A stretch of DNA of 32,000 nucleotides, from positions 1,110,001-1,142,000 of the forward strand of contig OY781039.1 in assembly GCA_963676105.1 (NCBI GenBank), read 5' to 3'. The stretch is from Erysipelotrichaceae bacterium. Its GTDB lineage: Bacteria > Bacillota_I > Bacilli_A > Erysipelotrichales > Erysipelotrichaceae. This document shows positions 1 to 32,000 of this stretch, piece after piece. The notes beneath the pieces were generated by a model that worked only from the letters and a program-made list of their open reading frames with translations, did not search any database and was not told the DNA's origin. The stretch's first letter is position 1. Every line of letters starts with the position of its first letter. The position numbers were made by a program, and so were the translations under genes.

Positions 1-498
1 ATCAAAGGCAAATTACAAGGTTTAAAAATTGCCTATGTTGGGGATGGATTCAATATGGCTAACTCCATTATTGTGGGTGGTATTAAATGTGGAATGGATG
101 TATCCATTGCTTGTCCTCCAGGTTATGAACCCGATCATGAAGTGATTGAATTTGCGAAAAATGCAGATAATCTACATTTCCATATGGGGACTGATCCAAT
201 GGCAGCGGTTAAAGATGCGGATATTGTCTTTACAGATGTTTGGTCAAGTATGGGCCATGAAGAAGAACATAAACGTCGTCTAGAAAAATTTGAAGGCTAT
301 CAAGTCAACGACGAACTCATGGCTGTCGCAAAAAAAGATGCGATTGTTCAACATTGCTTACCTGCTCATAAAGGTGAAGAAATCTCAGAAAAAGTCTTTG
401 AAGATCACGCCGATGAAATCTTTGAAGAAGCAGAAAATAGACTACATGTACAAAAAGCTGTCATGAGTCTACTTATGAAAAACAATATGCGAAAATAA
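1..498 (+). CDS. argF: Ornithine carbamoyltransferase, C-terminal part (5' end lies outside the window)
   Basis: Frame 1 is open from nt 1 (IKGKLQGLKIAYVGDGFNMANS...), so the Met at 55 in the ORF track is internal. It carries carbamoyltransferase signatures AYVGDG.N.ANS and HCLPAHKGEE, as in Firmicute ArgF. A catabolic or putrescine carbamoyltransferase paralogue cannot be excluded. Confidence 0.8.
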   Translation: MKGKLQGLKIAYVGDGFNMANSIIVGGIKCGMDVSIACPPGYEPDHEVIEFAKNADNLHFHMGTDPMAAVKDADIVFTDVWSSMGHEEEHKRRLEKFEGYQVNDELMAVAKKDAIVQHCLPAHKGEEISEKVFEDHADEIFEEAENRLHVQKAVMSLLMKNNMRK

Positions 499-517
499 AA
501 GGTCGAAAGACCTTTTT
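498..517. terminator. Bidirectional intrinsic terminator between convergent genes
   Basis: Hairpin AAAGGTC-GAAA-GACCTTT (498-515) followed by a T-run. It sits between or overlaps the stop codons of the + strand gene (496-498) and the - strand gene (516-518). Confidence 0.6.
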
Positions 518-788
518 ACTTGATTTGATTTATGGAAATTAAATTCATTATGACTGTACCAACAATTAATATTACCGATACATAAACTACTGCCCCTATA
601 GTATCCATAACGGCTGAAAAATCAGGAATATTCACACGCCAAGAGATTTCTAATAGCTGAAACCACAAAGCACTTCCCATACATGTAAAACTTATAAGCA
701 TGTTATATTTAGCTTTGATCTTTTTAAACCTAAATAGTGGAACAAACCAAGCTAGTAAACCAAATAGAAGACTGTAAATATTGTACAT
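516..788 (-). CDS. Small integral membrane protein, unknown function
   Basis: 90-aa ORF with about three hydrophobic helices (LLFGLLAWFVPLF, ISFTCMGSALWFQLL, IGAVVYVSVILIVGTVIMNLI). No family recognised. Confidence 0.45.
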   Translation of the reverse strand: MYNIYSLLFGLLAWFVPLFRFKKIKAKYNMLISFTCMGSALWFQLLEISWRVNIPDFSAVMDTIGAVVYVSVILIVGTVIMNLISINQIK

Positions 789-945
789 ACAATTTCCCCC
801 TCAATACATCGATTATATAATAAGTAGATATACTAACTATATTCATATTAATATGGAAATTAAAAGAATAAAAATAGCATTTCTTTATGTATAATCATTT
901 ATATGTTGAATAAAAATTGATAGACTATAACATATAAGGTTAAAT

Positions 946-2421
946 ATGTTTTTATCAATACTATTCAATTTTACATTTTTAATATCCGTCGTGTCGCTAC
1001 TTCAATTTGCATTAAAGGATAGTTCCATCAAATTAGAGTGGTCTTTTTCACGAAAAATACTTGCCGGACTATTTATTGCGGGTGTTGGTGTCTTTTTAAT
1101 GATTACATCGATTAGTTTTAATTCTGGTATTCAATTTGATATGCGTTATGTTGCATTTATGATTGCGGCAACTTATGGTGGACCACTCACAAGTTTTGTG
1201 ACTGCCATGGTTATGTTTTTTACCAATTTCTTTTTTATCGAAGCAATAAGAAGTCCTGATGTCATTATTATTGCGAATACACTCTTATTTCTTTACTTTA
1301 ATATTATTGCTTATCAAAAATACTCAAGACGGAAAATGTATATTGCATACTCAACTGGCATGATTGTTTTAATGAGCATTGGTAGCTCATTTTTACACCT
1401 CTGGTCACCTGAGTATATAAGTTTTCTCTTTGTTTATCTGTCGACCAATATTCTTGGTGGATATATCATTTTAAACTATATTGACTACACCTTTGATTCA
1501 CTTCAACAATATCGACATTTAAGAAAAACACATGACATTGATTATTTAACCCAAATACATAATGTCCATGGTTTTGAAGAAAGACTAGATAAAGCATTAA
1601 AAGAAGCTAAAAGTCATCATGAAACCCTTGCGATGTTGATGATTGACTTAGATTTCTTTAAAAAAGTAAATGACTTTTATGGTCATGATGTGGGTGATAT
1701 TGTTTTAACAGAATTAGCAACGATCTTAAAAGATCAAACACGACCAGAAGATATTGTCGCAAGAAAAGGTGGCGAAGAGTTTGCGATTATCTTAAAACAA
1801 TGTAATTTAGAAAATGCTGAGATGATTTCTGAGCGTATTCGTAAAGCGGTTGAAGACTTTATTTTTGTGAAGGATCAATATCCAATATCACTGACGATAT
1901 CAACCGGTTTATCTTTTTATCCTAATGATGCGAAAGAGGCAAAAGAACTGATTAAAACATCTGACTTAGCACTTTATTTAGCAAAGGCAAATGGACGTAA
2001 TCGAGTTGAATATTATCATGATCTAAAACGTATACATCCACACATTAATTTTAATAAATCAGGAAATCCACTGGTTGATCATGAACATCAAGAACTGGTT
2101 GATTTATTTAATACCATTACATCTGATTATTTAAATAATGCAAGTCCTGAAGAACTTCAAACTAAGATTATACAATTGAAGCATCACTTTGCAGAACACT
2201 GTACATCAGAAGAACATGAATATAGTAAAAATAATGTGCCTAGTAGTTTACTACTTAGACATCAAAAGATTCATAATGAACTTATTTCTTTATTTGATTC
2301 TTTACTATCAAGATTGAGTCAAGACTTTAATACCTTAGATTCTGAATACTTCTCACTTTTAAGTAATATTATTGTCGGGCATATTCAAACTGATGATTCA
2401 GACTTATTTAAATATATATAA
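946..2421 (+). CDS. Membrane-anchored diguanylate cyclase: multi-TM sensor module, GGDEF domain, C-terminal hemerythrin-like domain
   Basis: The N-terminal ~190 aa are hydrophobic (about 6 TM segments, reminiscent of 5TMR-LYT modules). The GGDEF domain has active-site GGEEF (nt 1768-1782) and an RxxD I-site (RPED, nt 1741-1752) five residues upstream. The C-terminal ~115 aa carry a hemerythrin-type ligand pattern: DHEHQEL ... HHFAEHCTSEE ... RHQKIHNEL ... GHIQTDD. Confidence 0.8.
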   Translation: MFLSILFNFTFLISVVSLLQFALKDSSIKLEWSFSRKILAGLFIAGVGVFLMITSISFNSGIQFDMRYVAFMIAATYGGPLTSFVTAMVMFFTNFFFIEAIRSPDVIIIANTLLFLYFNIIAYQKYSRRKMYIAYSTGMIVLMSIGSSFLHLWSPEYISFLFVYLSTNILGGYIILNYIDYTFDSLQQYRHLRKTHDIDYLTQIHNVHGFEERLDKALKEAKSHHETLAMLMIDLDFFKKVNDFYGHDVGDIVLTELATILKDQTRPEDIVARKGGEEFAIILKQCNLENAEMISERIRKAVEDFIFVKDQYPISLTISTGLSFYPNDAKEAKELIKTSDLALYLAKANGRNRVEYYHDLKRIHPHINFNKSGNPLVDHEHQELVDLFNTITSDYLNNASPEELQTKIIQLKHHFAEHCTSEEHEYSKNNVPSSLLLRHQKIHNELISLFDSLLSRLSQDFNTLDSEYFSLLSNIIVGHIQTDDSDLFKYI

Positions 2422-2447
2422 AAGCTTGAGCTATCAAGTTTTTATTT
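2422..2447 (+). terminator. Probable intrinsic terminator of the cyclase gene
   Basis: AAGCTTGA-GCTA-TCAAGTTT hairpin (5 Watson-Crick pairs plus G-U and A-T extension) followed by TTTTATTTT. It is AT-rich and weak, and it overlaps the stop of the convergent aldolase gene. Confidence 0.45.
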
Positions 2448-3245
2448 TGTCTTAATTAAATTGACGATATCTGTACTGGCTTTCATAAAAAGTGATGCAT
2501 CTAAACTGTAGGCAACACTATCAAAGCCCAGTTCATAGTATTCTTTTGCCTTATCAATAGATCCTGCAAAGATGAAAGCATATTTATTATATTTCTTACA
2601 GATATCTAATATTTTCTGAATCGCTTCTTTCATCACATCTGAATCTAAATCAAATGCTGTGCCTAAGGCTATGGATAAATCCAAGGGTCCAATAAAGATT
2701 CCATCAACCCCTTCTAAACACACTATTTCTTCAATATGATCATAAGCTCCTTTTGTTTCACATTGAGGTATTATTAATTGTTCACTGTTACAGTGTCGCA
2801 TATACTCATCAGCATTTTTAGCCCACTCATCTGTTGCCCAAATAGATGTTTTACTTGGACAATAACCACGACTTCCAAGTGGCGCATATTTGGCATGTTT
2901 AATCAATTCTTTAACTTCTTCAACCGTTTCAATGTAAGGTACAATTAAGCCCTTCGCCCCGATGTCTAATGTCTTTAATATCTGTGCTCGACTAATTTCT
3001 GGGATACGCACTAATGGCGTAATGTCGTTGGCGTTTGATGTATCAATCATTGTCTCGATCGATTCTGTATTAAAAGGTCCATGTTCTGCATCGATGACGA
3101 CATAGTCAAATCCACTACGAGAAAGAATCTCTATGATTCCTCTTCCATTTAAATGAAGAAAAGTTCCAAGTGGATGTTTTTGATCTTTTAAATCATTTTT
3201 AAATAACTTCGTTTTTTGAATGCTGTTAATTTTTTCTGAGTACAT
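2442..3245 (-). CDS. HpcH/HpaI-family class II 2-keto-3-deoxy-acid (pyruvate) aldolase
   Basis: 267 aa. The family-typical N-terminal segment GFDYVVIDAEHGP and the overall length and pattern match 2-keto-3-deoxy-sugar-acid / HpaI aldolases. SD AAGAGG lies 7-8 nt upstream of the ATG. Confidence 0.75.
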   Translation of the reverse strand: MYSEKINSIQKTKLFKNDLKDQKHPLGTFLHLNGRGIIEILSRSGFDYVVIDAEHGPFNTESIETMIDTSNANDITPLVRIPEISRAQILKTLDIGAKGLIVPYIETVEEVKELIKHAKYAPLGSRGYCPSKTSIWATDEWAKNADEYMRHCNSEQLIIPQCETKGAYDHIEEIVCLEGVDGIFIGPLDLSIALGTAFDLDSDVMKEAIQKILDICKKYNKYAFIFAGSIDKAKEYYELGFDSVAYSLDASLFMKASTDIVNLIKTK

Positions 3246-3346
3246 AGATAAACCTCTTTTGTCTATTATCTAATTTTGACATAAAAAAATAAACTCAATT
3301 TAAAATTAATGTCATAATAGTATAAGAATTAATAAGGAGATTAGCT

Positions 3347-4486
3347 ATGCCATTTACATTTATACTACCTTCAACCATTAGATACGGAAAAGGTGTGATT
3401 AAAGAAATCAATGAAATCTTAGATGACATGAATGCTGAAAAAATCATGCTTGTTTGCGATAAAGGAATTATCAAGGCAGGCATCTTAGATAAAATGTGTG
3501 AACATTTATCGATTGAAAAAGAAGTTCATATCTTTGATGAGATTGAAGCAAATCCAAAAGACTATAATGTGCAAAATGGTGCAGACTTTGCCAATAAAAA
3601 CGAGGTAGATGTTGTGATTGCCTTAGGTGGCGGAAGTAGCATTGATGCTGCTAAAGCGATTGTCGTAGTCGCAAAACAAGGTGGACAAGTAAGAGAGTAT
3701 ACACAAAAAAAAATAACAGATAATGTATTACCACTGATTGCGATACCAACGACCGCTGGCACAGGCAGTGAAGTAACTTTTTCAAGTGTAATTACAGATA
3801 CAAAGGAACAGTTTAAGTTCACTATTAAATCACCTTATATGGCCGCTAAGATAGCCTTAGTCGATCCAGAACTAACTTATTCCTTACCTGCATCTATTAG
3901 CGCATCAACAGGCATTGATGCCTTAGTTCATGCGATAGAAGGTTATACAGCGACTTGTACTGAGCCGATAGCGGAAGCATTAGGTCTATACGCAATAGAA
4001 CTCATTGTGAATAATATTGTGAAAGCCGTTAACTTCCCTGAAAACGAAGAAGCCAAAGACAATATGATGATGGGTAGTTTAATTGCTGGACTATCATTTA
4101 GTCACTCAGATGTCGCATCTGTGCACTGTATGGCAGAAGCTCTAGGAAGTATGTATGATAAAGCTCATGGCTTATGTAATTCTATTATTCTTCCCCATAT
4201 CATGCGTGAAAATGCGGATTATTGTTTAGAAAAATATGGAAGAATTTCGGATCTTTTAGGGGTTAAAGAAAATGACTTAAAGTCAAAAGTACTGAAAGGG
4301 ATTGACGTTATTGAATATATTTCCAAGGAAATAGGTTTACCAAACTTCAAATCTTTAAATATTGATCCAAAAGATTTTAGACACTTAGCCGAAATGTCAT
4401 TTAAGAATGGATCAAACGCAAGTAATCCTAAGCCAATGAGTATTGATGATTATGAAGCATTGTTTCATAAGATAGATAAGTTATAG
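3347..4486 (+). CDS. Iron-containing (group III) alcohol dehydrogenase
   Basis: 379 aa with GGGSSIDAAKA nucleotide-binding motif, PTTAGTGSE, and His-rich metal site (DALVHAIE, HSDVASVHCM). SD AAGGAG upstream. Confidence 0.8.
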   Translation: MPFTFILPSTIRYGKGVIKEINEILDDMNAEKIMLVCDKGIIKAGILDKMCEHLSIEKEVHIFDEIEANPKDYNVQNGADFANKNEVDVVIALGGGSSIDAAKAIVVVAKQGGQVREYTQKKITDNVLPLIAIPTTAGTGSEVTFSSVITDTKEQFKFTIKSPYMAAKIALVDPELTYSLPASISASTGIDALVHAIEGYTATCTEPIAEALGLYAIELIVNNIVKAVNFPENEEAKDNMMMGSLIAGLSFSHSDVASVHCMAEALGSMYDKAHGLCNSIILPHIMRENADYCLEKYGRISDLLGVKENDLKSKVLKGIDVIEYISKEIGLPNFKSLNIDPKDFRHLAEMSFKNGSNASNPKPMSIDDYEALFHKIDKL

Positions 4487-4497
4487 GGGGGATATTA

Positions 4498-5421
4498 ATG
4501 AAAGAAATAAAAAATGTCGCTATTATTGGAATGGGTGCATTAGGCATCATGTATGGTGAGTTATTATCAAAGTCATTAGCACATGATCATCTTGTCTTTT
4601 TAGGAAACCAAAAACGAATTCAAAAGTTTAATGATCAAGGTGTTTATTGTAATAAAAGTAAATGTGATTTCAAAATGATTGATCCAAATCAAACAGACTT
4701 TAAAGCAGATTTACTCATCTTCGCTGTTAAGGCAACAGCCCTAGAAGATAGTATTGAACTCGCAAAACAAGTTGTGAGTGAAGACACAATTATTGTTTCG
4801 GTTTTAAATGGTATTTCCAGTGAAGAAATCATTCAAGCAAAACTCAATAAAGGCATCATCATTAAATCAGTTGCCCAAGGTATGGATGCCTTAAAAATTA
4901 ATAATCAATTGACGTATCAAAATTTTGGCGTTATTTGCACAGGCTTATCAAAGGATGAAAAAGAAAATAAAGAAAGTCTTGATTCACTGATTCATTTCTA
5001 TGATCAAGTCAATTTACCTTATGTCTTAGAAGAGGATATTGATTATCGCTTATGGGCTAAGTGGATGTTGAATGTTGGGGTTAATCAAGTTGTCATGGTA
5101 TATGAGGGGACATTTGATACTGTACAAAAAAGTGGTGAAGCTAGAGACTTAATGATTGCGGCTATGGATGAAGTTATTTTGATAGCCCAACAAACTGGAA
5201 TAAATCTAAGCACAAAAGATCGAGATACGTATGTTGGAATTGTTGATTCCTTAAATCCTGATGGTATGCCATCCATGCGTCAGGATGGACTTGCGAAACG
5301 ATATAGTGAAGTAGAACTCTTCGCTGGTACTGTAATCTCAAAAGCAAAATCGCTTACTTGTGATGTGCCTGTTAATAAACTTTTATATGATAAAGTTAAG
5401 AAAATGGAAGCACACTACTAA
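4498..5421 (+). CDS. Ketopantoate reductase-family (PanE/ApbA-like) 2-oxoacid reductase
   Basis: 307 aa with N-terminal Rossmann motif VAIIGMGALG and ApbA-type two-domain length. SD GGGGG upstream. Starts 11 nt after the alcohol dehydrogenase stop, so probably co-transcribed. Confidence 0.7.
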   Translation: MKEIKNVAIIGMGALGIMYGELLSKSLAHDHLVFLGNQKRIQKFNDQGVYCNKSKCDFKMIDPNQTDFKADLLIFAVKATALEDSIELAKQVVSEDTIIVSVLNGISSEEIIQAKLNKGIIIKSVAQGMDALKINNQLTYQNFGVICTGLSKDEKENKESLDSLIHFYDQVNLPYVLEEDIDYRLWAKWMLNVGVNQVVMVYEGTFDTVQKSGEARDLMIAAMDEVILIAQQTGINLSTKDRDTYVGIVDSLNPDGMPSMRQDGLAKRYSEVELFAGTVISKAKSLTCDVPVNKLLYDKVKKMEAHY

Positions 5422-5430
5422 TCACATTGC

Positions 5431-5460
5431 TTGAAGACTTAAGTTTATATCCCTTACAAT
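5431..5460 (+). promoter_or_regulatory. Candidate sigma-A promoter of tpx
   Basis: TTGAAG (5431-5436), 18-nt spacer, TACAAT (5455-5460). It is followed immediately by a perfect 8-2-8 inverted repeat AATCAATC-AA-GATTGATT (5463-5480) abutting the SD AAGGAG. Confidence 0.45.
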
Positions 5461-5497
5461 ACAATCAATCAAGATTGATTAAGGAGAAATATCATTT

Positions 5498-6001
5498 ATG
5501 AGTCGTAAAGACGTTGTTAAATCTAATGGAAATCCATTAACATTACTTGGAACTGAAATCAAAGTTGGTGATCTAGCCCCTGATTTTACCGTTCTAGACA
5601 AGGATTTAAATCCTGTAAAATTATCAGATGCGAAAGGCAAAACTGTTATTCTAAGTATTGCCCCTTCCCTTGACACATCTGTTTGTGCTAATCAAACTAG
5701 ACGTTTCAACACTGAGGCTGCTAGCTTAGACAATACCGTTGTTTATTGTATTAGTGTAGACTTACCGTTTGCCTTAGGACGTTTCTGTACAACTGAAGGT
5801 ATTGAAGATGTTCTAACGCTTTCAGATCACAAAGACTTAGACTTTGGCATGAAATATGGTTATGTCATTGAAGAGTTAAGACTACTCACACGTGGTATCG
5901 TTGTGGTTGGCGCAGATGGTGTAGTAAAACATGTTGAGTATGTTCCAGTATTATCTGATTCACCAAATTTCGATGCAGCTTTAAAAGCCGCAAAAGCTTA
6001 A
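5498..6001 (+). CDS. tpx: Thiol peroxidase (atypical 2-Cys peroxiredoxin)
   Basis: 167 aa with the Tpx signature SIAPSLDTSVCANQTRRFN (peroxidatic Cys) and a second Cys in ALGRFCTTEG. Length and layout are typical of Tpx. Confidence 0.9.
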   Translation: MSRKDVVKSNGNPLTLLGTEIKVGDLAPDFTVLDKDLNPVKLSDAKGKTVILSIAPSLDTSVCANQTRRFNTEAASLDNTVVYCISVDLPFALGRFCTTEGIEDVLTLSDHKDLDFGMKYGYVIEELRLLTRGIVVVGADGVVKHVEYVPVLSDSPNFDAALKAAKA

Positions 6002-6007
6002 TTATTT

Positions 6008-6029
6008 AGGAGTTAATAACTCCTTTTTT
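6008..6029 (+). terminator. Intrinsic terminator of tpx
   Basis: AGGAGTT-AAT-AACTCCT hairpin (6008-6024) followed by TTTTTT. Confidence 0.7.
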
Positions 6030-6084
6030 ATTGAAAAATCAACTTTAATTCTCTATAGTTATATCAATAGCTTGGAGAATACAT

Positions 6085-6567
6085 ATGATACGTTTAGCTC
6101 ACAAAGAAGATATCGATACCCTACTAGAAATATACACTAGTGCTAGAAAATACATGCGTGAAAATGGTAATCCAACACAATGGCCAGACACATATCCTGA
6201 TTTCGAAGTATTAAGTGAAGATATAGAAAAAAAAGAACTCTATGTCTTTGAAAAAGATGGTAGAGTTCATGCTGTCTTTGCCTTTATCTTAGGAAATGAT
6301 CCAACCTATGACATCATTGAAGATGGTGATTGGTTAAGTGAAGCACCCTATGGAACCATCCATCGTATAGCTAGTGATGGTACAATCAAAGGTATATTTG
6401 ATGAATGTATAAATTATTGTAAGAATACGATTAATCATTTAAGAATAGATACTCATAGTGATAATAAAACGATGCAGTATCTGATCAAGAAAAATGGGTT
6501 TGAATACTGTGGCATCATCTATACTGATAATGGCAGCCCTCGATTAGCCTTTGAATTTATCGAGTAG
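6085..6567 (+). CDS. GNAT-family N-acetyltransferase
   Basis: 160 aa with GNAT-like size and pattern (MIRLAHKEDIDTLLEIY..., C-terminal NKTMQYLIKKNGFEYCG). The 3' end overlaps the convergent downstream gene by 11 nt. Confidence 0.65.
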   Translation: MIRLAHKEDIDTLLEIYTSARKYMRENGNPTQWPDTYPDFEVLSEDIEKKELYVFEKDGRVHAVFAFILGNDPTYDIIEDGDWLSEAPYGTIHRIASDGTIKGIFDECINYCKNTINHLRIDTHSDNKTMQYLIKKNGFEYCGIIYTDNGSPRLAFEFIE

Positions 6568-8530
6568 AGAAATAATCTAAATTTAAGATACGATAGCTAA
6601 GTTCAGCTGTCGTTTTTACTTTTTGTTTCATTGAATCAATAAAGTCTTGATCTACCTCTACACCTTCATTCGAAAAGAATTTTGCTTTTGATGTATAGTA
6701 GTAACCTTCGTCAACAATCCAAGAATAACTTGGGAATGCGACAAAATGACGCGATGTATTATCAAAGATATCCTGTCCAAAATAAATACGTGGGTCATAG
6801 TCTAAACCAAATAAATTCGCAAGCGTTGGCGTGATATCAACCGTACTTCCTAAGGTAGAGATTGTTTCAATCACTTGCCCATTATTATAAATAATGAATG
6901 GTGACTTAAAAATATTTAAGTCTGTCCCACGATCAACATCTTGTTGAGTATTATTGATAATGTCGTCTTTCGCAGTCTTTAAAGGATAGTGGTCAGCAAA
7001 TAAGGTAATAACCGTATCATTTAGTAAATGATCATTATCTAATTGTTTAAGTAGTGTTTCTAGCGCTTTATCTAACTCAATCGCCTTTGATAAATAACGT
7101 TGGATATTTAGAGGCGCATCTGGATAGACTGCCTGTACTTGATCTAAGTATCTATTACCTAAGGTTGAGTCAGCATCATAAGGAAAATGGGTTCCAGCTG
7201 TCACAATAAAACTAAAGAAAGGACTATCACTCTTAAAATGTGGATAGGCTTCTTCAAATAAGTTCACATCAGATGGCCAACCATATAAAGTCTTAATATC
7301 TAAGTCTTGATTACTGTAGTATTTATCACTACCCATATTTTCATGCCAAATCGTACGATCATAGAATTCATCTGAATAACTATGATATGAAGTGGAAGTA
7401 TAGTTCGCTTCATTAAAGAGTTCAAAAATATTTTGGTCAAACTCATTAGTCGTATAGGTATTTGGTGAACAAGTCCCAAGACGAGCTATCATCGAAGTTA
7501 GTGCTAAAAATTCACTGTCACCTGTTGTACAAGAAAATTGTGGCGCATAAAAATGATCAAAATACATTGAATTTTGACTCATCATATAAAGCGTAGGCGT
7601 TAATGCTTCATCAATCGCCATTAAGTCAAATGCTTCAATCATAATGAGAATAAGGTTCTTACCTTCAAATAGTCCTGTCATTTCATTCATCGGTGCTATT
7701 TTTTTATTTAAAAAATACTCATCGATTTCTTTAATGGTTTCATTTGTTTCAGATTCACTTAATGAAATCCACTCTGTATCATCTATCACACGTTCAAGAC
7801 TAACTTCTTCAATCGGTTCAATGATCTCTGTTTCCGGTTCAGGATCTAATAAAATGGGTTGAAAATCATCCGGATTATCATGATTTAAAATATCTTTAAT
7901 ACTAGTCGTTAATAGACCTAACTCTTGAAAACTTGTTTCCATAATAAAGGGTTGATGATAAAGTTCTTGAGCCGTATATACAGTATTGTTATTTTCAAAA
8001 ATGGTTAGAAAGCGATCCATCATTAAGTTGATAGATAAGCTAATAAAAATGAGCACAAAAGAGACTTTAAACTTGTAATGATAACCTTTCTTATTGGTAA
8101 ATACAGCATAGATAATAATTGGAATAAAAAGCAATAAACTCGTAAGTGGAATATACTTAACAAATTCAAAGGCAAAGCCTTCACTCACCTTCATCAACAT
8201 GTCTTTAACTAACTGATAACTAAAGAAGACGCTCATATAGCGGATATAGGTAAGTTGTGAAATCGCAATAAACACAAAAAACGTCATGATTATAACGTGT
8301 AATTTAACCCGATATTTAGCATTTAAAATCAGTGAAAAACCATAAATAAATAAGGCATCCGCAAACGATAAAATAACAATCTGCATCACTTCATCAAAAC
8401 TAAAACTAAAACCTAAAAGGAATCTAAAAATAAACTCAATTGAAAGAATTAGAGCTGTGAGTGATATTAATTGAATAAATAGATTTTTAAATAGGTGTTT
8501 TATCACGTGAAAATCATAACATATTAACAA
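6557..8530 (-). CDS. LtaS-family (sulfatase-fold) membrane phosphoglycerol/alditol-phosphate transferase
   Basis: 657 aa. The N-terminal ~170 aa contain about 5 TM helices, followed by an extracytoplasmic sulfatase-type domain (LILIMIEAFD metal site, CTTGDSEF nucleophile-Thr motif, TAGTHFPY). The start is uncertain: the track start at 8530 is TTG with no SD, and GTG at 8506 is an alternative. Confidence 0.75.
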   Translation of the reverse strand: MLICYDFHVIKHLFKNLFIQLISLTALILSIEFIFRFLLGFSFSFDEVMQIVILSFADALFIYGFSLILNAKYRVKLHVIIMTFFVFIAISQLTYIRYMSVFFSYQLVKDMLMKVSEGFAFEFVKYIPLTSLLLFIPIIIYAVFTNKKGYHYKFKVSFVLIFISLSINLMMDRFLTIFENNNTVYTAQELYHQPFIMETSFQELGLLTTSIKDILNHDNPDDFQPILLDPEPETEIIEPIEEVSLERVIDDTEWISLSESETNETIKEIDEYFLNKKIAPMNEMTGLFEGKNLILIMIEAFDLMAIDEALTPTLYMMSQNSMYFDHFYAPQFSCTTGDSEFLALTSMIARLGTCSPNTYTTNEFDQNIFELFNEANYTSTSYHSYSDEFYDRTIWHENMGSDKYYSNQDLDIKTLYGWPSDVNLFEEAYPHFKSDSPFFSFIVTAGTHFPYDADSTLGNRYLDQVQAVYPDAPLNIQRYLSKAIELDKALETLLKQLDNDHLLNDTVITLFADHYPLKTAKDDIINNTQQDVDRGTDLNIFKSPFIIYNNGQVIETISTLGSTVDITPTLANLFGLDYDPRIYFGQDIFDNTSRHFVAFPSYSWIVDEGYYYTSKAKFFSNEGVEVDQDFIDSMKQKVKTTAELSYRILNLDYFSTR

Positions 8531-8574
8531 AACTTAACATAAAGACTAGTACAAAACAGACAGTCTTTACGTTA

Positions 8575-8635
8575 TTTTATGCAATATTCATATTTTTACG
8601 CATTAATTTTATGCATTTTGCATATTTTTACGCAT
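8575..8635. repeat. Tandem imperfect 29-bp direct repeat (period 32 bp) in the LtaS-like gene upstream region
   Basis: 8575-8603 TTTTATGCAATATTCATATTTTTACGCAT versus 8607-8635 TTTTATGCATTTTGCATATTTTTACGCAT, 26/29 identical with a 15-nt perfect core CATATTTTTACGCAT. On the - strand each copy reads ...TGCATAAAAT, which is -10-like. Confidence 0.7.
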
Positions 8636-8640
8636 AAATG

Positions 8641-8670
8641 TAAAAATGAGTCCCAATCATTAGGACCCAT
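8641..8670 (-). terminator. Intrinsic terminator ending the polyamine operon
   Basis: On the - strand, ATGGGTCC-TAATGATTG-GGACTCAT (8 bp, one mismatch) is followed by TTTTT. It begins 6 nt after the decarboxylase stop. Confidence 0.6.
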
Positions 8671-8675
8671 TCCTT

Positions 8676-9788
8676 TTAAACTCTAGATTTAAAATCAGAA
8701 TAACTGAATTCTTTTATAAGTTTTATATCGCCAGCTAGTGTTTTTACCGCAATAGATGGAAGTGGTATTCCATTAAAAGTATTCGTTTTTACGATGGTAT
8801 ATAAAGCCATATCTTCAAAGATGAGCTCTTCACCAATTTCTAGTTTATGATCAAAGCTATAATCACCAATTACATCACCGGCTAAGCAAGAAGGTCCACC
8901 TAAACGATATTTAAATTCACCCTCTTTGTTTGAGTTAGTAATACGTGGTGTATAAGGTACTTCTAAGACATCTGGCATATGACAGGTTGCCGAAGTATCT
9001 AGTATAGCTATCTCAATACCATTGTTAACAATATCAACTACTTTGGCCACAAGTGTTCCTGCATTGAGGACAACTGCTTCTCCTGGTTCTAGATATACAG
9101 TTAAATGTGGATGACGGGCTTTGAAAGCTTTAATCGTTTCAATTAAGAGATCTACATTATAATCATCACGCGTTATATGATGTCCACCACCAAAGTTTAC
9201 CCATTTGAGATTTGGCAGATAATCTTTAAACTCTTCTTCAAAAACAGCTAAAGTTTCGACTAAAGGTTCAGCCCCTTGTTCACACAAGGTATGAAAATGA
9301 AGCCCCTCAACATGCGCCATTAAATCATCACGCATATCTTTTTTCTTAACCCCAAAACGAGAACCATAGGCACATGGATCATACATTCCACCACCTTGAG
9401 TAGAATGTTCAGGATTAATTCGAATCCCAAAACTTTTATTTTTTTGGACTAAACAATCATGAAATTTCTCTAACTGTGTAAATGAATTAAAAATAATATG
9501 ATCACAGATTTCACTAATTTCTTTCATGTCGCTTTTTGTATATGCTGGTGAGAAGACATGATTTTCTTTTTTCATCTCTTCATAGCCGAGTCTTGCTTCA
9601 TACAAACCACTAGCTGTCACACCATCAAGGTATTCACCAATCAGTGGATAAAAGTAATAGGATGAAAAAGCTTTTTGAGCCAGTAGTATTTTACAGCCTG
9701 CTTCCTCTTTGACTCTCTTTAAGATTTTTAAATTTCTTAAAAGATCATTTTCATCAATAAGAAAGTAAGGTGTTTGTAGATTTTTCAT
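8676..9788 (-). CDS. nspC: Carboxynorspermidine/carboxyspermidine decarboxylase (PLP fold type III)
   Basis: 370 aa with motifs NFGGGHHIT and YLEPGEAVV, and length typical of CANSDC. The start overlaps the upstream stop (TAATG at 9786-9790). Confidence 0.8.
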   Translation of the reverse strand: MKNLQTPYFLIDENDLLRNLKILKRVKEEAGCKILLAQKAFSSYYFYPLIGEYLDGVTASGLYEARLGYEEMKKENHVFSPAYTKSDMKEISEICDHIIFNSFTQLEKFHDCLVQKNKSFGIRINPEHSTQGGGMYDPCAYGSRFGVKKKDMRDDLMAHVEGLHFHTLCEQGAEPLVETLAVFEEEFKDYLPNLKWVNFGGGHHITRDDYNVDLLIETIKAFKARHPHLTVYLEPGEAVVLNAGTLVAKVVDIVNNGIEIAILDTSATCHMPDVLEVPYTPRITNSNKEGEFKYRLGGPSCLAGDVIGDYSFDHKLEIGEELIFEDMALYTIVKTNTFNGIPLPSIAVKTLAGDIKLIKEFSYSDFKSRV

Positions 9789-10987
9789 TAATCAACCAAT
9801 ACAGGATTGAAGTCTTCTTGCCAAGGTAGGCCCCATTCATTGAGTGCTTCCATAAATGGATCTGGATCAAATTCTTCAATATTATGCACGCCAGGCATAT
9901 TCCATTTTCCTTGTAGAATCATCATTGCCCCAATCATAGCTGGTACCCCAGTGGTATATGAGATGGCTTGTGAGCCGACTTCTTTATAACAGTCTTGATG
10001 ATCTTTAACGTTATACACATAGTAAGTGACAGGTTTACCATCTTTTGTTCCTTGATAGATACAACCAATATTAGTTTTACCCACAGTGCGAGGACCAAGT
10101 GATGCTGGATCAGGTAATACTGCTTTTAAGAATTGAAGTGGAATAATTTCTTTTCCTTCAAACATAATTGGTTCAATCGATGTCATCCCAACATTTTGTA
10201 GGACGGTTAAATGACGAATATAGCTTTCACCAAATGTCATAAAGAAACGAATACGTTTAATCCCTTTAATATTTTGGGCCAATGATTCAAGTTCTTCATG
10301 ATAAAGAAGATACATATCCTTTTCACCCACTTGATCAAAGTTATATTGACGTTTAATTTCTAATGGTTTAGTTTCATGAAATTCACCATTTTCAAAATAG
10401 CGACCATTTGATGTGATTTCTCGAATGTTTATTTCAGGATTAAAGTTAGTTGCGAAAGGATAACCATGATCACCCCCATTACAATCTAGAATATCGATTT
10501 GTTCAATCTCATCAAAGTAATGTTTCATCGCATATGCACTGAAAACACCTGTAACACCTGGATCAAATCCAGATCCTAAAAGGGCTGTAATACCTGCTTC
10601 TTCAAAACGTTTACGATATGCCCATTGCCAGCTGTATTCAAATTTAGCTGTGTCTTTTGGTTCATAGTTTGCGGTATCCACATAATGCGTTTTGGTCGCA
10701 AGACATGCATCCATAATTGGCAAGTCTTGGTAAGGTAGAGCTAAATTAACAACTACATCAGGTTGATATTCATTGATGAGCTTTACGAGTTCTTCAACAT
10801 TATCGGCATCAACTGCACGAGTTGAAATGTTAACACCTTTCCCATCTAATTCTTTTTTTAGGGCATCACATTTCGATACTGTACGTGATGCGATCATTAA
10901 ATCTGTAAATACATCTTTGTTTTGAACCATTTTATGAATGGCTACGGATGCGACACCGCCACATCCAATGACTAAAGTTTTTGACAT
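9788..10987 (-). CDS. Carboxynorspermidine/carboxyspermidine dehydrogenase (synthase), saccharopine dehydrogenase family
   Basis: 399 aa with N-terminal Rossmann motif LVIGCGGVASV and family-typical length. It is paired with the decarboxylase directly downstream. SD AGGAGG upstream. Confidence 0.8.
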   Translation of the reverse strand: MSKTLVIGCGGVASVAIHKMVQNKDVFTDLMIASRTVSKCDALKKELDGKGVNISTRAVDADNVEELVKLINEYQPDVVVNLALPYQDLPIMDACLATKTHYVDTANYEPKDTAKFEYSWQWAYRKRFEEAGITALLGSGFDPGVTGVFSAYAMKHYFDEIEQIDILDCNGGDHGYPFATNFNPEINIREITSNGRYFENGEFHETKPLEIKRQYNFDQVGEKDMYLLYHEELESLAQNIKGIKRIRFFMTFGESYIRHLTVLQNVGMTSIEPIMFEGKEIIPLQFLKAVLPDPASLGPRTVGKTNIGCIYQGTKDGKPVTYYVYNVKDHQDCYKEVGSQAISYTTGVPAMIGAMMILQGKWNMPGVHNIEEFDPDPFMEALNEWGLPWQEDFNPVLVD

Positions 10988-11000
10988 TAACTGTCCTCCT

Positions 11001-11852
11001 TTATTTAATAATGGTTAATAATAATTCTCTTAAGGTTTTAATCGCAACTGAGGTTGAAGCCCCAGTAGGATCAATATAAGGTGCCAATTCAACTAAGTCT
11101 GCACCAACGATATTTAGATCTCTTAGTGTATAAATCGCATTGATGAGTTCATTAAAGTTAACGCCCCCTGGTTCAGGTGTTCCTGTTCCTGGAAAAGTTG
11201 ATGGATCTAAGACATCCAAATCAATTGTTAAATAGACTGGTTTACCTTCTAACTTTTTAACAACTTTTTCCAAACCATCAAAGTTATGTAAATTAATAAA
11301 CTGAAATTCTTTCGCATACTCAAATTCTTCTTTTAAGCCAGATCGAATCCCAAATTGAAAGAGTTTATGATCACCTGTTAATTCAACCATACGTTTGAGA
11401 ACTGAAGCATGAGACAATTCACTGCCACCATATTCATCTCGTAAATCTGTATGGGCATCAAAGTGAATGATATGAACATCTGGATACTTTTGAATAACTG
11501 CTTTAAAAGCCCCTAACGTCACTAAGTGTTCGCCACCAATCATAACTGGCGTTTTATTATCATCTAATACTTTACGTGTATAATCCTCAATGCTATTTAA
11601 TGCTTTTTCAGCACTACCAAAAGGAAGTTCTAAATCTCCACCATCAAAGATTTCATGATCATATAGATCACGATCTAAGACAGGCGAGTATGATTCATAA
11701 CCTAAATATGAATCTTGACGCATAACTTGCGAGGCAAAACGAGTTCCAGGTCGATATGAAGTTGTCCCATCAAATGGTGCTCCAAAGACGACATGTGTTG
11801 CCTTTTCATAATCTGCTTCACAACCAATAAACGTCGATATATTTTTCTTCAT
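11001..11852 (-). CDS. speB: Agmatinase-type ureohydrolase (agmatine or N1-aminopropylagmatine as substrate)
   Basis: 283 aa with arginase-fold Mn ligand motifs GGEH, HFDAHTDL and DLDVLDP..PGTGTPEPGG. Confidence 0.8.
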   Translation of the reverse strand: MKKNISTFIGCEADYEKATHVVFGAPFDGTTSYRPGTRFASQVMRQDSYLGYESYSPVLDRDLYDHEIFDGGDLELPFGSAEKALNSIEDYTRKVLDDNKTPVMIGGEHLVTLGAFKAVIQKYPDVHIIHFDAHTDLRDEYGGSELSHASVLKRMVELTGDHKLFQFGIRSGLKEEFEYAKEFQFINLHNFDGLEKVVKKLEGKPVYLTIDLDVLDPSTFPGTGTPEPGGVNFNELINAIYTLRDLNIVGADLVELAPYIDPTGASTSVAIKTLRELLLTIIK

Positions 11853-12694
11853 TACTTCAACAACTCCTTAACATAATTAGGTAGAGCAAACGCTCCAATA
11901 TGTAAATCTGTATTGTAGTATTCTGTATCTAAATCTAAAGCATTCCATGCATCAGCTTTTAAATCCTTAATCGCATCTAATCCTTTAGACGCAAAACCAA
12001 AGGTCCAATGTCCTGCGGGAAATGATGGAATATGTGCTTCATAAATCTGTGATACTTCAAAAGTTTTTGAAATACGTTTATGAATTCTCTTTAAAATATT
12101 CGCATCATTTTCATAGAATGGTGATTCATGTTGATTAACCAAAATACCATTGTCTTCAAGAATATTATAACAGTGTCCATAAAACTCTTTGGTAAATAAG
12201 ACTTCACCAGGTCCATATGGGTCAGATGAATCAACGATAATCAAATCATATTTAATTTTAGAATGACGCATAAATTTAAGTGCATCTTGCACATACAAAG
12301 TCACTCTCTCATCATCAAAACCAGCGGCTTCATATGGAAAGAATTCTTTTGCGACTTCAACGAGTTGTTCATCGATTTCTACGACATCAATTTTTTCGAT
12401 TGTTTTAAAATCACTGAGTTCACGGGCAACTCCCCCATTACCAGCTCCAATAACTAGTACTTTTTTAATATCCATATTCACAGCCATTGGAATATGGACC
12501 AACATTTCATGGTAGATAAAGTCATCTTTTTCAGTTAACATCAAATACCCATCTAAGGTTAGAAAACGACCATATTCAACTGAATCAAAGACATCAATTC
12601 GTTGATATTCACTTTGCGAACTATGGAGTTGTTTTTCAATTTTAATGGAAAACTTAACATTATCAGTGTGTAATTCCGAATACCATAAATCCAT
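11852..12694 (-). CDS. speE: Spermidine synthase-family aminopropyltransferase
   Basis: 280 aa with VLVIGAGNGGVARE (a variant of the usual GGGDGG loop), IIVDSSDPYGPG and FTKEFY motifs. Start and stop share nucleotides with both neighbours. Confidence 0.8.
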   Translation of the reverse strand: MDLWYSELHTDNVKFSIKIEKQLHSSQSEYQRIDVFDSVEYGRFLTLDGYLMLTEKDDFIYHEMLVHIPMAVNMDIKKVLVIGAGNGGVARELSDFKTIEKIDVVEIDEQLVEVAKEFFPYEAAGFDDERVTLYVQDALKFMRHSKIKYDLIIVDSSDPYGPGEVLFTKEFYGHCYNILEDNGILVNQHESPFYENDANILKRIHKRISKTFEVSQIYEAHIPSFPAGHWTFGFASKGLDAIKDLKADAWNALDLDTEYYNTDLHIGAFALPNYVKELLK

Positions 12695-14157
12695 TATTTT
12701 TCCTCCATAAGAACTTCAATATAACGTTCTTCTCTCTCTTCTGTACCAATTAAGAAACAACCTTTATCAACCGCATAAACAATGTAGTCAATGATTTCTT
12801 TAGTAATGCGTTCTCCAGGTGCCAAAATAGGAATTCCTGGTGGATACAACATAACAAACTCCCCGCAAATCTTATCTTCCGCTTGACTCATTGGAATAAA
12901 ATCTTGATAAGCATAGAAAGCTTCTTGAGGCGTCATTACGACATCTGGGGAAATATATTCGTTTTCTAATAAATCATTCTTCTTATTTTTATAGATACGT
13001 TTAACATCCGCTAAAGCAGAAACTAAACGTTCAATATTCTTTTGCGTATCCCCTAATGATATGTAAGCTAAAGTATTACCAATATCACCAAATTCAAGTT
13101 GGATATCATATTCATCACGAAGAATATCGTAGACTTCAATTCCCGCTAAGCCTAAATCTAATGTATTAATGGACAATTTCGTCGGATCAAAATCAAAAAT
13201 GGTATCTCCATTTACCAATTCTTTCCCAAAGGCATAATAATCCCCAATCTCATTGATTTCTTCACGTGCATATTCCGCTAACTTAGACACCTTCGCAAAG
13301 ATTTTTTCGCCTTCTAAGGCTAATTTCTTACGAGAAATATCTAAACTCGATAAGAGTAAATAAGAACCTGAAGTGGTTTGGGTTAAGTTTATAATTTGGC
13401 GCACATCATTCGCATCAACATTTTCACCTAAGAGTAAAAATGAACTTTGTGTGAGTGATCCACCACTTTTATGCATTGATACACTACTCATATCAGCGCC
13501 AGCTGCCATCGCCGTTAAAGGCATATTTTGTCCAAAATAGAAGTGAGTTCCATGTGCTTCATCCACTAACATCTTCATTCCATATTCATGCGCTAAATCA
13601 GTAATGGCTTGTAGATTTGAACAAATACCATAGTAAGTAGGATTATTGACCAAGACCGCAACTGCATCTGGATTATCTTTAATCGCTTTTTCAATCGATG
13701 ATAATTTCATCCCTAAAGGAATTCCTAAATCTTTATTCACTTCAGGATTAACATAGATAGGTTTTGCGCCATTTAAAACCAAAGCATTAATAACTGAGCG
13801 GTGAACATTACGAGGAAGTATTATCTTTTCTCCACGCTTACATGAAGCGAGAATCATTGCTTGAACAGAAGAGGTTGTTCCTCCAACCATGAAGAAACAA
13901 TGTGCTGCTCCAAATGCATCAGCCGCTAATTCTTCAGCTTCTGAAATTACAGAGGTTGGATGACAAAGATTATCAACTGGTTTCATTGAGTTAATATCCA
14001 ACTTCATTACTTGTGATCCTAAAAATTCAGTTAACTCTTTATTTCCAACGCCTCGTTTGTGTCCAGGTACATCAAAAGGAACGAGTCGTGATTTCTCAAC
14101 TTGTTGAAGTGCCTCTTTTATCGGTGCTCTTCTTTGATCTAATTTTGCCATAGCCAT
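12694..14157 (-). CDS. speA: Arginine decarboxylase (Orn/Lys/Arg decarboxylase family, PLP fold type I, B. subtilis SpeA type)
   Basis: 487 aa with PLP-lysine motif SMHKSGGSLTQ. Operon context with agmatinase supports arginine as substrate. The SD AGGAG abuts the first ATG (14157), so the second ATG at 14151 (6-nt spacing) is the more likely start. Confidence 0.75.
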   Translation of the reverse strand: MAMAKLDQRRAPIKEALQQVEKSRLVPFDVPGHKRGVGNKELTEFLGSQVMKLDINSMKPVDNLCHPTSVISEAEELAADAFGAAHCFFMVGGTTSSVQAMILASCKRGEKIILPRNVHRSVINALVLNGAKPIYVNPEVNKDLGIPLGMKLSSIEKAIKDNPDAVAVLVNNPTYYGICSNLQAITDLAHEYGMKMLVDEAHGTHFYFGQNMPLTAMAAGADMSSVSMHKSGGSLTQSSFLLLGENVDANDVRQIINLTQTTSGSYLLLSSLDISRKKLALEGEKIFAKVSKLAEYAREEINEIGDYYAFGKELVNGDTIFDFDPTKLSINTLDLGLAGIEVYDILRDEYDIQLEFGDIGNTLAYISLGDTQKNIERLVSALADVKRIYKNKKNDLLENEYISPDVVMTPQEAFYAYQDFIPMSQAEDKICGEFVMLYPPGIPILAPGERITKEIIDYIVYAVDKGCFLIGTEEREERYIEVLMEEK

Positions 14158-14449
14158 CTCCTAAGATATAAATAAAAAACCAAGCATTACACTTGGTTGA
14201 AATAAAATCTGTCACAACATCATACATGTCCGACACGTGTGGTCAAGACTTGTTGCCTTCACCACTCTTATTGATCTTTTCACAAGTGTAATTGTACTTA
14301 TAAAAATTGAGCTTTAAACTCAAACAATAAGGCAACTGAGTTGCCGGTCCGGCTAACGACCTAGCTGTCCGTATGGCTACTTTTGAATTGATACTCATAA
14401 GTATGGTCGAATTAAACTACTCATAAGATAGACATTAAACTATCTTATC
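14158..14449 (-). promoter_or_regulatory. Candidate cis-regulatory leader RNA of the polyamine operon (terminator/antiterminator type, class not recognised)
   Basis: About 290 nt lie between a good promoter and speA. Elements present: a 5' perfect 9-bp hairpin (14423-14448), a 50-nt core of 60% GC (14331-14380) in a ~1/3-GC genome, and a GGCAAC-UCA-GUUGCC hairpin. The 10-nt AUUACACUUG (14292-14283) is exactly complementary to CAAGUGUAAU (14195-14186) inside the terminator. Confidence 0.55.
14174..14198 (-). terminator. Leader (attenuator) terminator directly upstream of the speA ribosome-binding site
   Basis: On the - strand, AACCAAG-TGTAATG-CTTGGTT (14198-14178) is followed by TTTTTTATTT. 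It ends about 10 nt before the SD of speA. Confidence 0.7.
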
Positions 14450-14455
14450 GTGTCA

Positions 14456-14484
14456 ATAATATATGACTTTAATGCCTTTGACAA
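14456..14484 (-). promoter_or_regulatory. Sigma-A-type promoter of the speA leader
   Basis: On the - strand: TTGTCA (14484-14479), 17-nt spacer, TATTAT (14461-14456). Confidence 0.55.
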
Positions 14485-14524
14485 GGACTCTATTTAAAAA
14501 GTTACAAATTTGCTTATTATTCAT

Positions 14525-14545
14525 GAAAAAAGAGGAAAAATCCCC
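14525..14545 (-). terminator. Possible weak terminator of the GH13 gene
   Basis: On the - strand, GGGGA-TTTT-TCCTC (one G-U pair) follows the stop codon directly and is followed by TTTTTT. Confidence 0.35.
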
Positions 14546-16231
14546 TTATTTCTCAATCCATAGGTATTCAAAGGCATCTAATTTTATAAGACCTTTCTGC
14601 CCACAAACAGAACCATCAATCTCTTGCGTTTCTGATGATAAGTTTTGTATAACCACCATCACATCATCTTTATAGCTTCGTATATAAGATAAGATATGAT
14701 TATTAGCCGTTCCATCAATATTTTTACATTGTATAAATTCTAAAGAACCTCTCGAGAAAGATGGATGAAGTGATCTTAATGATGTCATATCTTTAATCGC
14801 ATAATAGACTTGATAAGCTAAAGAAGTATTGTCTTTTAAGTCCTTTTCTATTTGATTCCAATCCATACGTCCTCGACCTAAATAACGAGAATCTTTATAA
14901 CCTGATAATTCAAACATTTCATTGTAATAATCTAAATCATTCTTCTTACCAATTTCATCACCATAATAAATGATTGGTGTACCAATTAAAGTAAACATAA
15001 TTGAGTAAGCTAATTTAATGCGTTTAACATCATGTTCAAATAAATCACTTAGACGTGCTGAGATTCCTTCACCCGTTCTAAAGTCCCATGATGGATCTTT
15101 CGCATAATAATTAAAGATGAATTTTCTTTCTTCAGGCGTCACCATTTCCAAAGTAAGTTCGTCATGACATCTTAAGAAACTAAACCACTGACATGACTCT
15201 GGTATTTCTGGCGTAAATGAAGGAGCCATAACCATTTCAATAGATGACTTATCTTCTTCAGCCAAAGCTTTAAAAATTCGAGGCATCACTGGAAAGTGAT
15301 ATGCCGCATTACATTCAGCTCCGCCCCCAAAGTATTCAACCACTTGTTCAGGTGGCTGACAAGCTTCTGCTAGCAGCAAGTTATCAGGACTTAGATAATC
15401 TAGAGTTGCCTTAAAGAATTGAACGATTAAATGGGTCTTAGGTAAATTCTCACAGATGGTGTTCTCTTCTTTCCAAAGATAAGGAACCGCATCCGCTCTA
15501 AAACCATCAACCCCTTGAATTTTCCAACCAATTAACATATTAGTCATGGCCATTAAAACATCGGGATTACGATAGTTCAAATCTGGTTGAATATCAAAGA
15601 AACGATGGAAAAAATATTGACCAGCCACATCATCCCATTGCCAATTACTATCCATCATACCTTTAAAGATAATACGGGCATCTTTATACCGATCTTGGGT
15701 ATCACTCCAAATAAAGTAATCACGATATCGATTATCTTTTGATGTACGCGCTTCTTTAAACCAATGATGTTCATTAGAACAGTGATTCATTGCCACATCA
15801 AAAATAACTTTTATTCCTTTTTCGTGTGCTTCATCAATAAAAGCTTTAAAGACTATGGCTTTACTTTTCTTATCCGCATCAGTATCTAGCCCTAATAAAT
15901 CAGCACGAACAGATTCATAATCTGAAATATCAAAGCCTGCGTCTTTCATCGGTGATTCAAGGATCGGTAGTAACCATAAACAATTGACACCCATGTTTTG
16001 AAGATAGTCTAGTTTTTCTTTTAAACCATTAAAATCTTTATTAAATAAATCTACATAAGTTGAATAAACAACCGCATCCTTATACCAATCATTTGTCCCA
16101 TTATTATCGTTCGAGAAATAATCACGTTTAATCTGTTCAACTTCTTCCACAAAAGCCTCAAGTTTGTCATGAGCTCCATTGTCTAAAAAATCGCCGTAGA
16201 TTTCGTTCCACAGTCTTTTTATATTTTTCAT
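14546..16231 (-). CDS. treS: GH13 alpha-amylase-family enzyme, trehalose synthase (maltose alpha-D-glucosyltransferase)-like
   Basis: 561 aa with GH13 conserved regions DVAMNH, GVDGFRADAVPYLW, LLLAEACQPPEQVVEYFG, FLRCHDELTLEMV and FHRFFDIQPDLNYRNPDV. These closely resemble TreS signatures. Confidence 0.65.
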   Translation of the reverse strand: MKNIKRLWNEIYGDFLDNGAHDKLEAFVEEVEQIKRDYFSNDNNGTNDWYKDAVVYSTYVDLFNKDFNGLKEKLDYLQNMGVNCLWLLPILESPMKDAGFDISDYESVRADLLGLDTDADKKSKAIVFKAFIDEAHEKGIKVIFDVAMNHCSNEHHWFKEARTSKDNRYRDYFIWSDTQDRYKDARIIFKGMMDSNWQWDDVAGQYFFHRFFDIQPDLNYRNPDVLMAMTNMLIGWKIQGVDGFRADAVPYLWKEENTICENLPKTHLIVQFFKATLDYLSPDNLLLAEACQPPEQVVEYFGGGAECNAAYHFPVMPRIFKALAEEDKSSIEMVMAPSFTPEIPESCQWFSFLRCHDELTLEMVTPEERKFIFNYYAKDPSWDFRTGEGISARLSDLFEHDVKRIKLAYSIMFTLIGTPIIYYGDEIGKKNDLDYYNEMFELSGYKDSRYLGRGRMDWNQIEKDLKDNTSLAYQVYYAIKDMTSLRSLHPSFSRGSLEFIQCKNIDGTANNHILSYIRSYKDDVMVVIQNLSSETQEIDGSVCGQKGLIKLDAFEYLWIEK

Positions 16232-16294
16232 AAGTAAATCCTCTATCTTTAATTATAAACCCGATAGTTATTCACTTATATGTGCTGTGTGCAC

Positions 16295-16321
16295 AAATCA
16301 AAATCCATCTTAAGATGGATT
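16295..16321 (-). terminator. Intrinsic terminator ending the DUF3737-patB-merR-maa-AKR unit
   Basis: AATCCATC-TTAA-GATGGATT hairpin (16302-16321) followed on the - strand by TTGATTT. Confidence 0.55.
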
Positions 16322-16324
16322 AAA

Positions 16325-17125
16325 TTAATACCAATTATATAATTGTCTATTTTGATCTAAAGCATTAATTCTCTTTAAATCATCTTCATTTAATTCAAAA
16401 TCAAATACAGTAATGTTTTCGATGAGTCTTTCTTTATGTTTAGACTTAGGAATGACCACAATATCATTTTGAATCATATATCTTAGTGCAACTTGCGCTG
16501 CTGACTTCTTATATTTTTGACCAATCTCAATGAGTACAGGTTCATTAAATAAATCTTTTTCCCCACTAGTGAAAGGTGCCCAAGCTTCTAAGATACAGTT
16601 ATTTACTTTTAATGTTTGATGGAGTTCTTTTTGTTGAAAGTAAACATGGGTTTCCATTTGATTAAGCATTGGTTTAATATTGACTTTTTGCGAGAAAGAT
16701 TTAAAGGTATCCTTCTTAAAATTAGAAACACCAATCGCTTTTACTTTACCACTCTCATATGCTTCTTCTAACGCTTTATACATTTCTACTGAGTTGCTAT
16801 AAACTTCATGAATTAGATACAAATCAATATAATCTACTTGTAGATTCTTTAAGGATAATTCAATGGCTTCTTTTGCTTTCTCATAACTATTAAACGGACT
16901 GTGCATTTTAGTACAGATAAATAATTCAGATCGTGGGATATCTGTTTGTCCTAAAACATTTCCTATCTCTTTTTCATTACTATACATGTGAGCTGTATCA
17001 ATAAGTCGATAGCCAAGTTCAAGAGCTTCTTCTACTACTCGCTCACATTCATTTCCTTTTAGATTCCAGGTTCCTAAACCTAAAATTGGCATTTGATGCC
17101 CATTATTTAAAGTGACAAATTCCAT
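16325..17125 (-). CDS. Aldo/keto reductase (AKR, 2,5-diketo-D-gluconate reductase-like)
   Basis: 266 aa with LGLGTW, IDTAHMYSNE (catalytic Tyr), TKM (Lys), YLIHE (His) and AIGVSNF motifs. Confidence 0.85.
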   Translation of the reverse strand: MEFVTLNNGHQMPILGLGTWNLKGNECERVVEEALELGYRLIDTAHMYSNEKEIGNVLGQTDIPRSELFICTKMHSPFNSYEKAKEAIELSLKNLQVDYIDLYLIHEVYSNSVEMYKALEEAYESGKVKAIGVSNFKKDTFKSFSQKVNIKPMLNQMETHVYFQQKELHQTLKVNNCILEAWAPFTSGEKDLFNEPVLIEIGQKYKKSAAQVALRYMIQNDIVVIPKSKHKERLIENITVFDFELNEDDLKRINALDQNRQLYNWY

Positions 17126-17126
17126 A

Positions 17127-17702
17127 TTAAGTATTGTCTACTTTCTTAATGAACTTAGCTGGAACACCGCCTACTATGGTATAACTTTCAACATCTTTGG
17201 TGACAACAGCTCCGGCAGCTACGACTGCCCAATCTCCAATTGAAACACCTTGAAGCACAACAACATTTGAACCAATCCAAACATTATTACCGATTGTTAT
17301 AGATGCATATGAATTCTTACGTTTTAGTTTTGGTTCAATCGCGTGATTTACCGTAGCAAGAACAACATTATGGCCAATAAGTGTTCCATCTCCAATACTA
17401 ATACCGCCTTGATCTTGAAAGTGACAGCTTGAATTAATAAAGACATTTTGTCCAATCTTCGTATTCTTTCCAAAATCAGTATAAAAAGGTGGAAATAATT
17501 TAAAACCCGAACCAATTTTTGATCCAGTTAATTCTTCCATTAGTGATTTTATTTCGTTTTCATCATGGTATTTATTATTCAATTCCATGGTAATTTTTTG
17601 AGCTTGAGTAAAAAGTTCTTTAGAATACTTCGATCTAAGTTCTTTTAACTCTTCAGGAATAACTTCATTTTTAAATCCTTTTAAAACAAGTTCTAAATCC
17701 AT
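17127..17702 (-). CDS. maa: Maltose/galactoside O-acetyltransferase-type hexapeptide-repeat acetyltransferase
   Basis: 191 aa with an N-terminal Mac-type helix region and left-handed beta-helix hexapeptide repeats ([44 protein letters not shown]). Confidence 0.7.
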
Positions 17703-17711
17703 AAAACCTCC

Positions 17712-18119
17712 TTATATTTGGTAATTCTTACTTTTCTTTTTATGGATATCACAAGTCCCTGCTTCTTTGGCTGTTTCGTAATACCATTTTTTATGATCAA
17801 GAGTAGCTAAGTGACCTTTGAGTTCTTCGATTTGTTGAAGAACAGATTCTCTTTGTTTAAGAATAATATTTAAGCGTTCATCAATACTATCATCACCAAC
17901 TAGCGTTAAATCAATAAAACGTTTGATTTCTTTGATTGGCATCCCTGTATTCTTTAAACATTCTATGATTCTTAATGCACCAATATCATCATTTTTAAAA
18001 ACTCGAATCCCACTCGCTTTACGTTCTACAAAAGGCATTAGCCCTTCTTTGTCATAATAACGTAGTGTCGATGCGCTTAAATTTAATACTTTAGCGACTT
18101 CACCAATTGTATATTCCAT
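17712..18119 (-). CDS. MerR-family transcriptional regulator (AdhR/NmlR-like, Cys54)
   Basis: 135 aa with N-terminal HTH YTIGEVAKVLNLSASTLRYYDKEGL, a coiled-coil dimerisation helix, and a single conserved-position Cys in IIECLKNTGMP. This aligns by eye with FIKCMRNAGLS (Cys52) of B. subtilis AdhR. Confidence 0.8.
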   Translation of the reverse strand: MEYTIGEVAKVLNLSASTLRYYDKEGLMPFVERKASGIRVFKNDDIGALRIIECLKNTGMPIKEIKRFIDLTLVGDDSIDERLNIILKQRESVLQQIEELKGHLATLDHKKWYYETAKEAGTCDIHKKKSKNYQI

Positions 18120-18121
18120 TT

Positions 18122-19300
18122 CTAGACATCCTCTCTTTCTTTATATAAATCAATCGATTTTTTTAATCTATTTAAACCATCCATCACTCTATCTCTATTA
18201 GTAGCGGCATTCATACGAATAAATGAAGATCCATTTCCACCATAGTGATTACCAGCTGAAATAATCAAACCTGTTTCTTCTCTTATAAATTCAGCTAATA
18301 CTTCGGCATCGACTTCTAATTTACTAATATCTATCCAAACTAAATATGTTGCGTGTGATTCAACAACTTTCAATAAAGGAATTTGCTCTTTTATAAAGTT
18401 ATAGATTATTTGTTTATTTTCTTGAAGATATATTCTTAATTCTTCTAACCAAGTTTCACCTTTAGTAAAAGCTGAAACTGTTGAATAGGCAGCAAATGCG
18501 TTTGGTTCAGCTACTTCATTGGAGTTTAAACCACGCTCCATAATTGCTTTAAGTTTTGGATTCGCGACAATCACAGCCGCTGATTGAAGTCCAGCTAAGT
18601 TAAACGTTTTACTTGCCGCAACACATGTCACACTATTAGTTAAACAATTATCTGATACTGAAGCGAAAGGTATATACTCATAACCTGGATCACATAAGTC
18701 ACAATGAATTTCATCAGAAAGAACTACAACATTGTGTTTAACACTCAAATCTCCAATTCTTTTCAAATCTTCTTTTGACCAAATATTACCACTTGGATTT
18801 TGTGGATTACAAAGAATCATTAGCCTGGTTGTATCTAGTGATAACTTTTCTTCTAAATCATCAAAATCTATAGAATAAGATGAACCATCATATTTGAGTT
18901 GATTTTCTAATACATGTCTTCCGTGATTTATAATTGAGTTATAGAAAACATTAAACGTTGGAGTTTGTATAAGAACATTATCCCCAACATTCGTTAATCT
19001 TTGAACAGCTGTTGTGATAGCTGCGACTACACCTGTTGAAAAAATCATCCAATCTTTTTCAAATTTAAACTGGTGTCTTTTTATCCACCAATTTTGAATA
19101 GATTCACTCCAATTCTCATTAATACTGGTATAACCAAAAACCCCATGCTCAACACGTTGTTTTAAATCTTCGATAATTTCAGGAGCCGTCTTAAAATCCA
19201 TATCAGCAACCCACATCGGAAGTTCATGTTCTTTAATATCCCACTTATATGAATCTGTGTTAAATCTATTTATTTTTTGGTCAAAATTGGTTTTAATCAT
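18122..19300 (-). CDS. patB: PLP-dependent C-S lyase (PatB/MalY-type cystathionine beta-lyase, aminotransferase class I/II fold)
   Basis: 392 aa with MalY/PatB-typical N-terminus (DRFNTDSYKWD-like NRFNTDSYKWD), PLP-lysine motif SKTFNLAGL, and ILCNPQNPSG. Confidence 0.7.
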   Translation of the reverse strand: MIKTNFDQKINRFNTDSYKWDIKEHELPMWVADMDFKTAPEIIEDLKQRVEHGVFGYTSINENWSESIQNWWIKRHQFKFEKDWMIFSTGVVAAITTAVQRLTNVGDNVLIQTPTFNVFYNSIINHGRHVLENQLKYDGSSYSIDFDDLEEKLSLDTTRLMILCNPQNPSGNIWSKEDLKRIGDLSVKHNVVVLSDEIHCDLCDPGYEYIPFASVSDNCLTNSVTCVAASKTFNLAGLQSAAVIVANPKLKAIMERGLNSNEVAEPNAFAAYSTVSAFTKGETWLEELRIYLQENKQIIYNFIKEQIPLLKVVESHATYLVWIDISKLEVDAEVLAEFIREETGLIISAGNHYGGNGSSFIRMNAATNRDRVMDGLNRLKKSIDLYKEREDV

Positions 19301-20136
19301 TTTCTTATCTTTATTATAGTATTTTCTTTTTGGACATCATCATTATCAAAAATAATTTCATTCACATCATCAACAATAATAGTACCAGAGATAGGATTTT
19401 TGATACTTTCAACAACGCCATGGATATCTGCTTCAACAGTTGAATATTCAAAGGCTAAATCAGTATGTACTAAAGTGCAATTTTCCAATTTAACATTTTC
19501 CATGTAACAGAAACCTTGATTACTTTCGATCGTACAGTTTTTAAAGCTTACATTCTTTGAATTCCAGCCAATATATTCACCTGAAATAATACTGTCTTCA
19601 ACGAGTACATTCTCACAGTTCCAAAAAGCATCTTTTGTAGCTAAACGAGAATTTTTAATAACGATATTCTTACATCCATCAAAAGCATAACTACCAGTCA
19701 CTGAAAAATGATTGGCTTCAATATTTTCTGAACCCATCGCAAAATACATACCATTGGCTGATACGTTTTCCATTTTTATATCTCGACAATTCCATAATGT
19801 TTCTTCAGCATTCGAAAATTGTACATTCTCTAAACTTATATTACTTGTACGTCTAAAACTCTTTGGTGCTTCAACACTTACATTTTTTAAACTGATATTA
19901 TCCGTATACCAAATGGCAGCTCTTGCGTTAATATTTAATATGCTGTCATCTAATGTAATGTTCTTTGCATACCAAAATGGATATTTCCATTCAAAAACAG
20001 ATTTTTCTACTTTTATATTTTTACTTTCTTTTAACGGTGACTCACCATCAAAGAATGTACTGTTTTTTATATCTAGATCCTGCGCTTGAAATAAAGCACG
20101 TTCACCTGTAAATTTCTTAAATTCTACACTTTTCAT
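19297..20136 (-). CDS. Parallel beta-helix repeat protein of unknown function (DUF3737-like)
   Basis: 279 aa with a repetitive N(I/V)x(L/V)xN(S/C/V) pattern throughout (NIKVEKS, NITLDDS, NISLKNV, NISLENV, IKMENV, NIVIKNS, NVLVEDS, NVSFKNC, NVKLENC). The N-terminus GERALF..DL..NS.F.DGESPLKE is as I recall for DUF3737. No catalytic motif recognised. Confidence 0.5.
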   Translation of the reverse strand: MKSVEFKKFTGERALFQAQDLDIKNSTFFDGESPLKESKNIKVEKSVFEWKYPFWYAKNITLDDSILNINARAAIWYTDNISLKNVSVEAPKSFRRTSNISLENVQFSNAEETLWNCRDIKMENVSANGMYFAMGSENIEANHFSVTGSYAFDGCKNIVIKNSRLATKDAFWNCENVLVEDSIISGEYIGWNSKNVSFKNCTIESNQGFCYMENVKLENCTLVHTDLAFEYSTVEADIHGVVESIKNPISGTIIVDDVNEIIFDNDDVQKENTIIKIRK

Positions 20137-20163
20137 TTATTATTTCTCCTATACAATACATAT

Positions 20164-20194
20164 ATACTACAACTTAGAGTTAACTTTAAGTCAA
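20164..20194 (-). promoter_or_regulatory. MerR-type promoter P1 (19-bp spacer with dyad operator)
   Basis: On the - strand: TTGACT (20194-20189), spacer TAAAGTTAACTCTAAGTTG (19 nt), TAGTAT (20169-20164). The dyad CTTAGAGTTAACTTTAAG lies at 20173-20190. Confidence 0.7.
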
Positions 20195-20204
20195 GCATAA
20201 TTAT

Positions 20205-20237
20205 TAAATAAATAAGAACCGCTTATCTCAGCGGTTC
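20205..20237 (-). terminator. Intrinsic terminator ending the merR-bicupin-AKR unit
   Basis: GAACCGC-TTATCTCA-GCGGTTC hairpin (20216-20237) followed on the - strand by TTATTTATTT. Confidence 0.7.
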
Positions 20238-20250
20238 AAACTCATTATTT

Positions 20251-21153
20251 TTAACGACGACCAAAGATCATCTTAAGTATGGCCATTGGGGTTAATTTAC
20301 CACCATAGACTGGCATGAAACTTGCATTACCATAATCTTTAATCTTTTCAACATTCTTTAATGTTTCCATATCTTTTTCAGAAATTTCGAAATCAATATC
20401 AGCATTTGATGCCATATGTTTCGGATTAACCGTTTTAGGAAGTGGCAAACACCCTAGTTGAAGATCATATCGAATGCTAAGTTGAGGAACAGATACTTTA
20501 TATTTATTAGCCATTTCTGTTACTACTTCATTCTTCATCAACTCACCATGTGCAATTGGTGAATAAGCTTCAACCAAGATATCTAGAGATTGGCAATACT
20601 CAATAATATCAAATGGTGTATTACTAATATGAGCTAGAACTTGGTTAACTGCAGGTTTCACTTTTGAATTATTAACAATATTATCAATATCTTCTTTATT
20701 GAAGTTAGAAACACCAATTGCTTTAATCTTTCCTGCTTCATATGCTTCTTCTAAAGCTTTCCAAGCTTCTAAATTGCCTTCAAAGTAGCGATTAGTATCT
20801 CCAAACTTATTCCAAGGTTGTGGACTATGAATAATCATCATATCAATATAATCGACACCTAATTTCGCGAGTGATCCTTCAATCGCTTTCTTTGCTTTTG
20901 CATATGTTTTATGTTGTGCGCCTAATTTTGTTGTGATAAAGATTTCTTCACGTTTAATTCCAGATGCTTTAATTCCTTCACTAACACCAACTTCATTGCC
21001 ATAAGCTTGTGCTGTGTCAATATGTCTGTATCCTGCTTTGATAGCTGCTGCAACTGCGGCACCAGTGTCTTTATTTGAAATCATCCATGTACCAAAACCG
21101 AGTTTTGGAATTTCTACACCGTTATTAAGTTTAAAAGTTTCATTTAAAATCAT
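20251..21153 (-). CDS. Aldo/keto reductase (AKR)
   Basis: 300 aa with LGFGTW, IDTAQAYGNE, TTKL, MIIHSP and AIGVSNF motifs. SD GGAGGA upstream. Paralogue of the 23164-24018 gene. Confidence 0.85.
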   Translation of the reverse strand: MILNETFKLNNGVEIPKLGFGTWMISNKDTGAAVAAAIKAGYRHIDTAQAYGNEVGVSEGIKASGIKREEIFITTKLGAQHKTYAKAKKAIEGSLAKLGVDYIDMMIIHSPQPWNKFGDTNRYFEGNLEAWKALEEAYEAGKIKAIGVSNFNKEDIDNIVNNSKVKPAVNQVLAHISNTPFDIIEYCQSLDILVEAYSPIAHGELMKNEVVTEMANKYKVSVPQLSIRYDLQLGCLPLPKTVNPKHMASNADIDFEISEKDMETLKNVEKIKDYGNASFMPVYGGKLTPMAILKMIFGRR

Positions 21154-21166
21154 ATTTTATTCCTCC

Positions 21167-22084
21167 TTATGATCCTAATTTTTGATAGTCTTCTTCACTA
21201 ATGAAACTTGACCATTCGTTTTTCTTATCTTCACCTGGTAGCTCAATCGTAATATGTGAGAACCAGTTATCTTTGGCAGCTCCATGCCAGTGGCTGACAT
21301 TAGCTGGAATATTAACAATTGACCCTTCTTTTAAGGCAATAGCTTCTTTACCCTCTTCTTGATACCAACCTTCACCAGCTGTACAAATTAAGATTTGACC
21401 ACTTCCTTTTGAAGATTTATGAGTATGGAAACTATTCACACATCCAGGTTCAAATGTAACGTTTGCTAAGAACAATGGAGTTTTGCCTGGTCTTGTAATC
21501 ATTTTTAAATATGATTTTTTTGTAAATTGTTTACGTAGGAAAATGTTGTACATTCCTGATTTAAACATATTAGATTGATCAAATTCTTTCTTAGATTTGA
21601 ATTTATATTCTGCATCTTTTTTAACAAATTTCTGTGGTTTATTAGAATCTTTTAGCTGGTTATAATAAGTATCACTTACTGGTTCTAACCATTCCGCTTT
21701 CGATTCGACACCCGGTAATTCTAATGATAAATGAGCGAACCAAGAATCTTTTTTAGCCCCATGCCAATGTTTAACACCTGATGGGATATAAACAAATGAT
21801 CCTTCTTTTAATTCTTCAGCAGCTTGTCCTTCTTGTTGGAACCAACCTTCACCTGCTGTACAAATTAGCATCTGACCTCCACCACTTTTTGCGTGGTGGA
21901 TATGCCAGTTATTTCTACATCCTGGTTCGAATGTAACATTCGCTATAAATACAGGCCACTCGCCTGGTTTAGCAAACATACTTAAATACGATTTACCAAT
22001 AAAATATTTTTCGAACATGGTATTTTCCATACCTGTTTTGAACATATTTACTTTTTCAAATGCTTCTCTAGTCTGATATTTCAT
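21167..22084 (-). CDS. Bicupin protein (two tandem cupin_2-type domains), function unknown
   Basis: 305 aa. The two halves align by eye at roughly 55% identity (NVTFEPGCRNNWHIHHAKSGGGQMLICTAGEGW.. versus NVTFEPGCVNSFHTHKSSKGSGQILICTAGEGW..; ..HWHGAKKDSWFAHLSLELPG versus ..HWHGAAKDNWFSHITIELPG). SD AGAGGAAG upstream. Confidence 0.75.
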   Translation of the reverse strand: MKYQTREAFEKVNMFKTGMENTMFEKYFIGKSYLSMFAKPGEWPVFIANVTFEPGCRNNWHIHHAKSGGGQMLICTAGEGWFQQEGQAAEELKEGSFVYIPSGVKHWHGAKKDSWFAHLSLELPGVESKAEWLEPVSDTYYNQLKDSNKPQKFVKKDAEYKFKSKKEFDQSNMFKSGMYNIFLRKQFTKKSYLKMITRPGKTPLFLANVTFEPGCVNSFHTHKSSKGSGQILICTAGEGWYQEEGKEAIALKEGSIVNIPANVSHWHGAAKDNWFSHITIELPGEDKKNEWSSFISEEDYQKLGS

Positions 22085-22508
22085 TTTTTTCTTCCTCTTT
22101 GCGCTTAATTAATTCACGCGCACTATCTCTTAATTGTTTTTCGGCATCACTAGTTAGCGCTGATTGATTAAATTCAATAATGCTATCAAGTTCTTTCATT
22201 GATTCTTCAATTTCCTGTCGTCTTTTAACTAAGTTTTCTTTTTGAGTCAACAACATTTTCTGACGATCTTCAAGTGTGATTTCACCTTCCATAAACAAAT
22301 TTATATACTGTTTAATTTCTTGAATTTGCATGCCTGCTCTTTTAAAAATTTGAATGAACTTTAATGTTTCAATCTCGTAATCATAAAAGATTCGATATCC
22401 AGATTCACGTCGCTCTAAATTAGGTAGTAATCCTTCTTTATCGTAATAGCGTATTGTGGCTGTTGTTATGCCTAACATCTTTGCAACTTGGTTAATTGTA
22501 TAACTCAT
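22068..22508 (-). CDS. MerR-family transcriptional regulator (second paralogue, no Cys)
   Basis: HTH YTINQVAKMLGITTATIRYYDKEGL. I place the start at ATG 22508 (SD AAAGGTGG 5 nt upstream). The track start at 22538 lies at or upstream of the predicted TSS of promoter P2. The 3' end overlaps the bicupin start by 17 nt. Confidence 0.8.
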   Translation of the reverse strand: MSYTINQVAKMLGITTATIRYYDKEGLLPNLERRESGYRIFYDYEIETLKFIQIFKRAGMQIQEIKQYINLFMEGEITLEDRQKMLLTQKENLVKRRQEIEESMKELDSIIEFNQSALTSDAEKQLRDSARELIKRKEEEKNEISD

Positions 22509-22539
22509 TTCGACCACCTTTCTCTGATATCTACTCAAA

Positions 22540-22570
22540 CTATAACCTTAAAGTTAACTTTAAAGTCAAG
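22540..22570 (-). promoter_or_regulatory. MerR-type promoter P2 (19-bp spacer with dyad operator)
   Basis: On the - strand: TTGACT (22570-22565), spacer TTAAAGTTAACTTTAAGGT (19 nt), TATAGT (22545-22540). A perfect 16-nt palindrome TTAAAGTTAACTTTAA lies at 22549-22564. Confidence 0.7.
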
Positions 22571-22591
22571 TCTGTAATGCTTCATTTTAAT

Positions 22592-22630
22592 AAAAACAGA
22601 GCAGTAACTTTAGTAAGTTAACTGCTCTGA
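22592..22630 (-). terminator. Intrinsic terminator ending the AKR-lipoprotein unit
   Basis: Long hairpin CAGAGCAGT(T)AACTT-ACTA-AAGTTACTGCTCTG (22598-22630, one bulged nt) followed on the - strand by TTTTTA. Confidence 0.75.
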
Positions 22631-22667
22631 TCTTCTACTCTACAAAAAATTCTTTTCATCCTTGATT

Positions 22668-23210
22668 TTATTTAAGAGATAAAGTGGCTCTGACATTACC
22701 ACTGCCAAGTATATTAATCAATTCAGTTTTAGATACGTCATTGATTTTTCCTAATCGCGTAAAACTCCAACTGTTTGTATCATAGTAAATAACAAACGCA
22801 TTCCCTTGATACAAAATCAAATCACCTGCATCTGTTGAAATCTGTTCATCATTAGTTGGTAAGTTTTGTGGAAACATACCAACTTTTTCCATGCTTCCAT
22901 AATCTCGCATATCAATCACAATATCATCTTCTTTCAGCAGCTCAATAAGTGCTGCTGTTGAAGAGTTGTCAACAAGTGTCGCCGTTAAATCATGGTCGTT
23001 CACATTTATATTTATTTGCATATCTACTTCCTCAATGTCTTTTACAATTTTATCTTCTTCATTATACTCAACTTCATTTATTTCAGAGCTTTCAGCAGGT
23101 TCAACAACTGAACACGCTGAGAGCACTAAGCCAAGAAACATTGAAACTAATATTTTGTTCAACTTATTTTGTATAAACAGGGAAGAAAGAGAATTCACCA
23201 TAGTCTTCAA
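22668..23210 (-). CDS. Lipoprotein with cyclophilin-like (Cyclophil_like2-type) domain
   Basis: Signal peptide ending in lipobox LVLSAC. The C-terminal domain has the pattern LTATLVDNSSTAALIELL...DMRDYG..EK.G..P..LPT........AGDLILYQGNAFVIYY....SFTRLGKI. The track start at 23210 is TTG, and ATG 23201 is an alternative. Either way it overlaps the upstream AKR by 38-47 nt. Confidence 0.6.
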   Translation of the reverse strand: MKTMVNSLSSLFIQNKLNKILVSMFLGLVLSACSVVEPAESSEINEVEYNEEDKIVKDIEEVDMQININVNDHDLTATLVDNSSTAALIELLKEDDIVIDMRDYGSMEKVGMFPQNLPTNDEQISTDAGDLILYQGNAFVIYYDTNSWSFTRLGKINDVSKTELINILGSGNVRATLSLK

Positions 23211-24018
23211 TTTCTTTCATCTCTTTTAAAGTTGTCATATCTTCATCACTAATCACAAAATCTACATCAGCATTACTCTTCATGTGAGCAGGATTTGCTG
23301 TCTTAGGTAATGTGATTAAGCCTAATTGAAGATCATAACGAATACACAATTGAGGAATGGAAACTCCATATTTCTCAGACATTACTTTTATAGCTTCATT
23401 TTTGAATAATTCACCGTGTCCAATTGGAGAATAAGCTTCTACTGCAATACCTTCCTTGTTACAGAAATCAATAAGTTCTGCTGGTGTATTGCTAATATGC
23501 GCTAAAACTTGGTTAACCATAGGTTTAACTTCACAGTTGTTAATAAGATTTTCTAGATCTTCTTGTAAGAAATTTGACACACCAATGGCTTTTATTTTGC
23601 CGGCTTTATAAGCTTCTTCTAACGCTTTCCAAGCCGCTACATTACCTTCAAAGTAACGATCTTCATTTCCATATTCTGCCCATGGTTTTGGTGAATGGAT
23701 AATCATTAAATCAATATATCCACAATCTAATTTTTCAAGTGAACCTTCAATTAGTTTAACCGCTGTTTCATAATCTTTAGCTTCTGCAGCTAATTTTGTG
23801 ACGATAAACAAATCTTCACGTTTAGCACCACTTGCTTTAATACCTTTACCAACACCCACTTCATTTCCATAAGCTTGTGCTGTATCAATATGTGTGTAGC
23901 CTAGTTTTATGGCTTCAACTACAGCTGTGTCAACCACCGCATCGTCAATCATCCATGTCCCTAAACCCAATTGTGGAATTTCAATACCATTACTTAACTT
24001 TACTTTTTCGTTATACAT
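23164..24018 (-). CDS. Aldo/keto reductase (AKR)
   Basis: 284 aa with LGLGTW, IDTAQAYGNE, VTKL, MIIHSP and AIGVSNF motifs. About two-thirds identical by eye to the 20251-21153 product. Confidence 0.85.
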   Translation of the reverse strand: MYNEKVKLSNGIEIPQLGLGTWMIDDAVVDTAVVEAIKLGYTHIDTAQAYGNEVGVGKGIKASGAKREDLFIVTKLAAEAKDYETAVKLIEGSLEKLDCGYIDLMIIHSPKPWAEYGNEDRYFEGNVAAWKALEEAYKAGKIKAIGVSNFLQEDLENLINNCEVKPMVNQVLAHISNTPAELIDFCNKEGIAVEAYSPIGHGELFKNEAIKVMSEKYGVSIPQLCIRYDLQLGLITLPKTANPAHMKSNADVDFVISDEDMTTLKEMKEIEDYGEFSFFPVYTK

Positions 24019-24046
24019 TTACATACTCCTTTTCTTGTATAATAGT

Positions 24047-24077
24047 ATTCTAAGACTTAAAGTCAACTTTAAGTCAA
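24047..24077 (-). promoter_or_regulatory. MerR-type promoter P3 (19-bp spacer with dyad operator)
   Basis: On the - strand: TTGACT (24077-24072), spacer TAAAGTTGACTTTAAGTCT (19 nt), TAGAAT (24052-24047). Inverted repeat GACTTAAAG-TCAA-CTTTAAGTC at 24054-24075 with perfect 9-bp arms. Confidence 0.7.
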
Positions 24078-24091
24078 GAAAAAAGATTTGC

Positions 24092-24122
24092 TTGACTTAG
24101 AGTTTACTTCAGATAGTATTAT
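24092..24122 (+). promoter_or_regulatory. MerR-type promoter P4 (19-bp spacer, half-conserved operator), divergent from P3
   Basis: TTGACT (24092-24097), spacer TAGAGTTTACTTCAGATAG (19 nt), TATTAT (24117-24122). The -35-proximal half-site ACTTAGAGTT is conserved and the distal half is degenerate. The SD AAGGAG and the MATE start follow. Confidence 0.6.
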
Positions 24123-24151
24123 GTAGATTGTTTTTATAAAAGGAGATTTAC

Positions 24152-25477
24152 ATGTTTTCAAATAAAGCATTAAGAAATTTAGTCGTACCATTGTTTGTTG
24201 ATCAACTCTTACTAATTGTTGTCACATTCTTATCATCGCTCATGATTGCACAAGCTGGTGCTAATGCACTTTCAGGTGTTTCTCTAGTCGATATGATGAA
24301 TACATTTTTATTTTTTGTTTTTACAGCCTTAGCATCTGGTGGTTCTGTTGTTATATCTCAATTTATTGGAAGTAATAACAATGATATGGCTGAACACTCA
24401 GCTGCACAGCTTTTTAGTTTCAATATCGTAATATCTATCTCAATATCAATTGTGTTGATTATATTTAGAGGACCTATTATTAATTTATTATTTGGACAAG
24501 CTGAGTTAGACGTTATTAATACAGCGTCTCTTTATTTCTTCTTATCTGTTTTTTCTTATCCATTCTTTTCACTTTATCAATCTGGAAATGCAATTTTCAG
24601 AGCTATTGGGAAAACTAAAATCCCAATGGCAAGTTCGATCTTAATGAATTTTATGACATTCTTTGGTAATGCATTAAGTATCTATGTGTTTAATGCAGGT
24701 GTCTTCGGTTTCGGTATTTCTGCCATTTTTGGTCGCTTCTTAGCTTCAATGTTAGTCTTTGTTTTAGCACTTAGAGGAAGTGATGATTTTAGAATTCAAG
24801 TAAAGCATATCTTTGAGTTCCATAAAGATATCATTAAGAAAATTATATCAATTGCCGTGCCTAACGGAGTTGAAAATGGTGTATTAAGTTTTGGTCGTTT
24901 GCTACTTGCAAGTTTATTAGCAGGTTTTGGTACAACACAAATTGCCGCGAATGGTGTTGTTAACTCATTGGTTCCAATTGCAGTTTCGTTTGGTTTGGCC
25001 ATGAACTATGTCATGGTTACTGTTGTAGGACAAGTTGTTGGTGCTGGCGATTATGATCAAGCTCGTTTCTACATAAAAAAATTATTAAAATGGACCTACA
25101 TTGTTAATGGTATCCTTATATTGATTCATACCTTATCACTACCTTTTATTTTAGATTTATATAATTTATCTGATGAAATATCTACCATTGCATATCGACT
25201 CATTCTTCTACACAATATAGCCGCATTAACGCTTTGGCCATTAGCGATGGTTGTACCAAATGCGCTAAGAGCTGCTGGCGATGCGAAGTTTACAATGTAT
25301 GTCTCAATCATCGCAATGGTTGTTTTCAGAATCGGAACAACATACATCCTATCAATTGGATTTGGCTTAGGTGTTTATGGTATTTGGATTGCAATGATTG
25401 TCGACTGGCTATCGCGTGTAGCCTTTAACTTATATCGATATTATTCAAATAAGTGGACTCAATTTAGATTAGTTTAA
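24152..25477 (+). CDS. MATE-family multidrug/toxic-compound efflux transporter
   Basis: 441 aa with 12 predicted TM helices and MATE-typical N-terminus (LRNLVVPLFVDQLLLIVV) and bilobed repeat. Confidence 0.8.
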   Translation: MFSNKALRNLVVPLFVDQLLLIVVTFLSSLMIAQAGANALSGVSLVDMMNTFLFFVFTALASGGSVVISQFIGSNNNDMAEHSAAQLFSFNIVISISISIVLIIFRGPIINLLFGQAELDVINTASLYFFLSVFSYPFFSLYQSGNAIFRAIGKTKIPMASSILMNFMTFFGNALSIYVFNAGVFGFGISAIFGRFLASMLVFVLALRGSDDFRIQVKHIFEFHKDIIKKIISIAVPNGVENGVLSFGRLLLASLLAGFGTTQIAANGVVNSLVPIAVSFGLAMNYVMVTVVGQVVGAGDYDQARFYIKKLLKWTYIVNGILILIHTLSLPFILDLYNLSDEISTIAYRLILLHNIAALTLWPLAMVVPNALRAAGDAKFTMYVSIIAMVVFRIGTTYILSIGFGLGVYGIWIAMIVDWLSRVAFNLYRYYSNKWTQFRLV

Positions 25478-25489
25478 ATTATGTAAAAA

Positions 25490-25519
25490 CCCAACAATTT
25501 TGATAAATTGCTGGGTTTT
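25490..25519. terminator. Bidirectional intrinsic terminator (MATE gene / CMD gene)
   Basis: CCCAACAATTT-TGAT-AAATTGCTGGG (10 of 11 pairs) flanked by an A-run (25485-25489) and a T-run (25516-25519). It lies between convergent stops. Confidence 0.75.
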
Positions 25520-25528
25520 CTTTAGGTT

Positions 25529-26239
25529 CTAATCCTTCTTAGCTTCCGTTACTTTTGTGATGACAGCCATAGCATTTAAACTACGTGGATAGCCAATATA
25601 AGGTAAGCATTGAGAAACAACCTTGATTAAGGTTTCCTTATCATTACCCATCATTAAGTTACCTGCAGTGTGCGATGTTAATTGACTTTCGCATCCACCC
25701 TGTGCTGCAAGATAGCAGAAAGTAATCATTTCTCTCTGTTTAAGATCTAAACCATTACGCGTGTAGTAATCGCCAAAACAATTAGCTGCTAACCAGCGAT
25801 TAATATGACCACCTTTATAAAATTCCTTCATTTGAGGACCAAATATTTTAGCTTGTGCATCTGCCCCAGCCAATAGTCTTGTTTCCGTATCAGTAGTCGT
25901 TTGATCTTCTAAAGGTAATTTAATACCTTTTGAGATCATGACTTCATTAGTTGCGACAAGAAAAGGATGAACTCTTCCCATGCCTAAATAATCAACCGCT
26001 TGATAAACCACTTCTTTTGCCTGTACTGGTGTTAGAGCGCCATTTAACGCTTGATCTAATTGAATTTTAAATTCATCTAATCCTTGACACCCTAGTAAGC
26101 TTGCTAGTATTGCGAGATATCTGGTTTCATCATCTAGTTGAAATCCTTCTTCATTAATCACTTCATCTAAGCTGAATGCTTCATGTCTTTCAACAAATTC
26201 AGGATCTGTTACGTACAACTCTTTGTATAATTTAGTCAT
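25529..26239 (-). CDS. Carboxymuconolactone decarboxylase (CMD/AhpD-like) family protein
   Basis: 236 aa with two CMD-like helical repeats. The second carries the family Cys/His motif (AAQGGCESQLTSHTAGNL). Confidence 0.7.
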   Translation of the reverse strand: MTKLYKELYVTDPEFVERHEAFSLDEVINEEGFQLDDETRYLAILASLLGCQGLDEFKIQLDQALNGALTPVQAKEVVYQAVDYLGMGRVHPFLVATNEVMISKGIKLPLEDQTTTDTETRLLAGADAQAKIFGPQMKEFYKGGHINRWLAANCFGDYYTRNGLDLKQREMITFCYLAAQGGCESQLTSHTAGNLMMGNDKETLIKVVSQCLPYIGYPRSLNAMAVITKVTEAKKD

Positions 26240-26268
26240 TTTTTATTACTCCTTATGTTCTAAATTAA

Positions 26269-26299
26269 ATTATAGACCTTAAAGTTAACTCTAAGTAAA
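26269..26299 (-). promoter_or_regulatory. MerR-type promoter P5 (19-bp spacer with dyad operator)
   Basis: On the - strand: TTTACT (26299-26294), spacer TAGAGTTAACTTTAAGGTC (19 nt), TATAAT (26274-26269). The dyad CTTAAAGTTAACTCTAAG lies at 26278-26295. Confidence 0.65.
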
Positions 26300-26325
26300 G
26301 TGTATTTTAAAAATGTTCTAAGAAT

Positions 26326-26360
26326 TAAAAAATGAGCAAAGAATTTAACTAAGCTCATTT
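26326..26360 (-). terminator. Intrinsic terminator of the enoate reductase gene
   Basis: AATGAGC...GCTCATT 7-bp stem (26331-26359, 15-nt loop) followed on the - strand by TTTTTTAATT. Confidence 0.5.
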
Positions 26361-26372
26361 TGATAATACGAT

Positions 26373-28289
26373 TTAAATGCTTAAAGCAAGTTTGCTAGCT
26401 TCGTAGATTGCAATCTTAGCATCTGATGCTTTTTTAGCATCACCTATAGAATACGTCTCATTGAATAGTGTATTAGCCGTTTCAAGAAGTGGATTATAGC
26501 TTCTTGAACCGATCGCTAAAGCTATAAGATCAAATCCACTTAGTTCTCCAATACCATTAGGATTTTCATATTTTATCCCATCTTCAACAAATTCAAGAAC
26601 TTTTGTTTCTGGATAAAAATTAACATCGTGCTCAGCCAAAGTGTTTAAAAGGATTTTTCTTGCTGGCTTTGCAAGTAAAGGAGCCATCTCTTTGATCATG
26701 TCAACGATACTTACATCATTGTTAAATTCACTTAAAAATTCAGCTGTTTCACATCCAACAAGCCCTGCTCCTACAACAAGAACTTTCTTGTTTCCTACAA
26801 CAAATTTGCCATCTAGGATATCATTTGCTTTATAAACATTTTCATTATCGATCCCTTTGATTGGAGGAATCACAGGTGCAGATCCTGTCGCAAGAATACA
26901 AATATCAGATTTATACTTTTCTAAGACTTCTGGATTTACTTCGACACCTCTAAGAATTTCAACATTATGTTTTTTTGCTAATACTTCATAGGTGTGAATC
27001 GCACGTGATAAATCATGTTTCATTGGCGGAACGCTTGCTAATCTAAGTTGACCACCAAGTTTATCATCTTTTTCAAGTACAGTTACTTTATGACCCTTTT
27101 TACCTAATATCCAGGCTGCTTGTAATCCTGCAGGTCCAGCGCCAACAATCGTAACTGATTTTTTAGTTTTTGCTTCTTCAATAAGCCACTCATCTTCTTT
27201 ACCACTGAATGGATTGATCATGCATGATACACCTATTTCAGAGTCTTCGCTCTTTTGCCCGTATATACATCTTTGTAGACACGCCATACAGTGAAAGATT
27301 TCATCGATTTTGTTCTCTTTAACCTTATTTGGGAAATTAGAATCACAAATAGATTGACGACCCAGTGCTACAAAATCAGCATCACCTGATGCAATAATGC
27401 TCTCTGCAATTGCAGGATCATTAATTCGTCCTACAGAAATTACAGGAATACTGACAGCTTGTTTAACTTGTTTTGCATTTTTAGTATTGTATCCAGGTTG
27501 TGCATAATAGGATTGTATTGGAGCTCCATACGATACATGAATTGCGTCAGCGCCAGCTTTTTCATATAAAATTGATTGAGCAATTGTATCTATTATCGAA
27601 TTCCCATAGGGTGATTCTTCAACTCCACTAACTCGAATTACTACTGGATAATCATTACCACATTTCTCTTTGATACTTTTAATGACTTCAGTCGCAAATT
27701 TTGCTCGTGCACTTACATTTCCACCAAAATCATCTGTTCTTTTGTTAAAGTATTTTGACAAGAACTGTGCTATGAGATATCCATGAGCACCATGAACTTC
27801 GACACCATCAAATCCAGCTTCTTTAGCTCTGACAGCCGCATCAGAGAATTTTCCTATGAGATCCCAAACTTCTTGTGTCGTCAACTCATGAACATTCTCC
27901 AGTTTATTTTTTGCAGGTATTGATGAAGCCCCAACTGGTGTAGATTTTGTCACTTTAGTATTTGCTTGATTTCCAGCATGATGTAATTGCGCAAAAATCA
28001 AAGTATCGTATTTATGAATTCGATCAGTTAAACCTTTTAGATTCGGTATAAACGAATCATTATAAATTCCAACTTCGGTATCTGATGCAAGGCCTTCTTC
28101 GCTTATACACATGAATTCAGTGAAAATCAATCCGAAACCACCTTTTGCCCGAGCTTCGAAATAACTATATGAATGTTCAGAAAATAAGTGTTCTAATGTT
28201 GCAGATCCGCTGTGCATAGCTGGGACAACAAATCGATTCTTAATAGTTAAATTACCAATATTCTTAGGTGTAAACAATTGATTAAACAT
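26373..28289 (-). CDS. Fe-S flavoenzyme of the 2-enoate / 2,4-dienoyl-CoA reductase family (OYE TIM barrel + 4Fe-4S + FAD/NAD(P) domain)
   Basis: OYE-like N-terminus FTPKNIGNLTIKNRFVVPAMHS, cluster motif CMACLQRC...C, and two dinucleotide folds (VTIVGAGPAGLQAA, VLVVGAGLVGCETAE). I place the start at ATG 28289 (SD AGGAGG at 28294-28299). The 20-codon extension in the track (to 28349) lies in a repeat region with no SD. Confidence 0.8.
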   Translation of the reverse strand: MFNQLFTPKNIGNLTIKNRFVVPAMHSGSATLEHLFSEHSYSYFEARAKGGFGLIFTEFMCISEEGLASDTEVGIYNDSFIPNLKGLTDRIHKYDTLIFAQLHHAGNQANTKVTKSTPVGASSIPAKNKLENVHELTTQEVWDLIGKFSDAAVRAKEAGFDGVEVHGAHGYLIAQFLSKYFNKRTDDFGGNVSARAKFATEVIKSIKEKCGNDYPVVIRVSGVEESPYGNSIIDTIAQSILYEKAGADAIHVSYGAPIQSYYAQPGYNTKNAKQVKQAVSIPVISVGRINDPAIAESIIASGDADFVALGRQSICDSNFPNKVKENKIDEIFHCMACLQRCIYGQKSEDSEIGVSCMINPFSGKEDEWLIEEAKTKKSVTIVGAGPAGLQAAWILGKKGHKVTVLEKDDKLGGQLRLASVPPMKHDLSRAIHTYEVLAKKHNVEILRGVEVNPEVLEKYKSDICILATGSAPVIPPIKGIDNENVYKANDILDGKFVVGNKKVLVVGAGLVGCETAEFLSEFNNDVSIVDMIKEMAPLLAKPARKILLNTLAEHDVNFYPETKVLEFVEDGIKYENPNGIGELSGFDLIALAIGSRSYNPLLETANTLFNETYSIGDAKKASDAKIAIYEASKLALSI

Positions 28290-28302
28290 AACGCCTCCTA
28301 TA

Positions 28303-28343
28303 TAATCGCTTTTTATAGATATTATTAATCGCCTTTTATAGAT
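28303..28343. repeat. Two 18-bp direct repeats (period 23 bp) immediately upstream of the enoate reductase SD
   Basis: 28303-28320 TAATCGCTTTTTATAGAT and 28326-28343 TAATCGCCTTTTATAGAT, 17/18 identical. The proximal copy ends 3 nt from the SD on the - strand. Confidence 0.7.
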
Positions 28344-28368
28344 TATCATATAATTTAATGTTTGCCCA

Positions 28369-28402
28369 TAAAAAAATGCTTATTACTTTGAATAATAAAC
28401 AT
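28369..28402 (-). terminator. Intrinsic terminator of the ArsR-family gene
   Basis: On the - strand, AUGUUUAUUAU-UCAAA-GUAAUAAGCAU (11 bp including 2 G-U pairs) is followed by TTTTTTTAT. Confidence 0.6.
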
Positions 28403-28414
28403 TTCTAAAATCAT

Positions 28415-28729
28415 TTATATTAATTCTTCGTCAATCCAAGATGATATTTGTTTTATGGTAGACTCTTTTCTTCTAAAGTAAGTATATTGTCTTATATATT
28501 TTGACTCTACTAAATCAGCATCTTCTAGTATTGATAGAAACTTAGATATGGTTGATTGACTTAAACCAGCCTTCTTTTTTATCGCACCTAAACAAACTCC
28601 GTTACTAAAATCATCATCATCTAAAAGATGAATTTGTCGTTCAAAATTTTCTTCAGGATTCTTCATCCACAATAGTATATTTAATCTAGTTTCATTTCCA
28701 AGTGCTTTAAAAATTTTTAATGGATCCAT
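28415..28729 (-). CDS. ArsR/SmtB-family winged-helix transcriptional regulator
   Basis: 104 aa with ALGNETRLNILLWM and the HTH LSQSTISKFLSILEDADLV. No obvious metal-binding Cys pairs. Confidence 0.75.
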   Translation of the reverse strand: MDPLKIFKALGNETRLNILLWMKNPEENFERQIHLLDDDDFSNGVCLGAIKKKAGLSQSTISKFLSILEDADLVESKYIRQYTYFRRKESTIKQISSWIDEELI

Positions 28730-28745
28730 ATTTTTACCTGTTCTA

Positions 28746-28788
28746 AAATCTAACTTTAATCAATATATTAACCCAAAAAGTTAAATTT
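28746..28788. promoter_or_regulatory. Candidate operator: 12-bp inverted repeat flanking a -10-like TAATAT upstream of the ArsR-family gene
   Basis: AAATCTAACTTT (28746-28757) and AAAGTTAAATTT (28777-28788) are reverse complements at 11/12 positions, separated by 19 nt. That spacer contains TAATAT on the - strand (possible promoter TTCAAA-17-TAATAT). Confidence 0.35.
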
Positions 28789-28801
28789 TTGAATGAATTC
28801 A

Positions 28802-28828
28802 CAAAAAAACGGAAGAATTTACTTCCGT
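28802..28828 (-). terminator. Intrinsic terminator ending the rha operon
   Basis: ACGGAAG-TAAATT-CTTCCGT on the - strand (28828-28809) followed by TTTTTTT. Confidence 0.75.
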
Positions 28829-28843
28829 ATGATTTTGAAACCG

Positions 28844-29671
28844 TTATTTATCAAACAAGAATTCTTCAGAAAGTTCAACGTTAAAATCTTTTGCTAATTT
28901 CCTAAAATCATTAGGTTGAATTGTTTGAAGTTTAGTCGGTGACATAGCTAATACTTTGACTAATATTTCGGCGGATTTCTCGACCGTATCCATTAGACCA
29001 AACGTAATATCAAAATTAGGGCCACTACAAAATGTTCCATGGTGAGCCCAAATAGCTACATCGTATTTCTTCATTAGCTTTGATGTTTCGATTGCAATAT
29101 TTCGTCCACCAGGTACCATCCAATCCACTATCCCCACACCTTGTGGGAATACGACTGGGCATTCTGTCGCCATCTCCCAGAGCTCACGAGTAAAGATTTT
29201 ATCTTCAAGAGGAAGTACAAACGTAAGCGCGATTAGATTGGTTGTATGCGCATGATAGATAACCCGATGTTCACCATGCGTTAATTCTTTTTTAACCTCA
29301 TGATTCATCAAATGCGAAGGTAGCTCTGATGTTGGTCGTCCACCTTTTGATAAACCCCATAAAATCTTGTAGTTTTCACCCTTTTCATCAACTTGTAATA
29401 TACACATTGAATCTTCGGCATCAACTTCAAAATTTCTAAAGAACTTTCCTGAGCCACTAGCTAAAAAATACTCATTGGCAAGTCCAGGAACATTGGTCCC
29501 AATTGATTGCCATTCAGTTCTTTCTTTTAAAAATGGCTTAACTTTCTCGACATCTTGACTTGTCATTCTATAAGTAAGATTACCCCCATTACGTTCATGC
29601 CATCCTTTGTTAAATCCATCCATTCCTAAACGAATAAAACCTTGCATGAATTCAAGATTTAGAATATCCAT
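28844..29671 (-). CDS. rhaD: Rhamnulose-1-phosphate aldolase (class II aldolase)
   Basis: 275 aa (E. coli RhaD is 274 aa) with class II aldolase His ligands (HRVIYHAHTTN, IWAHHGTF). Context directly downstream of rhaA. Confidence 0.85.
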   Translation of the reverse strand: MDILNLEFMQGFIRLGMDGFNKGWHERNGGNLTYRMTSQDVEKVKPFLKERTEWQSIGTNVPGLANEYFLASGSGKFFRNFEVDAEDSMCILQVDEKGENYKILWGLSKGGRPTSELPSHLMNHEVKKELTHGEHRVIYHAHTTNLIALTFVLPLEDKIFTRELWEMATECPVVFPQGVGIVDWMVPGGRNIAIETSKLMKKYDVAIWAHHGTFCSGPNFDITFGLMDTVEKSAEILVKVLAMSPTKLQTIQPNDFRKLAKDFNVELSEEFLFDK

Positions 29672-29672
29672 A

Positions 29673-30926
29673 CTATGACCCCCTCTTTATTAATACAGTA
29701 CTTTCGTATTCTTCAACTTCACTGTACCAATCATAAGATTCAATTTCATTTCTTTCTAAATACTCTTCCCATATATCACCAAATGGTAGTGATTTAATCT
29801 CTTCTTGTAGCATTAGTACTTCAGTTAAGCGTCTTTCATCTTGTAGATCTTTCAACATTTCATGAGGCGTTAGTAGAGCGATTAATAATGCCTTCTGCAT
29901 ATTTCTCATGCCCATAACCCAAGCCCCAATACGATTGATACTCGCATCGAAGAAATCTAAACCAATAATGGTTTTTTGTGAGCCATTGAAAATAATTTCC
30001 TTTGCAATTTCTTTAAGTTCATCGTCTAAAGTAACAACATGATCACTATCCCAACGTACTGGTCGAGTAACATGTAGTGCCACTTGTTCAAAGAATATTA
30101 ACATGCTTGAAATCTTGTCACTGACTTTTTCAGTTGGATGATAATGTCCATTATCGAGTAAGCAAAGTAAATCATTCTTTGCGGCATAGTTCATATAAAA
30201 CTCATGAGAGCCAACGGTATAGGATTCTACACCAATACCGAAAACTTTTGATTCAACGGCAATTTTCACCAATGACTTATCATAATCAATTGAAATTATT
30301 TCATCTAATGATTTCTTTAGTCGCACACGTGGTGTTAAACGATCTGCAGGTGTATCTTTAAAACCGTCTGGAATCCAAATGTTCATCAGTGTTGGGCTTC
30401 CAAGTTCTTTCGCAAAATATTCACTAATGCGAATACATGCTTGTCCATGTTCAACCCAGAACTTTCGAATAGTTTCATCCTCACTTGAAAGTGTTGCATT
30501 CTCTGATAATGGATGTGAAAAATAGGTTGGATTAAAATCTAAGCCAACTTTATTCTTTTTTGCGAACTGTACCCATTTTTCAAAGTGCTTTGGCTCAAGT
30601 TTATTACGATCAACCGTTTCTCCATCAAAAATGGCATAACTGGCATGTAAATTAATACGATGTTTGCCTGGAACTAATGATAATGCTTTTTCAATATCTG
30701 CCATTAGTTCTTCAGGATTGCGAGCTGCTCCTGGATAGTTGCCTGTCGTTTGAATTCCTCCAGACAAATCACCTGAATTTTCAAAACCAGCAACATCATC
30801 ACCTTGCCAACAATGCATTGAGATTGCGATTTTATCTAATTCTGCGATTGCCTTCTCAGTGTCTACATTAAACTTTGCATAAATGTCTTTTGCACTTTCA
30901 TATCTATTCATGTTTCTTTCCTCCAC
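29673..30926 (-). CDS. rhaA: L-rhamnose isomerase
   Basis: 417 aa, RhaA-typical length and motifs (ISMHCWQGDDV, INLHASY, LLCLDNGHYHPTE). The start overlaps the rhaB stop by 23 nt. Confidence 0.85.
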   Translation of the reverse strand: MEERNMNRYESAKDIYAKFNVDTEKAIAELDKIAISMHCWQGDDVAGFENSGDLSGGIQTTGNYPGAARNPEELMADIEKALSLVPGKHRINLHASYAIFDGETVDRNKLEPKHFEKWVQFAKKNKVGLDFNPTYFSHPLSENATLSSEDETIRKFWVEHGQACIRISEYFAKELGSPTLMNIWIPDGFKDTPADRLTPRVRLKKSLDEIISIDYDKSLVKIAVESKVFGIGVESYTVGSHEFYMNYAAKNDLLCLLDNGHYHPTEKVSDKISSMLIFFEQVALHVTRPVRWDSDHVVTLDDELKEIAKEIIFNGSQKTIIGLDFFDASINRIGAWVMGMRNMQKALLIALLTPHEMLKDLQDERRLTEVLMLQEEIKSLPFGDIWEEYLERNEIESYDWYSEVEEYESTVLIKRGS

Positions 30927-32000
30927 TATATTGATTAATACTAAATGTATTGCGTATTAATACCTTGCTTTCACTCATTGAATTAATTTCTTTTTGTGCG
31001 AGTAATTGCACAATAATATTTCCAATCGCTGTTCCTTCAATCGGACCAGCACTTACAGTACAACCCGTTTTTATGGATGTTACTTTATTCAAATAATCAG
31101 CTTGAGACCCGCCACCCACAATTTGAATTTTATTAATCGTCTTTCTACTTAGAGTCTCAAATTCTTCTTTTGTTTTGCGATAAGACTCAGCCAAACTGTT
31201 ATATACAACAGCCGCAATTTCATTTTCATTTATTGGTACTGCTTGATTTGTCTCAATGCAATAATCTTGAATTTCTTTAATCATGCTTTTAGGTGAAATA
31301 AATCGATTATCCTGACAATCAATGATGCTTTTAATACTTGAACTTTCAGCCATTTCACACCATTGTACATAGCTGTATTTTCCATTAAACTCACGACTAA
31401 CTTCTTGAATCAACCATAATCCCATAATATTTTTCAAATATAGGTATTCTTTGTTTACTCCACCAGAGTTAGTAAAGTTCAACTTTTGACTATCAACACT
31501 CGTGATGGCTTCTTTGACTAAGGTACCCATGAGCGACCATGTACCAGAGCTAATATATAGAGAGTCACTATCTTCATAAGGTAATGCAAGTACAGCTGAT
31601 GCTGTATCATGACTGGCAACTAATATGACTTCTGTATCAAAACCTATCTCTTCTACAATTGCTGGTCTTAATTGTCCTAATGAATAGCCAGGTTCTTCGA
31701 TTTTATTAAACATATCTTTGTTTCCAATGATTTCTAATAAATCTTGATCCCATGTATAAGTTGAACTATTTACCAATTGTGTCGTTGTTGCATTTGTATA
31801 CTCATTGACTATCTTTCCAGTCAGTAGAAAGTTTAAATACTCAGGAACCATTAAGAAACTTGCAGCTTGTTCAATATATTCTGGATGACTCTGTTTAATT
31901 GCCATCAATTGATAGATTGAATTAAACAATTGCTTTTGGATACCTGTTTTTTGATATAAAGATTCTTCAGAAATATATTTTCTTAATAAATCATCCATTC
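30904..32000 (-). CDS. rhaB: Rhamnulokinase (FGGY carbohydrate kinase), C-terminal ~365 aa; N-terminus outside the window
   Basis: FGGY-family C-terminal domain (ASHDTASAV, ISSGTWSLMG, IQIVGGGSQADYLN). The ORF is open to the window edge and the expected length is ~470-490 aa. Confidence 0.8.
   Translation of the reverse strand, partial: MDDLLRKYISEESLYQKTGIQKQLFNSIYQLMAIKQSHPEYIEQAASFLMVPEYLNFLLTGKIVNEYTNATTTQLVNSSTYTWDQDLLEIIGNKDMFNKIEEPGYSLGQLRPAIVEEIGFDTEVILVASHDTASAVLALPYEDSDSLYISSGTWSLMGTLVKEAITSVDSQKLNFTNSGGVNKEYLYLKNIMGLWLIQEVSREFNGKYSYVQWCEMAESSSIKSIIDCQDNRFISPKSMIKEIQDYCIETNQAVPINENEIAAVVYNSLAESYRKTKEEFETLSRKTINKIQIVGGGSQADYLNKVTSIKTGCTVSAGPIEGTAIGNIIVQLLAQKEINSMSESKVLIRNTFSINQYSGGKKHE

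Follow-up and report, generated by a model that had tools for sequence, protein, structure and literature searches.

The window analysed here, a 32,000-nt stretch of an Erysipelotrichaceae bacterium genome, carries a polyamine operon on its minus strand (8676–14157). The operon comprises genes for a speA-like Orn/Lys/Arg decarboxylase, speE, speB (agmatinase), a carboxynorspermidine synthase-like protein (CASDH), and nspC, as assigned by Pfam and NCBIfam. The Shine–Dalgarno sequence and the speA start occupy 14162–14147 (−). ATG 14157 abuts the Shine–Dalgarno sequence AGGAG (14162–14158), and ATG 14151 lies at a spacing of 6 nt. Judged from this spacing and from the N-termini of homologues (P0002 is 485 aa long), the speA start is probably ATG 14151, giving a SpeA of 485 aa. 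The gene upstream of the operon encodes an alpha-amylase family protein and has its own terminator at 14547–14530. We explain the 290-nt gap upstream of speA as a regulatory leader. In the public gene calls, five SpeA homologues (P0001, P0004, P0005, P0006, and P0008, from loci L153–L156 and L158) are 590–687 aa long. Their starts are over-extended by 100–200 codons, so that the called genes span the region of the terminator and leader; this annotation artefact results from the length of the untranslated leader.

A sigma-70-type promoter is located at 14484–14456 (−). It consists of the −35 element TTGTCA (14484–14479), a 17-nt spacer, and the −10 element TATTAT (14461–14456), and matches the consensus at 10 of 12 positions. 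The transcription start site (TSS) predicted from this promoter is ~14449 (−). In three relatives with a leader of the window type (L001, L150, and L157), the promoter is kept as TTGTMA-N17-TATKAT (TTGTAA or TTGTCA, N17, TATGAT or TATTAT) despite differing flanks, consistent with the promoter and the TSS proposed in the initial annotation. All the sequence features listed in that annotation are present on the minus strand where it placed them. An internal promoter-like site, TTGACC-16-TATGAT at 14246–14219 (−), is not conserved in L001, L150, and L157 and is probably a chance occurrence.

As a whole, the leader is more stably folded than shuffled sequence (z = −4.2). Its segment 14331–14380, singled out earlier as GC-rich, is 60% GC compared with 33.5% GC for the window. 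All leader coordinates below refer to the minus strand. Directly after the predicted TSS, GAUAAGAUAG...CUAUCUUAUG forms a 5' hairpin, P0 (14449–14422, −9.1 kcal/mol). Each window-type relative has a hairpin at the P0 position, with unrelated sequence. The core domain (14409–14357) comprises P1 (CGACC 14409–14405 with GGUCG 14361–14357), the extended hairpin P1a (14403–14378), and a conserved internal loop, GCCAUACGGACAGCUA (14377–14362). It corresponds to positions 1–45 of the covariance model R1 described below. The 3' tail UUAGCCGGACC (14356–14346) contains CCG (14352–14350), the pseudoknot partner of the loop CGG (14371–14369). Downstream of the tail are the P2 hairpin GGCAAC-UCA-GUUGCC (14345–14331), the P3 5' strand UUAUUG (14330–14325), the P4 hairpin UUGAG-UUUAAAG-CUCAA (14323–14307), P5 (14303–14280), in which UUAUAAGU (14303–14296) pairs with ACUUGUGA (14287–14280), and the P3 3' strand CAAUAA (14273–14268). 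The P6 region (14269–14239), where the alignment to R1 is weak, begins with the conserved AAGAGU (14269–14264) and then forms a lineage-specific hairpin, GUGGU-G-AAGGC...GUCUU-G-ACCAC (14265–14239), which by eye covaries among the window, L001, L150, and L157. AAGAGU may also form a weak P6a-like pairing with 14209–14204.

The P6 region is followed by a second lineage-specific element (14238–14210), composed of the block ACGUGUCGGACA and the hairpin UGUCGGACAU...AUGUUGUGACA. All four window-type leaders conserve the block, but this carries little weight because the four are close relatives, and no conserved distant partner for it is found among them. The sequence at 14235–14210 folds into a hairpin in the window, L150, and L157 and folds differently in L001.

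Three smaller features noted in the initial annotation are present in the sequence, but functional roles for them are not supported. GUUGCC had been proposed to pair either with the adjacent GGCAAC or with a second GGCAAC (14257–14252) in mutually exclusive folds. The local hairpin (P2) covaries and UUAUUG does pair with CAAUAA (P3), but we reject the exclusive fold: the second GGCAAC is not conserved in L001, L150, and L157, and P2 and P3 coexist family-wide. The three copies of CGGAC are located in the conserved internal loop, in the pseudoknot tail, and in the 5' strand of a lineage-specific hairpin, respectively. The best distant partner of the third copy differs in each relative, and a repeated recognition element is rejected. 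The direct repeat CUUAUGAGUA (14427–14418 and 14401–14392) has no apparent functional role as a repeat. Its second copy is the 5' strand of P1a and is conserved in two relatives (with one change in L157). Its first copy, in P0, is found only in the window and looks like a local duplication of ~26 nt.

A gathering-level Rfam scan of the whole window gives no family that reaches its own gathering score; RF02440 ('SpF59 sRNA (ldcC RNA)') is found by a permissive scan only. In that scan (14100–14600), RF02440 matches 14409–14349 with 32.9 bits (E = 3.3e-4), and the whole model (length 54 nt, positions 1–54) is aligned. The leader thus matches a known family at a score below the gathering score of 37.2 bits, and by score alone the window copy falls outside RF02440, as does its closest relative, L001. 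R1, built with the window left out, scores 83.1 bits (E ~6e-21) at 14409–14235 over the full model. When the extension (P2–P6) is searched by itself as a sequence profile, it matches 14345–14253 with E = 6.3e-14, whereas a profile of the core alone matches with only E = 3.1e-4. By R1 and by the extension-only profile, the window leader has full-length homology to loci that pass RF02440. In addition, it shares the features of the motif: a bulged P1 hairpin (CGACC/GGUCG) enclosing the internal loop CCAUACGGACAGC...GGUC (here at 14377–14362), a 3' GCCG tail whose CCG can pair with CGG as a pseudoknot, and a position in the 5' UTR of polyamine genes in Firmicutes, here upstream of a speA-like decarboxylase operon. 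We identify the GC-rich core (14409–14346) as a divergent copy of the ldcC RNA motif.

No SAM-family match is found in the leader region (14100–14600) at E ≤ 10, nor the SAM-I four-way-junction fold, and SAM-I does not reach its gathering score anywhere in the window. No T-box match is found in the gathering-level scan of the window or in the permissive scan of 14100–14600. GAGUGGU in the window is GAGUAGU in most relatives, so its UGG is not conserved.

The family was sampled through 29 loci encoding SpeA relatives from species-representative genomes. The best SpeA match is from an Erysipelotrichaceae MAG (90% amino-acid identity), and the others are from Clostridia (59–71%). RF02440 scores above threshold in nine of the 29 loci, upstream of speA or speD. 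The RNA lies ~300 nt upstream of speA, or ~1 kb upstream with an intervening gene, which is speD wherever the sequence was read. Long conserved blocks 3' of the 54-nt model are common to these loci and the window. A metagenome scan with the core pattern yields 120 loci, ~20 of which are chance matches inside coding sequence. The same downstream blocks, in the same order, are present in every true core with enough downstream sequence. Among all fetched loci, the 110 hits uncut by a contig end all span R1 positions 1–196, and no core-only copy is seen among them. The family extends over several Clostridial families and Erysipelotrichaceae. The further window-type leaders recovered are L001, L150/L151, and L157. 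Look-ups with P0001, P0004, P0005, P0006, and P0008 led to Clostridial loci of high GC content and not to near relatives of the window.

To define the family structure, we aligned 44 non-redundant Clostridial sequences, excluding the window type, with the structure-blind program MAFFT (alignment A2) and built R1 (196 positions, 53 pairs) from this alignment. In A2, 93.3% of cells are paired, compared with 35–43% when the partners are slid, and 23 pairs are compensatory, compared with 11.1 ± 1.8 in shuffles. The conservation and covariation in relatives on which the initial annotation had staked its proposal are thus present. In a larger alignment of 77 distinct sequences (A3), the paired fraction is 94.7% of cells, and compensatory changes occur in 34 pairs, compared with 14.8 ± 1.9; having been fitted to the model, A3 leans towards the structure.

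The elements supported by A2 are P1 and P1a (the catalogued motif), the pseudoknot, P2, P3, P4, P5 enclosing P5a and P5b, P6a, and P6b. P1, P1a, P2, P4, P5a, and P5b covary, with compensatory changes across the family at 5/5 pairs of P2 and 4/4 pairs of P4. P3, P5, and P6 are almost invariant, and their pairing therefore rests mainly on conservation and on G–U/A–U exchanges rather than on double changes. P3 is a long-range helix between CUUAUUGAU and GUCAAUAAG and is 97–98% paired in the 77 sequences; for P5, 99% of cells are paired family-wide. In the 110 full-length relatives, the 54 nt that are catalogued make up no more than the 5' quarter of the conserved RNA, which measures ~200 nt and comprises ten helices and a 3-bp pseudoknot, a structure supported by covariation.

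The pseudoknot pairs the loop CGG with the tail CCG and is invariant in 74 of the 77 distinct sequences. RNAalifold instead places a local CGG:CCG hairpin inside the core. We reject this hairpin in favor of the pseudoknot, since L002 and L003 carry a C–G to A–U double change that covaries with the tail, and since the local hairpin is disrupted in the window type, L046, and L080, all of which retain the tail CCG. In the window, the competing hairpin cannot form because CUA replaces CCG.

Several further observations concern individual family members. Clostridial members (L030–L149, for example L044, L007, and L013) have a strong TTGACA-N17-TATAAT-like promoter 60–80 nt upstream of P1, followed by a 5' hairpin P0 that covaries by eye and by a conserved linker, (G)CAAAU. 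Their 5' CAGAGUC is complementary to the P6a 3' strand GACUCUG, making an alternative long-range pairing possible. In the window, AGAGUCCUUGUCAAAGGCAUU (14491–14471) resembles the Clostridial 5' block AGAGUCUUUUCAAAGCAAUU (P0 3' strand and linker) and overlaps the −35 box. The upstream TSS that this resemblance suggested is rejected, as the block is absent in L157 and the promoter hexamers are conserved; AGAGUCCUUGUCAAAGGCAUU is either a chance match or a relic that has come to serve as a promoter. L081 and L153 carry a 14-nt tandem duplication, GUGAAACGGUCAAU GUGAAACGGUCAAU, in the J5/3–P3 region, the most conserved single-stranded stretch. This natural insertion variant could inform mutagenesis. 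In an Eubacteriales MAG, an unrelated THF riboswitch (RF01831, 87 bits; L011:217–330 (−)) lies ~1.3 kb upstream of the ldcC RNA.

Compared with the family consensus, the P1a of the window copy is longer, its loop reads UAG in place of AAGG, and CUAGG stands in place of CCGGG. An 8-nt loop occupies the position at which most relatives form the sub-helices P5a and P5b. P6b, the AUAUAG loop, and GACUCU are replaced in the window by the hairpin at 14265–14239. Any ligand contacts made by P5a/P5b or by AUAUAG and GACUCU of P6 would therefore be lost in the window.

A predicted intrinsic terminator, a GC-containing stem-loop followed by a U tract, lies just before speA at 14198–14174. It is formed by AACCAAGUG-UAA-UGCUUGGUU (AACCAAG-UGUAAUG-CUUGGUU and U6; nine pairs including G–U). 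The terminator is conserved: it is kept in L001, L150, and L157 and is found at the equivalent downstream position in 51 of 54 family representatives.

The initial annotation had also recognized an antiterminator in the exact complementarity of AUUACACUUG (14292–14283) to CAAGUGUAAU (14195–14186). This pairing extends further. Its 5' strand, AUUACACUUGUGAAAAGAUC (14292–14273), runs from the P5 loop through the P5 3' strand and the joining region to the first base of the P3 3' strand. Its 3' strand, GAUUUUAUUUCAACCAAGUGUAAU (14209–14186), includes the terminator 5' arm and loop. The predicted energy of the duplex between 14292–14273 and 14209–14186 is −16.7 kcal/mol, compared with −8.4 kcal/mol for shuffles (z = −3.6, RNAduplex). 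The P5 loop and the terminator loop change in a matched manner, AUUAC/GUAAU in the window and AUAC/GUAU in L157, and covariation is seen in L150 and L157. The two conformers of the window leader are nearly isoenergetic, at −76.5 kcal/mol for aptamer and terminator and −79.8 kcal/mol for the antiterminator.

The same arrangement is found family-wide. For each terminator-bearing representative, we computed the best duplex between an aptamer segment, which begins with the P5b 3' arm, includes ACUUGUGAAA, and ends at the beginning of the P3 3' strand, and a terminator segment, consisting of the terminator 5' arm and its upstream flank. The duplex covers the terminator 5' arm in 51/51 representatives (median z = −2.6 relative to shuffles), and in all 51 the arm is complementary to the conserved P5 3' strand, ACUUGUG. 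Many terminator arms start with CGCAAGU or GCGCAGGU, the complement of ACUUGUG, and continue with the complement of the variable P5b arm. Cognate aptamer–terminator pairs are more stable than non-cognate pairs (−20.1 versus −16.3 kcal/mol, p = 9e-8). The leader thus combines a conserved structured aptamer supported by covariation with a computed expression platform whose alternative pairing overlaps the aptamer, both characteristic of riboswitches. The central proposal of the initial annotation, a structured cis-regulatory leader with terminator/antiterminator logic before the polyamine operon and a good riboswitch candidate, is upheld.

The antiterminator uses strands of P5 and P3. Folding of the aptamer therefore implies formation of the terminator, which points to an OFF switch. 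In the proposed mechanism, a signal would stabilize the folded aptamer, P5 and P3 would hold the ACUUGUG strand, the terminator would form, and transcription would stop. Without the signal, the ACUUGUG strand would pair with 14209–14186, the terminator would be precluded, and the operon would be read through. Direct binding of a polyamine end product to the RNA is the most likely signal, and spermidine is the best guess. Overall, we favor, with some reserve, the reading that the leader (~14449–14174 (−)) is a divergent ldcC RNA that switches speA–speE–speB–CASDH–nspC OFF in cis by terminating transcription and most likely senses a polyamine.

The genes under control are informative about the signal. 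The first downstream gene in the 51 representatives is speA-like in 28, E. coli-type speD in 16, potA in five, and carboxynorspermidine-synthase (CASDH)-like in two. Spermidine is the best guess because it is the only end product that these genes share, and polyamine feedback is the most economical reading of the gene contexts. Polyamines bind RNA non-specifically, so that a specific pocket is not guaranteed. A bolder and more tentative proposal, which we hold to be possible though short of an even chance, is that ldcC RNA constitutes a second class of polyamine (spermidine) riboswitch with an unrelated structure, whose true aptamer would be the ~200-nt pseudoknotted P1–P6 fold and of which the window copy would be a minimized variant. 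In that case, the larger part of the aptamer would be missing from constructs designed on the 54-nt model, and the window variant, which has no P5a/P5b and a substituted P6, would mark out the essential core.

The same RNA and platform could instead be governed by a protein or another macromolecule that acts in trans, reports polyamine status, and stabilizes the fold, with no small molecule bound by the RNA. The long, highly conserved single-stranded stretches (CCAUACGGACAGC, GUGAAACGG, and AUAUAG) would suit recognition by a protein as well, and the 2017 description of the motif has not been followed by any report of a ligand. However, a ten-helix, pseudoknotted architecture is typical of metabolite aptamers, the family is spread over several Clostridial families and Erysipelotrichaceae, and no conserved neighboring regulator gene is seen, the upstream genes varying by locus (amylase, peptidase M29, and MatE). 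We regard a macromolecular signal as unlikely, though it is the main rival and keeps appreciable weight beside direct sensing.

Rfam classifies RF02440 as 'Gene; sRNA' under the name SpF59 sRNA, and a terminated leader of ~275 nt is predicted, which would fit a trans-acting sRNA as the main product, directed at other mRNAs, with control of speA incidental. It is very improbable that this accounts for the element, which in 51/51 terminator-bearing representatives immediately precedes a polyamine gene in the sense orientation and whose aptamer co-evolves with the terminator arm, indicating a cis-acting design.

The initial annotation had offered the leader as a riboswitch or attenuator of an unrecognized class. 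The absence of any Rfam family at gathering score in the window could be taken in this sense, as could the ~140 nt of conserved RNA with no Rfam match: the extension of a typical member gives none even at E ≤ 1. The idea is nonetheless so improbable that we count it as refuted, as the core matches RF02440, albeit below threshold, and the full length of the leader is homologous to loci whose 5' part passes the RF02440 threshold. On comparative grounds, the leader is a real conserved regulatory RNA and a divergent member of the known orphan ldcC family, not a new class. What is new here is the conserved ~200-nt architecture and the family-wide antiterminator; the motif itself was already known. 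Attenuation by a leader peptide from the ATG-initiated 51-codon ORF at 14398–14243 has a negligible probability, as the ORF has no Shine–Dalgarno sequence, its ATG is inside helix P1a, the same frame in L001 stops after six codons (by eye), and conservation in the family follows base-pairing rather than codons, with no conserved ORF.

Few regulators are known for polyamine homeostasis in Firmicutes, and the ldcC motif, widespread in gut Clostridia, has been an orphan riboswitch candidate since 2017. The ~200-nt unit, the defined pseudoknot, and the antiterminator function of the P5 3' strand provide exact construct boundaries and compensatory mutants for ligand screening. Architecture and antiterminator together make the question of what ldcC RNAs sense directly testable. 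In addition, an R1-type model is better suited to searches than the existing Rfam entry, by which divergent members such as the window copy are overlooked.

The proposed switch resembles known systems in its logic and differs from them in its parts. In OFF riboswitches that terminate transcription, such as the SAM-I and lysine riboswitches, an aptamer helix and the antiterminator share a strand, and ligand-stabilized folding lets the terminator form. The shared strand is the closing helix in SAM-I and lysine riboswitches, whereas in the ldcC leader it belongs to an internal helix (the P5 3' strand) and is, in most members, ~90–190 nt upstream of the terminator, from which P6 and variable hairpins separate it. 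In gamma-proteobacteria, the ornithine-sensing leader peptide speFL acts through a translated arrest peptide and Rho. The speFL leader exerts, and the ldcC leader would exert, cis feedback on a polyamine decarboxylase operon, but the latter has no conserved ORF.

As described in the main text of the 2017 report, the ldcC motif is a bulged hairpin that may form an invariant pseudoknot, and it is found widely among Firmicutes, upstream of Arg/Orn/SAM decarboxylase and potA genes (Weinberg 2017, PMC5737381). That text proposes a role in polyamine homeostasis, with no ligand reported (PMC5737381). We found no later characterization of ldcC or SpF59 in the literature. The catalogued motif is 54 nt long, whereas the RNA described here extends to ~200 nt (P2–P6) and includes a terminator/antiterminator platform; P2–P6 and the platform are absent from the Rfam model and from the main text of PMC5737381. 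A spermidine riboswitch, a SAM-I variant whose ligand was shown experimentally, was published in 2023 (Salvail et al. 2023, PMC10853860). With the proposed role of ldcC and this riboswitch on record, the suggestion that polyamine sensing by such an RNA would be new for the pathway does not stand. The fold of the spermidine riboswitch is unrelated to that of the ldcC leader, and its ligand is shown, whereas that of the ldcC leader is predicted (PMC10853860). The two would be alike in being OFF switches that act in cis upstream of ldcC/speE/speB-type polyamine genes in Firmicutes, and in both the antiterminator would occlude the left arm of an intrinsic terminator (PMC10853860).

Follow-up and report, generated by a model that had tools for sequence, protein, structure and literature searches.

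Gene and promoter content of the cluster

Within the window (the whole 32-kb stretch of DNA that was analyzed), 12 genes were found in five transcription units, U1 to U5, each headed by its own promoter. The five promoters span 6.1 kb, and the whole cluster covers about 10 kb. All gene families assigned in the preliminary description were upheld by Pfam and NCBIfam, and the proposed hairpin and T-tract terminators were recovered by scan and folding as four structures, one of them common to U4 and U5. Two units carry their own MerR-type regulator, as had been stated, with MerR-A in U1 and MerR-B in U2. In the list below, the register of the operator dyad is given as 0 or, where it is shifted by 1 nt, as +1.

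20164..20194, minus strand: promoter P1, TTGACT-TAAAGTTAACTCTAAGTTG-TAGTAT; dyad ACTTAAAGT-TA-ACTCTAAGT; register 0; drives U1
19297..20136, minus strand: U1 gene 1, DUF3737 beta-helix protein (Pfam PF12541, E=6e-121)
18122..19300, minus strand: U1 gene 2, PLP-dependent PatB-family C-S lyase (NCBIfam TIGR04350, 406 bits versus a cut-off of 340)
17712..18119, minus strand: U1 gene 3, NmlR-like regulator MerR-A (Ser17, Arg20, Tyr21, Lys24, Cys54, Cys123)
17127..17702, minus strand: U1 gene 4, hexapeptide-repeat O-acetyltransferase resembling maltose/galactoside acetyltransferases (Pfam and NCBIfam)
16325..17125, minus strand: U1 gene 5, aldo-keto reductase AKR1 (Pfam/NCBIfam)
16302..16321, minus strand: U1 terminator, hairpin then T-tract (scan and folding)
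22539..22569, minus strand: promoter P2, TTGACT-TTAAAGTTAACTTTAAGGT-TATAGT; perfect 16-nt palindrome TTAAAGTTAACTTTAA; register +1; drives U2
22068..22508, minus strand: U2 gene 1, NmlR-like regulator MerR-B (no cysteine, Ile54, distinct C-terminal tail)
21167..22084, minus strand: U2 gene 2, bicupin (17-nt overlap with the merR-B stop codon region)
20251..21153, minus strand: U2 gene 3, aldo-keto reductase AKR2 (Pfam/NCBIfam)
20216..20237, minus strand: U2 terminator, hairpin then T-tract (scan; folding -18.8 kcal/mol, z=-6.2)
24047..24077, minus strand: promoter P3, TTGACT-TAAAGTTGACTTTAAGTCT-TAGAAT; perfect 10-bp arms GACTTAAAGT/ACTTTAAGTC; register 0; drives U3
23164..24018, minus strand: U3 gene 1, aldo-keto reductase AKR3 (AKR2 paralogue, repeat family D1)
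22668..23141, minus strand: U3 gene 2, Cyclophil_like2 lipoprotein (lipobox LVLSAC)
22597..22629, minus strand: U3 terminator, hairpin then UUUUU (folding)
24092..24122, plus strand: promoter P4, TTGACT-TAGAGTTTACTTCAGATAG-TATTAT; degenerate dyad; register 0; drives U4
24152..25477, plus strand: U4, MATE-family exporter (Pfam/NCBIfam)
25486..25519, both strands: bidirectional terminator hairpin common to convergent U4 and U5 (folding of both strands)
26269..26299, minus strand: promoter P5, TTTACT-TAGAGTTAACTTTAAGGTC-TATAAT; dyad ACTTAGAGT-TA-ACTTTAAGG; register 0; drives U5
25529..26239, minus strand: U5, CMD-family protein (carboxymuconolactone decarboxylase/AhpD-like; family match)

The distance from the -10 element to the start codon was 27 to 30 nt at every promoter. 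The likely start of the U3 lipoprotein gene is ATG 23141, the mechanical ORF being longer, to 23210. The term "island" finds no support in the sense of foreign DNA, as GC content is even across the region (genome, ∼33% GC) and U1 lies in the same chromosomal neighborhood in a relative, L007.

The operator dyad and its conservation

The five promoters, of the form TTGACT/TTTACT-N19-TAnnnT, were read directly from the window and all found again by regular expression, P2 having earlier been placed one base off at 22540-22570. The operator is a 7-2-7 dyad, TTAAAGT-NN-ACTTTAA, inside the 19-bp spacer of these sigma-70-type promoters. Together with the overlap of the dyad with the -35 element and the presence of two MerR-family regulators, this spacing bears out the MerR-type architecture first proposed. 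That a single dyad is shared by all promoters was true in part: a full copy is present at P1, P2, P3, and P5 and a weaker one at P4, and the copy at P2 stands in the +1 register, in agreement with the shifted 16-nt palindrome reported there. The perfect 9-bp arms of P3 were also confirmed, reaching 10 bp with the flanking G/C. P4 was thought to keep only the -35-proximal half, but while its left arm is complete, its right arm still matches at 6 of 9 bases and is thus weak rather than absent. Nor is the center always GTTAAC, being GTTGAC at P3 and GTTTAC at P4. A 20-nt dyad pattern gave four matches at ≤3 mismatches compared to 0.01 expected from shuffles, and a repeat search without a prior pattern returned the same dyad family (D5, D7, D9, I1 to I4, and I9).

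Absence of the dyad upstream of orthologous genes would have counted against the preliminary description, which withstood this check strongly. The dyad was looked for in 80 metagenomic loci encoding MerR-A relatives (52 to 65% identity). The core TTAAAGT-NN-ACTTTAA was found in 55 of the 80, compared to 7 to 12 in shuffles, and 46 of the 80 had TTGACT-N19-TAnnnT with the core in the same register. By hand count from the table, 42 of these 46 sites lay on the strand opposite merR, 18 to 118 bp upstream of it. When a position weight matrix (PWM) was built from 36 distinct foreign sites, its matches in the window at ≥8 bits were exactly the five promoters, with scores of 27.6 for P1, 30.2 for P3, 24.9 for P5, and 14.8 for P4, the last attainable by chance on score alone, given that shuffled sequence yields AT-rich matches of up to ∼22 bits. 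P4, which is arranged back-to-back with P3, can also be read as TTGACT-N16-TAGTAT; with its low score and this ordinary alternative, it may be constitutive or weakly regulated.

Desulfosporosinus orientis DSM 765 carried the same operator, as did a metagenome-assembled genome (MAG) termed Ruminococcus bromii-like here because a sequence near-identical to its regulator is listed under that species name, and P1 differs from the D. orientis promoter by one spacer base. On a 96.6%-identical contig (L004), operators had changed at central bases only, including a GTTCAC variant, and P3 there differs by one central base. This pattern fits a center free of protein contact, and the center, the variable part of the dyad, is presumably not touched by the regulator.

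The operons downstream elsewhere encode aldo-keto reductases (AKRs; 57 to 67% identity to those of the window), cupin, CMD, and flavodoxin/FMN reductase proteins, with Fe-ADH, hydrolase, Cyclophil_like2, hexapeptide acetyltransferase, and MATE as further members. As a correction to the preliminary description, neither the operator nor the core gene set is peculiar to this locus, both being conserved widely in Firmicutes; the merR/AKR-cupin-CMD-flavodoxin unit is widespread in Firmicutes from gut, sediment, and bioreactors. An experimental description of this unit was not found in the literature searched.

The two regulators and the register of their sites

Both regulators were assigned to the MerR family by Pfam. 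For both, the top NCBIfam model was NmlR, at 90 and 94 bits and thus below the cut-off of 175, and the closest solved structures were Haemophilus influenzae NmlR 5D8C (E=5e-31) and Bacillus thuringiensis 3GPV. Over 122 residues MerR-A and H. influenzae NmlR share 47% identity, and the Cys54 of MerR-A, conserved in 80/80 relatives, aligns with HiNmlR Cys54, which is required for the formaldehyde response (PMC5001606, PMC4776306). By homology, MerR-A belongs to the NmlR/AdhR branch of the family. MerR-B is only 38% identical to MerR-A and has no cysteines, with Ile at position 54. The two proteins have Arg20, Tyr21, and Lys24 in common, as well as a small residue at position 17 (Ser versus Ala).

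Position 17 lies in the recognition helix and covaries with the operator. Counting from the dyad center, the fifth base was A for relatives with Ser17 (34 of 34 distinct sites) and G for those with Tyr17 or His17 (n=5), in agreement with the Tyr17-Cyt5 contact published for HiNmlR. GAG-type half-sites, rare in foreign sites paired with Ser17 regulators, occur once each in three of the five window sites, which weighs against the reading proposed below.

H. influenzae NmlR (HI_0186; PDB 5D8C, 5D90, and 5E01) resembles MerR-A as a short MerR protein with no separate sensor domain, with Cys54, Arg20, Lys24, and an aromatic residue at 21 conserved. The window operator shares the 16-bp layout and uncontacted 4-bp center of the published rule, YYNGAGNNNNCTCNRR, and the inferred role in carbonyl/electrophile stress is also alike. 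However, Tyr17 is replaced by Ser in MerR-A and Ala in MerR-B, and where the NmlR rule has G (YYNGAG), the matching base of the operator here is A (TTAAAGT). MerR-A also lacks Cys71, and many members of its clade carry an extra Cys123-x-x-His tail. In the window the overlap of the -35 element with the dyad is confined to the outer edge and does not reach the center, and the regulators lie within their target operons instead of being divergent; in place of adhC-estD, the targets are aldo-keto reductases, a cupin, CMD, and MATE.

Across the window and the fetched loci, the spacer was 19 bp in all 61 dyad-bearing promoters and 17, 18, or 20 bp in none; of these, 57 followed register 0 and 4 register +1. 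The MerR-B clade, with the wing Ser-Gly-Tyr-Arg, used the +1 register in 6/6 loci with a visible site, a case built on these six loci only. In one of its members (L095), the promoter adjoining the regulator differs from P2 at 2 of 31 bases. As the distance from site center to -35 is constant within a MerR subfamily (PMC5045206), the match between the P2 and MerR-B clade registers suggests that each of the two regulators has a promoter set of its own, and P2 is probably the site of the second regulator rather than noise. It is tentatively proposed, at somewhat under even confidence, that MerR-A controls its own operon through P1 and also acts at P3, P4, and P5, while MerR-B acts at P2 of its own operon in response to a different, non-thiol signal. 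An operon-encoded regulator need not act at its own promoter, since L007 has a MerR-A of 90% identity, unchanged over residues 9 to 49, behind a homologous promoter with the dyad CTTGGACTTAAGTCCAAG.

It is unlikely that both proteins instead bind all five sites from a single pool, as homodimers or possibly heterodimers, with the P2 shift lacking function and MerR-B being a signal-blind competitor, a damper, or a second input. The half-site of P2 is identical in sequence to the others, and this, with the DNA-reading residues common to both proteins, makes cross-binding possible; the missing sensor cysteine of MerR-B would also suit such a role. Against it, the register split strictly by clade among 63 foreign promoters (57 in register 0 versus all six of the MerR-B clade in +1), register is constant within published subfamilies, and the low identity between the two proteins makes heterodimers less likely.

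Predicted role and related systems

The cluster holds up as a MerR-type regulon, of a known kind of system. It is quite likely governed by regulators of the NmlR/AdhR-like branch and is predicted to be electrophile or carbonyl responsive, and the original reading in terms of such compounds fits the placement of MerR-A and its sensor Cys54. By analogy with the MerR mechanism, a regulator dimer would sit on the dyad between -35 and -10, on the DNA face opposite RNA polymerase, and in its unmodified form would keep the misaligned N19 promoter silent. Once modified, it would underwind and kink the DNA, bringing -35 and -10 into register and turning transcription on. For MerR-A, reactive carbonyls, quinones, or electrophiles of that sort would most likely provide the trigger by covalently modifying or oxidizing Cys54, possibly along with Cys123, as homology and gene content suggest. 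The three aldo-keto reductases could then reduce carbonyls and the MATE protein export the compounds, while the cupin, CMD, C-S lyase, acetyltransferase, DUF3737 protein, and cyclophilin-like lipoprotein may process related compounds or conjugates.

A counterpart is Bacillus subtilis AdhR (YraB), a MerR-family activator whose response to formaldehyde and methylglyoxal depends on Cys52/54 and whose regulon (adhA-yraA, yraC) includes the CMD-family gene yraC (PMC4776306), comparable to U5. That regulon has three genes and two promoters, however, compared to five clustered promoters here, and a thiol-dependent alcohol dehydrogenase is absent from the window cluster. Another counterpart is the unit of Clostridia and Lactobacillales (D. 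orientis DSM 765, the R. bromii-like MAG, and Limosilactobacillus mucosae), in which the regulator clade (52 to 67% identity), operator consensus TTGACTTAAAGTNNACTTTAAGTTGTAnAAT, N19 spacing, register, and enzyme families are all as here. Those loci have one or at most two promoters, normally divergent from merR, whereas here there are five, both regulator genes lie inside target operons, a second, cysteine-free paralogue is present, and DUF3737 and the PatB lyase are extra cargo. The E. coli SoxR-soxS operator also has a 19-bp spacer and a dyad centered on GTTAAC. The SoxR [2Fe-2S] cysteine cluster is absent from both regulators (NCBIfam SoxR, 28 and 33 bits versus a cut-off of 117), and the likeness of centers is coincidental given that the center varies here.

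The same genes could be read as a dedicated biotransformation pathway for one dietary or plant compound, perhaps a metabolite of cyanogenic, glucosinolate, or S-conjugated type that releases an aldehyde. Its regulator would then answer to a ligand bound reversibly instead of to general electrophile stress. The bicupin exceeds the (R)-mandelonitrile lyase cut-off (196 versus 140 bits, the score being the sum of two domains), the PatB lyase, acetyltransferase, MATE, and surface lipoprotein suggest a defined substrate, and MerR-B lacks any cysteine. This reading is nonetheless improbable, since the core elsewhere is generic NAD(P)H-dependent carbonyl/quinone reductase equipment whose composition differs by genome, all 80 MerR-A relatives keep Cys54, just like the thiol sensors NmlR and AdhR, and a separate ligand-binding domain is missing from the short regulators. 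That the dyads are chance palindromes of an AT-rich genome, in which shuffled sequence can score highly, or plain repressor operators with incidental spacing and no activation by DNA distortion, is close to refuted already by the excess of full dyads over expectation, the exact spacer in 61/61 promoters, the constant dyad position relative to -35, and the covariation of residue 17.

The regulon probably responds to electrophiles or carbonyls. At the present locus only the clustering is unusual, with five promoters and two paralogous regulators. Judged from sequence, the dyad at the five promoters is the conserved operator of a branch of NmlR/AdhR stress regulators that is widespread in Firmicutes but uncharacterized.

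Promoters, genes and surroundings of the cluster

The stretch from 16000 to 26600 was read directly and scanned by regular expression for promoters of the form TTGACT/TTTACT-N19-TAnnnT. All five 19-bp-spacer promoters proposed in the preliminary description were found again, P2 lying one base lower than had been given there.

Promoters heading the five units (U1 to U5) of the cluster, each found by direct reading and by the regular-expression scan
20164-20194, minus strand: P1, heading U1 (regulator MerR-A, aldo-keto reductase AKR1)
22539-22569, minus strand: P2, heading U2 (regulator MerR-B, bicupin, aldo-keto reductase AKR2)
24047-24077, minus strand: P3, heading U3 (aldo-keto reductase AKR3)
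24092-24122, plus strand: P4, heading U4 (MATE exporter)
26269-26299, minus strand: P5, heading U5 (CMD protein)

The spacer was 19 bp in 5/5 promoters, the over-long spacing of MerR-activated promoters, and the operators, four full dyads and one degenerate, were nested within it as is usual for the MerR type. ATG start codons followed 27 to 30 nt past the end of each -10 element. The 20-nt dyad ACTTARAGTTAACTYTAAGT had four matches at ≤3 mismatches, where dinucleotide shuffles predicted 0.01, and the same dyad family was recovered by a pattern-free repeat search (families D5, D7, D9, I1-I4, and I9). The GTTAAC centre ascribed to every dyad did not hold at P3 (GTTGAC) or P4 (GTTTAC), and P4, said to keep only its -35-proximal half, still matched at 6/9 bases of its right arm. 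P4 can alternatively be read with an ordinary spacer, as TTGACT-N16-TAGTAT. At P3, the central G makes a second TTGACT with a 16-bp spacer to TATTAT (24039-24066, minus strand), possibly a regulator-independent promoter inside P3; the base creating this nested TTGACT is T in L004, a 96.6% identical metagenome contig.

The content of 12 genes was supported throughout by Pfam and NCBIfam: three aldo-keto reductases, a hexapeptide acetyltransferase, a DUF3737 protein, the bicupin, the MATE exporter, the CMD protein, two MerR-family regulators, a PatB C-S lyase (406 bits against an NCBIfam cut-off of 340), and a Cyclophil_like2 protein whose lipobox reads LVLSAC. Closure of each unit by a hairpin and T-tract was likewise upheld, with four terminators serving five units, one of them common to the convergent U4 and U5. 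A riboswitch or leader was ruled out by the absence of any Rfam match in the window. The bicupin (21167-22084) reaches 196 bits on the NCBIfam model for (R)-mandelonitrile lyase, above the cut-off of 140, only when its two cupin domains are summed; its single-cupin homologues rank with the best-conserved members of the regulon in other organisms. The merR-B and bicupin genes overlap by 17 nt (22068-22084) and the DUF3737 and PatB lyase genes by 4 nt (19297-19300), which suggests translational coupling within U2 and U1. AKR2 and AKR3 are 74% identical at the nucleotide level over 300 nt (20600-20899 versus 23468-23767), offset by a constant 2868 bp, a paralogy consistent with growth of the cluster through local duplication.

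Upstream of the cluster lie polyamine biosynthesis genes (8676-14157: Orn/Lys/Arg decarboxylase, spermidine-synthase-like, agmatinase/arginase-like, saccharopine-dehydrogenase-like, and Orn/DAP/Arg decarboxylase), followed by an alpha-amylase-family gene (14546-16231), a gene order also found in L007, a locus from a related species. The cluster had been called an island, but in the sense of foreign DNA this was not borne out: GC content was uniform across the window and U1 in L007 adjoins the same amylase and polyamine genes, so the cluster is not obviously imported. Beside P5, at 26373-28729, are an Old-Yellow-Enzyme/pyridine-nucleotide-disulphide oxidoreductase fusion (658 aa) and a small ArsR/HTH_5 regulator, without the dyad, which may form a second detoxification unit under independent regulation. 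A similar fused oxidoreductase also occurs near a MerR-B relative in another locus, L005.

Conservation of the operator in other genomes

More than 2000 MerR-A homologues were detectable, hundreds of them at 60 to 67% identity across Clostridia. A profile-based scan of metagenome contigs gave at least 586 MerR-A relatives, and 80 loci were fetched. The core TTARAGTNNACTYTAA was present at ≤2 mismatches in 55/80 loci, compared with 7 to 12/80 in shuffles, and in 46/80 it lay within a TTGACT-N19-TAnnnT promoter in the same register (the position of the dyad core relative to the -35 element) as in the window. Presence of the dyad upstream of related genes elsewhere, on which the preliminary description had made its reading depend, was thereby confirmed. 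By a count from the site table, 42 of these 46 sites preceded merR by 18 to 118 bp and lay on the strand opposite to it. In Desulfosporosinus orientis DSM 765, the neighbour of merR is a hydrolase-Cyclophil_like2 operon headed by TTGACTTAAAGTTAACTTTAAGTTGTAGTAT, which differs from P1 by one spacer base, and in a Ruminococcus bromii-like MAG, TTGACTTAAAGTTTACTTTAAGTAGTAGAAT heads an AKR-cupin-CMD-flavodoxin operon. A search of genome contigs with MerR-B as a single protein returned only three distant loci (L001 to L003), none with the dyad.

The operons behind the foreign sites resembled those of the window in content. They encoded aldo-keto reductases 57 to 67% identical to AKR2 and AKR3, single cupins with 44 to 65% identity to the halves of the bicupin, a 58% identical hexapeptide acetyltransferase, a MATE exporter, and CMD, Cyclophil_like2, Flavodoxin_4, FMN_red, Fe-ADH, DUF362, flavin reductase, RibD_C-type reductase, and dienelactone-hydrolase-type proteins. 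The arrangement was different: the usual promoter in relatives is divergent from merR, whereas both regulators of the window lie within target operons, and the fetched loci held at most two such promoters in about 12 kb, against five in 6.1 kb here.

A weight matrix was built from 36 distinct foreign sites only (consensus TTGACTTAAAGTTAACTTTAAGTTGTATAAT). Across the 32-kb window, its hits at ≥8 bits were exactly the five proposed sites and no others, with scores of 30.2 for P3, 27.6 for P1, 24.9 for P5, 18.3 for P2 (out of register), and 14.8 for P4, the last a score that shuffled sequence can reach by itself. Three features speak for P4 as a site: it keeps the register exactly, it lies 29 nt ahead of the start codon of the MATE gene, and it is conserved in L004. 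The operators of that contig differ solely at the central base (G to T in P3, T to C in P4), the part of the operator left untouched by H. influenzae NmlR (HiNmlR) in published structure work.

The regulators, their specificity and the operator register

Pfam (MerR_1, MerR, and MerR-DNA-bind domains) bore out the presence of two MerR-family regulators inside the units: MerR-A (17712-18119, minus strand, 135 aa) and MerR-B (22068-22508, minus strand, 146 aa), 38% identical to each other. As is characteristic of the short regulators of the NmlR/AdhR clade, both lack the C-terminal CX7-8C metal loop and any ligand-binding domain. The nearest solved structures were HiNmlR, to which MerR-A is 47% identical over 122 residues and MerR-B 35%, and the B. 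thuringiensis protein 3GPV. The only cysteines of MerR-A are Cys54 and Cys123, and MerR-B has none. Cys54 aligns with the sensor Cys54 of HiNmlR, which is needed for the formaldehyde response and has its B. subtilis counterpart in Cys52 of AdhR (PMC5001606; PMC4776306); it was kept in 80/80 relatives and is replaced by Ile54 in MerR-B. A C-terminal tail, WYYETAKEAGTCxxH, with Cys123 and His126, is present in MerR-A and in 36/76 aligned relatives, the others lacking that cysteine; it may serve as a second sensor next to Cys54.

The system operates like NmlR/AdhR but is not an orthologue, as indicated by the following differences. NmlR was the best NCBIfam model for both regulators, yet at 90.0 and 94.1 bits neither passed the cut-off of 175 for the NmlR equivalog model (NF041849). 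NmlR and AdhR control class III/thiol-dependent alcohol dehydrogenase (adhC/adhA), whereas no adhC, adhA, or estD homologue is present in the cluster, whose targets are aldo-keto reductases, cupin, CMD, and MATE. The -35 elements of NmlR are placed in the centre of the inverted repeat, with overlapping divergent promoters; in the window the promoters run in one direction, and their -35 elements overlap the left arm by just its outermost 3 bp. Half-site base 5 also differs. The system is part of a large and conserved sister clade. A SoxR-like reading of the GTTAAC centre was dismissed, as both regulators lack the [2Fe-2S] cysteine motif and scored 28 and 33 bits on the SoxR model TIGR01950 (cut-off 116.9).

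HiNmlR reads DNA through Tyr17, Arg20, Phe21, and Lys24, with contacts Tyr17-Cyt5 and Lys24-Gua5' and the operator rule YYNGAGNNNNCTCNRR (published structure work). The counterparts are Ser17, Arg20, Tyr21, and Lys24 in MerR-A and Ala17, Arg20, Tyr21, and Lys24 in MerR-B. Among the 80 MerR-A relatives, Arg20, Lys24, and Cys54 were invariant, and 75 had Ser17, the exceptions being Tyr17 in loci L046, L049, and L060 and His17 in L032 and L067. Exactly these five loci carried TAGAGT or GAGAGT in place of TAAAGT, while A occupied that position in 34/34 distinct sites paired with Ser17; together with the MerR domains, this covariation ties the promoters to a cognate regulator, and it is evidence for direct reading of the dyad by the MerR-A clade. 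It matches the HiNmlR contacts and the rule YYNGAGNNNNCTCNRR, and it would define position 17 as a specificity-determining residue of the subfamily. The window operators fit the layout and 14/16 positions of that rule, the G/C pair at position 5 being A/T in most half-sites. One GAG-type half-site (TTAGAGT or ACTCTAA) is present at each of P1, P4, and P5, in one half only. G at the matching left-arm position was seen in 2/36 distinct foreign sites, both beside His17 regulators. These half-sites may reflect tuning of site strength or the second regulator (Ala17).

All 61 dyad-bearing promoters of the window and fetched loci had a 19-bp spacer. In 57 the register was 0, the core beginning at the last -35 base, and in four it was +1. 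Within the window, register 0 applied at four sites and +1 at P2, so that the proposal of one shared dyad stands for the identical half-site and falls for the register. MerR-B-type regulators are marked by Ser-Gly-Tyr-Arg in the wing, and all loci of this clade with a visible site used +1; one further locus, L100, had no recognisable site.

Sites in register +1 beside regulators of the MerR-B clade
P2, in the window
L095, fetched locus: TTGACTTTAAAGTTAACTTTAGGGTTATAAT, different from P2 at 2/31 bases
L006, locus of Weissella koreensis
L092, locus of Aminipila luticellarii
L097, fetched locus
L005, fetched locus: beside the closest MerR-B relative (51% identical)

The L005 regulator is also without Cys54 and also adjoins a bicupin; it has Asn as residue 17, and its half-site reads CTCGAGT. 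According to a survey, the distance from site centre to -35 is fixed within a MerR subfamily (PMC5045206). On this rule and the clade-wide +1 register, P2 is tentatively assigned to MerR-B as its own site, and P1, P3, P4, and P5 to MerR-A, a division that may well hold but is not favoured outright. Cross-binding is possible given the identical half-sites. It is doubtful, and in our view rather unlikely, that MerR-A and MerR-B read the same half-site TTAAAGT and are separated by operator phasing alone (0 versus +1), such that each could bind both kinds of site and activate only its own. If this were true, the cysteine-free MerR-B would imply a sensing mode new to the NmlR/AdhR branch.

The MerR-A of L007 is 90% identical to that of the window, and residues 9 to 49 are identical, as are the recognition helix and wing. 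Its U1 promoter (1021-1051, the homologue of P1) has kept the -35 element, N19 spacer, and leader, and the dyad is altered symmetrically on both arms to CTTGGACTTAAGTCCAAG. This suggests an operator swap, in which another paralogue has taken over the U1 promoter; the regulator encoded in an operon thus need not be its controller.

Proposed mechanism and significance

The observed promoter architecture, operator conservation, and regulator-operator covariation can be read with the established MerR/NmlR mechanism (PMC5001606, PMC9909328), by which a regulator dimer would bind between -35 and -10 and keep the N19 promoter poorly aligned until the modified regulator underwinds the DNA and activates transcription. 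Positive autoregulation would follow from the location of both regulators inside target operons. Cys54 would be the target of the inducers, which are suggested to be reactive carbonyls, quinones, or other electrophiles by three features: the residue is invariant, the regulon is rich in reductases, and AdhR offers a parallel in that a CMD-family gene, yraC, belongs to its regulon (PMC4776306).

No experimental description of the MerR-A clade was found in the literature searched, curated regulon databases such as RegPrecise lying outside that search. Queries on the motif strings, on DUF3737, and on MerR with AKR, cupin, CMD, and flavodoxin gave nothing relevant, and in a Listeria 4-HNE paper MerR appears in the reference list only. 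General surprise is modest, the mechanism itself being textbook MerR biology. The window makes a convenient model: with two paralogous regulators and five promoters whose operators are graded in quality, all inside 10 kb, cross-talk and register dependence could be tested on a single DNA fragment. It is likewise a compact system for testing whether register insulates paralogues from each other. The locus is a clean, testable entry to a MerR subfamily common in gut and environmental Firmicutes, for which it defines an operator, a putative specificity residue (17), and a core regulon; the latter consists of cupin, CMD, and flavodoxin-type proteins together with NAD(P)H-dependent reductases of carbonyls and quinones. 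Through this regulon, gut anaerobes may plausibly deal with reactive aldehydes and quinones of dietary or host origin.
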